Part shown: piece by piece, positions 1 to 64,000 of the stretch
How the letters are laid out: every line of letters starts with the position of its first letter
How positions within the stretch are numbered: the stretch's first letter is position 1
Origin: a virus
Taxonomy: Duplodnaviria > Heunggongvirae > Uroviricota > Caudoviricetes
Reading direction: 5' to 3' (one strand)
IMG/VR virus record: IMGVR_UViG_3300026549_000001
Span: 122,569 to 186,568 of that record
Length of the DNA stretch: 64,000 nucleotides
The notes under the pieces: model-generated
Database searches by the model: none
What the model was told of the DNA's origin: nothing
The model's input: only the letters and a program-made list of their open reading frames with translations
Position numbers and translations under genes: made by a program

Positions 1-156
1 ATTATATATAGGAATTACAGCTTTCCAACCCTGTTCCCCCGCTTTAACAAATATTTTCCATTGAATGAGTGCAGTTATGAAGTATAATGCTAAAACTGCA
101 AAAAAATAGCCCACAATAAATGAGCCGCTTAAAAAAGTATTAAAATTATCAAACAT
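1..156 (-). CDS. DUF5684-like membrane protein, N-terminal 52 aa (runs off the window edge)
   Basis: Not in the track. Manual translation: MFDNFNTFLSGSFIVGYFFAVLALYFITALIQWKIFVKAGEQGWKAVIPIYN. The WKIFxKAGxxGWKAxIPIYN motif is typical of DUF5684. RBS GAGAGG upstream. Confidence 0.7.
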   Translation of the reverse strand, partial: MFDNFNTFLSGSFIVGYFFAVLALYFITALIQWKIFVKAGEQGWKAVIPIYN

Positions 157-174
157 CTAATATCCTCTCAATTA

Positions 175-618
175 TTAATAAAACGCTTCTACACCCTCTG
201 ATTCAGTAAAACCATTAGTGCTTTTCCACGGACTTTTCCAATTCGATTTGTTTATTCTATCAAAATGAAAATCTATTGCTGTTAGATACTTCTCATCAAA
301 ATTGGCTACTCTACGATGTCCACTATAATAAATAAACTGTACTTTATTACCTGTCCAAAAATTAGTACAAAAAGACCATAGCTTTATGAACTCTGATTTT
401 TTTGTAACATACATATAATCAATAAATACAGAATTAACATTATCCATTTCTATAAAATGAAATGATATGAATGCATCGCCATAACAAACAGTATAACCAT
501 TAAGATTAATGTTTTTAGAGTAACCTTCACCGTGTTCGGCATCTATTCTATTTTTTAAGTCCTGTTTTCTATAATCCATAAATTTCCTCCTACAAACACA
601 TAAGAGAATCCATATCAA
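175..618 (-). CDS. hypothetical protein
   Basis: ORF track; co-oriented and tightly packed; true start probably the internal MDYRKQ. Confidence 0.55.
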   Translation of the reverse strand: MIWILLCVCRRKFMDYRKQDLKNRIDAEHGEGYSKNINLNGYTVCYGDAFISFHFIEMDNVNSVFIDYMYVTKKSEFIKLWSFCTNFWTGNKVQFIYYSGHRRVANFDEKYLTAIDFHFDRINKSNWKSPWKSTNGFTESEGVEAFY

Positions 619-1003
619 GAGTTTGCCAATTCATATCTACGATGTCTTTAAAATCCGTATAGATATAAACAAAATCTAACATAGAAACAAATTCAAATAT
701 GTTGATTGTATATATTCTTTTTATTATCTGTAAGAATTCTTCTTTTGTAATAATAGTCGTCATTAAGCGTTCGTAATTATCATAAAAGAAATCCACAGGG
801 ATAAATAGAAATACATCTAAATCATCCTCTGTGGCAGTATATAATACAAAACTATCTATTTTCTTTACTTTGGCTTTTAGACCAATATAATAATGTTGTT
901 TTCGTATTGTACCCTCATCTCTATATGTTATATACAATTCATCACCTAATGGTTTTAATCTATCAATACAATAGAAGTTAAAAATCTCCATCGGGCTTTC
1001 CAA
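590..1003 (-). CDS. hypothetical protein
   Basis: ORF track; GGAGG RBS upstream. Confidence 0.55.
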   Translation of the reverse strand: MESPMEIFNFYCIDRLKPLGDELYITYRDEGTIRKQHYYIGLKAKVKKIDSFVLYTATEDDLDVFLFIPVDFFYDNYERLMTTIITKEEFLQIIKRIYTINIFEFVSMLDFVYIYTDFKDIVDMNWQTLDMDSLMCL

Positions 1004-1017
1004 TACTTACCTCCTTC

Positions 1018-2046
1018 TTATTCCACAAGGGATTCTTTTGCCTTATTAAACAAGTCCTTTTTATCAGGATAGTTTAATTCAATCCACTTGTAGAAATCCA
1101 ACTCTTTTTCAACTGGATTAGTTTCTTCGGAACTTGTTGATGTTGTTAAGGATATATTTACTGCTGTGTTCTTTGCTTGAATATATATATCGTTATCAAT
1201 ACAGTCAACATTTCCAGTATATGTTATATTATAGATATATCTACCCACATTAGATAAAAATGAATTGATGTTTGTTTCATCTAATTCCACCTTTATTATA
1301 TGTGGAGTATCAATTATTTCTCTCTTTAACTTTTTGGTTTTTGTATTGTAGAAAACCACTCCTGTATGGCTTTCATGGGACTGATAATCAATCAACCCCC
1401 CTGGAGAAATAACAAGTGTTTTTCCACTTGTATATTCAAATGGAGTGTGAATATGTCCTATAAACACAACATCAAAAAGATTGATTAGATTGTCAGGAAT
1501 ATCATACTTACTTGATAACTCTGGAAATTGTTTTCCATAAGTTTCTGTTATTCCATGCGTTAATAATATTTTAGTTTTTGCGGGTATATTTGCAAGTTGT
1601 TCACATTCTTGCCACAATTGATTAAGATTTTCAACTTTATCATATACAAATGGCAAGAGTACAAAAAGAATATCTTCCTTCTCATCGTGATAATATTCTA
1701 CGGCATATTCAGCCAACTTGATTATATTACCCCTAACTGTTTGCATTGAACTACACATAGTTTCTCTATTCTTAAAAGAGAAATCATGATTACCTAAAAC
1801 CATTAACGAGGGAACATTTATCCTATCTAATCCCGCTTGCATTTTAGATATAGCAAGAACTGATGGATTAGCAGTTTCAAACATATCTCCCGCCCATAAT
1901 AATATATCGGGAGAGTGTTTATTTATAATATCAATATATTGAGAAAAGGCTATATATCCACTTTGTTCAAATCGGTTATATGCTCCATCTTCTGTTCTAT
2001 ATTGTCTTTTATCTAAATGTAAATCGGATATAACTGCGATTTTCAT
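1018..2046 (-). CDS. sbcD: SbcD/Mre11-like metallophosphoesterase nuclease
   Basis: Motifs ISDLHL, AGDMFE, LGNHD, LTHG, GHIH; adjacent to an SbcC-like ATPase. Confidence 0.9.
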   Translation of the reverse strand: MKIAVISDLHLDKRQYRTEDGAYNRFEQSGYIAFSQYIDIINKHSPDILLWAGDMFETANPSVLAISKMQAGLDRINVPSLMVLGNHDFSFKNRETMCSSMQTVRGNIIKLAEYAVEYYHDEKEDILFVLLPFVYDKVENLNQLWQECEQLANIPAKTKILLTHGITETYGKQFPELSSKYDIPDNLINLFDVVFIGHIHTPFEYTSGKTLVISPGGLIDYQSHESHTGVVFYNTKTKKLKREIIDTPHIIKVELDETNINSFLSNVGRYIYNITYTGNVDCIDNDIYIQAKNTAVNISLTTSTSSEETNPVEKELDFYKWIELNYPDKKDLFNKAKESLVE

Positions 2047-2064
2047 ATATTCTTTCCCTCATTA

Positions 2065-3726
2065 TTAAATAGTCTTAATTGCCGTTGCTATTCTTTCATC
2101 ATGGGAAACAATTACCCATTGCGATTTGTCATAAGCAATTACATCATTTACGGCGGTTAGATTGCCACTATCTAAATTAGCAAACGCTTCATCCATAATT
2201 AAAGGAATATTAGGCACAAAAAGATTTCGTATTGCTAAAATTAAACTTAAAGCAACAATAGTTTTTTCACCCATTGATAAAGCCTGAACTGCTAATGTTG
2301 ATACAGATGATAAATCTTCATTATGTACTACTACTTTATATATTCCATTTTCTATTAAAAGTTTAGAATAGCGAGGATTTATCTTTGTAAGAATTTTAGT
2401 AGCAACAGAAGTTATGGAGTTAGCATAAACTTCTTTTGCCTGTGTTACATATTCATCTACTATATCCACACAAACCTTTGCATCATTATATTGTTGTTTA
2501 TAATTTAGCAAGTCTGTAATTTTTGCCATATCTTGAGTTAAAGTGGATAATTGTTCTTTTAAATGCGCCAACCTATCATAAAGTGCATTTGTTTCTTGGT
2601 TGTAATTATTTAAGATTGTTTGCCAATCCATATTATTAACAAATGATTTATCGTCCAACATCTTCTTGACTTGGTAATATCTTACAGATGAAATATAATC
2701 TATAAATGAGTATTGAGAATCTTGAAGTGTTTCTGATAACTGTTTTATTCGTGCTTGGTTAGCATTATTATATGTGACTTTTACAGGAATATATTTTTGC
2801 CCACAACACAAACATCTACCACTTTGTTGTCCTTCTGCTAATAGACCATCTATTACATTTTTAGGATATTTAGCTAATGGGTGGGTTTGTGCCGCCTTGT
2901 TTTGTTCTGCATATAATTCTTGTTCTACTCCCTTAAAAAAGTTATCCCATTCTTGGGGAGTTTTAATTCCGTATTTATGTAATTTTACACAAAGTTCCCT
3001 ATCATAAACAGGGGGTGACATTTGCTCTAATCTTTGTTTAATGTTGAGATATTCTGGATATGCTTGTTCACACTCTTTTGCCTGTGCTACCAACCTGTCA
3101 GAAACAAATGCTTTCTCTTTTAATTTCGCTTCGATGGTATTTATTTCTGCCTGTACGGAATCTATTTCCTGTTGGGTTACGGACTGATTACTTATTGTCT
3201 TTTCTACTGCCGAAACTTGTCGTTGATAAAATGTTTTTTCACCTTGAAAATGTTTTTTTAATGCTAATGGCTCTGCAAATTCATTTTCCATTAGGTCAAA
3301 TAAATAGTTGGTTTCAAGAACACGAGAGTTAGCTAATGAATTATAACCCCATAATCCATCAATAACAATATCGGGTATTATTTTACTTAAATGTGCTTTA
3401 TTATCTGCTCTTGAACGAGAAATCATTTGTCCATCTTTATATAACCTATATGAAGAAGATATTCCAAATTCTCTCTCGATTATATATGTTGAAAGATTAT
3501 ATTCAAAAGATAATACTATTCTACAATTCTTTGTTAAGTCGTTTCTTAAACTGTCATAATCTAAATTGCGTGGGCGTTTATCTGTAAAACAAAAAATGAT
3601 TGCTTCTATTAGAGATGATTTTCCTGTACCATTTGCCCACCTTAATAGACTTATACTTTCTTCAAATTGTACTGTCTTTTGTTTAAAACACTTCCAATTT
3701 GTAAGCTCAATCTTCAGAAGTTTCAT
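2065..3726 (-). CDS. sbcC: SbcC/Rad50-like SMC ATPase
   Basis: Walker A ANGTGKSS, coiled coil with CLCCG zinc hook, signature LSMGE, Walker B IMDEAF, H-loop VSHD. Confidence 0.9.
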   Translation of the reverse strand: MKLLKIELTNWKCFKQKTVQFEESISLLRWANGTGKSSLIEAIIFCFTDKRPRNLDYDSLRNDLTKNCRIVLSFEYNLSTYIIEREFGISSSYRLYKDGQMISRSRADNKAHLSKIIPDIVIDGLWGYNSLANSRVLETNYLFDLMENEFAEPLALKKHFQGEKTFYQRQVSAVEKTISNQSVTQQEIDSVQAEINTIEAKLKEKAFVSDRLVAQAKECEQAYPEYLNIKQRLEQMSPPVYDRELCVKLHKYGIKTPQEWDNFFKGVEQELYAEQNKAAQTHPLAKYPKNVIDGLLAEGQQSGRCLCCGQKYIPVKVTYNNANQARIKQLSETLQDSQYSFIDYISSVRYYQVKKMLDDKSFVNNMDWQTILNNYNQETNALYDRLAHLKEQLSTLTQDMAKITDLLNYKQQYNDAKVCVDIVDEYVTQAKEVYANSITSVATKILTKINPRYSKLLIENGIYKVVVHNEDLSSVSTLAVQALSMGEKTIVALSLILAIRNLFVPNIPLIMDEAFANLDSGNLTAVNDVIAYDKSQWVIVSHDERIATAIKTI

Positions 3727-3729
3727 TTA

Positions 3730-4251
3730 CTATTTCCTTACTAACCAATAATCTTTGTCCAATTCAATAATAGTAAACCCTCTCTTATTATACATAGAGA
3801 GAGAGTTTTTATTGTCTACATCTGCTACAATATGATTATGCTTATTTATTAAATAATCTAACATATAGGATGCTATTCCCATTCTTCTATATTTTTCTGC
3901 TACCATTATATTCATAAGATATATCCCCGCAATGGGTAATATCTTTGGTATCATATATGGAACAGCACCAAATACCGTATTAATGTTATCTAATAAAGAA
4001 ACAGAATCAAATAGAATACAAGCCCCAATTAGTTTATGATTATCAAATATGCCAATACATAAATTTGTTTCAAGTGCTTTTTCTACGCTTGGTGTTACAT
4101 ATTCTTCTAATTCGGCTCTATCCGCTATTTGATATATCGGGTCATTAATAAAGCAATCCAAAAATAAAGGCATTACTTGAGGCTTGTTTAATATAGTTAA
4201 ATTTTTAATGTGCGGCTTCATCTGCATTATGAAGTTGGAGGATTTTTTCAA
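3730..4251 (-). CDS. GNAT family N-acetyltransferase
   Basis: Acetyl-CoA motif VAEKYRRMGIAS and C-terminal NxxSxxMYxKRGF; start uncertain. Confidence 0.75.
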   Translation of the reverse strand: MKKSSNFIMQMKPHIKNLTILNKPQVMPLFLDCFINDPIYQIADRAELEEYVTPSVEKALETNLCIGIFDNHKLIGACILFDSVSLLDNINTVFGAVPYMIPKILPIAGIYLMNIMVAEKYRRMGIASYMLDYLINKHNHIVADVDNKNSLSMYNKRGFTIIELDKDYWLVRK

Positions 4252-5059
4252 ATTTATCTATTCCCCACCGTTCCTTATAAACTTCCTCATTCCAATTGAA
4301 ATAAGGCTTCATGTGATTATTTATTAGAAACGCCAACATAAGATTATCCTTGCACTTAATGTGAAAGCTCATATAAGCCCCCACATTATCATGCTGATAA
4401 TAATGTGCTTCATCTGTTGGTTCTCCCTTTGCATTACAAAACTTTTTTACAAAGGGTTTTCCCATATCGTGAAGAAGTCCCGCAAGTTTAAGCTCACTAG
4501 GAAGAGCCATACAAGTTTTAATAAGATGGTCTCCCAAAGATAAAGAATGATGACTGTTGTTTTGATTCATTTTCCCAACCAAAAAGAAATAGTGTCCTAC
4601 ATTCCATTTAGTCATATAGTTATGAACAATTATTTCGTCCCATCCTTCTTCTTTGTATGGAACTTCAAATTGGCGTATCATTTTCTCGTACACATATTCA
4701 GGAACTTTACGCTCCCTATTAGAATTAAATTCCTTGCATTGAGAAAGGTCGCGTACTACTAATACACAAATTTTCTGTACGCCGCTTGGAAGGGTTTTCA
4801 GAAAATTACGCCTTTTCTTGGAGTTAAGATTTGTTGCATCATATACACAACTCTCCCCGTTTTTCAATGCGGTTATTATATCTCTATGGAGATTATTAAA
4901 AACCACATTATTAACAGTTTGGTCTGTTTCATCTTTTCCATAAATAGACCTATAGGCATCCGAAGAAAAGACTTTTGCACCTATTTTTGTTTCATATTCT
5001 TTTGCAATGGTACTCTTGCCGCTTGCGGGTAATCCCACCATCATATATAAAGTAGCCAT
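4205..5059 (-). CDS. Polynucleotide kinase (AAA_33) fused to an HD domain
   Basis: P-loop GLPASGKST, YDATN, then HD motif HxxxxHL...LLHDMGKP; start placed at MATL after GGAGG. Confidence 0.85.
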   Translation of the reverse strand: MATLYMMVGLPASGKSTIAKEYETKIGAKVFSSDAYRSIYGKDETDQTVNNVVFNNLHRDIITALKNGESCVYDATNLNSKKRRNFLKTLPSGVQKICVLVVRDLSQCKEFNSNRERKVPEYVYEKMIRQFEVPYKEEGWDEIIVHNYMTKWNVGHYFFLVGKMNQNNSHHSLSLGDHLIKTCMALPSELKLAGLLHDMGKPFVKKFCNAKGEPTDEAHYYQHDNVGAYMSFHIKCKDNLMLAFLINNHMKPYFNWNEEVYKERWGIDKFEKILQLHNADEAAH

Positions 5060-5088
5060 AATAACCTCCAAAGGGATTGATTATTTAT

Positions 5089-5117
5089 AGTATAACAAAT
5101 TTTGTATTTTTTGTCAA
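5089..5117 (-). promoter_or_regulatory. sigma70/sigmaA-type promoter upstream of Pnk-HD
   Basis: TTGACA-17-TATACT on the minus strand. Confidence 0.75.
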
Positions 5118-5144
5118 TAACTGTGGTATATATAATGATTATTC

Positions 5145-5495
5145 CTATGCAGAATATTTATTTTTCAATTCATTCCACATGGAAAGTAGAGAATAAGCCC
5201 AAAACGGATTATCAATATACTCATCATTTCTAATAACCTCAAAAAAATATATTTCTATTAGGTTATAAATAATTTTAGCATCTTCATCTGTAAGAGGTAT
5301 GGTTTCATCATCATTAGAGTTTAAGCGGTTTTTTAATTGTGAACAGTTGAGAAGGTCTTGTAGCCAATCTTCAACTGCATCTTGCTCGGCATCTCTAATA
5401 TTGTTTACTCCGTATGTATATACCCCATCAAGAAATTCTATAAAGGAGGTCTTTAATTCTTTTGTAATATTCATAGTATTAGCGTCCTTTATCAT
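5145..5495 (-). CDS. hypothetical protein
   Basis: ORF track; no PLMP, HNH or RuvC motifs, so not IscB. Confidence 0.55.
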   Translation of the reverse strand: MIKDANTMNITKELKTSFIEFLDGVYTYGVNNIRDAEQDAVEDWLQDLLNCSQLKNRLNSNDDETIPLTDEDAKIIYNLIEIYFFEVIRNDEYIDNPFWAYSLLSMWNELKNKYSA

Positions 5496-5564
5496 TATTC
5501 ATAAATTAATACAGTATTAAACAAAAACTAACCCTGTATTTTGTTTTAATAGTTTGCATTTACT

Positions 5565-5737
5565 GTAAATCACTTCATAAAGATATGAAGGTAAAAGTTT
5601 CCCCTGACTGCTTATAGGCTCTGCATTGTTACAAACTGGGAAAATTCATAAGTGCCATCTATTAGAACGCCTATAAACTATGTCTGTAACCTACCCGTGA
5701 TAATACATCAAATAGTTGTACCACAAGTAGGGTTTCA
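5565..5737 (-). ncRNA. orphan IscB-type omegaRNA (HEARO-like) scaffold
   Basis: 5' hairpin CCTACTTGTGGTA/TATCACGGGTAGG; core GGCAC-TTATGAA-TTTTCCCAG-TTTGTAA-CAATGCAGAGC; long-range pair GTTTATAGGC/GCCTATAAGC; AGTCAGGGGAAAC; 3' hairpin CTTCATA/TATGAAG. Order and sequence resemble, from memory, IscB omegaRNA scaffolds. Confidence 0.65.
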
Positions 5738-5743
5738 ATTATA

Positions 5744-6172
5744 TTACAACACAATAAACTTATCAAAATCTGGATATTCCAAATAAACATCTATTGTTCT
5801 TGTTATAAGTCTTGCAAGCCCTTTTCTTATATCCATGTCGGTATAACTTTCATCACAATCTCCCAATAGTGCTATCATATTCTCTCTACCTAACACAGTT
5901 CCTTTATATGTATTATTTGCAAATCCCACTAATTTATCAATTTGTTCTTTTTTAATGGTTAAGTCGGTTTCATTATTAAATTCAAACAATCCTCTGTCAA
6001 GGCTGAACCCATACTCATTACTCATCTTCTTTTCAAGATTGCGGTAAATAAATAACCATATATCATATACGGTTGGATTTGATGTTTTTAATTGTGTGTC
6101 AATTATAGCACCATCTATATCACTTGCAAGGTCTGTTAATACTGCTTCAGCACCGCGCTTTTTGATAATCAT
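5744..6172 (-). CDS. hypothetical protein
   Basis: ORF track; GGAG RBS. Confidence 0.6.
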   Translation of the reverse strand: MIIKKRGAEAVLTDLASDIDGAIIDTQLKTSNPTVYDIWLFIYRNLEKKMSNEYGFSLDRGLFEFNNETDLTIKKEQIDKLVGFANNTYKGTVLGRENMIALLGDCDESYTDMDIRKGLARLITRTIDVYLEYPDFDKFIVL

Positions 6173-6199
6173 AAAAAGCTCCTTATGTTTTTATATAAA

Positions 6200-6229
6200 T
6201 GTAAAGGGTGAGTTTATCCCACCCTTACA
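6200..6229 (-). terminator. intrinsic terminator after ssb
   Basis: Hairpin TGTAAGGGTG...CACCCTTTACA followed by a T-rich run on the minus strand. Confidence 0.6.
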
Positions 6230-6242
6230 AAACATTAGTTAA

Positions 6243-6839
6243 TTAAAATGGAAAGTCATCGTCATCATCGGAGGTATACGGAGTGTACCCGCCGTTATTA
6301 TTAGGCGCAAAGTTTTGAGGTGCATTATTATTCTGCTGATTATTCTGATAACCATTGTTCGGATAACCGTTGTTCGGATAACCATTATTAGGCGCGTTCT
6401 GATACCCACCGTTCTGCGGATTATTCTGATAACCACCATTTTGCTGATTATTTCGATAACCCTGATTCTGATTGTTCTGTCGCTGATAACCTTGATTCTG
6501 CGTGTTGTTATTTTCAGACTTTTCAAACACAGGAGGAAAATCAAATGAATGAACCGTTACATCATAACTTACTCTTTCCATACCTTGTTTATCTATGTAT
6601 GGGTTAATTTTCAGCTCACCATTGATAATAAGAAACTTTCCCTTTTTAGCATAATCCTCTATGTTTCGCGCAACATCATTAAATGCCGTGCAATTATACC
6701 AAATTGTAGAGGGTTCTTTGTCTTTGCCATTCCATTGCTTATATGCAATTGAAAAGTTGCATACCAAAGTTCCGTTTGGGGTGGTTTTGTACTCTGCATC
6801 CCCCCCAAGAAATCCGTTTGTCTGAATAATTGCTTTCAT
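6243..6839 (-). CDS. ssb: single-stranded DNA-binding protein with long N/Q/G/Y-rich linker
   Basis: OB fold (G.LGGDAEYKTTPNG...CNFSIA, WYNCTAF, GELK), acidic tail DDDDDFPF. Confidence 0.92.
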   Translation of the reverse strand: MKAIIQTNGFLGGDAEYKTTPNGTLVCNFSIAYKQWNGKDKEPSTIWYNCTAFNDVARNIEDYAKKGKFLIINGELKINPYIDKQGMERVSYDVTVHSFDFPPVFEKSENNNTQNQGYQRQNNQNQGYRNNQQNGGYQNNPQNGGYQNAPNNGYPNNGYPNNGYQNNQQNNNAPQNFAPNNNGGYTPYTSDDDDDFPF

Positions 6840-6875
6840 TTCTGTTTCTCCTAAAGTTATACAAATATTTTTATC

Positions 6876-6934
6876 AAGGCACTATTAGTCTTTTTGCGAT
6901 TCAATCAAGCAAGGAAATTTGCTGTATGTGCCTT
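6876..6934 (-). promoter_or_regulatory. putative RNA hairpin with ACAGCAA motif, downstream of the DUF2828 gene
   Basis: Stem AAGGCAC/GTGCCTT, 2 nt, then ACAGCAA; same geometry as 8490-8524. Confidence 0.5.
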
Positions 6935-6993
6935 TGAGAATGGGAAAGGTTTTATGAATTTTCCCCATTCTCTTATTATTAAATAGGTTAATT

Positions 6994-8475
6994 TTAGATA
7001 GTTATGCAGTCATAGCGAGGATTAGACAGCACCTTTAGCATAGCTTCATAAGGGGTGCTGTTCATTATCTCAACAATAGACTTGAAGATATTGGGCGCAT
7101 ATCCCGAAACAAGCTGAACACGACTGTCAGAAGCAAGTGCGTGGAAAGTATTGTGTCGTGCATTTACATTCCAAAATACTACATTGGGGAGTTCATATCC
7201 CTTTTCGGCAAAACGCTCCTTCATAGTATCAAGGAAAGTGAAATTTCCACCCTTGATTGAATAATCATCAATCTCCATGTCGGTTATAATTACCAATGAT
7301 TTGGGCATTTCCGAAGCGGGGCAGTTAGACAGCTCTGCCGCCATAAGAATTGCCCGAAATGCTCTTTCGAGATTGGTATTATATCCTATATCAGTTCTCA
7401 TAACACGAGATACACAATCGAACAAGGTATCATCAAGGCTAACTGATGCTATTTTGGGGATTGCACTAAAGGTAAGATATTTACCCGCAAAAGCTCCCTT
7501 ATTTCTCTGTGCAAAATATATTGCGAGACCAATTGATGCACTTATAGCGGTGTCATTAGGAACACGCATACTGCCCGATACATCAGCCATAACAAGGAAG
7601 TTATTTTCTCCCTCTACGAAGTTAGGCAGATTCTTCCATTGGGCTTCAATGGTATCATCAACTTTCGTAAGATAATTAGGTAGGTTCAAATACGCCCTTA
7701 CCAAGTCATAAGGATATACTGTGGAAGCCTTAATTTCGGACTTCCCGTTATTGACATTCTCAATATATTTTTCATAGCGTTCGGTATCATTACGCTTAAA
7801 CGCATTGCGATACTTAAACATCGCCCTTGAAGGACAAGTTTCATAGTTGATGGCTTCCCATTCCTTTGCGGACATAGGAGTTTCAACTACCTTAATATAG
7901 GCACGAATGACAGAAAGGAGCTTACGATAACGCCTTTCTGTAATATGGAAATATTTAATAAACTTCTGTGCCATTTTGCGAGTATTAGCAGAAGAAGCAT
8001 TGCTTGACGGCATCCACTTGGCACACAAAGATACGGGCTTATTAAAATGCACATTTCTCCCATCATTGAAAAGAGTTTCCTTAACAAACTCCATCATTTC
8101 ATTTTCAAGGGAAGTGTCAAACAACACAAACAGGTCATCCCATCTACCCATTTCAGGAATATTCGCCATGTTTTTACGCACAATATTGGGATGATTGTTT
8201 GCAAGCTCTTTCAGAATAATTCTAAAGGTTTCTCTCTCACCGAGTCCACCCCTAATATCACGAGCATAAAACGCCATCTTTGTTGCAAGAAGCGCATCTT
8301 CACCGAAAGCCGCACGGAACATTTGAATTACTTCAGCGGAATGACGGGAACGAAGCGCACCAATAGTACCAAACAGGTCTACCAACGCGGAATGCGTGGA
8401 AGACTGTGCTAATGCTCCATTTTCAGTTCGCTTCATATTTGAAATGGTTTCAAGAGAATTAAGAAAGTTATTCAT
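6994..8475 (-). CDS. DUF2828 family protein (TROVE/Ro60-like N-terminal domain plus vWA)
   Basis: RTENGA start, FYARDIRGGLGER, GRWDDL, AKWMPS, YPYDL, vWA MIDAS DVSGSM and ITDME. Confidence 0.85.
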   Translation of the reverse strand: MNNFLNSLETISNMKRTENGALAQSSTHSALVDLFGTIGALRSRHSAEVIQMFRAAFGEDALLATKMAFYARDIRGGLGERETFRIILKELANNHPNIVRKNMANIPEMGRWDDLFVLFDTSLENEMMEFVKETLFNDGRNVHFNKPVSLCAKWMPSSNASSANTRKMAQKFIKYFHITERRYRKLLSVIRAYIKVVETPMSAKEWEAINYETCPSRAMFKYRNAFKRNDTERYEKYIENVNNGKSEIKASTVYPYDLVRAYLNLPNYLTKVDDTIEAQWKNLPNFVEGENNFLVMADVSGSMRVPNDTAISASIGLAIYFAQRNKGAFAGKYLTFSAIPKIASVSLDDTLFDCVSRVMRTDIGYNTNLERAFRAILMAAELSNCPASEMPKSLVIITDMEIDDYSIKGGNFTFLDTMKERFAEKGYELPNVVFWNVNARHNTFHALASDSRVQLVSGYAPNIFKSIVEIMNSTPYEAMLKVLSNPRYDCITI

Positions 8476-8489
8476 ATTTAATTTACCTC

Positions 8490-8524
8490 ACGATTTATTT
8501 TTTTATAGTTGCTGTTAAAATCGT
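8490..8524 (-). promoter_or_regulatory. putative RNA hairpin with ACAGCAA motif in the DUF2828 leader
   Basis: Stem ACGATTT/AAATCGT, 2 nt, then ACAGCAA; the 3' strand abuts the RBS (GAGGT). Confidence 0.5.
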
Positions 8525-8550
8525 TTTCTCCACAAGGGAGCGTTTTGGTT

Positions 8551-8579
8551 ATTATATCAAATCTCATAGGATTTGTCAA
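8551..8579 (-). promoter_or_regulatory. sigmaA-type promoter of the DUF2828 gene
   Basis: TTGACA-17-TATAAT. Confidence 0.8.
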
Positions 8580-8596
8580 GTCTTTTACAGAATATA

Positions 8597-8914
8597 TTAT
8601 TCTTTATACAATTTCAAAAAATCGTCAAGGGAAAGAGTGACTAACCAATCCTTTCTATTTGCTCTGTGAACCACAATTGGTATTTCATTTTCACGAGCAT
8701 CATTAGTGGACTGATTTAACCAAGTATAGGTTAGTCCATGTCCTTTCTCTATTCTTTTACATTCTATATGTAACCCTTCTATTCCTACGACATCTGCATC
8801 CCCATTAGAGCCGCAATATTGTTGACCTCTACGGGTATTAAATCCATGTTCGTTTAGAATGTGGGAAAGTTCTCTTTCTCCATTTTTTCCTTTTTGAATA
8901 GAATTAATTGACAT
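8597..8914 (-). CDS. Hjc-like Holliday junction resolvase (PD-(D/E)XK)
   Basis: KGKNGERELxxxL..GF, DADVV, IECKR. Confidence 0.8.
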   Translation of the reverse strand: MSINSIQKGKNGERELSHILNEHGFNTRRGQQYCGSNGDADVVGIEGLHIECKRIEKGHGLTYTWLNQSTNDARENEIPIVVHRANRKDWLVTLSLDDFLKLYKE

Positions 8915-8922
8915 ATAATCTC

Positions 8923-10014
8923 CTATATTTCTATAAGGTCTCCAACAATCAATCTAACAAATGCCGCATCAGTCATTTTAGCAAGCATTTCATCTACCGT
9001 TCTTCCGTCCAATGTTCCAAATTGGAAATGCTTGTACGGATTATTTTTAATAGCAAGAGCAATAGTTTTTCTATCTCCCTCAAGAGTAGAAACATACGCT
9101 ACCGCATCTGTGATTTCTCTCTTAATAGTAGAATATCTTTCTTCCACTTCATTTATCATCGAAATATAGTGCGGATATTGCTTTTTGATTGTTTCTATGC
9201 TAATATCATCAACTCTTAACATTAACGCAATTTCTTTATAGTCAAGACAATTATTATTAATTAGATGATGACAGAAAATATATTCAGGAGACTTAATTTT
9301 TATTCTATTATAAGAAGCATCTACTACTACAAAACCCTCATGTTCAGTAGAATCTGAAAAATTAAGTTTTTGAACGGCAGTAATGCAGTCCGTAAGGCTG
9401 TGAAGGGCATATTCTTTTGGTTTGATTATCCCTATGTTGGCTTCTAACTCATATCCTGTCTTATTATTCCGAGTACCAATATGATAAAGTAATGATTCTG
9501 AATATTGTACTACCACTTGATTTAATGGGGAAGTAAGCTCAAAGATATAAGTATAATCCTTATTGAGTATATCAAAAGGAATATTGTTATAATTATCACA
9601 ACTTTCTACTAATGAGTAAAAAGATTTACCGCTATTATGAATTGCGTTTTTAGCATCTATCATTCCATTGGTGGAAAATTGCCAACTATTAGTATACGGA
9701 TTAAACCACAGTTTAATAATAGAGCCGTCCATTTTTTCCAATACTCTTGCAGTAGACCATTCTATTTTATCCGCATAGCTTTCATGTGAATTTCCAAACT
9801 TACGAAATGGGTAACACACCACATCATAAGTAGTTTTATCAAGAATAATACCTCTTGCCTCTTGCACAATCGGATTTGAAAAATCGCAACCGATACTATA
9901 ATTAAAGATGAGAAAATGCTCATCCTCTTTAACAAGAATGCCAAGATGTTCCATCTTCTCTCTCCAAGTGTTTATATTATCTTTGATAAAATTACTAATG
10001 ATAAAATTATTCAT
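8923..10014 (-). CDS. T4 Rnl1-like RNA ligase
   Basis: EARGIILD, PFRKFGN, motif I EKMDGS, FEL, EGFVV, KIKSPEY. Start reassigned to MNNF at 10014 (RBS AAAGGGGA, overlapping the upstream ORF stop). Confidence 0.85.
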   Translation of the reverse strand: MNNFIISNFIKDNINTWREKMEHLGILVKEDEHFLIFNYSIGCDFSNPIVQEARGIILDKTTYDVVCYPFRKFGNSHESYADKIEWSTARVLEKMDGSIIKLWFNPYTNSWQFSTNGMIDAKNAIHNSGKSFYSLVESCDNYNNIPFDILNKDYTYIFELTSPLNQVVVQYSESLLYHIGTRNNKTGYELEANIGIIKPKEYALHSLTDCITAVQKLNFSDSTEHEGFVVVDASYNRIKIKSPEYIFCHHLINNNCLDYKEIALMLRVDDISIETIKKQYPHYISMINEVEERYSTIKREITDAVAYVSTLEGDRKTIALAIKNNPYKHFQFGTLDGRTVDEMLAKMTDAAFVRLIVGDLIEI

Positions 10015-10177
10015 TAAAGTATTCCCCTTTATGTTTCGGTTTTCGAGAATATTTGGTTTTATCTCTAAAAACAACACTTCTCGGACGGGTAGGCTGTTCA
10101 TAAGAAATATGGTTGCCTGGGTTAGTCCTTTCTTGTTGTTTCAATTTTTTCATAAATTTCTTTTCAGAAAAACTCAT
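10007..10177 (-). CDS. small basic protein, ArfA-like C-terminal motif
   Basis: Not in the track. 56 aa MSFSEKKFMKKLKQQERTNPGNHISYEQPTRPRSVVFRDKTKYSRKPKHKGEYFNE; RBS GGGAG; directly downstream of a consensus promoter. Confidence 0.6.
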   Translation of the reverse strand: MSFSEKKFMKKLKQQERTNPGNHISYEQPTRPRSVVFRDKTKYSRKPKHKGEYFNE

Positions 10178-10210
10178 ATTTACTTAACTCCCTGTTTAGA
10201 TTACAGTAAT

Positions 10211-10239
10211 ATTATATCACATTATAAAAAGAATGTCAA
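10211..10239 (-). promoter_or_regulatory. sigmaA-type promoter of the small ORF-RNA ligase-resolvase operon
   Basis: TTGACA-17-TATAAT. Confidence 0.8.
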
Positions 10240-10283
10240 ATATATAATATTGGGGAACGCTTTTCCACGCTCCCCAATAAAAA

Positions 10284-10991
10284 TTAATTATCATTTACAA
10301 ACTCTATTGGAGCTTGTAGATTTTTTGGATTCCACTTGATAGTAGGATAATAGGTTTTTCCCGCCTTTGTTTTTGCAGTAATCTTTAGGATTTTCATACT
10401 TAACAGCGTGTTAATTTCTTCTTCTGTGAAAGTATGCCCGCTAAACGAACAAGGCAATCGAGAAGTCATCTTGAAACCATAATATGTATATCCTTCATAT
10501 TGCTGTTGCGCTAAACATCCGACAAACACCATGTCTTTCCCTTCTTTGGTTGTAGCCATAAAGGAAATAGTATCACCGTGCAAGAGCGAATCACACTCTT
10601 CGTCAGAAAATCTATAATGCCCCCATTCTCTATTAAATGAGATGGTTTTTCCAATAGGCATAAATTTTCCCGTATACTGTTCTTTATCGCTTTCCACTTC
10701 GGGTTGCTTAAAGAACTCATCTAACAATTTATTGGCAACTTCCTTGTAATTGCTGAAGTCTTTATTGATAAACTGTCCTGTGCTAAATAAAGTACAACGG
10801 GGGCTTAAAATACCAAGTGTAATATTTCCTCGTTCATCATAGTCCACAATAATCGACTGAACTTTTTCGTTCCCCGCCAATTCTTCCAAAATGTCAGCCA
10901 AGTGTTTCACTTCTTGTGTGAACGGAAAATCTTTAGGAAACACAATTTGAAGTCCATTTGATTCATAGGATTGTTTAGGTATATTACTCAT
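10284..10991 (-). CDS. protein with C-terminal repeats resembling topoisomerase IA C-terminal/DUF3945 repeats
   Basis: Two related units: FNREWGHYRFSDEECDSLLHG...KEGK and FSGHTFTEEEINTLL...TKAGKTY. Confidence 0.5.
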   Translation of the reverse strand: MSNIPKQSYESNGLQIVFPKDFPFTQEVKHLADILEELAGNEKVQSIIVDYDERGNITLGILSPRCTLFSTGQFINKDFSNYKEVANKLLDEFFKQPEVESDKEQYTGKFMPIGKTISFNREWGHYRFSDEECDSLLHGDTISFMATTKEGKDMVFVGCLAQQQYEGYTYYGFKMTSRLPCSFSGHTFTEEEINTLLSMKILKITAKTKAGKTYYPTIKWNPKNLQAPIEFVNDN

Positions 10992-11021
10992 TTTTCCTCC
11001 TTACAAAGAGTATTTATAATA

Positions 11022-11050
11022 ATTATACCACAAAATTATTCATTTGTCAA
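11022..11050 (-). promoter_or_regulatory. sigmaA-type promoter
   Basis: TTGACA-17-TATAAT. Confidence 0.75.
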
Positions 11051-11359
11051 TGAGCTTAATACAAAGTCATATAGTTTTTCAACAGTAGAAATATCAATAT
11101 TTACACCATCTACGGTTACACAACCTTCAGTATACTTTGTACCAAATTCTAAATCCCACAACCAATATTTAATGGTTTCAGCATCCCCCTCATTAATTCC
11201 ATCACAAAGCAAGTTTACAAGAGAATCTACTAAACGGGAATGATGTGGGTTAGAACCCAAAAAGATACTACCATCAGATAGTTCATAAAGTCTATCTTCA
11301 TACTCGGTATATTCTTTCAAACTTTCAATTGCATTAATAAAATTCTTTCTACTAATCAT
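11036..11359 (-). CDS. hypothetical protein
   Basis: ORF track; 4-bp overlap with the upstream ATPase. Confidence 0.6.
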   Translation of the reverse strand: MISRKNFINAIESLKEYTEYEDRLYELSDGSIFLGSNPHHSRLVDSLVNLLCDGINEGDAETIKYWLWDLEFGTKYTEGCVTVDGVNIDISTVEKLYDFVLSSLTNE

Positions 11360-13635
11360 TTTTCTTTTTTCCTTCCAAATTTATCATAATCCCAATCTTT
11401 TACAATACATCTATCTAATAAAGATTGGTCTTTCATCATTTTTTCTACTTCAACTGCAATATTTAAATCTTGGTCAATAATGGCTAAAAGCCTTTTTGTG
11501 ACTTCATCATCAAAAATTAAATATTGAGTATCAACAACATAACCATTATCATTTTTAATAAGTGTTTGTGATAATATAAGATTAAGGTTAATAATTAAAT
11601 CATAAGATAAGTTTCTATCATTGTCTAAATGATATAAAAGTCTTGATATAGTACCCCCAACATCTCCTGCGTGGAAGGATGACATAACGCTGTGTCCTGT
11701 TCTTGCGGCTTCGATGGCGGCACAAATAACTTCTTTATCACGACACTCACCAACAATAATCATATTGGGGTGTTCACGCAACGCCGCCTTTATACCTAAT
11801 GCAAAACTCTTAAAATCCTTTATCAATTCCTTTTGTGCTATTTTTACTGTTGGAGTATTAGAAAACTCATTTTCAATAGGGTCTTCTAATGTGATAATTA
11901 CTTTATTATCAAGTACATCTTCGGGCTGTGTAAATGTATTAATACACGCCGCCATAGTAGTTGAATTATGCGTAGGAATATATGAACTTGTGCATAAGAA
12001 AGAATGTGTTGGAGAATCAACAGACAGGCAATAATAATCTTTACTATATCCTGTTATTTCTTGTATATCTTCTATATAAAAGAGAGTATGACTCCTTTGT
12101 TGATTAACTTCAGAATATATTATATTTTCCAATGCTTTTCTTTTTCGAGGAACACATAAAGGCAACATAAATATCGGAGTTAATCTCAATCTATATACTT
12201 TTTGACATTCTTCAATAGTTTCATCTGTATTTTTATATTTACCTATCTTTTCAGTAATAGGAGAACACTTAATTCCTAAAGAACAGGCTATTTCCCTCAC
12301 AGTTTCAATTGCCTGTTTATTTATAAGTTGAATATCAATATGTCCATTTTTATTAACATATCCATCGGTATCAATAAGCCCAGATAATAGCTCCATCTTA
12401 TCTAATGGAGATGCCATCTTGTATATATCAGGAATATGTTTATTATTTTTTACGAGAGAAAATGCGGGTACATTATAATTATGAATACACATATTATGAC
12501 TATTATCAAAAACACAGGATTTTTTATTATAATCTAATGCACATCTATCAAATAGTTCTGTGTCTGTTCCCCATATAGAAGATATATCTGAAAAACCATT
12601 TCCTATCCAAGCTCCTAACCAATAAGGTTTTATGGGTAAAGGAGTATATTTGTATTGACAAGGTTTTGGTCGAGATATGGCAAAGTTTGGTTTTTGTTTA
12701 ATAGAATGTACCCCTATATCTACTAATTGTTGTGTAGATAGCACCTTGACACAATTTTCTTTTTTATTATGTTTACTATTCAAACACTCAACTATCCATA
12801 AATGCCCCGCCCCCGATTTTATTTTTGTACCATCTGAAAATGTTAATTCGTAAAATTTAGTTTCAGGAGGATTATACTTTGCTATTACTTTTGTAGGCTG
12901 TCCATTTATATCAAAAAGGATTTCTCCTACTTCTATATCCTTTAATGGTTTATTTCCGCTTGTCGTTGGAATAATGGTTTCTTTGTAAAGCTCTTTACCG
13001 CTTCCAGTTACTCCTGTGAATAAAGTTATTCCTGAACGCATACTTACAGCTTCATGTAAAGCATTCTCACATTGTTTGGAATAATTGATAGAATCGAATG
13101 TGGGTTTATTAGGTCTAATCATACGAAAAGTACATTGATTCTGGTCTTGTGAAAAACCAAAAGAAGCACGATATTTGTATGAGTTGGATTCATATTTTCC
13201 AAAGAAAGGACTATCTTCAGGAATTCTTACTGTAACAGAAACATCTAATAATTTTTCTCTTACATAATCTTGATTGTATTCTTTCTTTACATTTAATTCG
13301 TAAAAATTACTCCAAGTAATTTTGTTAATGGGAGAACACGGAAGTTGTGTGATTTTACCATAACGAGAAATGTAAGGTCTTTCGGTTACTTTAATATATA
13401 AATCGGAACAATTGTGTTCAGTACACCATACCAAACATTCCTCAACAGTTCGTGTTTGTTTGTAAAAATATTCCCTTATATCATCAGCTAAATTAAGGGA
13501 AAGCGCATCCTCTTGTGGATTATTTTCTACAACTTGATTTTCTGATGTTTGGGCTTCTAATGGCTCATTTTCAATAGGTGTTTGTGGTAATGTAAATCTG
13601 AATCCACTCATTTTTATTTTATCACTTCCCCTCAT
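11356..13635 (-). CDS. PilT/DotB-like secretion ATPase interrupted by an intein
   Basis: Walker A GVTGSGK|STT split by the intein; LEDPIE Asp box, ALREHPNMIIVGECRD Walker B, ARTGHSVMSSFHA His box. Confidence 0.88.
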   Translation of the reverse strand: MRGSDKIKMSGFRFTLPQTPIENEPLEAQTSENQVVENNPQEDALSLNLADDIREYFYKQTRTVEECLVWCTEHNCSDLYIKVTERPYISRYGKITQLPCSPINKITWSNFYELNVKKEYNQDYVREKLLDVSVTVRIPEDSPFFGKYESNSYKYRASFGFSQDQNQCTFRMIRPNKPTFDSINYSKQCENALHEAVSMRSGITLFTGVTGSGKELYKETIIPTTSGNKPLKDIEVGEILFDINGQPTKVIAKYNPPETKFYELTFSDGTKIKSGAGHLWIVECLNSKHNKKENCVKVLSTQQLVDIGVHSIKQKPNFAISRPKPCQYKYTPLPIKPYWLGAWIGNGFSDISSIWGTDTELFDRCALDYNKKSCVFDNSHNMCIHNYNVPAFSLVKNNKHIPDIYKMASPLDKMELLSGLIDTDGYVNKNGHIDIQLINKQAIETVREIACSLGIKCSPITEKIGKYKNTDETIEECQKVYRLRLTPIFMLPLCVPRKRKALENIIYSEVNQQRSHTLFYIEDIQEITGYSKDYYCLSVDSPTHSFLCTSSYIPTHNSTTMAACINTFTQPEDVLDNKVIITLEDPIENEFSNTPTVKIAQKELIKDFKSFALGIKAALREHPNMIIVGECRDKEVICAAIEAARTGHSVMSSFHAGDVGGTISRLLYHLDNDRNLSYDLIINLNLILSQTLIKNDNGYVVDTQYLIFDDEVTKRLLAIIDQDLNIAVEVEKMMKDQSLLDRCIVKDWDYDKFGRKKEK
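11965..12993 (-). mobile_element. 343-aa intein with LAGLIDADG homing endonuclease (class-3 WCT signature, Glu at position 1)
   Basis: Starts ELYKETIIPT; block B GAGHLW; blocks C/E YWLGAWIGNG and LSGLIDTDG; block F YYCLSVDSPTHSF; ends IPTHN followed by Ser+1. Confidence 0.88.
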
Positions 13636-13645
13636 TCATTATTTT

Positions 13646-14026
13646 TTAACAGGTGGCTACATTTTCATACTTTATTTCTGAAACAGCAAAGTACCAATAA
13701 TCTCCATGATTGTATATTTTATCCCACCATTCATCAAGATTGGTTGTGGCGGCGGGAACTAAAAATTCAGTATATTCAGTTCCCTTGTTAGCATTAAGAA
13801 CTTCTTTTTTCCAATACTCAACTTCTTCTTTAAATTCTTCCTCTGTTAAAAGAGGATAACCACCTTCAATACTCGGATATTCTTGAATGAAATATTCTGC
13901 TATATCTGCAAAAATATTTCCATCATGATACCCTTCTTCACAATGATTGTATGTTAAGTAGAACTCATAGCATTTAAATAGTTTCTCTTTGGGGCGCATA
14001 TCTACATATACTCTCATAGCACACAC
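13646..14026 (-). CDS. hypothetical acidic protein
   Basis: ORF track. Confidence 0.55.
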   Translation of the reverse strand: MCAMRVYVDMRPKEKLFKCYEFYLTYNHCEEGYHDGNIFADIAEYFIQEYPSIEGGYPLLTEEEFKEEVEYWKKEVLNANKGTEYTEFLVPAATTNLDEWWDKIYNHGDYWYFAVSEIKYENVATC

Positions 14027-14032
14027 CTCAAA

Positions 14033-15163
14033 TTAAACATTGTCTAATATATTGTGTAATTCCTCTGTATATATATTAAACAAGTCAGATGTTTCACACA
14101 TAGCAATAACTAATATCAATGCTTTTTGTATATCTTCCTTTGTTGATATTCTGCGTTGAAAAGATAATTCAGAAGATGCATCATCATCCGCTTTTGCAGA
14201 AAAATAGAACATATAGTAGTCATCTTCAGGATTTTCCTGTTTAATGGATATAAACTTACAAGGACTCATAGTATCAGTATATCGTGTCCAAATTGTAATA
14301 TCAGGAATATCTGTACTGTTTTCTACTGCGTTTAGATAATGGGAATTATCATTAAACCTAACAACAAAATCTTTATGTATAAGAGTTTCACAATTTTTAC
14401 GAGACTGTAACCATTGTTCTTTTGTAGTTGAAGTTAAATGTTCTACTAATTCAACAGTAAACTTTTCTAACAAACTATCATTTGAACCTACCGCCATGCA
14501 TTTTTTATTGTTAATACGGAATACTTCTTTTTCTACTGTGCCAACTTCAAAATTATCATCGGGTATTCCAAGCTCTTTTGAAAATTCTTCTCGAATTTGC
14601 TTATGCTTCTCTGCAAACTCCGCTTTGGAGTATAGAGGCTCTTCAAAAGGCAATGTGTTGTATTCCGCACCTCCATCATTACCGTTTTTAGGGGCATCAA
14701 ATCTTGATAACAATTCAATTGCGGCATTATAGGTTTGAACTGCTTGTGTTAAGCTACATTGAAGGGTGGGAGCATATCCCGCAAAAAACCTTGCTTCATC
14801 TATACCACCAATAGCAACTCTCTTAAATCTTGTTTCAAATTCGTCAGGATGTTCGTCACGATATTTATACCATTTTTTTGTTGCTTCGGCTATCTTCTCT
14901 CCGTACTTTTCTTCAAAAGCGTCTTTGTGGAGCTTTTCAGCCCAAGTATCTTTTACTACTCGAATAGATGACGATGAGAATTGATGGTTTTCATCAAGCG
15001 TAAATATTCCTTTTTTGTAGAATTCTGCGGCATCTCTCGCCATATTTCTAATAAATAGTGGAGTACAATTATATGTACCATCACCATTATCAGTAAAATA
15101 ACGGCTGTCTATATTTCCTTTTGGAAGTGTTACAGGACGATATAAGCTATCTATAAAATTCAT
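14033..15163 (-). CDS. hypothetical protein (376 aa)
   Basis: Long ORF with GGAGAG RBS; no motif recognised. Confidence 0.7.
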   Translation of the reverse strand: MNFIDSLYRPVTLPKGNIDSRYFTDNGDGTYNCTPLFIRNMARDAAEFYKKGIFTLDENHQFSSSSIRVVKDTWAEKLHKDAFEEKYGEKIAEATKKWYKYRDEHPDEFETRFKRVAIGGIDEARFFAGYAPTLQCSLTQAVQTYNAAIELLSRFDAPKNGNDGGAEYNTLPFEEPLYSKAEFAEKHKQIREEFSKELGIPDDNFEVGTVEKEVFRINNKKCMAVGSNDSLLEKFTVELVEHLTSTTKEQWLQSRKNCETLIHKDFVVRFNDNSHYLNAVENSTDIPDITIWTRYTDTMSPCKFISIKQENPEDDYYMFYFSAKADDDASSELSFQRRISTKEDIQKALILVIAMCETSDLFNIYTEELHNILDNV

Positions 15164-15203
15164 TGGCTCTCCTTGAATATATTACTTATCATCAATTACT
15201 TAA

Positions 15204-16511
15204 TTATTGTAAATCCTCTCCAATAGCGGGTGAGAATATACCTGTGCCACTATCTCCAACAATAGAACCTTGATTTTGTTGAAAAGATAATGGAAATTGC
15301 AAAGCGGCAAAATGTTCATACTTTCTCGGTTTTCTGTGAATATAATTATCTAAAAAGTCAGCCGCTTGAGTCAAACTTTTACTTGCAAGAATATCTCTAT
15401 CTTTACAGTCAGCAAATAATCTTGCTACTCTTGTTTTTAATTCCTCTCTGTCATTTCCTGTAACTAAAATAGAACAGTTAAATTGACAGAAAGTTTCTCC
15501 TTTTTCAATCTCTCCTAATGCGTATGATGCGATGGCGACAGATTCAGAAAGTTCGTCCAATGCTTCTTCCTGTGCCTGTCCGAACTCAACTGCTTGTTCC
15601 ATTTCATATTTATCTTCTGCACGAGTTCTCTTTAGCTTAATGGATGCTTCTTCCTTTTTCATACATCTTATGGTAGTTACACATCCATCATAATCCATTG
15701 GAAAATAAGCTGAATTTATTTTTAGAGGGAAATTCTTAATATCTACCATACAACCATAAGTGGATTGTTGTGGTAAATCAAAAATATCAACTCCGTCATT
15801 ATGCATCTCAAACCATCCAAAATTATCTGAAACAGTTTGTGATACTGCACCCATTATATTCTCAAAATTATTTTCATTTATAAAAGATAATTGGTCGTAA
15901 CTTATTTCATAACAAGGATATACCTTGCTTACATAAGTGTAGAATACCAATTCCCGACTTGCACGGGCGCATTTATGGCGAATTGTGCCATAAATATTTT
16001 TTTCAATATCTAATATCTTTTCTGCATTAACATTGAGATTACCCAACCCAGTTAGTCCCGCAACGGCGCGTTTGAATAGCTGTTTAGCCGTTTCAAAAAT
16101 AGAATTATCTTCAACATTTGCAATATCTGTTTGTTGAATATCTATACCCAAAATGGAATAACTCTGTGAGTCATCCCTTAAATTATAAGAAAATTCGGGT
16201 GGCATATCAAAATCTTCTCTATACATTTTGATAGTTTCCACCAAATTGCTTTTTACATCCTTTGCTCGAATAATCTTATCAATTCGCTCTATGGAAAATT
16301 CTAAATTAGGTCTTTGCCCCGCTAATCCAGACATTAAACTGGTTAATTCTCTAATAGCCCGAACTATACCTTCAGGAGAGGAGGTAGAATAGTTAGTAGT
16401 AGGCAATATATAAAAGGCAGTAATGATGCCGTTATTATATAATATGTTATCGCCAATAATTTGGAGCTTATTATCTGTCCTTGTACTAACCTGTGGTTTT
16501 GTATTTGCCAT
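15204..16511 (-). CDS. VirB4/TcpF-like protein, N-terminal half only (no Walker motifs)
   Basis: N-terminal NILYNNGIITAFYILPTTNY and C-terminal CSILVTGNDREELK...LTQAADF resemble Gram-positive VirB4 N-regions; lies directly downstream of a TcpE-like gene. Confidence 0.5.
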   Translation of the reverse strand: MANTKPQVSTRTDNKLQIIGDNILYNNGIITAFYILPTTNYSTSSPEGIVRAIRELTSLMSGLAGQRPNLEFSIERIDKIIRAKDVKSNLVETIKMYREDFDMPPEFSYNLRDDSQSYSILGIDIQQTDIANVEDNSIFETAKQLFKRAVAGLTGLGNLNVNAEKILDIEKNIYGTIRHKCARASRELVFYTYVSKVYPCYEISYDQLSFINENNFENIMGAVSQTVSDNFGWFEMHNDGVDIFDLPQQSTYGCMVDIKNFPLKINSAYFPMDYDGCVTTIRCMKKEEASIKLKRTRAEDKYEMEQAVEFGQAQEEALDELSESVAIASYALGEIEKGETFCQFNCSILVTGNDREELKTRVARLFADCKDRDILASKSLTQAADFLDNYIHRKPRKYEHFAALQFPLSFQQNQGSIVGDSGTGIFSPAIGEDLQ

Positions 16512-16534
16512 TATACATTAACCTCCCTTCATAA

Positions 16535-16942
16535 TTAAAATGATTGCTTTATAACTGCTTTAATTTTCACATTTGTAAATGCAAAATTTCTTTTTCTCAT
16601 ATCAAAATGATTGGTATATACTTTCTTTGGCTTAAAATAGGCTATTAGATACTGATATAATCTATATCCCGAAAACTGAACAGCCCACATTGCATATCCT
16701 ACGCCAATACCTAATACCAACCAAAGTAGCATATATTTCCAATTCCACGCCGTACCAAGTGGATTGAACATATTTATCTTTAAAAACGCGGCAAGGATTC
16801 CACCAAAAGCAATTATAGCAAAAGCAATAGGTACAGTTACTTTTGCGAATGCTGTTGAAAATCCTCCCGCAATTCCGTAACCTCCTATTTGGTACAACTT
16901 GCGGTCACGCTTATATAATCCACTACAATTATATAACCACAT
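16535..16942 (-). CDS. TcpE/VirB3-like membrane protein
   Basis: YKRDRKLYQIG start, two TM segments, SGYRLYQYLIAYFKPKKVY tail. Confidence 0.55.
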   Translation of the reverse strand: MWLYNCSGLYKRDRKLYQIGGYGIAGGFSTAFAKVTVPIAFAIIAFGGILAAFLKINMFNPLGTAWNWKYMLLWLVLGIGVGYAMWAVQFSGYRLYQYLIAYFKPKKVYTNHFDMRKRNFAFTNVKIKAVIKQSF

Positions 16943-16960
16943 TGTTATTTTCCCTTCCTT

Positions 16961-17386
16961 TTATACTTGTTTGATGGTTAGTTTAGAATAAAAGTCATCC
17001 ACCATAGTTTTATCATATCCCGCAATAATAACCATTCTATTAGATGATACTTTTATAACTCTATTATATTCTGTAAAGTCCAATCCTTCATCATTTTTGC
17101 AAGAATAGTATATATAAGTATCTGTATTATCATATACTTCTAATATATCTTTATGGTTAGCTACAATATCCTTAAAGATATTAAACCAAGACATTTCATC
17201 TGTTATCAATATTGCGGCTACAATATTTTCATTTTTATCAAATGCAATTATTTCTTCATTTTGTTTTTGTAATTTATATCCACCATTAACTATTAGTTGT
17301 AGCTCGGATATATTATATGTTCTTTTACAACCAACAAAACTAAAAAGTATTAGTATTGATAAAAAAATTATTATATATTTTCTCAT
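16961..17386 (-). CDS. putative lipoprotein
   Basis: Signal peptide with lipobox FVGC. Confidence 0.6.
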   Translation of the reverse strand: MRKYIIIFLSILILFSFVGCKRTYNISELQLIVNGGYKLQKQNEEIIAFDKNENIVAAILITDEMSWFNIFKDIVANHKDILEVYDNTDTYIYYSCKNDEGLDFTEYNRVIKVSSNRMVIIAGYDKTMVDDFYSKLTIKQV

Positions 17387-17406
17387 TATAATAAATTCCC
17401 TTCTAT

Positions 17407-18360
17407 TTAGTCAATTCGAGATAAACTATTGCCTGAACGAATTGCATTAATACAATATAGATTGCAAATATCTATATCAGCTTGACGAAGTGCAATTCCC
17501 CATTCCGAAGCAATACATAGCCAAGTGTAGCAATAATCTTCTATATTGACATCTGGTAGCCAATCTGCGGGAGCTTTATCTCCCTTACTCCTATTGGATT
17601 TATACCAAACATCTACGCCTATATTTTGTGAATAAGCATATTCGTTACACTTTTCATTAGACCATTCTTCTATTTCCCCATATTTGTAAACATATCCTAA
17701 TGCTATAATATGGTCGAAATCTAATTTAGTTTCAGCATCTACTGTTAATCCTGTATATGGGCAATGATAATTAAATGGTTCTTCACTTACAAGATATTCA
17801 CTTGTAACCCAAGCGTAATCGTGCCTATTGTATTTCCTACCATTATACTCGTAAGTATGTGTTGGTTTTTCAAATACTTCTCTATCATATCCACTTCTTG
17901 CTTTACCGCTTGATACTCTTATAGAGGCTATAAGTGTATTTAGTTCTTCTATTGTTGATATACTTTGCGTATTAGGTGTGCCTATTGGTTGTTCCGTATT
18001 TACAGGTTGTTCCGTTTCTATTGGAGTATCTGTAATTTCAGGAGATGTAGTATCAATGGGCGTAATGGTTGGAGTTTCAATAGGAGCAGTCGGATTTTCA
18101 GTATGTGTGTCTGTTTCTATGGGTGTAGAAGTTTCTATTGGTTTATCTGTTTCCTCGGCACTTACTATAATAGAGCCTGTATTTCCACCAATAGGTAAAC
18201 TTATATTTATGCCTAATTTTTCTGCAAGCGGCATAAACACTTCAACGGGATTTTTAAATTGAATATCGGTGGCAAACTGTTTTATAGTTGTACCGCCTAA
18301 ATATAAAATCCCCATAAAAATCAGACAAATAATAATCCATCCGATTAATTTGCGTATCAT
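17407..18360 (-). CDS. membrane-anchored DUF1524/GmrSD-C type HNH nuclease
   Basis: N-terminal TM, Pro/Thr/Glu-rich linker, then CPYTG, DFDHIIAL, SNRSKGDKAPADWLP, YCYTW. Confidence 0.8.
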   Translation of the reverse strand: MIRKLIGWIIICLIFMGILYLGGTTIKQFATDIQFKNPVEVFMPLAEKLGINISLPIGGNTGSIIVSAEETDKPIETSTPIETDTHTENPTAPIETPTITPIDTTSPEITDTPIETEQPVNTEQPIGTPNTQSISTIEELNTLIASIRVSSGKARSGYDREVFEKPTHTYEYNGRKYNRHDYAWVTSEYLVSEEPFNYHCPYTGLTVDAETKLDFDHIIALGYVYKYGEIEEWSNEKCNEYAYSQNIGVDVWYKSNRSKGDKAPADWLPDVNIEDYCYTWLCIASEWGIALRQADIDICNLYCINAIRSGNSLSRID

Positions 18361-18372
18361 ATAAATAGCTCC

Positions 18373-18825
18373 TTATTTATTTATCAAAGTTCCTCCAAGC
18401 AAATGTAGTCCTATAACATTTACGGTTTCCATAAAATCTTCCACGGTGGGACAGTCATTTTTTGTTATTGGAGAAACATATATAACTTTATCTGTTTCCG
18501 CAATCCATTGTTGCTTTTCATTTAAGGTAATATTTAATGTAGTACCACTATCTGTTCCAAATGATAATATAAACGGAGAAACAAGTTTATAGGTTCGGAG
18601 AGCAGTAAAATAATCTGAACCATCTGATTCAGTTTCTTCCACATTTTGTAATTCAAAACCCTTTACATTCATTATATAGTCTAATCTTGAATGTGTATGT
18701 TTCCAATCTCCCTCACATTCTATAACTAACGGACAAATTTTTTCAACAGAAAACCGTCCGCCGCCTTTTAATTCATCACTATTGAAAAGTTCTTGTAATG
18801 TTTCTATAATAATTTGTTCGTTCAT
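18373..18825 (-). CDS. hypothetical protein
   Basis: ORF track. Confidence 0.55.
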   Translation of the reverse strand: MNEQIIIETLQELFNSDELKGGGRFSVEKICPLVIECEGDWKHTHSRLDYIMNVKGFELQNVEETESDGSDYFTALRTYKLVSPFILSFGTDSGTTLNITLNEKQQWIAETDKVIYVSPITKNDCPTVEDFMETVNVIGLHLLGGTLINK

Positions 18826-18827
18826 TG

Positions 18828-19199
18828 TTATTCGTACCTTTCAATTATGCCTAAATAAAGTTGGATTTGCGGCAATTTTGTATCTGCATTTGTAATACAA
18901 CAATCACTCACATATACACGATACCCCAAACCTACTCTCTCTTGCAAGCTAATAGAGTTCAGTAATTCTTGAGAAGAAACAACCTCTCCATTCTTATCAA
19001 TAATATTTCCATTTCTATCTCGGACATATTCAATTAGTTTTTCTTTAAACTCCTCAAAATCTCTTATAGTATTACCATAATCGCCACCAATGGCATATCC
19101 ATAAAACTGCACACCTAACCCTACTCTTGCAATAAATCCATAACGATTTAGTGTACCATTCAACTCACTTACCATATCAAAAAATTCTGTTATTGTCAT
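18828..19199 (-). CDS. MTITEFF-family small protein
   Basis: N-terminus MTITEFFDMVSELNGTLNRYGF, paralogous to 23044-23379. Confidence 0.65.
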   Translation of the reverse strand: MTITEFFDMVSELNGTLNRYGFIARVGLGVQFYGYAIGGDYGNTIRDFEEFKEKLIEYVRDRNGNIIDKNGEVVSSQELLNSISLQERVGLGYRVYVSDCCITNADTKLPQIQLYLGIIERYE

Positions 19200-19247
19200 A
19201 ATATATTTTTCTTTCTTATTATTAAATAGGTTAAATTTATGTATATA

Positions 19248-19505
19248 TTATCTCATAAAATCTCTTGATGGAAGTCTAAAAATATAAACCTCTTGTTCAT
19301 CATTGCAGATTCTATCTATACCATTTCGCATCAAAGACTGCTCCGCTTGTTTATATTCTTTATCTGATACCCACGATAATTCAATAGGCATCCCAACTAT
19401 AATGGCTTTTTGAGCCTTTAACGCCATTTTCAAATCATCAAATATTGGTAGAATTTCAATTTCATCATCAATATTTCTTGATACTACAAGAAAATGCTCT
19501 TTCAT
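19248..19505 (-). CDS. hypothetical protein
   Basis: ORF track. Confidence 0.55.
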   Translation of the reverse strand: MKEHFLVVSRNIDDEIEILPIFDDLKMALKAQKAIIVGMPIELSWVSDKEYKQAEQSLMRNGIDRICNDEQEVYIFRLPSRDFMR

Positions 19506-19515
19506 ATTTCACCCC

Positions 19516-19821
19516 TTATTCTATTTCTCGCACTTTATAATAATCTTTTTCTTCTATATACTGCAAATTCTTTGGTCGTATTTTTTCTGCTGTTCTACGA
19601 TTACAACTATGACAAGGATATAAAATACAGTTTTTTGCCCCCAAGTTATGTTGACATCCTTTACAGTCAATAGAGGCATCCTTTTCAGATAAAAAAGCTA
19701 TAGCATCAAACCAATTGATTTGTGCTTTTTTACACATCCTTGCTAATTCAAAAGATGATATTTTACCGTATAGGTGTTTATGCCATCCCGTTAATTTTCG
19801 TCTATCTTTATCTGTCAACAT
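19516..19821 (-). CDS. small Cys-rich (CKGC...PCxxC) protein
   Basis: Start reassigned to MLTDK after GGAG; paralogue of 33794-34069. Confidence 0.6.
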   Translation of the reverse strand: MLTDKDRRKLTGWHKHLYGKISSFELARMCKKAQINWFDAIAFLSEKDASIDCKGCQHNLGAKNCILYPCHSCNRRTAEKIRPKNLQYIEEKDYYKVREIE

Positions 19822-19830
19822 TTTTCTCCT

Positions 19831-19853
19831 ATTGAAAAACAATTTGGTCTATT
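19831..19853. repeat. 23-bp direct repeat, copy 1 (copy 2 at 21285-21307)
   Basis: ATTGAAAAACAATTTGGTCTATT vs ATTGAAAAACGATTTGGTCTATT, one mismatch. Confidence 0.85.
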
Positions 19854-19890
19854 TGATTATAAACCTTAACGAAAGATGTATAACTACAAC

Positions 19891-19936
19891 TCATAGTAAC
19901 AATCAAAAAATACATTGTTTCTATAAGTAGCATAGA
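19891..19936. repeat. inverted repeat, copy 1 (copy 2 at 21362-21406); 21-bp perfect core 19916-19936
   Basis: The reverse complement of 19916-19936 is TCTATGCTACTTATAGAAACA, identical to + strand 21362-21382; a further TGATTGTTACT match lies beyond it. Confidence 0.9.
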
Positions 19937-19983
19937 TAATTTGTACTTTTGTGTATATTTAAAAAGACTTTGTTCTATCAATC

Positions 19984-21207
19984 TTAAAAAATAAGATTTA
20001 CCCGAAATGGGTTCATTACTAACCCTATATCTGCTGGCTTTATAGCATCACAGAATACTTTTTTCATAATCTGATATGCGGCATTGACATCTGCATTTAT
20101 CAGCTTTCCACCATTCGACTTAAACAACCCTCGTTTAACTCGTCTACTAATATTATAATCTTCTTTAATTGGTAATTCATTATCTAAAAAACTTGTTCCC
20201 GAAGTATAACTTTCTTCTGTAAGAATCATTTCAATTCCAACTTCTTGACATTTGTATGCAAGTTTTTGAATAAATAAATTGTAAGGAATTTGAACAAAAT
20301 TTTTTAATCTACTATTTTGTTTTTGACCATCATTTTTACCAACTACAATAGCTGTAATTCCAAGAGCTAAACACTTTTCTACTATGTATTTACTGGCTTT
20401 ATCTATGAAATGTTTTACTTTATCATTTCTTTTATTCGTAATAGAATAAAGTAAGTGACTATATCCATAATTACCATTTTTATCTAATTCTGATTTTGTT
20501 TGAGCAATTAGCTTGTTGTAATATTGATTACAAGATTTAAGACCTTTACCATTGATGATAATTGGTTTATTTCCTAAATTATCAACAAAAGTTACGAAGT
20601 TATCTAAACCCAAATCTATACTGCCAACAAAACCATTTTCTTTAACAAAATCAGGAATATTAATTGTATAAATTAATTCAACTATAATTCTATCATTCCT
20701 CGGAACAACCCTACACTGATTAAATTGAACCAATCCATCATCGTAAATAAACTGTGGTTGAATAGTAAATCCTTTCATAGATTTTGGAAAATGTACTAAA
20801 TTATCATTTTTAAGTCTAACTTGTTGAGTCGTTAAAGCAAATTCAGTTAATCCATCTTTCTTGAGATACTTGGGCAGTTTTGGCATTCCCGTATACTTAT
20901 GGGGATTTTTCTTCCAATCTTTAATAATAGCAAAAAATGATTTCCAGTTTTTATCTAATCTACGAAGAACTTGCTGACCCGAATTAGCTAAATTCCATTC
21001 CCAATAATCTGGATAGTCTGTGTTATTTTTAACTAACTTTTCAACTTCAATATAGCGTAGCCATTTACCGTTTTTAGTAAATTCTTGACGAATGAGATAA
21101 TTACCATGATTATAGATATTTTTAGCGATATGACATTTTTCTTCAAGCATTTTATACCATTTGGATTGTCTATTTATGATATGCTGTTCTGTTCTTCGTA
21201 CTAACAT
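19984..21207 (-). mobile_element. tnpB: standalone TnpB (IS200/IS605 superfamily, IS1341-like, no TnpA)
   Basis: RuvC-I SIDLGLDN, RuvC-II TEESYTS, RuvC-III INADVNAAYQI all intact; LPKYLKK and WKSFF motifs; strong RBS AAAGGAGG. Confidence 0.92.
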
Positions 21208-21282
21208 TTCGACCTCCTTTCTATAAGATTTTTATAAATAATATAAACATTTATTATATATATTCTTCTCATATTATTTCTA

Positions 21283-21489
21283 TCATTGAAAAACGATTTG
21301 GTCTATTCTATCTCTATAAAAGCTAAATTGTATTTTTGAACCAATAAATAATTCCCTATAGTCTATGCTACTTATAGAAACAGTATATTGTTGATTGTTA
21401 CTTTGAATGGTAATAATATTATCCTCACACATTCCATTATCTCCAAGAGAATATGTGGTTTCCATATCAATAATTACACCATTAAGCAT
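21283..21489 (-). CDS. hypothetical protein (carries the inverted and direct repeat copies)
   Basis: ORF track; ends IDQIVFQ. Confidence 0.55.
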   Translation of the reverse strand: MLNGVIIDMETTYSLGDNGMCEDNIITIQSNNQQYTVSISSIDYRELFIGSKIQFSFYRDRIDQIVFQ

Positions 21490-21492
21490 AGA

Positions 21493-21696
21493 CTATTGCT
21501 CCTTTTCATAATGTTCATAGAATGGATGTGAACAGTCCTTCAAATACTCACAATTAAACTCACATCCGTAAACATAATAACTATGTTTACAAGTCTTACA
21601 TTTATCACAAATTTTATCGTGCAACATAGCTAACTCTTTACTGTTAAATTCTGCCCCGCATAGGGAACATATATATCTTATTGCTGTTGTAATCAT
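21493..21696 (-). CDS. small Cys-rich zinc-finger-like protein
   Basis: YICSLCGAEF...H, CxxCxxC motifs. Confidence 0.55.
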   Translation of the reverse strand: MITTAIRYICSLCGAEFNSKELAMLHDKICDKCKTCKHSYYVYGCEFNCEYLKDCSHPFYEHYEKEQ

Positions 21697-21700
21697 ATTT

Positions 21701-21994
21701 TTATACCATTGGAGTAATTGTCACTTCAATAGAAACTGTATCATATAATTGATAACATTTACTATTTGTTTCTGAATAACTATACCCATCAAAGAAGCCA
21801 TCTTTTTCTGAACAATATTGCAAGCCTTTATTTTGACACCACTCCATGAACTCTGACAATTCATTTACTCTGTCTTTTTCAAACGCATCTGTATCAAACT
21901 TATGAAAATGAGCTTCACAGACTACATCAAAATCCAAGTCTATGCAAGCTCTTTGTAATATTGAAAGTTTATCAAAAAATTCTGCAACTGTCAT
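21701..21994 (-). CDS. MTITEFF-family small protein
   Basis: N-terminus MTVAEFFDKL. Confidence 0.6.
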   Translation of the reverse strand: MTVAEFFDKLSILQRACIDLDFDVVCEAHFHKFDTDAFEKDRVNELSEFMEWCQNKGLQYCSEKDGFFDGYSYSETNSKCYQLYDTVSIEVTITPMV

Positions 21995-22015
21995 TATACA
22001 CCTCTTTATAAAATT

Positions 22016-22369
22016 TCAACTTTTCCTTATTGCAAAATGTACTACCATTTGAATATAATTCAAACGATACTCTGGATTATGATAGCTACCCATAAACACA
22101 CGAGAAGAATCATCCTCTACCTCTACCACTTCTTCAAGATGTACTTGACACATCTCATCTATATTTATTGGAAAAGAAAAATTTAGATTTCCTACAGCTT
22201 CTTTAAAGAGGTCAAGTGTACGGATATGTATACCGTTTCCTATATATCCGCCATTATTACCGTCTGTATATTTTCTAAAACGAATATAAGTATATACCCT
22301 AAACCCAAATGGAGTAAGACTCTTATCCAATTCCTTTACTTTTTCAAAATACTCATTTAAATTGCTCAT
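22016..22369 (-). CDS. MTITEFF-family small protein
   Basis: N-terminus MSNLNEYFEKVKELDKSLTPFGF. Confidence 0.6.
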   Translation of the reverse strand: MSNLNEYFEKVKELDKSLTPFGFRVYTYIRFRKYTDGNNGGYIGNGIHIRTLDLFKEAVGNLNFSFPINIDEMCQVHLEEVVEVEDDSSRVFMGSYHNPEYRLNYIQMVVHFAIRKS

Positions 22370-22384
22370 AAACTCTCCTCTATG

Positions 22385-22654
22385 TTAATCTATACTCAAC
22401 ACCAAAGCCAAATTATCAGTTATCCAAAATAGTATCTCATTGCTGTTCGTGTAGGTTATGTTAGCAATCGGTTCTTTCCCACGCAACATTCTCGCGTTAT
22501 GTGTGGATAAAAACAAATTCAAGCTCTCAATGGTAGCAACTTGAGCAGAAGATATACTGCATCCTTCATTATATGAATATTCTACATTTAAAGTTAATGG
22601 TTTAATATATGGGGAAAAATATTCAAAAATCTTAAAAACATCTCTTACAGTCAT
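22385..22654 (-). CDS. MTITEFF-family-like small protein
   Basis: N-terminus MTVRDVFKIF. Confidence 0.55.
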   Translation of the reverse strand: MTVRDVFKIFEYFSPYIKPLTLNVEYSYNEGCSISSAQVATIESLNLFLSTHNARMLRGKEPIANITYTNSNEILFWITDNLALVLSID

Positions 22655-22685
22655 TAGTATTATTTCCCTTTACAATTTATAATAA

Positions 22686-23030
22686 TCAGTCTTGGTCGAT
22701 ATACAGATTGAGAGATAGATAGTCGCTTACCTTATATATAATGACATTATCTTCTGGATTATTATAATACCCATAACTAACTACATCAACAATACATTCT
22801 GTGCCATCTAATGCGGATTTTTCTCCAAAAATATGAGTTGCCGCATCTTCATCTACATCCTTTAGCCAAGTCAATTCACCATTTAACTCCGCAAGCGTGT
22901 CAACAGGCTCATAGTCGTTACTGCAACCATCATTATACCAATAATCTACCATTAGTGTAAAGGTTATGGAATTTCCTTTGCTGATTTCCCGCAAATGTGT
23001 CAAGTTTTGAAAAATATCATTAATTGTCAT
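22686..23030 (-). CDS. MTITEFF-family-like small protein
   Basis: N-terminus MTINDIFQNL. Confidence 0.55.
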   Translation of the reverse strand: MTINDIFQNLTHLREISKGNSITFTLMVDYWYNDGCSNDYEPVDTLAELNGELTWLKDVDEDAATHIFGEKSALDGTECIVDVVSYGYYNNPEDNVIIYKVSDYLSLNLYIDQD

Positions 23031-23043
23031 TCTACACTTCCTC

Positions 23044-23379
23044 TCATAACTTTGTTAGGTGAACAGTTAAGAATATATTAACTTGCTCCTTTGATGGTAG
23101 GGTAGCTATGGCTACATATTGTTTTTCATTTTCATTCATACAAGTTACTTCTTCAAATACCAATGTTTTTGAAAATGATTCTATATTCCAATACGGAATA
23201 TTCTCTTGCACAAAAGCGTATAACTCATTATGAAACCCATCAACAGTTAAGACTGTCTTTGTATCATGTACCATAGACTTCTCTATACTGAAAAAGCAAA
23301 CAGTTAATGCACGAAAATCATAACGATTTAATGTGCTGTTGATGTCTTGTATCATATCAAAATATTCTGTAATAGTCAT
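23044..23379 (-). CDS. MTITEFF-family small protein
   Basis: N-terminus MTITEYFDMIQDINSTLNRYDF. Confidence 0.65.
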   Translation of the reverse strand: MTITEYFDMIQDINSTLNRYDFRALTVCFFSIEKSMVHDTKTVLTVDGFHNELYAFVQENIPYWNIESFSKTLVFEEVTCMNENEKQYVAIATLPSKEQVNIFLTVHLTKL

Positions 23380-23389
23380 AAAAAATTTC

Positions 23390-23683
23390 CTAATATAAAC
23401 TCGAAGCTAATTTAGAGATAACCTTATTAGTTTTCTTATCCTTCAAGGTTATGTCTCCCGCATTATACTCTATAAAACATTGTTCATTCTGTATCATATC
23501 TAAAATAGATTTTCTAAACCACATAGTAAGAGTATATATATTTGGGTAATCTTCCACATACCCATATTCAATCTCTACAATATCTCCCCCGCCATGCGCT
23601 TCCTTTAGCTTTTTTGTGGAACATTCTATCCATTCAGAAGGAGAATAATAATGATAAATCATTCCCATAATATATACCTCCAA
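23390..23683 (-). CDS. hypothetical protein
   Basis: ORF track. Confidence 0.55.
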   Translation of the reverse strand: MEVYIMGMIYHYYSPSEWIECSTKKLKEAHGGGDIVEIEYGYVEDYPNIYTLTMWFRKSILDMIQNEQCFIEYNAGDITLKDKKTNKVISKLASSLY

Positions 23684-23691
23684 ATAAAAGA

Positions 23692-24312
23692 TTATATCCT
23701 ACGGAAAATACTATCATCAGCAGGGACAAACTCTTTTTGCCACTCTCGCTCGGTTACAGTAAAATATCCTCTTACAATATCAGGCATCAGCTTCTTATTA
23801 AACACATAACAACGGTTATTTTTGGAAGTAGGCAATTTATACCAATATTTTTCAACTATATCCTCAAACGCAAACTTATCATCTATAGTTTTTACACTTA
23901 CTGACAATCCATCTATTTCATCTCTAATAGAATGTCCATCTTCAAAATATTCATACAGTTCTTCCGCATTAGCATATAATATTACTCTTTTTATGTTAGA
24001 GTAATGTTCTTTTAACCATTCTGCTATTGCAACAGGATTGGAATATACAACAGGCTCACCACCCGTAATACAAACGGTATGTGCTTCTTTCAGTTCCTCA
24101 TCTGTAACTTGGGGAACATCATCAAGAGAATAGAAACGGTTACAGCAATACTTACAATGACGATTACACAAACTTGTAACCATCAAATGAATAACACCTT
24201 TTGTTTTTTCGTTCCTATCATTTAATTGGATTGCTTTACGAGTTTTTTTTGAAATCATATATTTATTTTCTCCATACAAACAAAAAACATTATTGAGGCA
24301 GATATTTAGCAA
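23692..24312 (-). CDS. short radical SAM protein
   Basis: CNRHCKYC cluster motif, ITGGEP; likely start at MISKK (24258). Confidence 0.8.
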   Translation of the reverse strand: MLNICLNNVFCLYGENKYMISKKTRKAIQLNDRNEKTKGVIHLMVTSLCNRHCKYCCNRFYSLDDVPQVTDEELKEAHTVCITGGEPVVYSNPVAIAEWLKEHYSNIKRVILYANAEELYEYFEDGHSIRDEIDGLSVSVKTIDDKFAFEDIVEKYWYKLPTSKNNRCYVFNKKLMPDIVRGYFTVTEREWQKEFVPADDSIFRRI

Positions 24313-24695
24313 ATAACACCATCTATATATATGTCCAATTCTACCTGTAAAGGTATATGCTTATACCAAATGTTGAACCTTATTCCATGAGTATATAAAT
24401 CTACCTCATGGTTTTCAGATATTTCTGTAAAATGGGGGAACGCATCACCAAGAACTGTTTGCAAATCTGTAAGGTTATTTATTGGGTGTCCTAACCTTGC
24501 TTCTGCCGCCCAAGATGGAGAATAACTCAATTCTTTGTACTTATCGTCCTCCATCCAATCAAATAGCCCCTCATCGGGAATACCGAATTCATACTCTTCC
24601 CCACAGTCGCCAAGTTGTAGCTTACACGGCTTATTAAAAGCGGCAAGCGAACTTTTGAGAAACATATAATTCTCGAAAAATTCTGTTATTGTCAT
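24306..24695 (-). CDS. MTITEFF-family small protein
   Basis: N-terminus MTITEFFENY. Confidence 0.6.
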   Translation of the reverse strand: MTITEFFENYMFLKSSLAAFNKPCKLQLGDCGEEYEFGIPDEGLFDWMEDDKYKELSYSPSWAAEARLGHPINNLTDLQTVLGDAFPHFTEISENHEVDLYTHGIRFNIWYKHIPLQVELDIYIDGVIC

Positions 24696-24702
24696 AATCC
24701 CA

Positions 24703-25488
24703 TTACTCCTTTATCATCTGTCGAAACTCATCTTCTGATATAACAGGAATATTCAATTCTCTTGCTTTCTTCATTTTAGAAGATGTAGAATTTTTATCAT
24801 TACAGATTAGATAGTCCGTTGATTTTCCAATAGATGCTACTTTTCCACCGTGAGCTTCTATAAGTTTTACAATATTATCTCTTTTATCTGAAAGTGTTCC
24901 TGTAATACAAAAGGTTTTATCTGTAAGATTTCCACTTACAGACTGCTTGATGGTAATATATTCCATAACTTTATCCATCTCACTATAATCAGCGGATAGA
25001 ATAGCTTGAGATATTTTAGTGCCTATACCCTTTATATTTTCAAAAGGATAGTTATTCCTTACTGCGTTCCTAAAATCCTCATAAGTGGAAAAGTATTTAC
25101 ACAACAACTTCGCTGTATGTTTTTCAACACCGTTAATTCCACAAACGGCAATTATTCTCCACAATTCAACAGAAGTAGGAATACTATCAAGAATTTTATC
25201 TACCGAAGCACTTCCAAAGCCCCTACAAGATTTCCACGCTTCTCTATGTTCCTTCAAACGGAATATATCACTAAAAGAATTTACATAACCTTGTTCAATG
25301 AGAAAATCAATAGTTGCAGTTGAAAGGCTTTCTATAGAAAGCCCGTTTGCTCCTATGAACTGCAAAAGCCGTCCTCTAAATTTTGCGGGGCAGATAGGAT
25401 TGATGCACCTCAATACCTCCGAACTATTTAGTTTTTCTATAATTACTTCCTGTGAGCAAGCAGGGCAATGTGTAGGTATTTCAAACAT
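24703..25488 (-). CDS. ligA: NAD-dependent DNA ligase, C-terminal half (Zn finger, HhH, BRCT)
   Basis: IPTHCPAC...RCINPICPA, HhH motifs GFGSAS/GINGVE/GIGTK, BRCT KTFCITGTL...GGKV...TDYLI...KMKKARELNIPVISE; own RBS AGGAG. Confidence 0.9.
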   Translation of the reverse strand: MFEIPTHCPACSQEVIIEKLNSSEVLRCINPICPAKFRGRLLQFIGANGLSIESLSTATIDFLIEQGYVNSFSDIFRLKEHREAWKSCRGFGSASVDKILDSIPTSVELWRIIAVCGINGVEKHTAKLLCKYFSTYEDFRNAVRNNYPFENIKGIGTKISQAILSADYSEMDKVMEYITIKQSVSGNLTDKTFCITGTLSDKRDNIVKLIEAHGGKVASIGKSTDYLICNDKNSTSSKMKKARELNIPVISEDEFRQMIKE

Positions 25489-25500
25489 CGTTATCTCCTC

Positions 25501-26058
25501 TTAAAATTTTTCATTTATCTTACCGTACAAAATACGCAAGGCTGTTGAAAGGTCAGGGCAATTGTGGTTGTCCACTTTTACTGCGGGAGCGGTCTGTATA
25601 TATGAAACACTTGCCTTTTCGCTTGTAGGTAGATAAATTACCTCGTCAACAAGGTCGCTTAAATATTTACAAGCAACATCGGGAGCAAATGCTATTACAT
25701 TTATTATACCTTCCAACACATAATAAGCATCTTCAAGGTTGTGCATCGGAATACTATTGAGCAGTAGGGAAAGCCTATCGTCTGTATTCCTCTTAATATT
25801 AAATAGACTATTTTTGTCTATTTTGAGATTGCCGCACTCTTCCGTAGGTTTACTTATGATTGGCAAAACATGAGTTCCTTCATTCTGCCACAAAGAGTAA
25901 TCCTTGTAAGATGTGAACAGTTCCATAGACGAAGGGTAGAAAAACGCCCTTATAGCAAATCCATTAGATTCAACACAATCATACAAGGTAGTAGCCTGTC
26001 CAAGATATACCATCGGCTCACCCTTTATAATATATACAGCTCCCGTTATCATAAACAA
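25501..26058 (-). CDS. hypothetical protein
   Basis: ORF track. Confidence 0.6.
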   Translation of the reverse strand: MFMITGAVYIIKGEPMVYLGQATTLYDCVESNGFAIRAFFYPSSMELFTSYKDYSLWQNEGTHVLPIISKPTEECGNLKIDKNSLFNIKRNTDDRLSLLLNSIPMHNLEDAYYVLEGIINVIAFAPDVACKYLSDLVDEVIYLPTSEKASVSYIQTAPAVKVDNHNCPDLSTALRILYGKINEKF

Positions 26059-26081
26059 AACTCCTTTATTTTGATATTCTT

Positions 26082-26110
26082 ATTATATCAGAATAAAAGA
26101 GCGTTGTCAA
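26082..26110 (-). promoter_or_regulatory. sigmaA-type promoter driving the unit that contains ligA-C
   Basis: TTGACA-17-TATAAT. Confidence 0.75.
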
Positions 26111-26127
26111 TAATTTAATTAATATAT

Positions 26128-27147
26128 TTAGTTGTTAGAATAATATGCTTTTAGATACTCAATCAAAGCATCAAATGAATGGTTATTCGATTCATCTATT
26201 GTTCCATCAATTGTTTCAGGAAGAGGCTTACCGTGTATAATCACACAAACGCTTTCTGTTTTATTTTTTATATATTGTTCAACACGGCGAAGAACAGAGC
26301 TTACCATTTCGGGTTGCCAAGTATAAAGTTGGATAAGCCATCTTATCTCAAAATAATTAATGACACCTATCCCACCGCCGCGTTCCGTAATATTTTTATA
26401 ATACTTATCTGCTATACTGTCTATATCAAAGACAACCTCGCCATCGTCTACCCTGTTAGGGAGCTTTGTTACTCCATGCGAAATAACATAATCGCGGTCT
26501 AACAATTCTGTTGATACTAAATGATGACACGGTTCTGATATTTCAGTTGGAAAGGTGAAATACATATCTAAATATTCTTCCCCACCGTTATAACTAATAT
26601 CAACATTAATAGGTGAATAACAACCCAAATAAACATCCGACTTGGATTGAGTGCTGTATTTATGTCCAACAATATATTTATTGGTTTTTTTAGTGGTAGC
26701 TATGGTTTCCTTTCGGTTTGTATATTCCTTTATTTGTTCATAGAGGGGCATCTTTTCATGGTATACCCCAAGTTGTCCGTTTATGCGACAAAACCTTACA
26801 CGCATATCACACACGCCATTAGTAAATGTAGAGTGTTTAATCAATTCACATAAAATGTCTGAATTAATTCCCACATAAAATGGTGTATATCCCTCGTTTT
26901 TCATATAACAAGTCCAAAAAGATAATTTACCACCCGTTACATAAGAGGAGTTAGCTGAATCCACAATGGACAGAATAAAACCACAATTCGGAATGGATTG
27001 TTTAGAATGAGAGTGTCCACGCACAGTTGCCCAATTAAGTGCGGCTTCCTTTTGTTTTTGATTAAGGTCATCACAAACATATCCCATGCCATCGTGCCGC
27101 ATATATACAGTGATATTCTCATAAGTCGATACTGTTTTTACTTGCAT
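26128..27147 (-). CDS. hypothetical protein (339 aa)
   Basis: Long ORF, GAGG RBS. Confidence 0.7.
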   Translation of the reverse strand: MQVKTVSTYENITVYMRHDGMGYVCDDLNQKQKEAALNWATVRGHSHSKQSIPNCGFILSIVDSANSSYVTGGKLSFWTCYMKNEGYTPFYVGINSDILCELIKHSTFTNGVCDMRVRFCRINGQLGVYHEKMPLYEQIKEYTNRKETIATTKKTNKYIVGHKYSTQSKSDVYLGCYSPINVDISYNGGEEYLDMYFTFPTEISEPCHHLVSTELLDRDYVISHGVTKLPNRVDDGEVVFDIDSIADKYYKNITERGGGIGVINYFEIRWLIQLYTWQPEMVSSVLRRVEQYIKNKTESVCVIIHGKPLPETIDGTIDESNNHSFDALIEYLKAYYSNN

Positions 27148-27184
27148 CTTTTTTATACCTCTTTAATATTATTAAGATAAAAAT

Positions 27185-27286
27185 ATTCTATCACAATTTC
27201 CCCCACTTGTCAATATAGAATGAGAAAATATATAACAGTAAACTAATTTATTGGTGCTTGACAAATTCATATTATTCTGTTATAAT
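27185..27286. promoter_or_regulatory. divergent sigmaA-type promoter pair
   Basis: Minus: TTGACA-17-TAGAAT (27185-27213). Plus: TTGACA-17-TATAAT (27258-27286). Confidence 0.75.
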
Positions 27287-27319
27287 TGATATGATGAAAA
27301 ATCAATGGAGGAAAACCAA

Positions 27320-27577
27320 ATGAAAATTAAACACATTCAGCCCCATCTTGGGCATCCCGATTCTGCCGCAGACCATATTCGCGTAACGGTTATAGCACTA
27401 CACAATAATAGGCTATTTTGGGAAGGAACGGCAAAACAGTTTAGAGAAGGAACACCACTCCTCCCAAAAGTGGCAATGGCAACTCCACTTGAAGAATGGG
27501 AGGTTATTACCATCACACGGATTCCTGATGATACAATCCCTATCTACAATAGAGGTTACATCATAACAGTCGGTTAG
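27320..27577 (+). CDS. hypothetical protein, isolated plus-strand gene
   Basis: Own promoter, RBS GGAGGA before the ATG at 27320, terminator downstream. Confidence 0.7.
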   Translation: MKIKHIQPHLGHPDSAADHIRVTVIALHNNRLFWEGTAKQFREGTPLLPKVAMATPLEEWEVITITRIPDDTIPIYNRGYIITVG

Positions 27578-27607
27578 TTAGATTACAATATTATTATATA
27601 CATGATA

Positions 27608-27635
27608 ACCCTCAAAAGCTAAATGTTTTGAGGGT
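27608..27635. terminator. terminator hairpin between convergent genes
   Basis: ACCCTCAAAA...TTTTGAGGGT. Confidence 0.7.
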
Positions 27636-27644
27636 ATCTTTATT

Positions 27645-28559
27645 TTATGTCTCTAACGAAATTAACTTTTGTATATTGAGAATGGTTTTATCTAATTCAG
27701 AAGTAGAGGTGTCCATATCAGCAGAATATTCTTGTATTAATGCACGAGTTGTAATATCATCTATTGTGTGTTGAGCAGATGTATATAACTCCTCGCAAGC
27801 ATTAGTATAGGTATTTATAGTAGTTATTACATTTTCGGTTATTGTTTGTATGATAGAAGTAGTTGTCTTTTCTGTAGTACCTTTATATTGTTCATCATTT
27901 AATATTCTGCAAATTTGAAAAGATTGGGGACTAATTTTATTATTTAATCCTTTAGTCATTTCTTCAATCTGTTTAGATATACTTTTAGCAAAAGGATAGT
28001 TGTTATCTGTAAATAAACCATTAATTTTGGCACATAGAGTCCAATATTGTATATATGCGGATTTCATATTTTCTATATTAGACACAAAATCAGCGTTTGA
28101 TGGTATATTGTGAGAAAATAGAATATCATCCATTAATTCAACTATTGTAGAAAAGTCTACACTTCTATAATTATATTTTTCTATTCTCTTGCGACAGCTA
28201 ACTTGCATAAATATTCTTTTTATCGTATCAGAATAATTCAATAGTAATTTAACTGCTATTGCTAAAAAGCCAAGACCTACACAAATTAAAAGCCCCCATT
28301 TAGTTTTTGAAACTAAACTACTTGCATCATCTGAAGTAGTTATAGTCAATAAGCTAAATGAGCTTAAAATAAAAATAATTATACTCGTTAGTATTTTTGA
28401 TACACTTGCTTCTCCGTGAATATAGGCAACTGCGCTTTTAACTACCACATACACGCATATAAAAGAAAGTGTACCAAACAGAATAGCAAGCATAGGGCGC
28501 AGTGTTATAAACACATTGAGTTCATCTTGTTCTACTGCTGATGTAATTAGATTTATCAT
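27645..28559 (-). CDS. membrane protein (3 TM) with helical C-terminal domain
   Basis: Hydrophobic N-terminal third. Confidence 0.65.
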   Translation of the reverse strand: MINLITSAVEQDELNVFITLRPMLAILFGTLSFICVYVVVKSAVAYIHGEASVSKILTSIIIFILSSFSLLTITTSDDASSLVSKTKWGLLICVGLGFLAIAVKLLLNYSDTIKRIFMQVSCRKRIEKYNYRSVDFSTIVELMDDILFSHNIPSNADFVSNIENMKSAYIQYWTLCAKINGLFTDNNYPFAKSISKQIEEMTKGLNNKISPQSFQICRILNDEQYKGTTEKTTTSIIQTITENVITTINTYTNACEELYTSAQHTIDDITTRALIQEYSADMDTSTSELDKTILNIQKLISLET

Positions 28560-28909
28560 ATTAATTTTCCCCTCAATAATTTCTTCAATTTCTTATGATT
28601 GTTATGCACTAACATTATATTATTACAACTACATAACAAGCGATTTAACATTGCCATACAATTAGTAATAATTAATAATTGTATTTGTGGATTCTTTATT
28701 TCTTGTGACTGTATGTATGTCATTAGAGAGTTACCTTCATCTAATAATTGATTACCTTGTTTTTGTAAAACGCTAATAGTGGGAACTACAAACGGGTTAG
28801 AAACATCTTTGCTTTCTTCTAACCATTCAGCAAATAGTTCTTGTAACCTCATAGTTTCCTTTTGGAAATTATCTATTTTATTTTTTAATTGATAATCTAT
28901 TGTCAACAT
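28556..28909 (-). CDS. hypothetical helical protein
   Basis: ORF track. Confidence 0.55.
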   Translation of the reverse strand: MLTIDYQLKNKIDNFQKETMRLQELFAEWLEESKDVSNPFVVPTISVLQKQGNQLLDEGNSLMTYIQSQEIKNPQIQLLIITNCMAMLNRLLCSCNNIMLVHNNHKKLKKLLRGKLI

Positions 28910-28948
28910 ACATTAACCATTAATTGTTTTTAAGCGCACATTGTCATT

Positions 28949-29740
28949 TTATACACTATATCTAAAAGTGATATACCAATCAATAAAACTCCGCAAGTCA
29001 TTAAATTGTTTATCTATATGTTGATGATACGGTGCGCGACCAACATAAGATTCTTCCATATTGAATATAATTTTTCGAGAATCGGATATATCTATATTAT
29101 GTTTAACTATATTCCAAAGTGATTCACAATATTTTTGCCAATAATAAGACCACCATTTTTTCCCAGTTAACAACTTACCGCCAAAATTAAAGTAAGGTTG
29201 ACAACGCTTATGGAGGGGTGTAGAGTACCCCGCCGCACCCGCTTTTGGAAGTACAAAATAAGATAAATCTATTAAATTAATTAAATTAGGCAAATAAGAT
29301 AATCTTGTATTAACTAATGTTACTGTATCTGTCAGCATATTATGGTTATTCTCAACTTCTCCCAAATCTTCAACCATTACTTTTTTAATAGAACCCATAG
29401 TTGGAAGTTTAAATACGCTTTCAACTATATTAGGAGAAAAATCACATTCAAAAAGTAAGCAGTCATTTATAAGTTTACCATATCCATATATAGAAACCCA
29501 TTCATTGTAGCTACACCACTTCAAAGTAAGCGTTACTTCTGTACTGTTTACATTTTGTAAAGATATAATTGGAAATCGAGTTGCATCTTTTAGTAGTATT
29601 CCAAACGGTTGAATTGTTGCTTTCAATCTCTCATCATCAGTCGTAATTATCTCCACCGAGTATTGTTGATTCATCTTTTCAATGTTACAACCATCATACT
29701 GTATATACATAAATGACTCCATTAAAAACTCTTTTAACAA
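28949..29740 (-). CDS. hypothetical protein, paralogue of 29953-31002
   Basis: Shared QPFG, YLPNLINLID, YCxxLWxIVK, DSRxII, FxDLxSFIxWYIxFRY. Confidence 0.7.
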   Translation of the reverse strand: MLKEFLMESFMYIQYDGCNIEKMNQQYSVEIITTDDERLKATIQPFGILLKDATRFPIISLQNVNSTEVTLTLKWCSYNEWVSIYGYGKLINDCLLFECDFSPNIVESVFKLPTMGSIKKVMVEDLGEVENNHNMLTDTVTLVNTRLSYLPNLINLIDLSYFVLPKAGAAGYSTPLHKRCQPYFNFGGKLLTGKKWWSYYWQKYCESLWNIVKHNIDISDSRKIIFNMEESYVGRAPYHQHIDKQFNDLRSFIDWYITFRYSV

Positions 29741-29752
29741 TTAGCATATTTT

Positions 29753-29905
29753 TTAAACCTCGTGGTTAAACAAAAGCTTGATTAAAGTAAACAAGAAGCC
29801 GCCAGGATAATCTTTGAAACGAAAATAAGCATAAAATATGAGAAGATTTAAACCGACATAGCAAATTAAAATAATGATAAGTTGAAAAGTAGATAAGTGT
29901 TTCAT
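29753..29905 (-). CDS. 50-aa membrane peptide
   Basis: Not in the track. MKHLSTFQLIIILICYVGLNLLIFYAYFRFKDYPGGFLFTLIKLLFNHEV; RBS GGGAG; fills the gap. Confidence 0.5.
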   Translation of the reverse strand: MKHLSTFQLIIILICYVGLNLLIFYAYFRFKDYPGGFLFTLIKLLFNHEV

Positions 29906-29952
29906 AAAATACTCCCAATAAATCAGTTAAAGCTAAAAAACACTTTTAACAA

Positions 29953-31002
29953 TTATATTGAACGGCTAAATTCCAAATATCTGAAATTAATATACCATTC
30001 AATAAAACTCTGCAAATCATCAAACGATTCTTCTATCCGTTGACTAAATATGCTATGAGGCTCATTCTTGAAGAGTGGCTCTGATTTGACTATTATTCTT
30101 CTGGAATCTGTTACACATAGATTTTCCTTAACAATATCCCAAAGCAAACTACAATAGGCTTTCCAATCTTTTAAACTGTCATGTGTTCTTTTCGGTAGTT
30201 TTGATATAAATGGAAAGTATGATGAATAACACTTGTACTGCTCACTGGTATAAGTATCGCCCTCCCACGGATTTAACCAACCTGACACATCAATTAAATT
30301 AATAAGATTAGGTAAATATAATAAACTTCTATTTACTGCGGCTGTTGTAGACAATAGCATATTTCTTTTATGCTTATTTTCACCTAATTTCTCAAACTCC
30401 CCTAAATATTCAAATCCAACTTTTACCACTTCGCCCCATGAAGATTGATGTTGTTTACATAAACAGTCTTTAATATCTTCCCGACAATCGTAACAATGAA
30501 AAATTAAGCCATCTCTTGTGACTTCCCCGAATCCAAAGAGTGCATAATAATCACTACAATCATTTTGAGGATATGTAAATTTAAGTGTTATTTCGGCATC
30601 GTTAATATCTGATAACGCAACTAATGGGCGATAATGGCGTTTAAAGATTTTTCCAAAGGGTTGCACTATAATAGTGTTCACTTCATTAACATCGTTTAAC
30701 ACATGAGTTGCAACAAGTGTGTTCATTTGGTGATAATCCATATTAAATACGAACTTTTTATAAAGATTGTCAAAACTATTTCTAATACAAAGGTTAAGGG
30801 CTTTCTCTAAATAGTTTTCACAAAACTTGTCGCGGAGGCTCAAATAATTTTGAAAGACTATCTGCTCTTCCTCTTTAATGGATGCAGTTGAATTTCCTAC
30901 AAGAGCGTAAGCATCTAAAACAGCTTGGAATGAATTATACATCTCCTGTTTAAGTTGGTCGGCGCAAAAGTTACTCATTCTTTTTCCTCTCCGCTCGTAC
31001 AA
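29953..31002 (-). CDS. hypothetical protein, paralogue of 28949-29740
   Basis: See paralogue. Confidence 0.7.
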   Translation of the reverse strand: MYERRGKRMSNFCADQLKQEMYNSFQAVLDAYALVGNSTASIKEEEQIVFQNYLSLRDKFCENYLEKALNLCIRNSFDNLYKKFVFNMDYHQMNTLVATHVLNDVNEVNTIIVQPFGKIFKRHYRPLVALSDINDAEITLKFTYPQNDCSDYYALFGFGEVTRDGLIFHCYDCREDIKDCLCKQHQSSWGEVVKVGFEYLGEFEKLGENKHKRNMLLSTTAAVNRSLLYLPNLINLIDVSGWLNPWEGDTYTSEQYKCYSSYFPFISKLPKRTHDSLKDWKAYCSLLWDIVKENLCVTDSRRIIVKSEPLFKNEPHSIFSQRIEESFDDLQSFIEWYINFRYLEFSRSI

Positions 31003-32083
31003 TTTGGGGAATAATCATATTTGCTTTGTGTACCCAAATATGTTGTCCTAAAAAAGGATTCTCCCCTAACAAAGATTTCATAATGGTTAAGTTGTGTAAT
31101 GAGGCTCGTGATACGATTGTACCGTCAATGTTGACAGGCTTAAATATAGCAACAGGAGTAATAATACCTGTCTTACCAACAGACCATTCTATATCTAAAA
31201 GAGTTGTTTCATATTCTTCATCATAAGTCTTAAAAGCAAATGCACCTAAAAATCCGTGGTTATTTGAACCCATAGACTGATAAACAGAACTATAATTATA
31301 TCTATACACAAAACCATCAATCGGATAATTTTTGTCCTTCGCTACGGCGGCTAATCTATGTTGTTCTTCCTCTATATTATGTATATCAGCAAAAGAAAAA
31401 GGAACAACTTCAAATCCCAAATACTTCAATTCAGCCAGTTTATTATTATAATCTGCGTTAGAAGATATTAAATCCCACGCAATAAAGGACAGATTTCTTT
31501 TACGGCTTTCATTACTGTCTAAAAGCCTAATACTACCCGATGCAAAATTGCGCGGGTGTTTATATTCTGTACTAAATGGTTCAAAATCATTATACTTGCA
31601 AATGATTTCTCCATCTACAATTGTCTGTTGAGTCGTGTTAATCTTTTTAGGTATATTCTTCACCACAAGGGCATTATGGGTAATATCTTCTCCTACAACC
31701 CCATTTCCCCGTGTTTCTGCCCTTACAAGGTTTCCACTTTCATTATATAAAAGAGAAACGGTGAGTCCATCCATTTTGAGAGAAACCACGGCGGAGCTTT
31801 TTTTAAGCCACTCTCTTAATACAGATATATCTTTGGTTTTATCTAAAGATAACATGGGGTGGTTGTGTGTAACCTTTTTGAGTGCAGTCACAGCATCATA
31901 ACGAACGCCACTTATAGGAGAATTAGGATGACTATACCCTGTCTCTTTTTCATATTGTTCACATTCCCAATAAAGGTCATCCCACTCTTTATCAGATATT
32001 ATGGGAGTTCCTTCATCATATAATCTGTTATAATAAATTAGCTGTTCTATTTTTTTATTATACTCTGCTTCCGTCAACTTCAT
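30971..32083 (-). CDS. ligA: NAD-dependent DNA ligase, N-terminal half (domain Ia, adenylation, OB)
   Basis: ISDKEWDDL, HPMLSLDK, motif I LKMDGL, TRGNG..GEDIT, DGEII, PRNFASGS, IDGFV, VGKTGIITPVA, RASLHN, KANMIIPQI; stops before the Zn finger. Confidence 0.92.
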   Translation of the reverse strand: MKLTEAEYNKKIEQLIYYNRLYDEGTPIISDKEWDDLYWECEQYEKETGYSHPNSPISGVRYDAVTALKKVTHNHPMLSLDKTKDISVLREWLKKSSAVVSLKMDGLTVSLLYNESGNLVRAETRGNGVVGEDITHNALVVKNIPKKINTTQQTIVDGEIICKYNDFEPFSTEYKHPRNFASGSIRLLDSNESRKRNLSFIAWDLISSNADYNNKLAELKYLGFEVVPFSFADIHNIEEEQHRLAAVAKDKNYPIDGFVYRYNYSSVYQSMGSNNHGFLGAFAFKTYDEEYETTLLDIEWSVGKTGIITPVAIFKPVNIDGTIVSRASLHNLTIMKSLLGENPFLGQHIWVHKANMIIPQIVRAERKKNE

Positions 32084-32342
32084 AAAAAATAGCTCCCATA
32101 TTATTCCAAGTTATGCTAATATTATGTTTATTAAAATAGTCTGTAACAAACTGTTTGCCTATTTCATCTAATATCAATTTAGTGTCCGCTAATATATATG
32201 ATATAGAACTTGGAACAACCTCACAACTAATAATATCAGAATAATAACCATTAAAAATCGTATGAGGTTGTATTCTACAAATTGCTCCACACTTTTCAAA
32301 ATGTGCGTTCAACTCTCTGATGTGTCTGTCAGTAATATTCAT
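32058..32342 (-). CDS. hypothetical protein
   Basis: ORF track. Confidence 0.55.
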   Translation of the reverse strand: MNITDRHIRELNAHFEKCGAICRIQPHTIFNGYYSDIISCEVVPSSISYILADTKLILDEIGKQFVTDYFNKHNISITWNNMGAIFYEVDGSRV

Positions 32343-32363
32343 ATATTATACCCTATTATGGTT

Positions 32364-32681
32364 TCATTGATAAGTAGAAAAGTCCCACTGATGATTTTTA
32401 TATATACCCCTAATAAAAATTTTAGTTCCAGGAGCAGCGACCATTACGCTAAACATAAATGAGAAATTGTCTTGTTCTTCAAAAACTTCCGCATGAAGTA
32501 AAATATTAGGGGAATTCGTAGTTGCTATGATACCACCAAGTTCTCCAAGCTCAAACTTATTTACAGTAATTGTTGTATTAAAATAACTTTCTAAATATTT
32601 TATAAATGGAGTAATATCTATAGTATTTACTATTTTTACTTTTGTTTGCTTACTCTCTTCTACAAATGCTACAATATTCAT
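32364..32681 (-). CDS. hypothetical protein
   Basis: ORF track. Confidence 0.55.
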   Translation of the reverse strand: MNIVAFVEESKQTKVKIVNTIDITPFIKYLESYFNTTITVNKFELGELGGIIATTNSPNILLHAEVFEEQDNFSFMFSVMVAAPGTKIFIRGIYKNHQWDFSTYQ

Positions 32682-32693
32682 ATATCAGTCTCC

Positions 32694-33143
32694 TTATGAA
32701 TGGGATTGCTTTTTCTTTTTAGCTTTTATTGCATCGTCCCATTCTGAAATAAAATAAAGAGTAGTAACAAAGCACACAAATATAGGGATAAATAGCAAAA
32801 GAAACAGTAGATTTTGATTGGGATTCACATAAACTATATCGCCTACTGCTAAATTTTTAGCATCCTCATAATCTACAACAACAGTCTCATACTTTTCTTT
32901 GGCAATAAGAGTGTATGTTGATGAATCATCTAATGTTAGTGTAATATCTCCGTATTTGGGATTATATGTGTTACTACTTATAGTAGTAATGTGCCGCTCC
33001 ACACTATTAGTTCTTGGTATAAGAGTAAGAAAACCATTACCAATATAGGTTGGGTTAATTATATTAGAAATTACTCCAAAAATTGATAGTATTAATACTA
33101 ATGCAGATAAAATAGTAATTATTCTAATAGTGTGAAGTTTCAT
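32694..33143 (-). CDS. membrane protein (2 TM)
   Basis: Hydrophobic N- and C-terminal segments. Confidence 0.6.
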   Translation of the reverse strand: MKLHTIRIITILSALVLILSIFGVISNIINPTYIGNGFLTLIPRTNSVERHITTISSNTYNPKYGDITLTLDDSSTYTLIAKEKYETVVVDYEDAKNLAVGDIVYVNPNQNLLFLLLFIPIFVCFVTTLYFISEWDDAIKAKKKKQSHS

Positions 33144-33164
33144 TATACTTATTACCCCTCTTAC

Positions 33165-33797
33165 TTATTCGTTTGCTAAAATTTTGCCCAACTTAATAAG
33201 ATAATTAAGATGCGTAACTTGTTCTGCGACCGTGCCATTATGATTAGTTACAGGCGAGGTTGCACAACAAAAAGAGTTCGTACACTTGAAATAGGCATCA
33301 AACCCATAAGGTTTTACCATTTCTGCCCCACAATAAGGGCAATATACTTTTTCTAACTCATAGTTAATATATTCATCAAAGTCGAAATAAACATCTGCTT
33401 CAATAAGAAGAGAATTACTATGTCTCGGTATTTCTTCGCAAACCCCAACGACTCTTGCCATATTAATATTAAAATATAAATATTTAACAATATTTTGATG
33501 AGAATTAATGTTCCCCATAATTCTTGCAACGGTGTCAGAAGAATATAATTCTGTTGCAAGAGCTTCGATATTTTGAATTATCTCCTTTATTTCTTCTTTT
33601 GTTAGATTATTCAAGGCATTTCTCAAACACATTGAATAATCCTTACTATCCGTTATAAGGGGGTTTTTTTTCTTAATTTTTAATGTAAACACAATGGGTA
33701 ACTTGGGAGTTGCTTCACTACAATCAGCGCAAATAATCCCCCCATGTATGCCCCAATTCTCACAATTACAGTTCGGGTTTTGTTCACAACAAGTCAT
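33165..33797 (-). CDS. hypothetical protein with zinc-ribbon motifs
   Basis: CADC and CPYCG...CTNSFC. Confidence 0.6.
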   Translation of the reverse strand: MTCCEQNPNCNCENWGIHGGIICADCSEATPKLPIVFTLKIKKKNPLITDSKDYSMCLRNALNNLTKEEIKEIIQNIEALATELYSSDTVARIMGNINSHQNIVKYLYFNINMARVVGVCEEIPRHSNSLLIEADVYFDFDEYINYELEKVYCPYCGAEMVKPYGFDAYFKCTNSFCCATSPVTNHNGTVAEQVTHLNYLIKLGKILANE

Positions 33798-34069
33798 TTA
33801 TATTTCCTCTCTTCATAATAGTCTTTACGCGGCACTCTGCTACAAAATATACAGGGATGCAAGTCCGCATAAAAACGAATATATTTACAACCTTTACAAG
33901 CGGCGGGAGCAATCTTTTCATACAAATATATAGCAGTTTCGATATAGGGTAGCCCCCATTTATCTAATAGCTGTTCAAAATCCTCTCCATCTATATTGAG
34001 AGATTTATTCATCATCAGAGGAACAATGTATTCCTCGACTATATTTTGTTGTTTAGTGGTTAGTGCCAT
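33794..34069 (-). CDS. small Cys-rich protein, paralogue of 19516-19821
   Basis: CKGC...HPCIFCSR...KDYY. Confidence 0.6.
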   Translation of the reverse strand: MALTTKQQNIVEEYIVPLMMNKSLNIDGEDFEQLLDKWGLPYIETAIYLYEKIAPAACKGCKYIRFYADLHPCIFCSRVPRKDYYEERKYK

Positions 34070-34105
34070 TTTATATTCCCCTTTTGTAACATATAGATTC
34101 CACCG

Positions 34106-34624
34106 TTAATATGACTTCATAACTGTAATAGTGCCGTCTATAAGGTAATCTATAAAATCGGAAATATACCAAGAATCTCTTTTCATTACTCCATCTTCAG
34201 GATTAGAACATTCCAACTCAATCTTATATTGGTTAATTATCTTGTATCGCCTTTCAGTAATGTGACATATCTTTTTCACAGTTTTATCGCGGTCATACAG
34301 AAGACACCCAGTTGCCATTGGAACGGAAAATTTCAACGAGGTAATACCTTCTGTAAGTATCATTCTTACAAAGGGGTCTTCCAATTCGTGATACCTACAA
34401 CGCTCTCCTTTAACATCTTCAACCAAAGCATTAAACTCATCACAAGTGATTTTCTTGGGTTGAGCCAAACATACAGTTGTCCCTTCCCAAATAAAAGCGG
34501 GTTCGGGACTAGTGCGTACAAAATCACAATCCACCCATTCATGAGTGTCAACATCCAAAACGGACACGCCACAAGCAAGCCGACATACGGTATAATCTTT
34601 TCCGTTAATATCATAAGTAAGCAT
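34106..34624 (-). CDS. hypothetical protein, paralogue of 47122-47667
   Basis: Shared TYxINGxDY, MxLTEGxxxLKFSVP, CHI, GTIxxMK. Confidence 0.7.
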   Translation of the reverse strand: MLTYDINGKDYTVCRLACGVSVLDVDTHEWVDCDFVRTSPEPAFIWEGTTVCLAQPKKITCDEFNALVEDVKGERCRYHELEDPFVRMILTEGITSLKFSVPMATGCLLYDRDKTVKKICHITERRYKIINQYKIELECSNPEDGVMKRDSWYISDFIDYLIDGTITVMKSY

Positions 34625-34840
34625 AGTAAATCCTCCGTTTTTTTTTAGATTACAACATTATTATAATCTATTTTAAAGAAAAAGTCAACATAAATAAAGC
34701 ATTTCAAATAAATATATTCACTCTATCATAATAATATATTTTCTTGTGTTGAAGGTAGGACTACTCTTATTTATATTCTATATCTTATTGACAATGAGCA
34801 TAATTTCAAAACAAAGATATTATATTCTTATATATCATAA

Positions 34841-35554
34841 CTAATTTTCAAAATATCCACTATTTAGAGCAGTTTTGATTATATTTTCTACTGTTTTCCA
34901 GTCAACATCTGTACTGCCTATTCCCGCCTTATCTGTATCTCTTGCTATTCTGCCTGTATGACAAAAATCGGAAGCACATATAACGGGAACATTACTCTTA
35001 AACAGCTCCTTTTTATCTTTGAGAGAAAGTTTATTAAAAGCCTCTTTTGTGCGGGATAAAATAGTATCTGTTGAATCTTCTATCAACTTTATATATTCTT
35101 CATCAGTTAAAGCCATTACTTCTTCTTTAGAAGAAATACTCGCTCTAAAACAAGGATGCTCCCCTAATTCCATATCATCTTCTCTTTGCCTGCTGAAAAA
35201 TCTCAAAACAAACTTATAAAGGTTTTCAATGTCATCATCTTTTAAATATCCTGTAAACTCCATAGGATGCAGATATACATAAGAAGAGTTATCTATTCCT
35301 TTGATAGTATTACAACTTCCCTTAAAGTTACTATAAGCAAAGTTTACAGGAACACTAAAAATTTCGTTCATTTCACTATGAATTTTTTCTATCATTTCTT
35401 CAAATAGCTTTAACAACGATGAGTTGTAATATCCAACTCCCCAACCATAAAAACCCTCAATACCAATCCTAAACTTCTTATATTCAGAAACAGCATTAGT
35501 GCTAACAACTCCACGGTAGTTTATCATGTTTACCATATATATAATCCTCCACAA
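34841..35554 (-). CDS. hypothetical protein
   Basis: ORF track. Confidence 0.6.
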   Translation of the reverse strand: MWRIIYMVNMINYRGVVSTNAVSEYKKFRIGIEGFYGWGVGYYNSSLLKLFEEMIEKIHSEMNEIFSVPVNFAYSNFKGSCNTIKGIDNSSYVYLHPMEFTGYLKDDDIENLYKFVLRFFSRQREDDMELGEHPCFRASISSKEEVMALTDEEYIKLIEDSTDTILSRTKEAFNKLSLKDKKELFKSNVPVICASDFCHTGRIARDTDKAGIGSTDVDWKTVENIIKTALNSGYFEN

Positions 35555-35605
35555 TTTTTTTAGACAATTTTTTATTATTATTTTTTACTCATCATCTAAC
35601 ATCAT

Positions 35606-35689
35606 TCATTATTCATTATTCATTATTCATTATTCATTATTCATTATTCATTATTCATTATTCATTATTTGTTATTCATTATTTGTTAC
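35606..35689. repeat. heptamer tandem repeat (TCATTAT)n
   Basis: 9 perfect copies at 35606-35668, then TTGTTAT, TCATTAT, TTGTTAC. Confidence 0.95.
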
Positions 35690-35763
35690 ATATTTTATTG
35701 TTATATTGTTATATTGTTATACTATATTTTTGTTATTTTATTATTCATCAATATTATAGTATA

Positions 35764-35787
35764 CCAATAATAGGGGGGAGATGTTTG
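35764..35787. repeat. 24-bp motif, exact inverted copy at 46480-46503, related copy at 46793-46817
   Basis: CCAATAATAGGGGGGAGATGTTTG. Confidence 0.9.
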
Positions 35788-35797
35788 GGGAAAAGAA

Positions 35798-36427
35798 TTA
35801 TGAATGTGTTGCTTCATTGTATAGTCTTTGAATTTCTTTTAGAAGTGGAACATTATTTTTAATATCCCACAATCCAAAGTTATGGTTGAAACTTGAATAT
35901 AACCATTCTATATTAAAAGCATCTTTATTCATCTGTAATTCTATTTCAATAAACATTTGTACTAATGCTAAATAAACATCTTTGTCTTGTCTTACTTTAT
36001 CGTGACAAGTTTTTATCCACGCTTGTTTGGAAACAAATCCACTATATAAATCATTAAGTTCAGGAATAAGAAAGTCGGTTATGCCACCAATTCCGACATC
36101 CACAATAGGTATTCTTTGTTCTGATGGATATTTACATATAAGTATGTGTAATAACAAATGTTCTAAAAAGTCACAGTAAACTATATTTTCTTTTGACTGC
36201 CATTCAAACGGGCATAGTTTAGCCATTTCAGGTTTAGATAACATAATAAATGTATCTTCTTTCTTATGATGAGCATATAGCCCCTCTTTAGTTCTTTTAC
36301 ATTTGGGCTTTGGATTAAATGATTTAGTAAAATAATCATCTAACCCTATTCCATACTTATCTTGTAAGTAATCACAATATTCTAAATATGTGAAATTCTT
36401 AACCATTAAAAATTCTTGCATATTCAT
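35798..36427 (-). CDS. hypothetical protein with possible HNH-like motif
   Basis: YAHHKKED...ENIVYCDFLEHLLLH. Confidence 0.55.
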   Translation of the reverse strand: MNMQEFLMVKNFTYLEYCDYLQDKYGIGLDDYFTKSFNPKPKCKRTKEGLYAHHKKEDTFIMLSKPEMAKLCPFEWQSKENIVYCDFLEHLLLHILICKYPSEQRIPIVDVGIGGITDFLIPELNDLYSGFVSKQAWIKTCHDKVRQDKDVYLALVQMFIEIELQMNKDAFNIEWLYSSFNHNFGLWDIKNNVPLLKEIQRLYNEATHS

Positions 36428-36453
36428 AAATTACAATTCTCCTTAATATAAAA

Positions 36454-36478
36454 AGAGAGATGGTATTTCTCCATCTCT
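36454..36478 (-). terminator. intrinsic terminator
   Basis: AGAGATGG/CCATCTCT hairpin followed by CTTTT on the minus strand. Confidence 0.7.
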
Positions 36479-37197
36479 TATCTATATACTTTATAAAATT
36501 TATCTTCTCCGTTATCGAAAGCGGTAAGATTGAAACATATCAAACCACAGTCCATTTCTTTGCTATTTTTGTAGGCACAACCACCATCAATGTTTATTAT
36601 GTTTCCTTGTATATAAGGCGCAAGTTCTTCTTGTAAACATTGAACAGGAACATGACCAATTATATGAACTCTGCCGTCTTTTTGATAATTTCTACTATTT
36701 ATAAAAGTATCTCTCCTAAACGGAGAATACCAAGTTACATATTCTACTGTTGATAGTGGTACATCTAACCACCATCTATCAATAGTACCTTCTTTTGATA
36801 CAAAAGCAGAATGAGATAATAGGTATGTTTTATTAAGTTTTATTTCTATCTGTAAGGCAGACAAACGGAAAAGACAAGCATCAAATACTCTTTTTTCTTC
36901 TTTTGAAAGTTTAGAAAACTGTTCTTTAGTTGTTTGTCCCCCATTATTACCATACAACCAAAAATCATATTCTTCTATTTGATTTTGATGAGCAAACATC
37001 ATTAGTTCATGATTTCCAACCAATAACTTTATATTTGGATGCTTTATAATATATCGGATAATATCTACACAATTATTTCCTCTATCAATAACATCACCAA
37101 GAATATATAAAGTATCTTGGTCTGAAAAGTTTATATCATCAAGCATTTTTTTGAATAAATCAAAATGCCCGTGAATATCTGATACGCAGTATATCAT
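36478..37197 (-). CDS. PPP-family Ser/Thr protein phosphatase (lambda NinI-like)
   Basis: VSDIHG, LGDVIDRG, VGNHE, LSH, IGHVP, IDGGC. Confidence 0.88.
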   Translation of the reverse strand: MIYCVSDIHGHFDLFKKMLDDINFSDQDTLYILGDVIDRGNNCVDIIRYIIKHPNIKLLVGNHELMMFAHQNQIEEYDFWLYGNNGGQTTKEQFSKLSKEEKRVFDACLFRLSALQIEIKLNKTYLLSHSAFVSKEGTIDRWWLDVPLSTVEYVTWYSPFRRDTFINSRNYQKDGRVHIIGHVPVQCLQEELAPYIQGNIINIDGGCAYKNSKEMDCGLICFNLTAFDNGEDKFYKVYR

Positions 37198-38015
37198 TCC
37201 TCATAAAACCTCACTTCAAATCCAATATGGTTTCCTTTATAATAAAGTTTATAAATAGGATAAGTGCCATCACTACAACGAATAAACCAACCTCTATTGT
37301 CTGTACTGAACCAACAATCTTCGTCACTATCCATATCGTTATCAGTAATTGTTCCATTTCCTATATAAATTAAACCACTATCAGTAGAAACCGAGCCATT
37401 AAAATCCTCTGCATCAAACTCTATATTATATAAAACATTAAATATAATTACGGATTTTATATATCCTTTTACATCCTTACGAACCAAACAACCATAACTT
37501 GTAGCATCAATATTTTGAAATGTGTCATCATTGGTTATAGGGTCTTTTATTTGTATGCGAGATAAGTATTTTCCTCCCGCCTCAAAATCTTGCAAAGAGT
37601 TTAAGAATAGAGTCTTTTCATTTGTATCAAAGAAATTACCAATCTTTTTGATAGGCTGTTTTATAGCAGTTACAGGATAATATTTCTTACCATAATAATC
37701 CCACGGCTCTACATCTATTGTAAGTATTCTCCACCCATACATACCATTTGTTAATACACCATTTACCCATTTATCATCTATTTTAGTTTGTATAAAGTCT
37801 AAATGAAATAGAGGAATTCCGTTACAATCATAAAGAGGTGATTTTTCACAAACCGTTTCAGGTTTAATTTCTTCAACACCATTTCCTGTATATAAAGCCT
37901 TTTCAGAAATTAGTGTATCGCCATAAACCCATCCACCATTCAAGTCTTTTGCTTTTATCATTGGTTTCTTCCTTTCTATAAAAATAAGTGGGGAGATTTT
38001 TAGATTTCTCCCCAC
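37194..38015 (-). CDS. YopX-like protein with C-terminal extension
   Basis: KAKDLNGGWVYG, EIKPETV, LYDCNG, KKIGNFFD; probable start at the internal MIKAK. Confidence 0.6.
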   Translation of the reverse strand: MGRNLKISPLIFIERKKPMIKAKDLNGGWVYGDTLISEKALYTGNGVEEIKPETVCEKSPLYDCNGIPLFHLDFIQTKIDDKWVNGVLTNGMYGWRILTIDVEPWDYYGKKYYPVTAIKQPIKKIGNFFDTNEKTLFLNSLQDFEAGGKYLSRIQIKDPITNDDTFQNIDATSYGCLVRKDVKGYIKSVIIFNVLYNIEFDAEDFNGSVSTDSGLIYIGNGTITDNDMDSDEDCWFSTDNRGWFIRCSDGTYPIYKLYYKGNHIGFEVRFYEE

Positions 38016-38032
38016 ACAGTTAGTTATTGAGA

Positions 38033-38974
38033 TTAGGCGGCAAGCAGTCTTACAGCCTTATCAATGAATGTACCGCTCATAACCCTTTCGTGGTTGCGTT
38101 CAGCATAAGTGGCGGTTGCCCTTGCAGGGTCACGGTGGGACTCATAGTCCGAGATTGCATTCAGCAACCTATACGAACTGTAAGGCATATCCTGAAGGTC
38201 GAGCTTTTCGTCCATCACGAGCTTAATGAGGTTGCGGTTCTCTTCTGCGTTTCTGATAGTGCGTTCGCTGTTTCCATCAGGATAAAGCTCAAAGAGTATG
38301 TCCCTAACATCGCTTTCCGTCAGAATGCGACTATTCATACGGCTTGCTTCTTCCTCAAGCTCCGTCATATAGCTGTTGGCAAGCAGAAGGGTATTCTGCG
38401 CTTCGATAAGACGGTCTGCAAGGTTTCCGCAATGCTTAACCGCCCAACTCCTTTCAGCCTTTTTAAGAGCCATTCCGAGAGCGTTGGAACACGCAATTCG
38501 GATAGGGGTTATGATTGCCCTTATCGAACCCGTACCATCGTGAGAGTTCATAAAGATAATGAACTTCTTGAACGCATCCCCAAGAATGGAGGAATTATCA
38601 TTGATTCGCGCCTGAATCCATACACGCCTACCACCATTGTACGAACCCGCTCTATCGAAAGAGATTTCACCATCTTCAGCGAGAGCGTTCACAAAGTCAA
38701 AGGCTTCAATGTTCTGGCAGATAGAGTAATTCTTACCAACGAAGCCGAGGGTGCGGTTGTCCTCCACACGCACATTGGCGAATTTACCCTCTACGGCAAC
38801 AAAATTACCCAGTGCATCCTGAATAAAGGGAGAACGGGCTTCAACCGTCCAATTCAGCCCACCCATATCAAGGGCTTCGGCTACGGTACGAGCAGAAGAA
38901 ATATCCTGTCCATAACCTGTGCGAGTGCGTTCTACTTTCAGAAAATCAAGGTTAAACATATTGCTGACCTCCAA
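38033..38974 (-). CDS. DUF932/DUF945 family phage/plasmid protein (TIGR03299-like)
   Basis: GLNWTV, LGFVGKNYSICQN.EAFDF, AGSYNGGRRVW, NSHDGTGS, TPIRIACSNAL, KHCG. Confidence 0.85.
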   Translation of the reverse strand: MEVSNMFNLDFLKVERTRTGYGQDISSARTVAEALDMGGLNWTVEARSPFIQDALGNFVAVEGKFANVRVEDNRTLGFVGKNYSICQNIEAFDFVNALAEDGEISFDRAGSYNGGRRVWIQARINDNSSILGDAFKKFIIFMNSHDGTGSIRAIITPIRIACSNALGMALKKAERSWAVKHCGNLADRLIEAQNTLLLANSYMTELEEEASRMNSRILTESDVRDILFELYPDGNSERTIRNAEENRNLIKLVMDEKLDLQDMPYSSYRLLNAISDYESHRDPARATATYAERNHERVMSGTFIDKAVRLLAA

Positions 38975-38992
38975 GATTTATTTTCTAATATT

Positions 38993-39021
38993 AGTTTATC
39001 ATAATCTAAATCATTTGTCAA
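38993..39021 (-). promoter_or_regulatory. sigmaA-type promoter
   Basis: TTGACA-17-TAAACT. Confidence 0.65.
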
Positions 39022-39048
39022 CAGTTTTTTAATCTTAATTAAAATATA

Positions 39049-39273
39049 TTATTGATAACCCTCAACCTCAAAATTAAGACTTAATGTGTTTATAAGTGTT
39101 TCAGTAAGATAATACCAAGTTAAATATTTGGTTTCTTCTGTTTTTCTACAATATAAATTAATAGTGGCAAACTCACTATTGTCCGTGAAGTTAATAGACT
39201 CTACTATCCATTCATTGCCGTCATCATCTTTTAATGAATATTTTGATATTACATCATGTATAAAAAGTTTCAT
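39049..39273 (-). CDS. hypothetical protein
   Basis: ORF track. Confidence 0.5.
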   Translation of the reverse strand: MKLFIHDVISKYSLKDDDGNEWIVESINFTDNSEFATINLYCRKTEETKYLTWYYLTETLINTLSLNFEVEGYQ

Positions 39274-39429
39274 AATTTATACCTCTTTTAATATTATAGT
39301 TGCTTCAATAATACATTTTTGATAGGGACATATTTGTCCTTTGCAAAATAGCTAAATGTGTAGCGGTTTATTATATTAATCTTTATTCATCTTATGTTAA
39401 TCTAAAAAAAATAACTGCAATAGTGCAGA

Positions 39430-40224
39430 TTATTCTTGGGTAGTATCGTTAATTTTCAGGTTTATATAAAAAGAATATGAATTTGTAGCTCGTTTCATCC
39501 AACCATTAATTTCTGGTACAAATATTGAATTAGTATTTATATTATATGGGTGATATGAAATTTTCCACATACCATCCTGTTTTTGTATCTCTACACCATT
39601 GTTTGTATTACTATTAAGATAATTCACAACAGCATCAAATACTTTTTCTGCACGAGAGTATTCGGCAATGTTAAAGTCTATTTTGAAGATAATGGTTTCG
39701 CAGTTCTCCAAAGTAATTCCATCCATCCCTAAATCAAACAATGAATATTTAATAGTTTTGATGTAATCGTGATGATAGTCACTATTTATATCATTTACAA
39801 ATGATGCTTCAATAATATTATTTACTCCATAATATTTATTTGGCTCTCTCCAAGATAATGGCTCTACTTGCAGTCTGCTTTTTACACTTTCATAGGTGTC
39901 TCCGTTTTTAGGACGATTATCTATATAATATTTAATAATTTCTACAATATTTTCAGGGGTTATTTCAGATAAGTCATATACACAACTATCAGTACAATTT
40001 GTAGGCAATGGTTCTGTAATGTTTGATGGTAAGGGTTCTACAAAGTCTGTTATTGTTGGGGTTTCGGTGGGGTTTGTGGTTGGCTTGTTTGGTTCTCCAA
40101 ATAGTTTTTCCAACCGACTTATACGCTCGTCTAATTCTGCATAATTATTAGGTTGTGAGATTGCACAAGAGCATAAACAACCAACACAACAAACAACCAT
40201 TAATACACAAATAAATTTCTTCAT
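39430..40224 (-). CDS. putative lipoprotein with Pro/Thr linker
   Basis: Signal peptide with LCSC lipobox; PTTNPTETPT linker. Confidence 0.65.
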   Translation of the reverse strand: MKKFICVLMVVCCVGCLCSCAISQPNNYAELDERISRLEKLFGEPNKPTTNPTETPTITDFVEPLPSNITEPLPTNCTDSCVYDLSEITPENIVEIIKYYIDNRPKNGDTYESVKSRLQVEPLSWREPNKYYGVNNIIEASFVNDINSDYHHDYIKTIKYSLFDLGMDGITLENCETIIFKIDFNIAEYSRAEKVFDAVVNYLNSNTNNGVEIQKQDGMWKISYHPYNINTNSIFVPEINGWMKRATNSYSFYINLKINDTTQE

Positions 40225-40231
40225 ATAATCT

Positions 40232-41074
40232 CTAATCTTTCTTATAAATGTTACAAAGAAAATATTTCAAGATAATAGCTTCATCTAAAACACCTTCTTG
40301 TACTTTAACCATTAAAGAGTTGATTAACTTTAACATATCAATTAATTCTGTATCTGTAAAAAAGCCAACTCTTTGTTTAGCATAATAAATTTGTCCTTTT
40401 GACAATCCTGTATTTTTTTCTAAATCCCCATTAGTAGTTTGCACTTGCAAAGTATTTCGAGCATTAGAATAAAGGGCTTTAAGGATTGCCATATTACTTT
40501 CACCACTCTGTTCACAATAGGATAAATAAACAGGTAGGGTTTTCATATTCTTTGTTAATATACTTTCCACCAATAGAAACATAACATCTTTTGGTGGAGC
40601 AATATAAATAGTTTTTCTAAATTGTTTATAATCTTGTTCTGGATAATTCTCAAACTTATGTAATTCTTTTCTAATTGCAGAAAAGTTATTCCTACATACA
40701 ATAGCCAAGTCATTAGCCTGTTGCTCTGTTAAAGAATAGTTCGTAGTAATGTATTGTATAAGTTCAGCAGTAGATAATCTATTAAATTTATATATCTTAT
40801 CTTTATTCTCCTTATATAGTTTGGTGCGTTCATCAATACTATCTAAAGAGATAATACAATAATCATCTTCTACATCTTCTAATTCAGATAATACATAAAT
40901 GGCGGGAGTTTTAAATAGTCCACCCATTCTATTATTAGTATTATACTTAACAGGTAAATTTAATACTTTTGCTATACGGGAAATATAAATATCTTTTAGA
41001 GCTTGTTCTTCACCAATAAAGAACATTAAACGAGGTATGTTATTACTCTCTATAAGTTTCTTTAACTTTTTCAT
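40232..41074 (-). CDS. DNA polymerase III delta-like clamp loader subunit
   Basis: FFIGEEQAL, ELHKFENY, lid/collar-like C-terminus; in an operon with delta-prime and DnaX. Confidence 0.7.
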   Translation of the reverse strand: MKKLKKLIESNNIPRLMFFIGEEQALKDIYISRIAKVLNLPVKYNTNNRMGGLFKTPAIYVLSELEDVEDDYCIISLDSIDERTKLYKENKDKIYKFNRLSTAELIQYITTNYSLTEQQANDLAIVCRNNFSAIRKELHKFENYPEQDYKQFRKTIYIAPPKDVMFLLVESILTKNMKTLPVYLSYCEQSGESNMAILKALYSNARNTLQVQTTNGDLEKNTGLSKGQIYYAKQRVGFFTDTELIDMLKLINSLMVKVQEGVLDEAIILKYFLCNIYKKD

Positions 41075-41775
41075 AATACCTCTCGCACATCAAATATCCA
41101 ACCATCTAATTTTTCTGTTCCTATATGTTTATTGGTTATCATAATCGCAGATAGATAATTTGGATTATATGTTTGTTTATATCTTTCTATTAGTCTATTA
41201 TTAACCACTCTTAAAAAGAGAGTAATATTATAAGGCATTGCGGCAATTTTGAGAGCATTACCTATATTTGCCGAAGATATTCTATCTATAATCAAATCAA
41301 CATAATTGCTGAATTCTTGTAGATTATATTCTTTTAATAAATCTGCTTCATAGGGAGTTTCAGCTATTTCCGCTATCTCTCTATTTCCACAATAAGAATA
41401 TATTTCTTCGGTTGTATATGGCTCTAACTGTATAATATCACATCTACTTATTATAGTAGGTAGTAAGTCATCAAGTCTTTCACATATTAGGATATAGTAA
41501 ATATTATTGATTGGTTCTTCTAAAACTTTTAACAAAATATTCTTGGCGTTAATGTGTGCTTTATCTACATCGGGAACAACAAACACCATAGGTTCAGACG
41601 ATTTATAATCTAACATTTCTCTAATGGTTTGAGTTTTATTATCAGGTAAGGTATAAACTGTTCCTATTTTATTGCCTAAAAAAGAGGCAACGGTTTTCCT
41701 CCCACTATATTGTTTTCCCAATATAATAGTGCTTTGATTAATTATTTTGTTTCGTAATTTACTTTGTCCTATCAT
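41071..41775 (-). CDS. holB: DNA polymerase III delta-prime-like clamp loader subunit
   Basis: Degenerate Walker A GKQYSGRKT, NILLKVLEEP, PTIISRC. Confidence 0.8.
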   Translation of the reverse strand: MIGQSKLRNKIINQSTIILGKQYSGRKTVASFLGNKIGTVYTLPDNKTQTIREMLDYKSSEPMVFVVPDVDKAHINAKNILLKVLEEPINNIYYILICERLDDLLPTIISRCDIIQLEPYTTEEIYSYCGNREIAEIAETPYEADLLKEYNLQEFSNYVDLIIDRISSANIGNALKIAAMPYNITLFLRVVNNRLIERYKQTYNPNYLSAIMITNKHIGTEKLDGWIFDVREVL

Positions 41776-42703
41776 AAAGCAATAACACCGCTAATATTGT
41801 GTTTTTAGGATTAACCTCTTTTAATTCTACTGTTAAGAGAATTTCTAATAAGCGATACAAGTCATTTTGATTAAACTCGTTTGCTTGTCCACGACCAAGA
41901 ATATAGTATTGTAAACAATCAAGTACAAACATTCTATATTGTTTGATAAATTGATTTAGGTCTTTTCCTTGATTATATATTTGTTCTACTGTATCAATAA
42001 TGCCTTTTTTATCATTAGAAAAAACATATCCCGTTAATGTAAATAGTTGTTCTAATTCTATATAACCAAGAACAGCCATCACATTTTCAAAAGATAAAGT
42101 TCTTGAATAATGAATACATTTTTCTAACATAGAAATAGCGGTACGCAAACTACCTTCAGCTAATCTTGCTATGTAGTCAATTGCTATCTCTTCATATCTT
42201 GTGATATTTTCTTGCTGTAAAATATATATTAACCTTTGGAATATTTCATCTTTGGAAACAGGAGAAAGTTTGAAACTCTCTGCCCTTGAAAATATTGTTG
42301 TAGGTACTTTATGTGGCTCTGTAGTACATAACATTATTATTGTTCTCGGAGGGGGTTCTTCAAGAAATTTCAACATACTATCCCAAGCCGCTTTGGATAA
42401 TATTTGCACCTCATCTAATATAATAACTCTAAAATCACCAAATAGAGGTTGTGTTGTTGCAAACTCCATTACGGCTTTTATATCATCCACAGAATTATTG
42501 CTTGCGGCATCTATTTCTAATGGAGTATCATTTGTTATCATTTTAGCAAATATTCTTGCTATGGTAGTTTTGCCCACCCCACTATTTCCTATAAATAGAT
42601 AAACCTGTTGTGGATTACACATTTCATTTTTAAGAATTTGAATGGTTACATTTTGTCCACAAACATCAGCAAAAGTTTGTGGTCTATATTTTACAGCTAA
42701 CAT
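41759..42703 (-). CDS. dnaX: DnaX gamma-like clamp loader ATPase (short, 314 aa)
   Basis: LAVKYRPQTFADVCGQ, GNSGVGKT, EIDAASNNSVDDI, ILDEVQIL, LKFLEEPP, GSLRTAIS. Confidence 0.92.
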   Translation of the reverse strand: MLAVKYRPQTFADVCGQNVTIQILKNEMCNPQQVYLFIGNSGVGKTTIARIFAKMITNDTPLEIDAASNNSVDDIKAVMEFATTQPLFGDFRVIILDEVQILSKAAWDSMLKFLEEPPPRTIIMLCTTEPHKVPTTIFSRAESFKLSPVSKDEIFQRLIYILQQENITRYEEIAIDYIARLAEGSLRTAISMLEKCIHYSRTLSFENVMAVLGYIELEQLFTLTGYVFSNDKKGIIDTVEQIYNQGKDLNQFIKQYRMFVLDCLQYYILGRGQANEFNQNDLYRLLEILLTVELKEVNPKNTILAVLLLYDRTK

Positions 42704-42709
42704 AATACA

Positions 42710-42907
42710 TTATTCCTTCCAACTGCAATCATACAGTTCATCATTATATTCATCACACCAGTCGCATTTTCCATCAGGGAGAAGTTGCCCTATGCGTAAT
42801 TTTTCTCCCCTACTTTGAATTGCTTGTATGCAAGTATAGCAAAGTTTAATGGTTGTGTTTCCTTTTTGAATAGCGGAAACAATATTGTAATCTTTACTAT
42901 TATTCAT
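42710..42907 (-). CDS. small Cys-rich protein
   Basis: LCYTC, CDWC. Confidence 0.5.
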   Translation of the reverse strand: MNNSKDYNIVSAIQKGNTTIKLCYTCIQAIQSRGEKLRIGQLLPDGKCDWCDEYNDELYDCSWKE

Positions 42908-44822
42908 TTGCTGTTTTCTTACTCCTTGTAGTCTTGGGTTTGTTATTCTTTATTTCAGATTTTAATTCATCAATGAATGTGCTGTTTTCTTCTTTAATTG
43001 ACTCAAGGTTGTATGCGTTTTCCTCGGCATCTACTACTTCTGATATAATAGCAGATTTCCTACTGATAAGTCTTACAAATATATTATCAAAGATTGAATT
43101 CTCACAATAAATATAATAAATATTGCAACATTCATCTTGTCCTGTTCTACAAATTCTATCTTCTGTTTGTATATTGATGGCGGGTGTCCAATCATAGTCC
43201 AACATAATCATATTAAACGCGGCAGTAAGAGTTACACCTACACCACCCGCTTGCATATTTAATATACAAATAGGTGCTTTCTTTGACTGAAAATTATCTA
43301 TGGCTTCTTGCTTCTTTTTGTCAGTCATTCCACCACGAATTTCTACTGCCTTATCTCCGTAATGATGCTTCAATTTGGTAGCAGTCTCAATAAAGTTTGT
43401 GACTATGACTACACTTCGGTCAGCGTTCAACATACTGTCAGCTAATTCAATAGCCGCATCTATTTTGAACTCTCCAAGAAGTTTTCTTCCTGTCATAGCC
43501 AAGCCCATATAAGTATCTCCATCTTTGGGGTAATACACTCTTTTTTCTATATCTTTATATGCGGCTGATAATTTAGGCTCAATGGGAATAAACAATCTTT
43601 GTTTTTTAAGATTAGGCAATACATCTTTTTTAAGACGGCGAATCATTACCTTTTGTAGTAAAGAGTGAAGTTCATCCGTATTAGAACTTCCACTATAATC
43701 CACACCAAAGTTAGTAACCACGGGGTCACAGAATTTATCAGCATAATTCTTAAATGCCCATTTATTTGTAAAATCAATAGCGGAACATTTAAGCATCTTT
43801 AGAATATTATATAAATCCTTATTCCTTGAAGGTAAAGGTGTTCCTGTTAAGAGATAACAATATTCTGCGTTTTCTGCTAATTCTATAATATTTTTAGCTC
43901 TTTGACTTGATGCTCCTCCCCAATTATTAACCGCCTTGCAGTTATGCGCTTCATCTACAAAAATACAATTAAATTCTTTTAACTGTTCTACAAATTTTGA
44001 TGCTGTTTTATATCCTGTAATAGTCCATTCTTTGCTTGAATGGTACTCTTCATTAGAATAAAGAATTTGAACATCGGCTTTATCATTAGCTTGTAATATT
44101 TCCTTACGCCAATTAAGTCTTAAACTTTCAGGGCAGATTACTAATTTGGGTGTATCAATACTTTCTCCTACAAGGATTGAGATTAATGATTTACCAACAC
44201 CCATATCATGCCCCAGTAAAGCTCTCTTTAATCTAACTATTTTATTAGCATCTTCTATTTGATAATCAAAAGGCTTAAAAGGTAACGAGAGGGTTGTATA
44301 ATCAATAAGAGTATTATTCGTTGTATTATTATATCTTTCTACCCTTACAAGATTAAATCCTATATTGGTTATCATCTGTTCAAACTTATCCAATTGAGAA
44401 TCAGCAACAGAAATAGTAATTCCTTTATCTTCGGACTTAACATATTTAAGACAATTTTGTTCTTTATATGTCCACAAGAGTCTTACCAACTCTTTATTAT
44501 TATCAGGAATAAAGAACAACAAATGATTATACTCATTTCGCTTACCGAGTTCCGTACAATTTAATACCCCCTCATTATAATCAGATGGGTTATGATAATA
44601 ATTTGCATTTTTATCATATAAAGAAACCAACTCTCCCCTTGCCATAAAGAGTTTTGTTTTATCCTCTATGGTATCTAATTTACACAATGCTCTAACTATT
44701 ATAAGTAAATCATTCACATTGTAATTTTTGAGAGTTGCTAATCTCTCCATAAACAATCTTTCCTCTGTAATATCAGAAAGATGTTTCTTAAATAATTCAA
44801 CCATCCAATTATATTCTTTCAT
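42900..44822 (-). CDS. SNF2-family (SMARCAL1/HARP-like) helicase
   Basis: DMGVGKS, VDEAH, LTGTP, IRRLKKDVL, AGGVGVTLT, QTEDRICRTGQ. Confidence 0.88.
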   Translation of the reverse strand: MKEYNWMVELFKKHLSDITEERLFMERLATLKNYNVNDLLIIVRALCKLDTIEDKTKLFMARGELVSLYDKNANYYHNPSDYNEGVLNCTELGKRNEYNHLLFFIPDNNKELVRLLWTYKEQNCLKYVKSEDKGITISVADSQLDKFEQMITNIGFNLVRVERYNNTTNNTLIDYTTLSLPFKPFDYQIEDANKIVRLKRALLGHDMGVGKSLISILVGESIDTPKLVICPESLRLNWRKEILQANDKADVQILYSNEEYHSSKEWTITGYKTASKFVEQLKEFNCIFVDEAHNCKAVNNWGGASSQRAKNIIELAENAEYCYLLTGTPLPSRNKDLYNILKMLKCSAIDFTNKWAFKNYADKFCDPVVTNFGVDYSGSSNTDELHSLLQKVMIRRLKKDVLPNLKKQRLFIPIEPKLSAAYKDIEKRVYYPKDGDTYMGLAMTGRKLLGEFKIDAAIELADSMLNADRSVVIVTNFIETATKLKHHYGDKAVEIRGGMTDKKKQEAIDNFQSKKAPICILNMQAGGVGVTLTAAFNMIMLDYDWTPAINIQTEDRICRTGQDECCNIYYIYCENSIFDNIFVRLISRKSAIISEVVDAEENAYNLESIKEENSTFIDELKSEIKNNKPKTTRSKKTANE

Positions 44823-44831
44823 AATACCTCT

Positions 44832-46340
44832 CTATGCCGCTGTCATTAATGTTTCATCTTTTAATAATAAATATACACACCTATCATATAGTGCATCAAA
44901 TTCTTTTTTAGACAATGTTCCTTTGATTACATAAAAGCAATCATATACATTGATAACTTTAACCCCTCGTTGTTGTAATTCCCAAAGCATAAGGATATAT
45001 AGATTACTCTCATACATAAATATATGCCTACTATACAATTTTTCAAGGTTGAACAGTTTTTTCATTGTAGCTTTAACTGTTTCTAATAAATATTTTATAC
45101 CACAATTTAAGGCGTTTGTCAACCTATTATAAAAGGCAACCATATCTGCATCTTTACCACAGCGGAAATAAGACCATTTCTTTTTTATTTCATACATCTT
45201 AATAGCATAACTTGTTCCCCATTCTCTCATTGTGATAGGCATAAACAATAACTTAAAATCTTTACGAATGTCTGAAAAAGACACAGTTGTATCAAAGTTA
45301 CAATGTTTAAATACTACTTCATATATATCGTCAGTATGATTAAAACATCGTTTATTTCCTAAAGCATAATGTAATCTATAAATTGCGGCATTAACATCAA
45401 ATCCCACTATCTCTCTACTTGTCTTAAAGGCTGTTTGTATGTCTTGCAACCTCGTGCTATCAAGATGTTTTTCTGATTTGCCATTACATAAAGTATTGGT
45501 TAAACGGCGAGAACCTTCATCAATATATCTGTGATTAAAGCCATAACCATTAATCTGTTTTAGTAAATCTATATAGGGTTGACTGATTTGTTTATATTCT
45601 TCCAAATCAATCAATATTCGGTGTTCTCTGCGTTCTCTTTTAGAAATAGCATTCTTCCGCTTTTCAGAATTAATAGCAGTAAGCTGTTCATCATCTCTGT
45701 TGATGACTAATCTAAAATCTGCAAGCATTTCTGCCTTTACTCTTAAAAATTTTCCTATCGTTCCTGTTCCAATAGGATTACGCCGTGATATACCAAATTC
45801 TTCTGCAAAAAATCTCTTTATAATATCATTATCTTCTATTATAGGATTATAGTAATTGTGAACTATTCCGTGCTTTTCATAATTTGTACGGGTTCTTTTC
45901 CCACTTACTTTCTCTACATATCCTTTATTTATCAATCGAGAGATACTACCTTTAACTTGGTCTCTCGAACACCCTAAAAATAGAGCGATTTCTAAAAAGT
46001 CTGTATCTACCATTACTTCTTCATTTGATGATTGTTTTAGTAGATATGCTTTTTTCCCAAGAAGATATTCATAAACTCCTTCATCGTAATTGGTATACTT
46101 GCTATTCTTGCGGCTTCTTAAAATGCTTTCATATTCCCATACATCAAAAAAGTTTCCCTGTTTATTGTAATGACTTGCTCCATAGGATATTCTGTCTATT
46201 TTTCTTCCCATACAGGATGCAGACTTATACCATCGTATTGTTAAATCCCATTTTGGGAAATACACTTCTTCATAATATACATTCTTTTCACTTGTATATT
46301 GACTTGTTACTTCAAATGCTAAATCATCTATTAAAGGCAT
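44832..46340 (-). CDS. wHTH plus divergent PolA-superfamily palm protein; candidate replication initiator or primase-polymerase
   Basis: wHTH-like IALFLGCSRDQVKGSISRLINKGYV; motif A-like VGFDVNAAIYR; motif B-like RKDFK; motif C-like NVYDCF; adjacent to the AT-rich repeat region. Confidence 0.5.
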   Translation of the reverse strand: MPLIDDLAFEVTSQYTSEKNVYYEEVYFPKWDLTIRWYKSASCMGRKIDRISYGASHYNKQGNFFDVWEYESILRSRKNSKYTNYDEGVYEYLLGKKAYLLKQSSNEEVMVDTDFLEIALFLGCSRDQVKGSISRLINKGYVEKVSGKRTRTNYEKHGIVHNYYNPIIEDNDIIKRFFAEEFGISRRNPIGTGTIGKFLRVKAEMLADFRLVINRDDEQLTAINSEKRKNAISKRERREHRILIDLEEYKQISQPYIDLLKQINGYGFNHRYIDEGSRRLTNTLCNGKSEKHLDSTRLQDIQTAFKTSREIVGFDVNAAIYRLHYALGNKRCFNHTDDIYEVVFKHCNFDTTVSFSDIRKDFKLLFMPITMREWGTSYAIKMYEIKKKWSYFRCGKDADMVAFYNRLTNALNCGIKYLLETVKATMKKLFNLEKLYSRHIFMYESNLYILMLWELQQRGVKVINVYDCFYVIKGTLSKKEFDALYDRCVYLLLKDETLMTAA

Positions 46341-47121
46341 CTATTCATTCCTTCCTAATTATAATTTATAGAGATAGTCCCCCCTATAGGAACGGGAGAA
46401 CTTTCTATCATTATTAAATAGGCTAAATTTATTATATCACATCTTCCATCAATTGTAAATACCTATACCAAGAATTTTTCAAACATCTCCCCCCTATTAT
46501 TGGGGTACTATATATAATAATATCTATTATGTAACTAATGAATAAGAAGAAAAAGAATGATTATAAAGAATGAGAAAGAATAATGATGTAGCAGATGAAT
46601 AATAATGTTAAAAGCATAATATGAAGAATGTATAATAAATAATAATATGGAAAGAGAATGTATAAATAACTATTCGGGAGAAAATGACATATTTTCGCTA
46701 CAATGTTCACAAGTTTAACATAAATGACACAACTTTGACATAGTTTACATAGATACATAGAAAAAATGTATATAAATAAAGGAAAAAGAATTCCCCCCTT
46801 TTATTGGTATAGTATAATAACAACAATAATAAATTATAACTATTACCAATGACCGAGCATAGCAAGGGCATTGAACATCATAAATTGAGCTTATGAACGA
46901 AGTGAATATGACAATTGTGATGTTATAATAATATAATATAAGAATATTATGTGTAGAATTTTTTGCAAATTAGCTTTTTTTCTATTTCTTTTTGTAGTTT
47001 AATGAAAAAATATAAAAGAAACATTAAAAAATATATTTTTTAAAAAACTTGTATAACTGTTGCATTGTTCTTTAAAATAAACTATAATAGTTATATCTTA
47101 TAAGGAAAGGATGCTTTAATT
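46341..47121. other. putative replication origin / divergent control region
   Basis: About 780 bp non-coding and very AT-rich; two copies of the CCAATAAWAGGGGGG motif; A-rich AATGA/AATAAT tract; gene orientation switches here; promoters TTTACA-17-TATAAT (minus, 46431-46459) and TTGCAT-17-TATAAT (plus, 47060-47088). Confidence 0.5.
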
Positions 47122-47667
47122 ATGTTATTTGTAACTTATACTATTAACGGAGAAGATTATAATGTAGAAATAAACCAATGGGGTAGAACTGCATTTGTAT
47201 TTACTCTAAATCCTTATAGTCGTGGAGAAGAATGTTCAATACATTATAGCAATACTCCCGAAGCGTATTTCTTATATAAGGGAACGAAAGTCTATATCAA
47301 TGATTTTAAAAAGTGTTCATTTGAGGAATTTTACACTCAATTGGAAAAAGCCCGAAAGCATGAGTATGAATCTCCTATTTCTATAACACAGCTTTTTCTA
47401 CAAATGCTTCTTACGGAGGGAGTTAAGACTTTAAAGTTTTCTGTACCCCTATTTTATGACCCTCTTCTTATAGAAGTAGAAGGATATGAGACTTCTAAAT
47501 ACTGCCACATTAACGATACTATATTAAAAATTAATCTCTCTGAACATAGTTGGATAGAATTTGAAGATGATGAACCTGAAGATACTGTCATAAAGCAAAG
47601 GTCTTTCCATATTGACCGAGTTGTAGAGCATCTTCTAAAAGGAACGATTGACATTATGAAGTGTTAA
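47122..47667 (+). CDS. hypothetical protein, paralogue of 34106-34624
   Basis: See paralogue. Confidence 0.7.
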   Translation: MLFVTYTINGEDYNVEINQWGRTAFVFTLNPYSRGEECSIHYSNTPEAYFLYKGTKVYINDFKKCSFEEFYTQLEKARKHEYESPISITQLFLQMLLTEGVKTLKFSVPLFYDPLLIEVEGYETSKYCHINDTILKINLSEHSWIEFEDDEPEDTVIKQRSFHIDRVVEHLLKGTIDIMKC

Positions 47668-47685
47668 TACACTATACTTATTTAT

Positions 47686-48222
47686 TTGGGGGTTTCAAAT
47701 ATGATTCATACTATAAATAATCAAATGTATTATGTGTCTGAATATTTTCCGTTCAAAAAGGTAGATGTTCATGAGATACGAAACTTCTCTTTTTATGTTG
47801 AGGAAGATGCGGCAAACTTTTCAGAATTGCCTGTAATAGAAGAAGGTAATCGTAGGAAGTTTTGGCTACCCTCCGAGGAACAGTATATTTATCTTGATGA
47901 TTTTGATAAAATTTCTATGGAGACTTTTATTGAAATGTCCAAAACAATGGTTTGTGGATATAACAGTGATTTCATCATTAAAGAAATATTCAGACAAATG
48001 TTGTATACCGAACGGGAAAGCAACCTTGTTATTTATGTAACAAATGGAATATTAAACCCTAAAACAAAATCTAATGATTATATAAGATGTAAAATCAATA
48101 AGTTTGATAAGTATAATGTATCGTTGACTGAAATTAAAAATCAAGAAAAACACTCAATACCGATTGGCGAAATGTCTATATATTTTGTAATCGGAGCGGT
48201 GATGTTTGTCGAAAGAGTATAA
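47686..48222 (+). CDS. hypothetical protein, distant paralogue of 47122-47667
   Basis: YLDDFDKISMETF vs YINDFKKCSFEEF; FRQMLYTE vs FLQMLLTE. Confidence 0.65.
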   Translation: MGVSNMIHTINNQMYYVSEYFPFKKVDVHEIRNFSFYVEEDAANFSELPVIEEGNRRKFWLPSEEQYIYLDDFDKISMETFIEMSKTMVCGYNSDFIIKEIFRQMLYTERESNLVIYVTNGILNPKTKSNDYIRCKINKFDKYNVSLTEIKNQEKHSIPIGEMSIYFVIGAVMFVERV

Positions 48223-48229
48223 ACAATAA

Positions 48230-48676
48230 TTGTTGAGAAGAAAGGACAAGACAAGATATATGTTAGGCTACAATATGCAATTTTTTAAATTTTTCAAATC
48301 TCTTGGCAAGCTACAAGAGTCATTTAATACTATGGTAAAACTTCCGTGTAGACTTAAAGTTGATGCTAATATCACTATTTGTGGTAGCGGCGACTTTTCA
48401 AATTTACATGACTACACATCCAACAGACAAGGATTAAATGCTTTGGCAGAAAAAATAACCCAAACTTCTGTTATTACAGAAGTAAATAATTTACTTCGAC
48501 ATCATCATGATAAATATAAGTGCGATGCAAGTGTACCAAAGGAAGTATGGGAACATCTAATGTTTGTTGCAGATGATACAGCCGATGATTATTCAAAATA
48601 TACTTGCGCTTTTTACATGAATACAGATATACTCGTAAAAATTGAGATAGCTATGTATCTGAAAAATTGTATGTGA
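48230..48676 (+). CDS. hypothetical protein
   Basis: ORF track. Confidence 0.55.
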   Translation: MLRRKDKTRYMLGYNMQFFKFFKSLGKLQESFNTMVKLPCRLKVDANITICGSGDFSNLHDYTSNRQGLNALAEKITQTSVITEVNNLLRHHHDKYKCDASVPKEVWEHLMFVADDTADDYSKYTCAFYMNTDILVKIEIAMYLKNCM

Positions 48677-48685
48677 GGATAACTT

Positions 48686-48961
48686 ATGTATTATATTTGT
48701 TATGATGTGAAATATTATGAAAAGTGGAAGGAAAGAATTGGTGAAATAGAAGCCCTAATGCAAGCTAAAAATATTGACTATAAGTTAGTGGCTGTGATGG
48801 AAAAAGACTTTAAAGGCGTATATGCCCCAGTTGATGATTCACACAATCCTTATTTTGTGTTTTGTACGCCTGTGCCTCCATGTGTAATAAAGCACGATTA
48901 TCAATACTACTATTATGATATATTTGCGTTTGAACATAAACTTAAAACGGGGAATCTATAA
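48686..48961 (+). CDS. hypothetical protein
   Basis: ORF track, RBS GAGG. Confidence 0.55.
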   Translation: MYYICYDVKYYEKWKERIGEIEALMQAKNIDYKLVAVMEKDFKGVYAPVDDSHNPYFVFCTPVPPCVIKHDYQYYYYDIFAFEHKLKTGNL

Positions 48962-49663
48962 ATGAGAATAATTGATACTAACTATGACTATTATGATTAT
49001 TTATCCTATCAATATGTAGATAATACTTTTACTTTTGATAGGAGAGATTCTTATGTATTATCAAAAGAAGTTTTTTGTGAAAAGCTATCTGCTTCTTTTA
49101 ACGCTTTCAAAAGAGCCTTTAATGTAGGAGATTATGTTTTTCTCAAACTACAAATATGTCATACATTTTGGTTGTTCTTGGTAGAAATAACAGAACAGCC
49201 ATATAATAGACAAATTAGTAATTATGACATTACTCTTATTGCTTCTTGGAAAAATTATAATAGTAATAGAACATTGTTATCTTTAGAAACCATTACTTTT
49301 CCGTTCTTTACACTTTATAATATTCAAAGGCGGGGCGGTAAGGAAAATATACTGACTGATAAAAATGTATCAGAATTTATTGAATTAGTAAATAGTTCAA
49401 AATATGAACAGTTAAAATCTTTTAACTATTTTGAAATACGAAATGGTGATTATTCTAAAACTATAAAAACACTACCACTATTAGGAATGTGTGGTATTCA
49501 AGAGATTATCCCCGCACAAGATGTTTACCAATCTCTTGAAGAATATTTTTCGTTAGAACAGCAATCAGCAGAACGCAGAGAATCAGTAGGGCTAACCGAT
49601 AAGGATAAAATCATAAATCATGGTTTTGACATTACAACATCTTTTAGAACTAAAAAGGAGTAA
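48962..49663 (+). CDS. hypothetical protein (MRIIxxxxDYYD type)
   Basis: ORF track; ends KIINHGFDITTSFR. Confidence 0.65.
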   Translation: MRIIDTNYDYYDYLSYQYVDNTFTFDRRDSYVLSKEVFCEKLSASFNAFKRAFNVGDYVFLKLQICHTFWLFLVEITEQPYNRQISNYDITLIASWKNYNSNRTLLSLETITFPFFTLYNIQRRGGKENILTDKNVSEFIELVNSSKYEQLKSFNYFEIRNGDYSKTIKTLPLLGMCGIQEIIPAQDVYQSLEEYFSLEQQSAERRESVGLTDKDKIINHGFDITTSFRTKKE

Positions 49664-49668
49664 AGTGT

Positions 49669-50046
49669 ATGAATGAAGTAACCTTTAAATATCAAACTAC
49701 CGTTGGGATAAAAAAGTCCATTATGAATTCATTATCTATTGAAGGAAAAGCGTGGATATTGAGACAATTAGGAAATGTGATGGGGACAGACCTTCCTTGT
49801 CTTGGTGTTTGGTCTGACAGCAATCATTATTTGTTTACAACTATACTTTCAGACCGCAAAACTTTTACATATATTCCAAAAGAATGTGTAGAAACTAATT
49901 TACTTATGTGGATGGCTCGAATTATATACAATGAAAAGTTTGCACCCCAATATGATAAATTATTTACAATATGTGGAGTTACAGTAGAGGCAATTTTATA
50001 TAGTGATGGCAATGAAAAATCATTATTTAAATTTGACTTAATTTAA
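49669..50046 (+). CDS. hypothetical protein, tandem paralogue of 50065-50436
   Basis: MARIIYNEKFAPQYDKLFTI vs YARLLYKQRFADRYNKMFEI. Confidence 0.6.
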   Translation: MNEVTFKYQTTVGIKKSIMNSLSIEGKAWILRQLGNVMGTDLPCLGVWSDSNHYLFTTILSDRKTFTYIPKECVETNLLMWMARIIYNEKFAPQYDKLFTICGVTVEAILYSDGNEKSLFKFDLI

Positions 50047-50064
50047 CATAAGGGAGGTAATGTT

Positions 50065-50436
50065 ATGTGTAATCTATCTATTAAATTTAGCACCCATGTA
50101 TTCTTAAAGAAAGAAGATATGCCTTATGAAGAAGATTGTATGGACTACACTCTTCACTTTATTAATGGGCTTGTTGGAAGAAATAACAATGAATGGAAAC
50201 TAACTGTAAACCAAAGTAAATATGTAAACATCTATACAGATAGATATGCCATTTATAATTTGCCTGATAAATGTGCCAATTTATCTTATCTTACGAAGTA
50301 TGCTCGACTTTTGTATAAACAGAGGTTTGCAGACAGATATAATAAGATGTTTGAGATAGGATGTGTTTTGGCAAGTATAACTTGTGACAATGACAATGAA
50401 CCCATAATATCTTGTTTAGTACAAATACAACCATAA
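50065..50436 (+). CDS. hypothetical protein, tandem paralogue of 49669-50046
   Basis: See paralogue. Confidence 0.6.
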   Translation: MCNLSIKFSTHVFLKKEDMPYEEDCMDYTLHFINGLVGRNNNEWKLTVNQSKYVNIYTDRYAIYNLPDKCANLSYLTKYARLLYKQRFADRYNKMFEIGCVLASITCDNDNEPIISCLVQIQP

Positions 50437-50438
50437 AA

Positions 50439-50467
50439 AAGAGGGATAGACTAAATCTATCCCTCTT
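50439..50467. terminator. terminator hairpin at the convergent junction
   Basis: AAGAGGGATAGA...TCTATCCCTCTT. Confidence 0.75.
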
Positions 50468-50606
50468 AATATATTAATACCTTTTATTATATGGTCGTAG
50501 CTTTCAAATTAGCCCGCTGTACGGTTCTTTATGTTAAGGTAATATAAAGTCATACCCAAATAAATTAAACGCCATACAGCCCAAATTTGAGCGTTTTAGG
50601 GGCATA

Positions 50607-51311
50607 TCACAAAGCCCCAATTTCTTGTAATCTTTTTATTGATTTTTCAAAGTATTCTTTTTTAATTTCACAACCAATAAAATTTCTATCTAAATTATAA
50701 CAAGCTACTGCCGTTGTAGCTGAACCTGAAAAACAATCTAATATAGTATCACCCTTATTGGAGTGTTTCTTTATCAATTCCTCTATTAAAGCAAGTGGTT
50801 TTTGAGTTGGATGAAATCTCCCTTTATCGTGACAGATAGGGAAATTATATATTCCATTATCATAGGAAGAATTAAATGTAGGACAACTGTGTTTAACCCC
50901 GACTACTGCTATTTCTCTTGCATTAGTCAAATAATTAGTTTTGCTGTTTAACGGAACAGGGTTTGTTTTCACATACTCAATAAAGCGTAACTGTTTGAAT
51001 TTTGCATTCTCAAAATATGCTTTAAGAATAGTAAGTTTCCACAAGTCATAAAAACAAATGAGCGTTCCATAAGGTTTTAAAATTCTATATATTTCTTTTA
51101 TAGCATTTTCTAAACCAATAAAATTATTATCCCACTCGCCAAAATACATTGACACTCTAAACCTATCTGTATCTTTATTTTTAGCCTCTCCACTTGCAAA
51201 ATTAGTATCTCTTGATATTTCGTATGGCGGGTCAATTATTGCTAACTCTACACTATTATCTTCTAATGTAGGTAATAATTTAAAACAATCTTCATTTAAT
51301 AATTTTATCAT
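50607..51311 (-). CDS. orphan amino-DNA methyltransferase (beta class)
   Basis: IIDPPY, HPTQKP, LDCFSGSATT. Confidence 0.9.
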   Translation of the reverse strand: MIKLLNEDCFKLLPTLEDNSVELAIIDPPYEISRDTNFASGEAKNKDTDRFRVSMYFGEWDNNFIGLENAIKEIYRILKPYGTLICFYDLWKLTILKAYFENAKFKQLRFIEYVKTNPVPLNSKTNYLTNAREIAVVGVKHSCPTFNSSYDNGIYNFPICHDKGRFHPTQKPLALIEELIKKHSNKGDTILDCFSGSATTAVACYNLDRNFIGCEIKKEYFEKSIKRLQEIGAL

Positions 51312-51347
51312 ATATGATAAAGCAACCTTCCCTCCTATTATAAATGG

Positions 51348-51887
51348 TTATGTTGGATGCGCCATTTGATATACAATAGAATGCTCTTCTTTCCATTCAG
51401 AAAAAGAACACTCTACTTCATCACCATCAAATCCTTTGAAAAATTGAACGACATAATTAGGATTAGAATATAAGGCTTCTAACAATAATACTTCTTTTAC
51501 ACCAAATCTATGAGTACCATAATTGGTATCATAATCTCCCCAAGAATCTACTTCAAAGAATCTGTCATGTTCCCCGAAACATACGGCTAACACATAGTTA
51601 GTAGGAAAGCCCAAATTATGCGGTATTCCTGTAATGGTTGGAATCTCTTGGTTATCTACAAAAATTCTTTGTACTCCGTTTTCAAATAATATAGAGTAAA
51701 ATGCTTCTTTATATTCTCTGTATACAAATAAAGTATATATACCATTCATATCATTTGGCACGGGCATAGTTTCTGTTAGATATACAGTAGGAGGTATTTC
51801 TAATCCTTCTACTTGGTAATATCGTGCAACCAATGAATGTGACGATGAACTGTTTGTTTCAAAAACACCTTTTCTTATTTTTATCAT
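51348..51887 (-). CDS. hypothetical protein (FETNSSS motif)
   Basis: MIKIRKGVFETNSSSSHSL N-terminus. Confidence 0.65.
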   Translation of the reverse strand: MIKIRKGVFETNSSSSHSLVARYYQVEGLEIPPTVYLTETMPVPNDMNGIYTLFVYREYKEAFYSILFENGVQRIFVDNQEIPTITGIPHNLGFPTNYVLAVCFGEHDRFFEVDSWGDYDTNYGTHRFGVKEVLLLEALYSNPNYVVQFFKGFDGDEVECSFSEWKEEHSIVYQMAHPT

Positions 51888-51944
51888 ATTTTTATCTTCT
51901 TTTCATAATTTGAATTTTTGGCGTTTATTTTAATTTTCAAAAAC

Positions 51945-51993
51945 ATACAATATATTGTGGTTTAATCACATAACCAACCACTATATATGGTAT
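51945..51993. promoter_or_regulatory. tandem NrdR-box-like palindromes
   Basis: ATACAATATATTGTGG (51945-51960) and CCACTATATATGGTAT (51978-51993), 33 bp apart, vs consensus acaCwAtATaTwGtgt. Confidence 0.45.
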
Positions 51994-52086
51994 ATTTTGA
52001 GGGTAAAAACATCAAAAGTGCCATTTTCAGCGCATTTTTTATAAAATATGGGTAATTATGCGTTTAAATTGCGTTTTTTATAAAAA

Positions 52087-52362
52087 TTATGCCCCCACTT
52101 GTTGTATAGCAAAAACCATTCTATATCTACCGTCATCGTAAACATACATATTACTATATTCTGAATCTTGCATCTCTTCTAATTCCAAGTCTAAATCAAG
52201 TTTATATTGTCTATCATTTAAACCATTTAAGTCGTATATATAATCTGTATATACACTTTCATTATGTTTTATTAGAACACGAAACTTGAATCGCAGATTA
52301 AAACTATCTTTTGTGAGATTTTCTACTCTGTTTTTTGCTTCAAATAGTTGTTTAATATTCAT
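52087..52362 (-). CDS. small protein, possible distant MTITEFF-family member
   Basis: N-terminus MNIKQLFEAK. Confidence 0.55.
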   Translation of the reverse strand: MNIKQLFEAKNRVENLTKDSFNLRFKFRVLIKHNESVYTDYIYDLNGLNDRQYKLDLDLELEEMQDSEYSNMYVYDDGRYRMVFAIQQVGA

Positions 52363-52580
52363 ATTAAATTTTTCCTCATATTTTTTCTATTAACCATTTA
52401 AAAAATTTATAACATAATAAAATCAATATATTCAAGCGCGGGAATAAAATTAACGGCACATATAATAAAATATATTATTGTTGGTTTGTAAAAACTCTTG
52501 ACTTTTAATAAGTATTGGGTATAATATACGCATACCCATTAATAAAATTATATAATGTAAATTAAGGGAGGTATTATTCT

Positions 52581-52661
52581 ATGTGGGACTTGCTTCTTCC
52601 CGCGCTCTTTGGAGTGATTATAATTTGGTTCGTGTGTAGGGACAGTCCATACAATCCTTGA
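52581..52661 (+). CDS. 26-aa hydrophobic peptide with its own promoter
   Basis: Not in the track. MWDLLLPALFGVIIIWFVCRDSPYNP; TTGACT-16-TATAAT at 52498-52525; RBS AAGGGAGG. Confidence 0.6.
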   Translation: MWDLLLPALFGVIIIWFVCRDSPYNP

Positions 52662-52712
52662 TAACTAATAACTATGCCTATCTTCCAATGGCAGGGCTTT
52701 TAATTATTGCAT

Positions 52713-52736
52713 AAAGTGGTGTTTTTCGACCACTTT
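52713..52736. terminator. terminator hairpin at the convergent junction
   Basis: AAAGTGGT...ACCACTTT. Confidence 0.6.
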
Positions 52737-52929
52737 AATTTTTTGTTATACGATTAAGCAATGCTCTATATTCAGGTGTGTTCTTAAAATGGCTACTTAA
52801 AGCACAATTAACTAAACCACCACCAAAAGTAGATGGTGGTTTATTCTCTTCTCTATGACGATAACTAACAGACCTATTAGCAATTGTTTTACTTTTGCGT
52901 AATAACTTGTTGTAATTTCTCTTTGTCAT
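52735..52929 (-). CDS. small basic hypothetical protein
   Basis: ORF track. Confidence 0.5.
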   Translation of the reverse strand: MTKRNYNKLLRKSKTIANRSVSYRHREENKPPSTFGGGLVNCALSSHFKNTPEYRALLNRITKN

Positions 52930-52934
52930 ATAGA

Positions 52935-53972
52935 TTACTTTTTCTTTTTAGATTTTTCTTTACTGCGGTCTAATGCTTTAGAAGGATTGTTCTTGCTACT
53001 GAAAGCATTATCTTCTTTAGTAGTACCTTCTGCGTGTTTAGCTTTTCTTGTTCTACTACCTAAATCTTTCTCTGCTTTCTTTTGGTCTTTACTGCGTTTC
53101 CAGTTGGGGTCATGACTTGTAATAGTTGCATTTGGCTGTGTCTTTGCAAATTCCTGTGCTTCTTTATTGGTAGCGAATTTCTTCACAGGCATATATCTTA
53201 CCCTACCATCAGCATCCGACCATATTTTAAGGCAAGTATTCGGTTGAGATAGAATACTTCTGTATTTTTGACAAAAGTCGTCAATATGTTTCTGAACATC
53301 GGCTTTACTTGCGTTTTTCGGACAGCTTCTAACATATTCGTTTCCTGTATAAGACTCTACCGTATATCCGTGGAAAACACTCATAGAAGTTTTAGTGTCT
53401 ACATAAGAAGAATTACCCTTTTGCATAGTTTTATTGGTTATGCGTGGGGCTTGAACACTCTGTCCCTGAATGTTGTTTCTACCACCAAAGTTTAAAACAG
53501 TCTTACCGCCGCCATCTCTATTCTTCGCATAATAATTCTCTGCTTTATAAATAGCAGTTTTATACTTTACAATTTGTTGTCGGGAGTATGGTTTCTGAAC
53601 AGCGGTTGCACCTCTTCTTCTCTTTGGTAATATATTACCCTCGCTATCCATCCAAATAGTTTTTTTAGGGGGAAAATCTTCGGGGTTAGTATTCATTTGA
53701 GATATTCTTACAGCGTTTGCTTCTCTTACTTGCGACTGTCCAAAATAATAATCTCTTGATTTGGTGGGTGCTTTGGTTTCTATCTTATGGTTAAATTCAC
53801 TTACACTTTTTACCCCTGCTTTGGATAACCCTTCTTCAGATATATCTTCCACCATACCTCTTGAAGCCCACATTACGGCTTCTCCGTGATTAACTCCAGA
53901 CTTACCATCAGCACTTGCAAACCTACCTCTTGCATCGTGGTATGGGTTTCCTTTACTACTTTTTCTATACAT
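52935..53972 (-). CDS. highly basic protein with N-terminal NPYHDARGRF motif
   Basis: Start reassigned to MYRKSSKG (RBS AAGGAG; a terminator hairpin at 53998-54024 lies in the longer track ORF). Confidence 0.7.
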   Translation of the reverse strand: MYRKSSKGNPYHDARGRFASADGKSGVNHGEAVMWASRGMVEDISEEGLSKAGVKSVSEFNHKIETKAPTKSRDYYFGQSQVREANAVRISQMNTNPEDFPPKKTIWMDSEGNILPKRRRGATAVQKPYSRQQIVKYKTAIYKAENYYAKNRDGGGKTVLNFGGRNNIQGQSVQAPRITNKTMQKGNSSYVDTKTSMSVFHGYTVESYTGNEYVRSCPKNASKADVQKHIDDFCQKYRSILSQPNTCLKIWSDADGRVRYMPVKKFATNKEAQEFAKTQPNATITSHDPNWKRSKDQKKAEKDLGSRTRKAKHAEGTTKEDNAFSSKNNPSKALDRSKEKSKKKK

Positions 53973-54060
53973 TAAAAATCTCCTTATTTGTATTAAAAAA
54001 GGACTATAAAGCCAATAGTCCTTTAAGGTCATTATTTATTAGAGAAAGTGTTATTATATA

Positions 54061-54444
54061 TTAGAGAATGCCAACACGCTTTGCAACTTCTTGTGCAACC
54101 TTCTTGACTTCGGCTTCATCATTTTGTCGCTGTTTTGCATCGGTTTTTTCATAATATAGTTTATACAGTTCTTCATCGGATAAAGTTGACAGTTCCTTAT
54201 TAGTGATTCCTGAACGCTTATAGTGTCCTTCGATAACATCACCCATCGCACAAATTACTTCTGAAAGTGCGTTTGTGTCAGTATCTTCATCTATACTTCC
54301 ACAATAATAAGTTCCATCTCCATTTGCATCGCCAATTTCAGGCTCAACACATTCATCTAATACTGCGCCTATATCTTCTTTGATTTCCTCAATCATATCA
54401 TTGGTTAAATTTTCGGTATTATAATACTTTGTAAATTCCTTCAT
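54061..54444 (-). CDS. acidic hypothetical protein
   Basis: ORF track, RBS AAGGAG. Confidence 0.6.
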   Translation of the reverse strand: MKEFTKYYNTENLTNDMIEEIKEDIGAVLDECVEPEIGDANGDGTYYCGSIDEDTDTNALSEVICAMGDVIEGHYKRSGITNKELSTLSDEELYKLYYEKTDAKQRQNDEAEVKKVAQEVAKRVGIL

Positions 54445-54497
54445 TTTTTAAGAAATCTCCTTTTATTTTTACCCATAAAAAGGGCATTGTATATTTC

Positions 54498-54526
54498 ATT
54501 ATAACATATTATATTACTTATGTCAA
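54498..54526 (-). promoter_or_regulatory. sigmaA-type promoter
   Basis: TTGACA-17-TATAAT. Confidence 0.75.
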
Positions 54527-54530
54527 TAGG

Positions 54531-55196
54531 TTATCCTAAAGTTGTGCTATTTACTTCGGAAGGTGTTTCAGTATTTGGTATAGGTTCAATTAAATTTTCT
54601 TCTGTAATATATAATACTTCAGCTTTTCCAAGTAGTTCCCCACCAAATTGTGAAAACTTTTTATTACCGTCTACTTCAATAATGCAGATACTATCAGTTT
54701 CTAATGTACCGTTGTTTAATGTGATTAATGCACCTTGTATTCTATCGGCTTTTACACTATTACCGTTTAATATCATCTTTCTAAAAGCACTTATATTGTT
54801 TGCAACAATATTACCACTTTCCATTATAACATTATCGGCTTTGATAGTACCATCTACATATAAAGTTCCAGAACCCCTAATAGTTAAAGTACCACTACAG
54901 TTAATTCCTACTTCTCTTGTTGCATCTTCCTTGAATGATATATGACTGTTTCCTTCGATAACAATAATACCATCACCGTTAATTATAATAGGAGTAGAAG
55001 AATATGTTTGGTCTACATTATATATATAGACTGTACCTTTATCTATTTGTATAGGCGTTTCTGCTAAAATGTTCTTTGGTCTGCCATCATCCCATTCGAC
55101 AGGTTTTTTAGCACATCCAACAGTTAATAGAAAGATACTACAAAGAAGAATAATTACTATTCGTTTCATAATATATTCCTCCTTTCTTAAAAACAA
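54531..55196 (-). CDS. putative lipoprotein with beta-helix-like repeats
   Basis: Lipobox TVGC; repeated I.I.G.G/GTL.I units. Confidence 0.65.
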   Translation of the reverse strand: MFLRKEEYIMKRIVIILLCSIFLLTVGCAKKPVEWDDGRPKNILAETPIQIDKGTVYIYNVDQTYSSTPIIINGDGIIVIEGNSHISFKEDATREVGINCSGTLTIRGSGTLYVDGTIKADNVIMESGNIVANNISAFRKMILNGNSVKADRIQGALITLNNGTLETDSICIIEVDGNKKFSQFGGELLGKAEVLYITEENLIEPIPNTETPSEVNSTTLG

Positions 55197-55717
55197 TTAT
55201 TAGCTAATATATCAATAAATTGATTTACAACAGATTGTTCGTCTTCATTGGCATTTAACATAACATCACAAATTTTTTCAAAATTTTGAAATGCCGTTTT
55301 GTCGTGGGAAACTCTTTCAAGTGCTTGTTGTTCTCCGCGTTCGACTTTCATTCTGTTATAAGCGTTTTCTTCCGAAACATTCAGACCTACTACCGTCATA
55401 TCTAAATAAGGACACCGTGTTTTAAGAAACTTTACACCTTCAACATCTATAATATATAGAACATCTCCATCCATAAGCATTTCTTCTGTAACGCCATATT
55501 CATTTCCATTGAAAAGTGTATAAGCTATAAGGTTCGGTCGATATGCTTCAAATTCTTCTTTTGATACAAAAGTATGACCTTTTCCTTGTGTTTCATTCGG
55601 GCGCATAGTTCTTGTTGTCAGGCTTGCAACTTCTTTGAAAAAATCAAACTCATTAAGCAAATTATTAACAAGAGCTGTTTTTCCCGCCCCACTCTTTCCT
55701 ACAATACAATAAAGCAT
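55187..55717 (-). CDS. gmk: guanylate kinase
   Basis: IVGKSGAGKT, SLTTRTMRPNETQGKGHTFVS, FNGNEYG, IIDVEG. Confidence 0.9.
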   Translation of the reverse strand: MLYCIVGKSGAGKTALVNNLLNEFDFFKEVASLTTRTMRPNETQGKGHTFVSKEEFEAYRPNLIAYTLFNGNEYGVTEEMLMDGDVLYIIDVEGVKFLKTRCPYLDMTVVGLNVSEENAYNRMKVERGEQQALERVSHDKTAFQNFEKICDVMLNANEDEQSVVNQFIDILANNCF

Positions 55718-55723
55718 AATTTA

Positions 55724-55978
55724 TCACCAAAGGGCTGTCCATATTTTAACCGCAATTTCCTTAATCCAGTTAAATACAGTAATAAATGAGGGTAGAGTAA
55801 TTCCAAAGAATGAAAGTAAGATAACAATGAGCATATACCCAATGATTATTTTCAAACAATCTTTTATTGTGTACTTTGCAAATATCATAAACAGCACACA
55901 AATCACTACAAGAATTGCCAAGTTGATAGGCATTGACAAGAGTAGATTATACATCTTATCTAATAGTCCACTAATCAT
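55724..55978 (-). CDS. membrane protein
   Basis: Two hydrophobic segments. Confidence 0.6.
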   Translation of the reverse strand: MISGLLDKMYNLLLSMPINLAILVVICVLFMIFAKYTIKDCLKIIIGYMLIVILLSFFGITLPSFITVFNWIKEIAVKIWTALW

Positions 55979-55989
55979 AAGTTCTCCTT

Positions 55990-56334
55990 TTAATTTAATA
56001 GTAAAGTTATTGTAGTAGTTATGACTACCATAAATGGAACTTTTTCTCTTGTTAAGAGAATTATTCCTATAATAAGAGGAACTATTAAGGTGTATATAGT
56101 ACCCTCTGTTATTATTAAAAATATCATCATTGGAAAAAATACTAAATCAATGTGTATTTTTTCATATAAAGCAAATCCAAATAAAATGATAGTTAATATG
56201 CAAATATGAGTTGGAAAAAAAGGTAATAGAATTATTGTATATATACTTATAAGATAAATTGGTACACTATTATATAGTAAATCTTGATATGCAATATATA
56301 ATCCTAATATACCAATTATCCAATTAATAGGCAT
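55990..56334 (-). CDS. minimal A24-like prepilin peptidase
   Basis: All-hydrophobic; first Asp motif AYQDLLYNSVP, second Asp in IHIDL, C-terminal KVPF. Confidence 0.5.
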   Translation of the reverse strand: MPINWIIGILGLYIAYQDLLYNSVPIYLISIYTIILLPFFPTHICILTIILFGFALYEKIHIDLVFFPMMIFLIITEGTIYTLIVPLIIGIILLTREKVPFMVVITTTITLLLN

Positions 56335-57358
56335 CTTTACTTTCTCCTATATATAATAGCATAGGTAACTTCGCCATTCTGATAGAAGAATCATTCATTA
56401 TGTTTCGGAATGCTTTTGCATCTTCCGTATTAAAATATCCTTTGTCCGTATACCTATATCTTCTACTTCTATTGTCAGCTAATAGTTGCTTGTGACAGGC
56501 TTCAACCCGTTCAAACATTTCCTTTTGATTTTGTTCGGAGAAGTCCATCTCACACCATTTTTCATTGTGATTTCCACTTGGGAACATAAGATATGCGCCT
56601 TTAACATCAACACCTAATTCTTGTTCTATTCCCCACTTATAGAGAATCATTGAACCAAGATAGCCGTCAAAGGTTGCTGAATCTGTTCTTGGTCTACCCG
56701 TCTTATAATCAATGATATATACTCCATCATCCCGATAATCTAACCTATCTGCTACATAAGATATATCACAGGGAAGGGTTTTAGTTACACCATCAAATGT
56801 TTTAGTTATGTATTTGGCTTTACCATATTTTTCAACATCACAAGTTAGAGTAGTATCATCCATTTCACCACCCTTATAATCTTTGGACACCATATAGCCA
56901 CACACAAGGTCAAGCATTCTTTCCTCGTCTTGCCCTTCTGTGAGTGTTTGTTTAGTTATATCTATAAGTTTTTCTCTATTTCGTTCTTCGGGTGGTAGAG
57001 AATAATATATCTCCATAATCTTGTGAAAAGTTGTACCTATTGCTGTGGAATCGTTTACATCTTCTTCAAAGCAATTTGCAACAACATGAAGTGCGGGGTT
57101 AGTCATATACCCTTTAATAAATGACGGGCTAAAATATGAGCCGCAGAATCTATTCAAAAGTGCTTGTAATGAATAGCCATACATAGACTTATCTAAAAAG
57201 GTATAATTCTTTTGATATTTTCTATTATAATCCGCAATTATTTTTTCTGTGGCTTCTCGTACATCAAGGAAAAATTTACCCGCATCAATTTGTTCATTAT
57301 CAATCTTTGCTACAAAAGTAGAAAGATAGTTCTTCCCATTCTTCGTAATAATTTCCAT
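56324..57358 (-). CDS. PD-(D/E)XK nuclease (RecB/AddB-like)
   Basis: GTTFHKIME, ADRLD, IIDYKTG, MILY. Confidence 0.85.
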   Translation of the reverse strand: MEIITKNGKNYLSTFVAKIDNEQIDAGKFFLDVREATEKIIADYNRKYQKNYTFLDKSMYGYSLQALLNRFCGSYFSPSFIKGYMTNPALHVVANCFEEDVNDSTAIGTTFHKIMEIYYSLPPEERNREKLIDITKQTLTEGQDEERMLDLVCGYMVSKDYKGGEMDDTTLTCDVEKYGKAKYITKTFDGVTKTLPCDISYVADRLDYRDDGVYIIDYKTGRPRTDSATFDGYLGSMILYKWGIEQELGVDVKGAYLMFPSGNHNEKWCEMDFSEQNQKEMFERVEACHKQLLADNRSRRYRYTDKGYFNTEDAKAFRNIMNDSSIRMAKLPMLLYIGESKDAY

Positions 57359-57369
57359 TCTTATATGCT

Positions 57370-57912
57370 TTATTCTCCAATATATAGTCCAACATATTTG
57401 CCCTTATCTTCTACTACATAAATTCCTTTTGCAAGGGTTTCTATCCTTGTATCTTTTGCAGTTAGATTAACTTTAGGTAGTTTTTTCGGCAACTCGATTT
57501 TCTTCTTTTTATTAGCGATATGGCGCAACAAAATAGTTCTATCTATTAAATAATATCCATCTTTTGTTTCCATAGGTACTATTCCATACTTGTCCACAAT
57601 AGGAATAATATTAGCTATGGTTTCATTTGGAGCAATAGCTTTAATTCTTTTTAGTTCATCTTTTACAGTGTGAGACTTTCTTCTAATTGCTTCGGTAAGT
57701 TTTGTAAGAAATGCTATTTGTTCTTTGGTTGCCTGTAGAAATGTAGAATCATTATGTGAAAGATAATTTCTCATAATTCGGCAAACTTTTAATTGTTCTT
57801 GTTCTGTGCCTTGTAATGAATTCTCATAATCAAGAACAGACTTTTCTTCGTATTTTAATTCGCCCTCTAATGCTTTATAAGCATCTAAAAAGGCTATGTT
57901 ATCTTTATTCAT
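57370..57912 (-). CDS. HEPN-like domain plus CBS-like domain protein
   Basis: FLDAYKALE...MRNYLSH (RxxxxH) followed by a CBS-like segment. Confidence 0.5.
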   Translation of the reverse strand: MNKDNIAFLDAYKALEGELKYEEKSVLDYENSLQGTEQEQLKVCRIMRNYLSHNDSTFLQATKEQIAFLTKLTEAIRRKSHTVKDELKRIKAIAPNETIANIIPIVDKYGIVPMETKDGYYLIDRTILLRHIANKKKKIELPKKLPKVNLTAKDTRIETLAKGIYVVEDKGKYVGLYIGE

Positions 57913-57927
57913 ATAGTTTCCTTTATA

Positions 57928-58299
57928 TTAAAACGACCAATGTTTATAACGCTTTGGTTCGTCAATTTTATTATATTTTTTCGTAGTTCTATCAAACTGG
58001 AAAAGGAGTCTGCTTTCTGGTGTGGAATAATTATAAAGACCACTTTCGCGCTTTACTATCCACACATACATATAACAGCCACCATCTGCAATATCACACA
58101 CATTGTTTTCTACCGTGCGTACAGCATCATCTAATGAAAAATAATGTCCTATCTTTTCTGTGTATGCGGGGAATGTAGAATTTACAGTATCAAACAATTG
58201 TTCTGCTTGTAGAATTTCATATATTGGAAAACTTTTTAGTTCTTCCTTATGTTGTGCATAGAAATCTTTCTGTTCTTTTGTTAAATCCATTTCAGTCAT
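57928..58299 (-). CDS. hypothetical protein
   Basis: ORF track. Confidence 0.55.
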   Translation of the reverse strand: MTEMDLTKEQKDFYAQHKEELKSFPIYEILQAEQLFDTVNSTFPAYTEKIGHYFSLDDAVRTVENNVCDIADGGCYMYVWIVKRESGLYNYSTPESRLLFQFDRTTKKYNKIDEPKRYKHWSF

Positions 58300-58307
58300 A
58301 AATTACC

Positions 58308-58874
58308 TCATTGATTCGTAAAATTGTGTTTTGCTCGGAGCATTGCAAATAACATTTCTGTTATAGCTTTTGTTCTATGTCCTCTATGGCAAGGAAGAAT
58401 TTTATAAAACTTCCAATGTAAACAATCCTCTATGGCTGTTGGTGATTCCATCTCGCGTATAATTTCGTTGGTATTTCGACAATCTATCCAATTTGGAATA
58501 AGCACCATTATACCGAAACTGCTATTTGAATGTGGAAAATTCTCTTTTATATATTTTGTGAGTTTACCACTACTAATATCTGTTAGAAGTGTTTTATATG
58601 TTTCCATAGTACAACAGATATAGTTTTGCTCTCCATAAAAGTTTAATCCATTTCCGCTATACACATCTTCTTTACAGGATTTTATTTCATAACAAGTAAA
58701 TTCACCTTTTTCAATATCACAGGCAAAAGTTGTACCCTTTGGATTAAATGAAACAACATCTATTCTTTTAGGGTGAGTTGTTCCCCAATCTAATGTTACT
58801 TCTTTTGCGTAATATGGAAGTTCTCTTATAAGGGTGTCTGTAAGAAGTGTGGTAATTTCTTTTCTATTTGCCAT
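58308..58874 (-). CDS. MmcB-like PD-(D/E)XK nuclease-fold protein
   Basis: RIDVV, YEIKSCKEDVYSGNGLNFYGEQNY. Confidence 0.65.
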   Translation of the reverse strand: MANRKEITTLLTDTLIRELPYYAKEVTLDWGTTHPKRIDVVSFNPKGTTFACDIEKGEFTCYEIKSCKEDVYSGNGLNFYGEQNYICCTMETYKTLLTDISSGKLTKYIKENFPHSNSSFGIMVLIPNWIDCRNTNEIIREMESPTAIEDCLHWKFYKILPCHRGHRTKAITEMLFAMLRAKHNFTNQ

Positions 58875-58892
58875 ATAACGAATTACCTCTTA

Positions 58893-59093
58893 TTAGAATT
58901 TAATATCACTCTCTGATTCTGACTTGGCAACCTTGTTAATAAAGTGTCTATCAATATGACATCCAACTATATTTCCTACCTTGTCCTCATATTGAAAATC
59001 GCTATCCCACCCGTCTCCAAATAGTATACAACTCTCTCCTTCATCACTCTCGTTGTTCCATTTTATGTATAGTGGACAATTATTACATTTCAT
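58893..59093 (-). CDS. small Cys-containing hypothetical protein
   Basis: ORF track. Confidence 0.5.
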   Translation of the reverse strand: MKCNNCPLYIKWNNESDEGESCILFGDGWDSDFQYEDKVGNIVGCHIDRHFINKVAKSESESDIKF

Positions 59094-59221
59094 ATATTGC
59101 TCCTTCTTTTAGTTTCATTCTTGCACAATTATAACATGAGTATAGGGATTTTGTCAATAGCTTTTTTCTTTTCCCTTATTATTAAATAGTATAATTTTTA
59201 ACCATTAATGGTTTGAAATAA

Positions 59222-59425
59222 CTAATAGAAACAACCCACATTAGTTTTTTGTGGGTTGTTTTGTGTACCGTGTTCAATATAACTACTATAATTGGTTAAA
59301 TAGTTTTGAGCATTTCCTTTATTACCATTAGAGGAAGAATATACATTCGCATAGGTGGAACAACTATTATTTATCCTGTTGACTGCCCTTAAAAAAAGTT
59401 TCCTAATTCTCTGTGATGTCGTCAT
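59222..59425 (-). CDS. hypothetical protein
   Basis: Start reassigned to MTTSQ after GAGAGG. Confidence 0.4.
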   Translation of the reverse strand: MTTSQRIRKLFLRAVNRINNSCSTYANVYSSSNGNKGNAQNYLTNYSSYIEHGTQNNPQKTNVGCFY

Positions 59426-59441
59426 AATATCCTCTCTTTCA

Positions 59442-59720
59442 TTATGTGAAGTTGAAAGTATTTTTAATGCACACATCCTTCGGTTTTTCTAAAAACAATT
59501 TTATTCCAATATCGGTGTTAGAAAAATTCGTAGTGGATTTATAATCTCTGAATTGATAACTTTGATTATATGTTACACGATAAGACTGTTTCCATTCACC
59601 CTTCTTATTACAAGAAATACTAATACTGCTTATTTCTCCAACATATATATCTTGTTTATTGATATAATGAAAATATACCACATCTCCAACGGTTACAGGG
59701 CAAGAAATTGTTTGTTTCAT
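59442..59720 (-). CDS. hypothetical protein
   Basis: ORF track. Confidence 0.55.
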   Translation of the reverse strand: MKQTISCPVTVGDVVYFHYINKQDIYVGEISSISISCNKKGEWKQSYRVTYNQSYQFRDYKSTTNFSNTDIGIKLFLEKPKDVCIKNTFNFT

Positions 59721-59730
59721 ATTATACCTC

Positions 59731-60483
59731 TTATATATTAGTTAATCTATTTTGAGCAATGTCTATATATTCAGGAGAGATTTCAAATCCTATATAGTTT
59801 CTGCTATACATTTTACACGCCACCGCAGTTGTACCACTTCCCATAAAGGGGTCTAATACTGTTGCATTTTTATAAGAGAACATTTTTAGACACCTTTTTG
59901 CTAATTCAACAGGGAACATAGCGGGATGTCCTATTACTTTTTGATTTCTCTCTGGAGCAAATGTCCATAATGAGTTTGTCCATTGAATAAACTCTTCTTT
60001 TTCTAAATCTGATTCACCCTTATAGGATAGTTTCTTACTTCCCTTACAAAATACAAGTATATATTCAAAGGGAGTTGGAAAACTTGGAGAACTTGGAGAA
60101 CAAAAACTTCCCCAAGCAGTTCTACTACCACAAGAATTTTTATTCCATACAATAGTTGTCATAGGAATATATTTTTTACTCATAAACTGAATAATATCTG
60201 AATGTGTTGGTACTGCTCCGTTTTTCCCGTCACCAATGTTTATACAAATTCTCCCGCCATCTTTCATTTTAGGATATAAACCATTAACAAAAATATCTTC
60301 TAACCATTGTATATATTCTTTATGGTCTTTATTATCATTATATAGATTATATGGGTTCTTGTTAAATTTATTATTTCCTAAATCTACATTATACGGGGGA
60401 GAAGTTATAACAAGGTCAATAGAATTATCAGGAAGTTCTTTTATACCTAATAAACAATCTTTATTGTATATCTTATTTAACAT
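59731..60483 (-). CDS. orphan N4-C/N6-A DNA methyltransferase (beta class)
   Basis: ITSPPY, HPAMFP, LDPFMGSGTT. Confidence 0.9.
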   Translation of the reverse strand: MLNKIYNKDCLLGIKELPDNSIDLVITSPPYNVDLGNNKFNKNPYNLYNDNKDHKEYIQWLEDIFVNGLYPKMKDGGRICINIGDGKNGAVPTHSDIIQFMSKKYIPMTTIVWNKNSCGSRTAWGSFCSPSSPSFPTPFEYILVFCKGSKKLSYKGESDLEKEEFIQWTNSLWTFAPERNQKVIGHPAMFPVELAKRCLKMFSYKNATVLDPFMGSGTTAVACKMYSRNYIGFEISPEYIDIAQNRLTNI

Positions 60484-61264
60484 TTGGAATATTCTCCCTA
60501 ATATATAAATATAATCTTGCTACACTAATCTTTTTCATTGATATACTTTGCACATAGCTTCTTATTTTATCATAAGATAAGATTTCAATTAATTTATTGA
60601 CAAGGGATTTATCTTTACAATAGAAATATACTTCCTGTGCATATTCTCCTACATATTTTGGAACTTTACCTAATGTACCATTTCCCCAATTACACATTGC
60701 ATAATCATATCCTAATGGTACATCTATTGTTGTTCCTCTCCTATATTCTCTTATTTGTATATCGTCTAATTTAACATTTGGTTTTGAATTTAACGAACCG
60801 TTTTCAGGACGGCGGTATATATTAAAAACACAATGTAATGTTACTCCACTATAATCTGCAACACCCAAATCTTCCGAACAAACAAGGTCAAATTTATAAA
60901 ACTGCAAATTATTATTGAGTTGACTAATAGGAAGTATAAAGGCTATGTAATCTCCATACAAGCAACACTTCTCATAAAACTTTCTTGCAAGATGGAGACT
61001 ATTTCCAAATGGAGGGTTGCCTATAAATAATCTTCCCTTCTTATAGGTTAATGGTTGAGTTAGAAAATTCGACTTAATAATATTCTCGGCTTGTGGGTTA
61101 ATATCATAAGCAGTACATTCTAAATAATTAGAGAAAGCTCCGTTTCCCGCAGATGGTTCAATTATATCTGTTATATTTTCCTTACCAATTATTTCAAAGG
61201 TTAGGTCACATAATCTATGCGCTATTTCTATGGGTGTATAATAGCTGTCATTTATTAATTTCAT
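60473..61264 (-). CDS. orphan N6-adenine DNA methyltransferase (gamma-like motif order)
   Basis: IEPSAGNGAF followed by GNPPFG. Confidence 0.85.
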   Translation of the reverse strand: MKLINDSYYTPIEIAHRLCDLTFEIIGKENITDIIEPSAGNGAFSNYLECTAYDINPQAENIIKSNFLTQPLTYKKGRLFIGNPPFGNSLHLARKFYEKCCLYGDYIAFILPISQLNNNLQFYKFDLVCSEDLGVADYSGVTLHCVFNIYRRPENGSLNSKPNVKLDDIQIREYRRGTTIDVPLGYDYAMCNWGNGTLGKVPKYVGEYAQEVYFYCKDKSLVNKLIEILSYDKIRSYVQSISMKKISVARLYLYIRENIPNVK

Positions 61265-61753
61265 TTAGTTCGACCAATGGTATACCCCCTCATCATCAAC
61301 ACAGGATTCTATATAAGTTCCTTCAGGTAATAGTCCTTCACTTATATATTTATTTACAAGTTGTGTAGCTTCTTTTAAAAACCAATCATTGTCAAACTTA
61401 ACACTTATCTGTTCAGGGTAATCATCTTCTTCATAAGATGGCGGCGAATAATAATCATAATCATATTCGACACCTTCTATTGTGTATTTAGCACAATATA
61501 CATCAGTAAGATTAATGTGGGTAGTGTCAAGAAAGTTTTTTACTCCTATCTTCACAGCATCACCTTTTCTATCTAACTCAATCCAGTCATATTCTCCACA
61601 GTCATATTCCATACTGTCCCAAAACAGATTATCCATATCTTCTTGTATTCGCTTCATAAATTGCTCCGATACGGGGTAATCTCTACAAGGGATTTCAATA
61701 TACGCTCCTAAATCTACGGTTACTTCTATATCATAGTTGTATTCTGTTCCCAT
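61265..61753 (-). CDS. acidic hypothetical protein
   Basis: ORF track. Confidence 0.6.
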   Translation of the reverse strand: MGTEYNYDIEVTVDLGAYIEIPCRDYPVSEQFMKRIQEDMDNLFWDSMEYDCGEYDWIELDRKGDAVKIGVKNFLDTTHINLTDVYCAKYTIEGVEYDYDYYSPPSYEEDDYPEQISVKFDNDWFLKEATQLVNKYISEGLLPEGTYIESCVDDEGVYHWSN

Positions 61754-61766
61754 AATGTTCTCCTAT

Positions 61767-62477
61767 TTATTCATTCAATATTCTTGTTTGTGCAATATTA
61801 AAATAATTATTATCTATTTCAATTCCTATAAATTCCCTATTGGTATGTTTACAAGCAACTCCTGTACTTCCACTACCCATACAATTATCTAATACAATGT
61901 CACCCTCATTAGAATAGGTTTTAATTAGCCATTCTAATAACGCGACAGGTTTTTCTGTTCTATGATGTGCTACACTTGCATGGGGTTTAGAGAATTTTAA
62001 AATTGTGGTAGGATATTTCAGTCCGTCCATTTTGGATTCTACCCATCCGAATTCTCCATAATTATTATTTGCAGTTGATTTAGGTTTGCCTTTACTATGG
62101 TTAGGCTTTCCTATTGTCATTTGGGGATTATATGTTATTTTACCTTTACCAAAAACAACAATATGTTCGTGCTGTCGTAGCGGCATTTTTTTAGCATTAA
62201 GAAAACCGCTTGTTAATACTTTATCCCATACGAGGTCATATTTGTACCAAGCACGATTGCTGTTAATTAGGTCAACAAGAAATATACCTTGTGCAAATAA
62301 TACTATTGCTCCATTTGGCTTTATTAGCCTTTGATATTGTTCCCATAATTTATCAAATGGAATAACTATATCAGTTTTATTTTTAGTTACTCCATAAGGT
62401 AAATCACACAATATTAAATCAATAGAATTAGAGGGAAGTTCTTTCATTCCCTCAATAGTGTCCATATTCTTTAGCAT
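61767..62477 (-). CDS. orphan amino-DNA methyltransferase (beta class)
   Basis: LCDLPYG, HRTEKP, LDNCMGSGST. Confidence 0.9.
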   Translation of the reverse strand: MLKNMDTIEGMKELPSNSIDLILCDLPYGVTKNKTDIVIPFDKLWEQYQRLIKPNGAIVLFAQGIFLVDLINSNRAWYKYDLVWDKVLTSGFLNAKKMPLRQHEHIVVFGKGKITYNPQMTIGKPNHSKGKPKSTANNNYGEFGWVESKMDGLKYPTTILKFSKPHASVAHHRTEKPVALLEWLIKTYSNEGDIVLDNCMGSGSTGVACKHTNREFIGIEIDNNYFNIAQTRILNE

Positions 62478-62828
62478 TTAGGCAACCTCACGATATAGAG
62501 CGGTTGCAAATTCATCTGCGTTAATATCGGGAGAAATAATTTCGGCATACATTTCAAGAGTGCCACAATACCTATTATAACAAAAGTAATCACATTCTCC
62601 AATTGTGACAACCTTATCAGTTGGCATCGTTTCTATGTGCTTAAAGCGTGGTGAAATAAGATGTTCTCCATTTTCATCAGAATCAAATACCAAGTCACGC
62701 CCATTTGACAGCCAATTTGTTTTGTCCGACTTGTTCCAATTTTCAACCTTTACAATAAACTCAATGGGCTTTCCATTAAGAACAGCCGTATAATGATTAG
62801 GTGCATCTTTTGTAATGAACTTACACAT
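62478..62828 (-). CDS. hypothetical protein
   Basis: ORF track. Confidence 0.55.
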   Translation of the reverse strand: MCKFITKDAPNHYTAVLNGKPIEFIVKVENWNKSDKTNWLSNGRDLVFDSDENGEHLISPRFKHIETMPTDKVVTIGECDYFCYNRYCGTLEMYAEIISPDINADEFATALYREVA

Positions 62829-62830
62829 CG

Positions 62831-63013
62831 TTATTTCTCCTTTGTAATATATTTATCACAGATTAACGCAATTATCAGGAACAGCATTACACCGCTCCCA
62901 CTTGCAATAAGCAACCAAACATTCCCCGTTTTGAATACAGAAAATGCCGCCATATAGGTTACTGCAACCAAGATAAATGATAATAGATAACAAATGCTTT
63001 GTAATAGTTTCAT
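62831..63013 (-). CDS. small 2-TM membrane protein
   Basis: Hydrophobic. Confidence 0.55.
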   Translation of the reverse strand: MKLLQSICYLLSFILVAVTYMAAFSVFKTGNVWLLIASGSGVMLFLIIALICDKYITKEK

Positions 63014-63019
63014 ACTTTA

Positions 63020-63802
63020 TTATTCTCTGAACGCAAAATGTTTAATATAGCTTCTATCAGCAGTAAAGATGGGAATATTTTTATCTATATCCCACTTATT
63101 ACGAACTGCCATTCCTTTTGATGTTTCTACTTCTGTGGGGATTTTGATGCAACAACTTCCCCTCTTAAACGCTTCGGGATAATCATTGAAGTTAATTCCC
63201 TTTTGGAAAAGCAACTCCTGTAATTCATTGCCATCTTTATTTTGAACTTCTTTATGTGAATAGTATGTTCTTGCCGCCATTTGTACGGCATTTCGAGTAC
63301 AATCCTGTTGTCTCCATATAAAGTAGTTTTCAACCTCATACATAGGCATATTGTAGGCTCTGCTATCAAAGAGTGCCGCTTGATTAAGAGCGTTCATGTG
63401 TTTATAATAATAGCTTTCCTCTTCAATAGAATATTGGTATTTTAACTGTTCTTCTCTAAAGAACATATTAAATGCCCATGTAGCCATACTTGCTGTAATA
63501 GAAGTAATCTTTTGCAATTTGTTGTCAAACCACGGCTCTGCAAAGGGATTACTATTCCAAATTACAAGAGAGATTTCATCGGACTGGGTATAACCAAGAA
63601 CACAACCTTCAATGTGTTCACACAAATATTTCATTGTGCGTTGCATAGCGTTCATAAGAACCTTATCATAGGGTTTCATGAACCCTCTTGTAAAAGTATG
63701 GAACGCTTTACCGTCTATTCTCACAAGAACAGGAATACGGTTAATAAGCCGTACATCTGTAACTCTTTCATACTCCTTCATTCGTTCTCCCAAATTGTTC
63801 AT
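63020..63802 (-). CDS. Thg1-like protein (tRNA-His guanylyltransferase family, 3'-5' polymerase)
   Basis: RMKEYE, VRIDGKAFHTFT, YTQSDEISL, FDSR, YFIWRQQDCTRN. Confidence 0.92.
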   Translation of the reverse strand: MNNLGERMKEYERVTDVRLINRIPVLVRIDGKAFHTFTRGFMKPYDKVLMNAMQRTMKYLCEHIEGCVLGYTQSDEISLVIWNSNPFAEPWFDNKLQKITSITASMATWAFNMFFREEQLKYQYSIEEESYYYKHMNALNQAALFDSRAYNMPMYEVENYFIWRQQDCTRNAVQMAARTYYSHKEVQNKDGNELQELLFQKGINFNDYPEAFKRGSCCIKIPTEVETSKGMAVRNKWDIDKNIPIFTADRSYIKHFAFRE

Positions 63803-63817
63803 TGGTTATATATCTCC

Positions 63818-64000
63818 TTAATCCAATAGTGATACATCATAATTAGCGTGATAGCCTTCCGTAATTAATTTGTTTACATCATATCCACTTTTGTATATAT
63901 TAGGAAGTGTTGCTGATTCTGAAACAACAATATGAATAGTACCATACTGCTGATATTCACTTGATGAAACAACCTCCCATTCTACATTATTTTCCTTAAT
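63818..64000 (-). CDS. hypothetical protein, C-terminal 60 aa (partial)
   Basis: Open frame from the window edge to TAA at 63818. Confidence 0.5.
   Translation of the reverse strand: MKENNVEWEVVSSSEYQQYGTIHIVVSESATLPNIYKSGYDVNKLITEGYHANYDVSLLD

Follow-up and report, generated by a model that had tools for sequence, protein, structure and literature searches.

What does a guide-RNA scaffold of the IscB type do in a phage genome at a place where no iscB gene follows it, and which nuclease could it serve? This question is raised by a 231-nt element in the window analysed here, by which we mean the whole stretch of 64,000 nt, that is C1:122569-186568 of a complete virus record (250,568 bp with terminal repeats, a gut jumbo phage). 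The element fills a 248-nt gap between ORF 5744-6172 and ORF 5145-5495, in a densely packed array of minus-strand genes with about 31% GC (Table 1). The stop codon TAA (5746-5744) of the upstream ORF falls within the guide predicted below. The downstream ORF more likely begins with the ATG at 5474, which has AAAGGA (5490-5485) ahead of it, and the distal end of the element is located only a few nt before this AAAGGA and ATG. An RNA-repair-like gene cluster surrounds the element (window 4205-10101, minus strand), and SbcCD-like genes are found at 1018-3726.

By direct reading of the sequence, the earlier note had listed a series of omegaRNA motifs and a 10-nt long-range pairing. All the motifs are present on the minus strand at the positions given in Table 1, and the pairing is there as well, where it constitutes the central stem. 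The loop of the nexus pseudoknot hairpin pairs with a strand located further downstream, and this pairing covaries, UUUUCCC with GGGAAAC in this phage being replaced by UUAACCC with GGGUUAC in the viral IscB loci L007, L011 and L012. In the omegaRNA of OgeuIscB, the pseudoknot is formed by C93-C96:G155-G158 (Kato et al. 2022, PMC9640706). The RNA fold was modestly more stable than that of shuffled sequences (z = -2.3).

Table 1. Features of the orphan element, of its relatives in the phage genome and of the surrounding genes (window positions unless preceded by C1, which refers to the full virus record)
Feature	Position	Strand	Remarks
Copy A (this window, orphan)	C1:128071-128301 = window 5503-5733	- (in window)	231 nt
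Copy B (second orphan)	C1:84520-84755		43 kb from copy A, in the opposite direction from IscB
Copy C (full element with iscB)	C1:196008-197645		69 kb from the window copy
IscB, 480 aa	C1:196022-197464		RRXRR + HNH domains; between the two homologous pieces of copy C
Complete omegaRNA scaffold	5568-5733	-	R2 match over model positions 1-177 of 177
Predicted guide, 16 nt, TTGTAATATAATTGAA	5734-5749	-	Flanking DNA, different in each copy
Sigma-70-like promoter match	5738-5766	-	TTGATA, 17 nt, TATAAT; 11/12; -10 box within the predicted guide
Guide adaptor hairpin (stem loop 1), 13-bp stem	5690-5731	-	5731-5719 pairs with 5702-5690
Central stem, 5' strand GTTTATAGGC	5669-5678	-	Pairs with 5610-5619
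Short stem loop 2 GTTCTAATAGATG	5656-5668	-	Shorter than the family consensus
Motif GGCAC..TTTTCCCAG..CAATGCAGAGC	5656-5618	-	Direct sequence reading
Nexus pseudoknot hairpin	5623-5655	-	Loop UUUUCCCAG at 5644-5636; motif conserved across the family
Central stem, 3' strand GCCTATAAGC	5610-5619	-	Pairs with 5669-5678
Motif AGTCAGGGGAAAC	5609-5597	-	Direct sequence reading
Pseudoknot 3' strand GGGGAAAC	5597-5604	-	Pairs with the UUUUCCC loop
Terminal hairpin CTTCATA/TATGAAG	5573-5590	-	Helix 7 in the family covariation
Motif GATTTAC	from 5571	-	Direct sequence reading
Deletion junction	5557-5571	-	Microhomology TTAYA / GTAA, pre-ATG sequence versus iscB 3' end
iscB relic, last 15 codons and stop, SKCKLLKQNTGLVFV then stop	5517-5564	-	tblastn; fits the C-terminal consensus ..KKCxLLxxNxGLVFV
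Distal end segment past the iscB stop	5503-5516	-	Common to all three copies
Candidate TAM ATGAA	5498-5502	-	Directly after all three copies
Downstream ORF	5145-5495	-	No family match; unrelated to IscB
Upstream ORF	5744-6172	-	142 aa, same strand as the element; no family match
Kinase + HD-domain protein, Pnkp-like	4205-5071	-	RNA-repair-like cluster
SSB	6243-6839	-	RNA-repair-like cluster
DUF2828+DUF7788 protein	6994-8475	-	PHROGs (phrog_850) label 'RNA-binding protein'; 1.3 kb from the element
PDDEXK nuclease	8597-8914	-	RNA-repair-like cluster
T4 Rnl1-type RNA ligase	8923-10101	-	RNA-repair-like cluster

By searching the phage genome at the DNA level with window 5500-5760 (minus strand) as a query, we found matches at C1:84517-84757 (88% identical, query 26-261), at C1:197466-197647 (85% identical, query 26-201) and at C1:196005-196072 (90% identical, query 194-261). 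The match at C1:84517 is a second orphan, copy B, and the other two are the two pieces of a full element, copy C, which contains an iscB gene. Copies A and B are inserted at unrelated loci with different flanking genes. The three scaffolds are about equidistant, with pairwise identities of 87.5-89.8% (around 89% between the window copy and copy C).

The complete genome, which the earlier note had advised searching for iscB, holds one intact IscB, which has its own omegaRNA. This protein aligns to OgeuIscB across its full length (E 1e-141), its residues D60, E191, H238/H239, N253, H262 and D363 are at columns invariant in 20 homologs, and its TAM-contacting hairpin retains the equivalents of G461 and Y469. 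Judging from these residues, the same phage appears to encode a catalytically intact cognate IscB. With tblastn over the phage genome, this was the single IscB, the only other matches being the relics (E 6e-4 for the one in the window). A 308-aa ORF located 1.7 kb downstream of copy B (G000:C1:81864-82790, minus strand, the same as L006:733-1659) was considered as a second IscB and rejected, since only about 50 N-terminal residues are PLMP/RRXRR-like (35% identical to IscB 4-55) and the remainder was unmatched.

Directly downstream of the window scaffold, the iscB ORF is absent except for its last 15 codons and stop. The earlier note had described an AT-rich hairpin at about 5516-5550, no iscB in cis and a next ORF unrelated to IscB; these three points hold, but the hairpin stretch is in fact the relic of the iscB C-terminus. 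The hairpin itself (within 5517-5564) was no better than those of shuffled sequences, not all three copies conserve it, and we saw no evident TnpA-type subterminal hairpin distally. Copies A and B align with the full element upstream of the iscB ATG, then jump to the last 15 codons, the stop and about 14-30 nt beyond it, with an identical deletion junction. Given this common junction and the retained last 15 codons and stop of iscB, the orphans are best described as iscB-deleted derivatives. The window copy keeps both parts of the parent, that is the scaffold and the distal ~65 nt (15 codons, stop and 14 nt). Thus, window 5503-5733 (minus strand) is almost certainly an iscB-deleted omegaRNA copy of the phage's own element. 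As far as origin is concerned, this supports the non-autonomous derivative proposed in the earlier note, ORF-less copies being found at two sites with unrelated flanks. One deletion could have moved to two sites, or the same deletion could have occurred twice via the microhomology. No match to TnpA (PF01797) was detected in the phage genome, while the controls were positive; TnpA may be supplied by the host.

To place the scaffold within the omegaRNA family, we used two covariance models. R1 was built from the three phage copies A, B and C, and it matched 77 of 80 viral IscB loci, which had been gathered via alignment of the IscB protein. All matches were on the strand that encodes iscB, and those of full length stopped about 22 nt ahead of the iscB ATG. 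A sequence-only HMM of the three copies also matched many other viral iscB loci, just upstream of the gene and in the same place relative to it. R2 was built from 77 foreign viral IscB-upstream RNAs only, although these had been recruited with R1, itself derived from this phage. On the window, R2 gave a sole match in 64 kb, end to end at 5568-5733 (minus strand), with 91 bits and an E-value of 9.3e-19. Within the phage genome, R2 scored copy C at 102.5 bits, copy A at 91 and copy B at 84.5, so that the orphans are 11-18 bits below the IscB-linked copy. In the alignment of 51 distinct family sequences, which was fitted to the model and therefore favours the structure, 92.7% of the cells were paired compared to 29-40% with slid partners, and a compensatory change was found in 40 of 47 pairs. 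What lies at window 5568-5733 (minus strand) is an omegaRNA scaffold of the IscB type, and a complete one. The identity proposed in the earlier note is therefore borne out by the full-length R2 match, the order of the helices, the covariation of the pseudoknot and the absence of iscB in cis.

Rfam gave a different picture. We obtained no match at gathering thresholds on the whole window, none at E up to 10 on 5300-6000 (HEARO, RF02033, included), and none with HEARO on the whole phage genome or on the control genomes. Taken formally, this outcome counts against the orphan omegaRNA reading, for which the earlier note had proposed the HEARO model as a check. However, HEARO is equally blind to IscB-linked copies: it missed that of this phage and 11 other viral IscB loci, and found none of the 13 tested loci with OgeuIscB-like omegaRNAs at E up to 1. 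Since it also misses omegaRNAs that are linked to iscB, its negative result is uninformative here. Our own covariance models found the omegaRNAs missed by HEARO (L005, L002 and the 11 viral IscB loci) at 100-140 bits. As HEARO missed 13 of 13 loci, such orphan guide RNAs would be invisible to standard annotation.

Where does the guide lie? The similarity among copies A, B and C begins at 5733, the viral omegaRNAs of the L007-L015 group begin at the equivalent GTCCTAC, and in OgeuIscB the guide is directly followed by the first nucleotide of its guide adaptor hairpin (Kato et al., PMC9640706). Together, these observations make 5749-5734 the most likely guide. The earlier note was right in placing the guide at the end of ORF 5744-6172, but the most likely register is 4-5 nt further downstream than it had guessed. 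Allowing up to one mismatch, we found that none of the three guides had a second target in the phage genome. The 15-nt sequence TGTTGTAATATAATT, overlapping with the guide predicted for the window copy, recurs without mismatch at C1:1451-1465 (plus strand), antisense within ORF 1061-2083. This repeat is probably due to chance, because there is a seed mismatch in an OgeuIscB-type register and no ATGAA after it, with a rough expectation of 0.01-0.1.

On the other side, the candidate TAM ATGAA is the reverse complement of TTCAT and is compatible with the NNRR TAM of OgeuIscB. The TAM of the ISGst5 IscB is TTCAT, located 5' of the left end (Meers et al., PMC10055086). The register of the element boundary is uncertain, as a weak similarity between copies runs about 13 nt past ATGAA. 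Many viral IscB elements (L007-L086) end, 45-55 nt past the iscB stop, in the reverse complement of the first ~20 nt of their scaffold, for example GGGTATTTGCAAAA... and ...TTTTGCAAATACCC. There, the similarity between copies ends exactly at this inverted repeat, with the RBS of the following gene within 10-20 nt. The element of this phage and those of the L007-L015 group are devoid of such a terminal inverted repeat.

Production of IscB omegaRNAs needs transcription that enters from outside the element, and upstream genes are biased to the same orientation as the element (Meers et al., PMC10055086). In all three phage copies, a co-oriented ORF ends in or at the guide, which fits this published need for outside transcription. 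ORF 5744-6172 is the likely source of read-through transcription into the window copy.

We then asked how common such orphans are. With R2 on 55 other IscB-bearing virus records, we obtained 71 matches, all of them directly upstream of an RRXRR/IscB ORF. Orphan omegaRNAs thus represent 0 of 71 in these records versus two of three in this phage. Many large gut phages among the 55 records (up to 268 kb) have two to five IscB genes each; every omegaRNA detected there was paired with its own ORF, and several IscB genes were without an omegaRNA detectable by R1 or R2. HEARO RNAs without an ORF were reportedly noted in 2009, and stand-alone omegaRNAs are said to have been noted in 2021. The literature that we searched contained no paper on IscB-type orphan omegaRNAs in phages.

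Relatives of the locus itself were also looked for. A blastn search of the locus against a phage database gave no match, and no close phage relative was found among viral contigs via the 142-aa ORF, the DUF2828 protein or IscB. In protein searches, the best matches to IscB and to the DUF2828 protein had 55-56% identity. Exact and degenerate scaffold patterns returned nothing from viral contigs and 25 loci from metagenome contigs; as none of these 25 matched R1, we attribute them to chance. No empty-site allele was found, and none of the viral and metagenome contigs scanned held a relative close enough to reveal one. Since neither an empty-site allele nor a close relative was found, the boundaries, the TAM and the mobility of the element are those that we infer.

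How could an orphan scaffold still be of use to the phage? Read-through from ORF 5744-6172 would produce an RNA with the 16 nt at its 5' end (5749-5734) as a guide, and the single IscB, made 69 kb away, would bind the orphan scaffold in trans. The complex would cut an insertion-free allele, in which the guide match is directly followed by the right flank (ATGAA...). The occupied locus would be protected, because it is the scaffold and not the TAM that follows the guide match there. The target would be a co-infecting related phage, or the phage's own locus after loss of the insert, and recombinational repair from the occupied copy would keep or spread the insert together with its neighbouring genes. 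We give even chances to the proposal that the orphan is still used in trans by the IscB of the phage. For the statement as a whole, that is a non-autonomous, iscB-deleted copy with this mechanism of use in trans, we find the balance slightly in favour.

Against such a use, the orphan might be an inert relic, in which iscB was deleted and the residual 231 nt are decaying, being merely co-transcribed with their neighbours. The loss of the iscB ORF, with neither TnpA nor convincing end hairpins, would fit a relic, as would the R2 scores of the orphans, slightly below that of the linked copy. The pattern of variation, however, speaks against decay. Among the three copies, 37 columns are variable, of which 9 fall in the 94 paired and 28 in the 81 unpaired columns, and indels are found in loops only. 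Despite 10-12% divergence, not one of 141 pair cells is broken, and two pairs, both in the guide adaptor hairpin, have changed on both sides. When substitutions were randomised, a mean of 7.9 cells were broken, and zero was not reached in any of 20,000 trials. If a single deletion lies behind the junction shared by the two orphans, which are about 10% apart and at unrelated loci, then around 20 later substitutions have occurred under structural constraint without a broken helix. On the other hand, the changes within the relic iscB codons tend to be synonymous (4 of 5 for A versus C), which would permit a recent deletion: part of the divergence, and hence of the structural conservation, may predate recent and possibly independent deletions. 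The absence of orphans elsewhere (none of the 71 matches in 55 records) speaks in turn against a relic. Taking these observations together, we consider an inert relic rather unlikely.

Two other roles for the RNA would do without targeting. The promoter-like sequence at 5766-5738, if real, would start the RNA at about the first scaffold base and thus yield a guide-less or regulatory RNA, either titrating IscB as a decoy or forming a structured leader that affects expression of the downstream ORF, whose AAAGGA and ATG follow the element so closely. This sequence matches 11 of 12 positions of a sigma-70-like promoter. However, such sites are at chance frequency in this AT-rich region (9 found versus 8.5 expected from shuffles), so that we treat the match as a lead only, and the sigma-70 consensus may not be that of the host or of a phage RNA polymerase. 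The same hexamers are absent from the flanks of copies B and C, and we found no precedent in the literature searched. Hence a guide-less RNA seems improbable to us. Still further from the data is a Y-RNA-like partner of the DUF2828/DUF7788 protein and of the RNA-repair genes (Rnl1-type ligase, kinase-HD). It would make sense of a structured RNA lying so close to the phrog_850 gene in an RNA-repair-like cluster, but the element is homologous from end to end to IscB-upstream omegaRNAs, its two paralogs are in unrelated contexts, one of them directly upstream of iscB, and it has neither a tRNA-like module nor an Rfam Y RNA match. Y RNAs of bacteria and phages are characterised by such a module together with a stem that binds Ro, and they partner a Ro60-like protein. 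With these paralogs, the linkage to IscB and the omegaRNA homology seen with R1 and R2, we regard this role as effectively refuted.

Coming back to the use of the orphan in trans by IscB, the loss of iscB from a copy may allow several distant sites to be served by a single nuclease. A broader proposal, which we put forward tentatively and hold to be possible though doubtful, is that one IscB and three dispersed omegaRNAs, two of them stand-alone, police three genomic islands in phage-phage competition, by homing or marker exclusion. Such a phage would be a living intermediate between two states: the transposon-bound OMEGA system, where a nuclease has a single guide in cis, and a CRISPR-like arrangement, where the guides and the effector have separate genes. 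Provided that the orphans do act in trans, IscB (the Cas9 ancestor) would be seen to work in nature with guide RNAs whose loci are distant from iscB. A selfish transposon nuclease has to take this step if it is to become an RNA-guided system with several targets. At about 230 nt per site, the phage would then also have a cheap means of protecting or spreading selected segments of its genome. Besides, the three scaffolds are compact natural variants of OgeuIscB-like omegaRNAs and show which positions tolerate change.

Among known systems, the omegaRNA of OgeuIscB from the human gut (PDB 7XHT and 7UTN; PMC9640706) is close in architecture. It has the guide adaptor hairpin, nexus stem, central stem, stem loop 2, nexus pseudoknot hairpin, linker and terminal hairpin in the same order as here, a C-rich pseudoknot loop pairs with a downstream G-run in both, and the guide adaptor hairpin has 14 bp compared to 13 bp in the phage orphan. 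In contrast to the OgeuIscB omegaRNA, the orphan has no iscB in cis, and its scaffold is shorter (about 166-180 nt versus 206), AT-rich and undetected by HEARO. It also lacks stem loop 3 between the 3' strands of the central stem and the nexus stem, has a shorter stem loop 2 and shows a single clear terminal hairpin.

In their mobile aspect, the orphans resemble the PATE-type elements of the IS200/IS605 group, which often encode omegaRNAs that must act in trans (Meers et al. 2023, PMC10055086). Like these, they have no protein gene, keep a guide-RNA scaffold and both ends, occupy more than one locus and would obtain their nuclease from elsewhere, the supply in trans being in our case what we infer. 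However, PATE omegaRNAs serve TnpB, whereas the phage orphan is of the IscB type, with a guide at its 5' end derived from the right-end side; moreover, it resides in a phage genome without TnpA, and the typical subterminal hairpins are not evident distally. In its predicted role, it would be similar to the free-standing homing endonuclease genes of T-even phages (Seg and Mob, with localized marker exclusion; PMC13565253), the insertion-free allele of a co-infecting relative being cut and the insert copied by repair. In that review, 'transposon non-restorative homing' is listed as well, its targets being coinfected phages. In the case of Seg and Mob, it is the endonuclease gene itself that homes, whereas for the phage orphan the protected site would itself supply the RNA guide for recognition, with the nuclease gene 69 kb off. 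Non-autonomous omegaRNA elements of the IS605 family that serve TnpB are thus already recognised; what is new here is that the element is of the IscB type, that it is found in a jumbo phage and that there is one nuclease to three putative guides.

Follow-up and report, generated by a model that had tools for sequence, protein, structure and literature searches.

On the minus strand of the window (the whole stretch of DNA analysed, 64 kb), a gene for a small TcpE/VirB3-like membrane protein is followed by a gene for a stand-alone VirB4 N-terminal domain and, after two further open reading frames, by a gene for a PilT/DotB-type ATPase (Table 1). This trio is contiguous in five related IMG/VR elements (174–394 kb) and in one Bacilli MAG. 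The element that carries it is circular, 250 kb in size and entered in IMG/VR as a virus; its GC content is ≈31% in the 64-kb window. A preliminary description had taken seven genes of this region as a single module. Three of them are indeed conserved together, but the remaining genes are not conserved neighbours.

Table 1 Features of the locus and of one distant gene in the window (positions refer to the window).
Feature	Position	Strand	Properties
PilT/DotB-type ATPase, whole ORF	11356..13635	-	759 aa
C-extein of ATPase	11356..11964	-	Asp box EDPIE, Walker B GECRD, His box TGH...H
Intein with LAGLIDADG homing-endonuclease domain	11965..12993	-	343 aa, in Walker A (between GSGK and S); Hom_end and LAGLIDADG_3 matches
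N-extein of ATPase	12994..13635	-	residues 1-214, ending at Walker A ...GSGK; aligns with intein-less orthologues
Acidic ORF between VirB4-N and ATPase, beside the 376-aa ORF	13646..14026	-	126 aa; no family match (Pfam, PHROG, NCBIfam)
ORF between VirB4-N and ATPase	14033..15163	-	376 aa; no Pfam, PHROG or NCBIfam match
Stand-alone VirB4 N-terminal domain (VirB4-N)	15204..16511	-	435 aa; devoid of TM helices and Walker motifs
TcpE/VirB3-like small membrane protein	16535..16942	-	135 aa, 2 TM helices; first trio gene
Predicted lipoprotein, accessory	16961..17386	-	141 aa; signal peptide ending ...FVGC, Cys lipobox
Membrane-anchored protein, possible HNH-type nuclease domain	17407..18360	-	317 aa; N-terminal TM helix, Thr/Pro-rich linker
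4-TM protein, earlier called 'A24-like'	55990..56334	-	114 aa; between PD-(D/E)XK nuclease and guanylate-kinase-like gene

The TcpE-like product itself matches PF12648 (TcpE) below the cut-off (21.2 bits, E 4e-4; cut-off 29.9). At the level of the family the earlier TcpE assignment is supported, as 31 of 36 members match PF12648 at E ≤ 0.01 (best 2e-8), and orthologues adjoin VirB4-N on its upstream side in L012–L016 and L026. The 435-aa product of the next gene is matched by no Pfam or NCBIfam profile. Its AF2 model (pLDDT 80.5, pTM 0.80) nevertheless retrieved R388 TrwK/VirB4 in all top 12 Foldseek matches (E 8e-12 to 3e-10), the next listed match having an E value of 0.1. A fused homologue of 781 aa (P0046) connects this protein to a second gene: its residues 4–423 match the VirB4-N reading frame (residues 14–432) and its residues 430–781 match a VirB4 ATPase half (residues 4–30 and 389–722), leaving a linker of ~6 residues in between. 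The proposal of a VirB4/TcpF-like N-terminal half is thus borne out by the fused homologue and the predicted fold, without a direct HMM match.

The ATPase half is encoded by a separate gene at genome positions 47568–49745 and matches AAA_10 (Pfam) and TcpF (NCBIfam); in the present element a LAGLIDADG intein lies within its Walker A motif. A stand-alone C-half is present in five of five relatives and in the MAG, 75–221 kb from the N-half; Walker A and B are intact and the gene is retained in all relatives. VirB4 of this element is divided over two genes 88 kb apart, and the split is conserved in all relatives.

The ATPase of the trio matches T2SSE (PF00437) with 109 bits (cut-off 24.9), in agreement with its first designation as PilT/DotB-like. 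The NCBIfam models for PilT, TraJ and DotB gave 142, 120 and 114 bits, all under the equivalog cut-offs, and the ComGA model gave 102 bits. When the C-extein was compared with the PDB, DotB (6gef, 1.7e-24) ranked first and PilT next; an intein-less orthologue matched DotB with 124 bits (6geb) and PilT with 112 bits, and VirB11 was absent from its PDB matches. The intein in this ATPase is an addition to the preliminary description. Its borders (residues 214/558) are exact, as given by six orthologues without intein in which N- and C-extein are contiguous. As read from the sequence, the intein of this copy begins with Glu instead of Cys, Ser or Ala, which leaves it uncertain that the protein is spliced and hence that the ATPase is active in this element.

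In the relatives the trio has no intein and its genes abut (abut or overlap in L015 and L016). The order is constant, the TcpE-like gene being directly upstream of VirB4-N and the ATPase gene right after it. The 376-aa reading frame is inserted between VirB4-N and ATPase in this element only; it is missing from the trio in all relatives and has homologues elsewhere in G001–G004. Its 126-aa neighbour has no match within the relatives' loci. Determined for the closest pair, dN/dS was 0.089 for the N-half, 0.077 for the C-half, 0.054 for the ATPase and 0.11 for TcpE, at dS of 0.45–1.0, which indicates strong purifying selection on all four genes. Reading frames and catalytic motifs are unbroken in at least seven elements, and the TcpE-like protein forms 118 clusters at 90% identity on contigs of up to 515 kb. 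The three genes form a true VirB3-VirB4(N)-ATPase unit.

Upstream of the trio, the lipoprotein proposed earlier is recognisable by its signal peptide and lipobox and has a single N-terminal hydrophobic helix, but no orthologue lies next to the trio in the relatives' loci. For the presumed surface nuclease the membrane anchor and the Thr/Pro-rich linker stand. The nuclease part is less certain: the protein matches phrog_15511 (2e-6), HNH_4 is matched weakly (E 0.0017) and solely by the L012 orthologue, and a PDB sequence search returned no match. An orthologue is present in one of five relatives' loci, where it does not abut the trio.

The VirB4 ATPase half is not the only related gene elsewhere on the replicon. 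We also found a coupling protein of VirD4 type that has TM helices at its N terminus, the wall hydrolases NlpC/P60 and Phage_lysozyme2, three giant polytopic membrane proteins (6–8 TM each), SpaA/TQ adhesins bearing a PQTG sorting signal, and a TLxTC sortase motif. The VirD4-like, hydrolase, giant-membrane and adhesin genes are counted as further T4SS parts. Together with the trio and the VirB4 ATPase half they support the notion of a conjugation-like module and also that of a conjugative megaplasmid, one of the options raised at the outset.

The arrangement resembles that of monoderm transfer systems. A 2-TM TcpE-family protein directly upstream of VirB4 is common to Tcp (pCW3)-, Tn916- and ICEBs1-type systems (TcpE-TcpF, Orf17-Orf16; ConC/OrfE in ICEBs1/ICESt3), and the ATPase half matches the TcpF model. 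The monoderm setting, the wall hydrolases, the large polytopic VirB6-like candidates and the sortase-type surface proteins add to the likeness to Tcp/Tn916. The element differs from these systems by its divided VirB4 and by the lack of a detected MOBT or other relaxase. That a monoderm transfer region includes an ATPase of the T2SSE family has a precedent in the tra region of pAW63/pXO2/pBT9727 (Bacillus cereus group), a Gram-positive conjugative plasmid system; excerpts of its description name, in addition to VirB4 and VirD4, an ATPase annotated as VirB11-type T2SS/T4SS (PMC1196294). Compared by these excerpts, the pAW63 ATPase (CDS 22) does not adjoin VirB4 (CDS 9), and a split of VirB4 goes unmentioned in them.

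By sequence, the ATPase is closest to DotB of the Dot/Icm type (31% identity over 87% of the length, Legionella plasmid), with TraJ of IncI (R64) at 28% identity, and the element shares with type IVB systems, in which DotB/TraJ works with DotO (VirB4), the layout of three ATPases (VirB4, VirD4, DotB-type). It scores far under the type IVB equivalog cut-offs (DotB 114 vs. 463, TraJ 120 vs. 368), and Dot/Icm and R64 belong to diderm cells, possess outer-membrane complexes and have an unsplit VirB4. The fold predicted for VirB4-N (435 aa) matches the TrwK N-terminal domain of R388 (TM 0.52–0.54, probability 1.0), at 12–15% sequence identity. Structures of the R388 inner-membrane complex (TrwK/VirB4-TrwM/VirB3-TrwD/VirB11) are 7o42, 8rtb and 8rtd; in it VirB3 (TrwM) is supported by the central VirB4 subunit, and VirB11 lies beneath the central VirB4 hexamer (PMC12857230). 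Unlike in R388, the two VirB4 domains are separate polypeptides here and the ATPase belongs to the PilT/DotB branch, not to VirB11 (37 bits; cut-off 250).

That the ATPase might instead serve a type IV pilus or a competence-type filament, as PilT together with a prepilin peptidase, is suggested by its top NCBIfam score (PilT), by its ComGA score and by the membrane protein at 55990–56334, which the preliminary description had called an A24-like prepilin peptidase. This protein has no Pfam or NCBIfam match and is encoded 38 kb away amid nucleases and kinases; the A24 identity is not supported, and the transfer system does not include this gene. In the five elements searched neither PF01478 (A24) nor T2SSF/PilC was matched, so that the system is not a pilus. 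Each element has exactly one T2SSE ATPase, and in the absence of T2SSF and A24 matches this ties the ATPase to the T4SS. Since every relative moreover has it linked to TcpE and VirB4-N, and DotB is its best structural-sequence match, a pilus function appears very improbable. Another reading is a true jumbo phage with virion genes too divergent to be detected, in which the trio is repurposed (e.g. for spread from cell to cell, for DNA delivery or for control of superinfection). All six elements are IMG/VR virus records (CheckV completeness 73–100%), and they encode a phage-style multisubunit RNA polymerase with split beta and beta', PolA, DnaB, gyrase, NrdD and 18 tRNAs, carry numerous inteins and are almost unidirectional in gene orientation; the RNA ligase (Rnl), Pnk (as Pnk-like AAA_33+HD) and DUF932 genes listed previously were recovered as well. 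However, four TerL-domain families (Terminase_6N/6C, TerL_ATPase, Terminase_3) and one family each for HK97 capsid, portal and tail sheath had no match in five or six elements while control genomes matched, and none of the large unassigned reading frames scanned (≥392 aa) was matched to a virion protein by PHROGs, although very divergent genes or reading frames under 400 aa could have been missed by these searches. The apparent PHROG 'terminase' matches are located on intein parts. Giant plasmids without TerL that were misfiled as huge phages have precedent in the Hodors (PMC12934698). We therefore regard a phage as unlikely, and the suggestions of a phage-plasmid or a phage-repurposed machine are disfavoured.

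The Hodors, conjugative megaplasmids of 211–389 kb from the human gut with Bacillota hosts, encode VirB4, VirD4, a divergent VirB6, sortases, surface modules, TnpB and Phage_lysozyme2, and relaxases of standard type are not readily recognised in them (PMC12934698). Compared by description, they resemble the present element in giant size, lack of a detected TerL, misfiling in virus databases and this kind of gene set; they differ by a GC content of 45–47% and Rep_3/ParAB, no VirB4 split is reported, and PilT, VirB11, RNA polymerase or tRNAs are not mentioned in that paper, whereas this element has its own polymerase pieces, PolA, gyrase, tRNAs and inteins. A relaxase, whose presence had been marked for checking along with VirD4, terminase and capsid genes, was not detected here: MOBP, MOBT, MOBV and MOBQ had no match in the elements searched, and MOBH gave sub-threshold matches in three relatives and none in this element. 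This, and the inteins that interrupt the ATPase P-loops, could point to decaying, non-functional remnants of conjugation; the purifying selection on all four genes, the intact frames and motifs and the 118 clusters of the TcpE-like protein leave this reading hardly any credibility. Another possibility is that VirB4-N has been decoupled from its own ATPase half and acts as an adaptor that recruits the DotB/PilT-type ATPase as main motor, the C-half being otherwise employed. The genes for VirB4-N and this ATPase invariably lie side by side, in many cases with translational coupling, and the C-half is always distant with varying neighbours. Yet the C-half persists in all relatives with intact Walker motifs, the fission falls exactly within the inter-domain linker with nothing lost, and dN of the two halves is similar in the same pair (0.036 for the C-half, 0.041 for the N-half), which fits continued partnership. 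An adaptor role is thus rather improbable.

Our reading of the replicon is that of a giant plasmid-like element of conjugative type rather than a phage, and the trio is probably an operon encoding the base (cytoplasmic and membrane) of a monoderm (Gram-positive-type), Tcp/Tn916-like T4SS on this giant circular element. TcpE has been described as the VirB3 equivalent encoded upstream of tcpF, and DotB/VirB11 as docking under the VirB4 hexamer (PMC12857230). By analogy, the TcpE-like protein would sit in the membrane and bind the VirB4 N-terminal domain, with which the separately encoded ATPase domain presumably re-associates non-covalently, rebuilding the VirB4 motor. A hexameric DotB/PilT-type ATPase may dock beneath the VirB4 ring, in the manner of DotB in Dot/Icm and TrwD/VirB11 in R388. 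In this element the LAGLIDADG inteins would have to leave Walker A of the DotB-type ATPase and of the VirB4 ATPase half before either becomes active. Addition of the VirD4-like coupling protein would then complete a three-ATPase motor, by which the element may transfer its DNA in conjugation.

The minus-strand block at 11356-18360 comprises seven genes separated by intergenic gaps of 6-40 nt, and the stop codon of the ATPase gene is overlapped by the next gene.

Features of the minus-strand gene block (window positions)
Position	Strand	Length	Product
17407-18360	-	317 aa	possible HNH-type nuclease with N-terminal TM helix and Thr/Pro-rich linker
16961-17386	-	141 aa	predicted lipoprotein
16535-16942	-	135 aa	TcpE-like protein
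15204-16511	-	435 aa	VirB4 N-terminal domain (predicted)
14033-15163	-	376 aa	no function assigned
13646-14026	-	126 aa	no function assigned
11356-13635	-	759 aa	PilT/DotB-type ATPase with intein

The genes for the TcpE-like protein, the VirB4 N-terminal domain (N-half) and the ATPase recur as a contiguous trio in five related IMG/VR records of 174-394 kb, in two of which they abut or overlap, and on a 6-kb contig of a 'Bacilli bacterium' MAG. The other neighbours of the trio vary between elements. Only in the present element is the trio interrupted by the 376-aa and 126-aa ORFs, and homologues of the former are located elsewhere in four relatives; no lipoprotein orthologue adjoins the trio in the relatives, and the only nuclease orthologue was found at L012, the trio locus of one relative, ~4 kb upstream of the trio. 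Between the two most closely related elements, dN/dS amounts to 0.089 for the N-half, 0.077 for the separately encoded VirB4 ATPase half (C-half), 0.054 for the trio's ATPase and 0.11 for the TcpE-like protein, at dS values of 0.45-1.0. Searches of the block against phage and plasmid collections (blastn), of the nuclease domain of the 317-aa protein against the PDB by sequence and of IMG/VR with the divergent alignment set A4 gave no match, and an ESM Atlas search with the 376-aa ORF gave no usable one. Of the seven genes of the block, the trio forms a real T4SS base module of an unusual kind, conserved and under selection; the other four differ between elements and are accessory.

The N-half itself had no direct match in Pfam and NCBIfam (VirB4, CagE and TcpF models included) and none in the PDB by sequence; its orthologue P0003 matched CagE_TrbE_VirB at E 9e-4, under the cut-off. 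An AF2 model of the N-half (pLDDT 80.5, pTM 0.80) gave R388 TrwK/VirB4 as all of the top 12 Foldseek matches (E 8e-12 to 3e-10, probability 1.0, TM 0.52-0.54), and the first other protein among the matches listed had an E value of 0.1. Judged from this model, the 435-aa protein is predicted to have the VirB4 N-terminal domain fold. It is not part of a single ~800-aa polypeptide consisting of this domain and an AAA_10/VirB4 ATPase domain, as the ORF ends at 435 aa. The 725-aa C-half is encoded outside the window, 88 kb from the N-half, on the minus strand at positions 47568-49745 of the whole record (L003:7568-9745 in locus coordinates). It begins ~30 residues ahead of Walker A and matches AAA_10 (103 bits) and the TcpF model (E 2e-13). 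A stand-alone VirB4 ATPase gene without intein (369-404 aa) is present in every relative, 75-221 kb from the N-half and with varying neighbours, and in the MAG the C-half sits on a different contig from the trio. Within the C-half of the present element, a separate LAGLIDADG intein interrupts GSGK|T; as neither the five relatives nor the MAG have it, this intein seems to have invaded recently, like the one in the DotB-type ATPase.

When 1.84 billion representatives were searched exhaustively with HMMER, 50 relatives of the N-half were obtained in total, most of them stand-alone proteins of 414-460 aa. The only fused form is a distant homologue of 781 aa, P0046, which originates from Logan contigs and was not found in IMG/VR or in JGI metagenomes. 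Residues 4-423 of P0046 match the N-half, and residues 430-781 match the C-half (34% identity, E 4e-49), with AAA_10 located in the C-terminal half. Since both genes tile onto P0046 with ~6 linker residues between them, the split is a clean break within the linker of the two domains, without intein tags. A split intein at the VirB4 junction was considered and rejected, because the tail of the N-half and the head of the C-half align residue for residue to the P0046 linker and so leave no room for such tags. An ordinary unsplit VirB4 of 774 aa was found at L032:9511-11835 in G084, a genome of the MAG's order, with a weak match to the N-half profile (E 5e-7) and no obvious PilT-sized ORF nearby; the sample of this order therefore holds unsplit VirB4, too.

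The TcpE-like gene is located immediately upstream of the N-half gene in seven elements, and a 2025 review (PMC12857230) regards TcpE, whose gene immediately precedes tcpF, as probably equivalent to VirB3. The TcpE-like protein of the window has two TM helices (~35-53 and ~70-88) and reaches 21.2 bits with PF12648 against a gathering cut-off of 29.9; four orthologues also remain below it (17-24 bits). Across the family, 31 of 36 members match PF12648 at E<=0.01 (best 2e-8), and precomputed PF12648 annotations are present on 15 of the 118 clusters (90% identity) into which the TcpE-like proteins fall, on contigs of up to 515 kb. Foldseek with the model of this protein (pLDDT 65) returned generic TM hairpins only and was uninformative.

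The third member of the trio matches the Pfam family T2SSE (PF00437) with 109 bits, over the cut-off (orthologues: 116-123 bits), and exactly one T2SSE ATPase is present per element in all six, always that of the trio. All of its NCBIfam scores are under the cut-offs: PilT 142 bits (TIGR01420, cut-off 319), TraJ 120 (TIGR02525, 368), DotB 114 (TIGR02524, 463), ComGA 102 and VirB11 37; the DotB, TraJ and PilT equivalog scores are depressed by the intein. The best plasmid matches are DotB, TraJ and PilT with 31%, 28% and 31% identity, and these low values argue for a separate subfamily. When an intein-less orthologue was compared with the PDB, DotB was nearest (124 bits, near full length), followed by PilT (112 bits), and VirB11 was not among the results; the N-extein gave no match to the PDB by sequence.

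Matches to Hom_end and LAGLIDADG_3 fall in the middle of the ATPase. The insert is absent from six orthologues, whose alignment is contiguous to residue 214 and resumes at 558, which places the intein at residues 215-557 (window 11965-12993), at GSGK|S. With the intein removed, the Walker A (GSGK|ST), Asp box (EDPIE), Walker B (GECRD) and His box (TGH..H) motifs of the exteins are intact. The first residue of the intein, immediately behind GSGK, is Glu, and the intein's end reads ...THN|S; such a first residue is atypical and puts its splicing competence in question. 'Terminase' PHROG matches on this protein were rejected, as they are confined to the middle part, i.e. the intein.

A pilus component of the system finds no counterpart in the profile searches. 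Neither T2SSF/PilC (PF00482) nor Peptidase_A24 (PF01478) was found in any of the five elements searched, with positive controls in 13/14 and 12/14 genomes, respectively. The 114-aa ORF at 55990-56334, previously taken for an A24-like prepilin peptidase, has no Pfam or NCBIfam match at E<=0.1 and 0.05, respectively; one first-Asp-like stretch (QDLLYNSVP) is visible, and a GxGD-type second catalytic motif is missing. Both the pilus part and the A24 assignment were consequently dropped as incorrect.

The element is a single record of 250,568 bp filed as an IMG/VR virus (the window being bases 122569-186568), and its ends overlap by 128 bp, which points to a circular assembly. It carries 18 tRNA genes, all 38 ORFs of at least 400 aa lie on the minus strand, and the mean GC content of the window is ~31%. 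The sole run of plus-strand genes in the window (~46000-50500) coincides with a change of sign in GC skew and adjoins a 502-aa protein with weak PHROG matches to replication initiators; taken together, these features suggest that this may be the replication origin region. A scan for promoters and terminators gave counts no better than chance. An intact TnpB (OrfB_IS605 and Cas12f TNB domain) is encoded at window 19984-21207 (-), ~1.6 kb upstream of the block, and a second copy at 63787-65013 of the record.

Phage-style genes are present: split PolA, DnaB, gyrase, NrdD, pieces of RNAP beta and beta', Rnl, a Pnk-like gene, DUF932 and TnpB. Six-frame Pfam searches of five to six elements for Terminase_6N/6C, TerL_ATPase, Terminase_3, HK97 capsid, portal and sheath (sequence profiles PF03237, PF17289, PF03354, PF04466, PF05065, PF04860 and PF04984) gave no match, and PHROGs assigned no virion family to ten large unassigned ORFs. 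This result favours the conjugative megaplasmid among the options raised at the outset. Of the conjugation genes expected for it, a VirD4-like protein is present (TrwB_AAD_bind 26.4 bits against a cut-off of 20.5, N-terminal TM helices), but no relaxase was found in the present element with PF03432, PF02486, PF01076, PF03389 and PF07514. Three relatives (G001-G003) have sub-threshold matches to TraI_2 (PF07514; MOBH, HD-type relaxase) in ORFs of ~310 aa, for example at G003:C1:146542-146631, and these ORFs may encode a relaxase, comparable to the MOBH-like gene of Hodors. Further T4SS and surface genes encode NlpC/P60, Phage_lysozyme2, three giant proteins with 6-8 TM helices and SpaA/TQ adhesins. 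The trio-bearing replicon is most likely a giant conjugative plasmid-like element.

One adhesin of 1994 aa with TQ/SpaA domains (positions 29318-35302 of the record) has PQTG, a hydrophobic helix and a KKGKKE tail at its end, i.e. a sortase sorting signal, and a 281-aa ORF (94997-95842) contains the sortase-type motif TLQTC (TLxTC). Both indicate a walled monoderm host. In the MAG R95_purified_bin52 (G006), trio and C-half are located on separate short contigs (L026 and L027) of 27% GC; the bin comprises 2.3 Mb, and sampled genomes of its order are listed at 0.8-1.3 Mb. These contigs may point either to a Bacilli host with a small genome or to mis-binning.

Megaplasmids that lack TerL and are misfiled as huge phages have already been described, namely the Hodors (PMC12934698). 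By published features alone, the present element differs from them in GC content and backbone, and neither a VirB4 split is reported nor a PilT-type ATPase mentioned for Hodors (PMC12934698). We found no report in the literature searched of TcpE, PilT and VirB4 together in such a trio, and none of a split VirB4 in the titles and abstracts of the papers listed. As a tentative proposal, the elements could represent a widespread, so far undescribed clade of giants (170-515 kb) that occur in AT-rich Bacilli, lack TerL, have their own transcription and replication genes and would move by a re-wired monoderm T4SS, in which the VirB4 N-domain would be a free-standing membrane scaffold. Two hexameric motors with genes of their own would dock onto this scaffold, namely the VirB4 ATPase domain and the DotB-type ATPase. 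If true, no VirB4 split in nature would have been known before, and a DotB-type motor would for the first time be part of a conjugation machine of Gram-positive type; in the present element, splicing of the inteins at both P-loops would act as an additional gate.

To our knowledge, VirB4 is the one protein common to every type IV secretion system and serves in their classification; a conserved natural split into scaffold and motor provides a ready-made way to study the cooperation of both domains. The textbook statement known to us is that VirB11-type motors are absent from Gram-positive T4SSs, and a DotB/PilT-type ATPase tied to VirB3 and the VirB4 N-domain in a monoderm-type system is at odds with it. 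The present element is a further indication that giant conjugative plasmids are among the 'huge phages' of virus databases, which changes gene-flow counts for gut and rumen communities.
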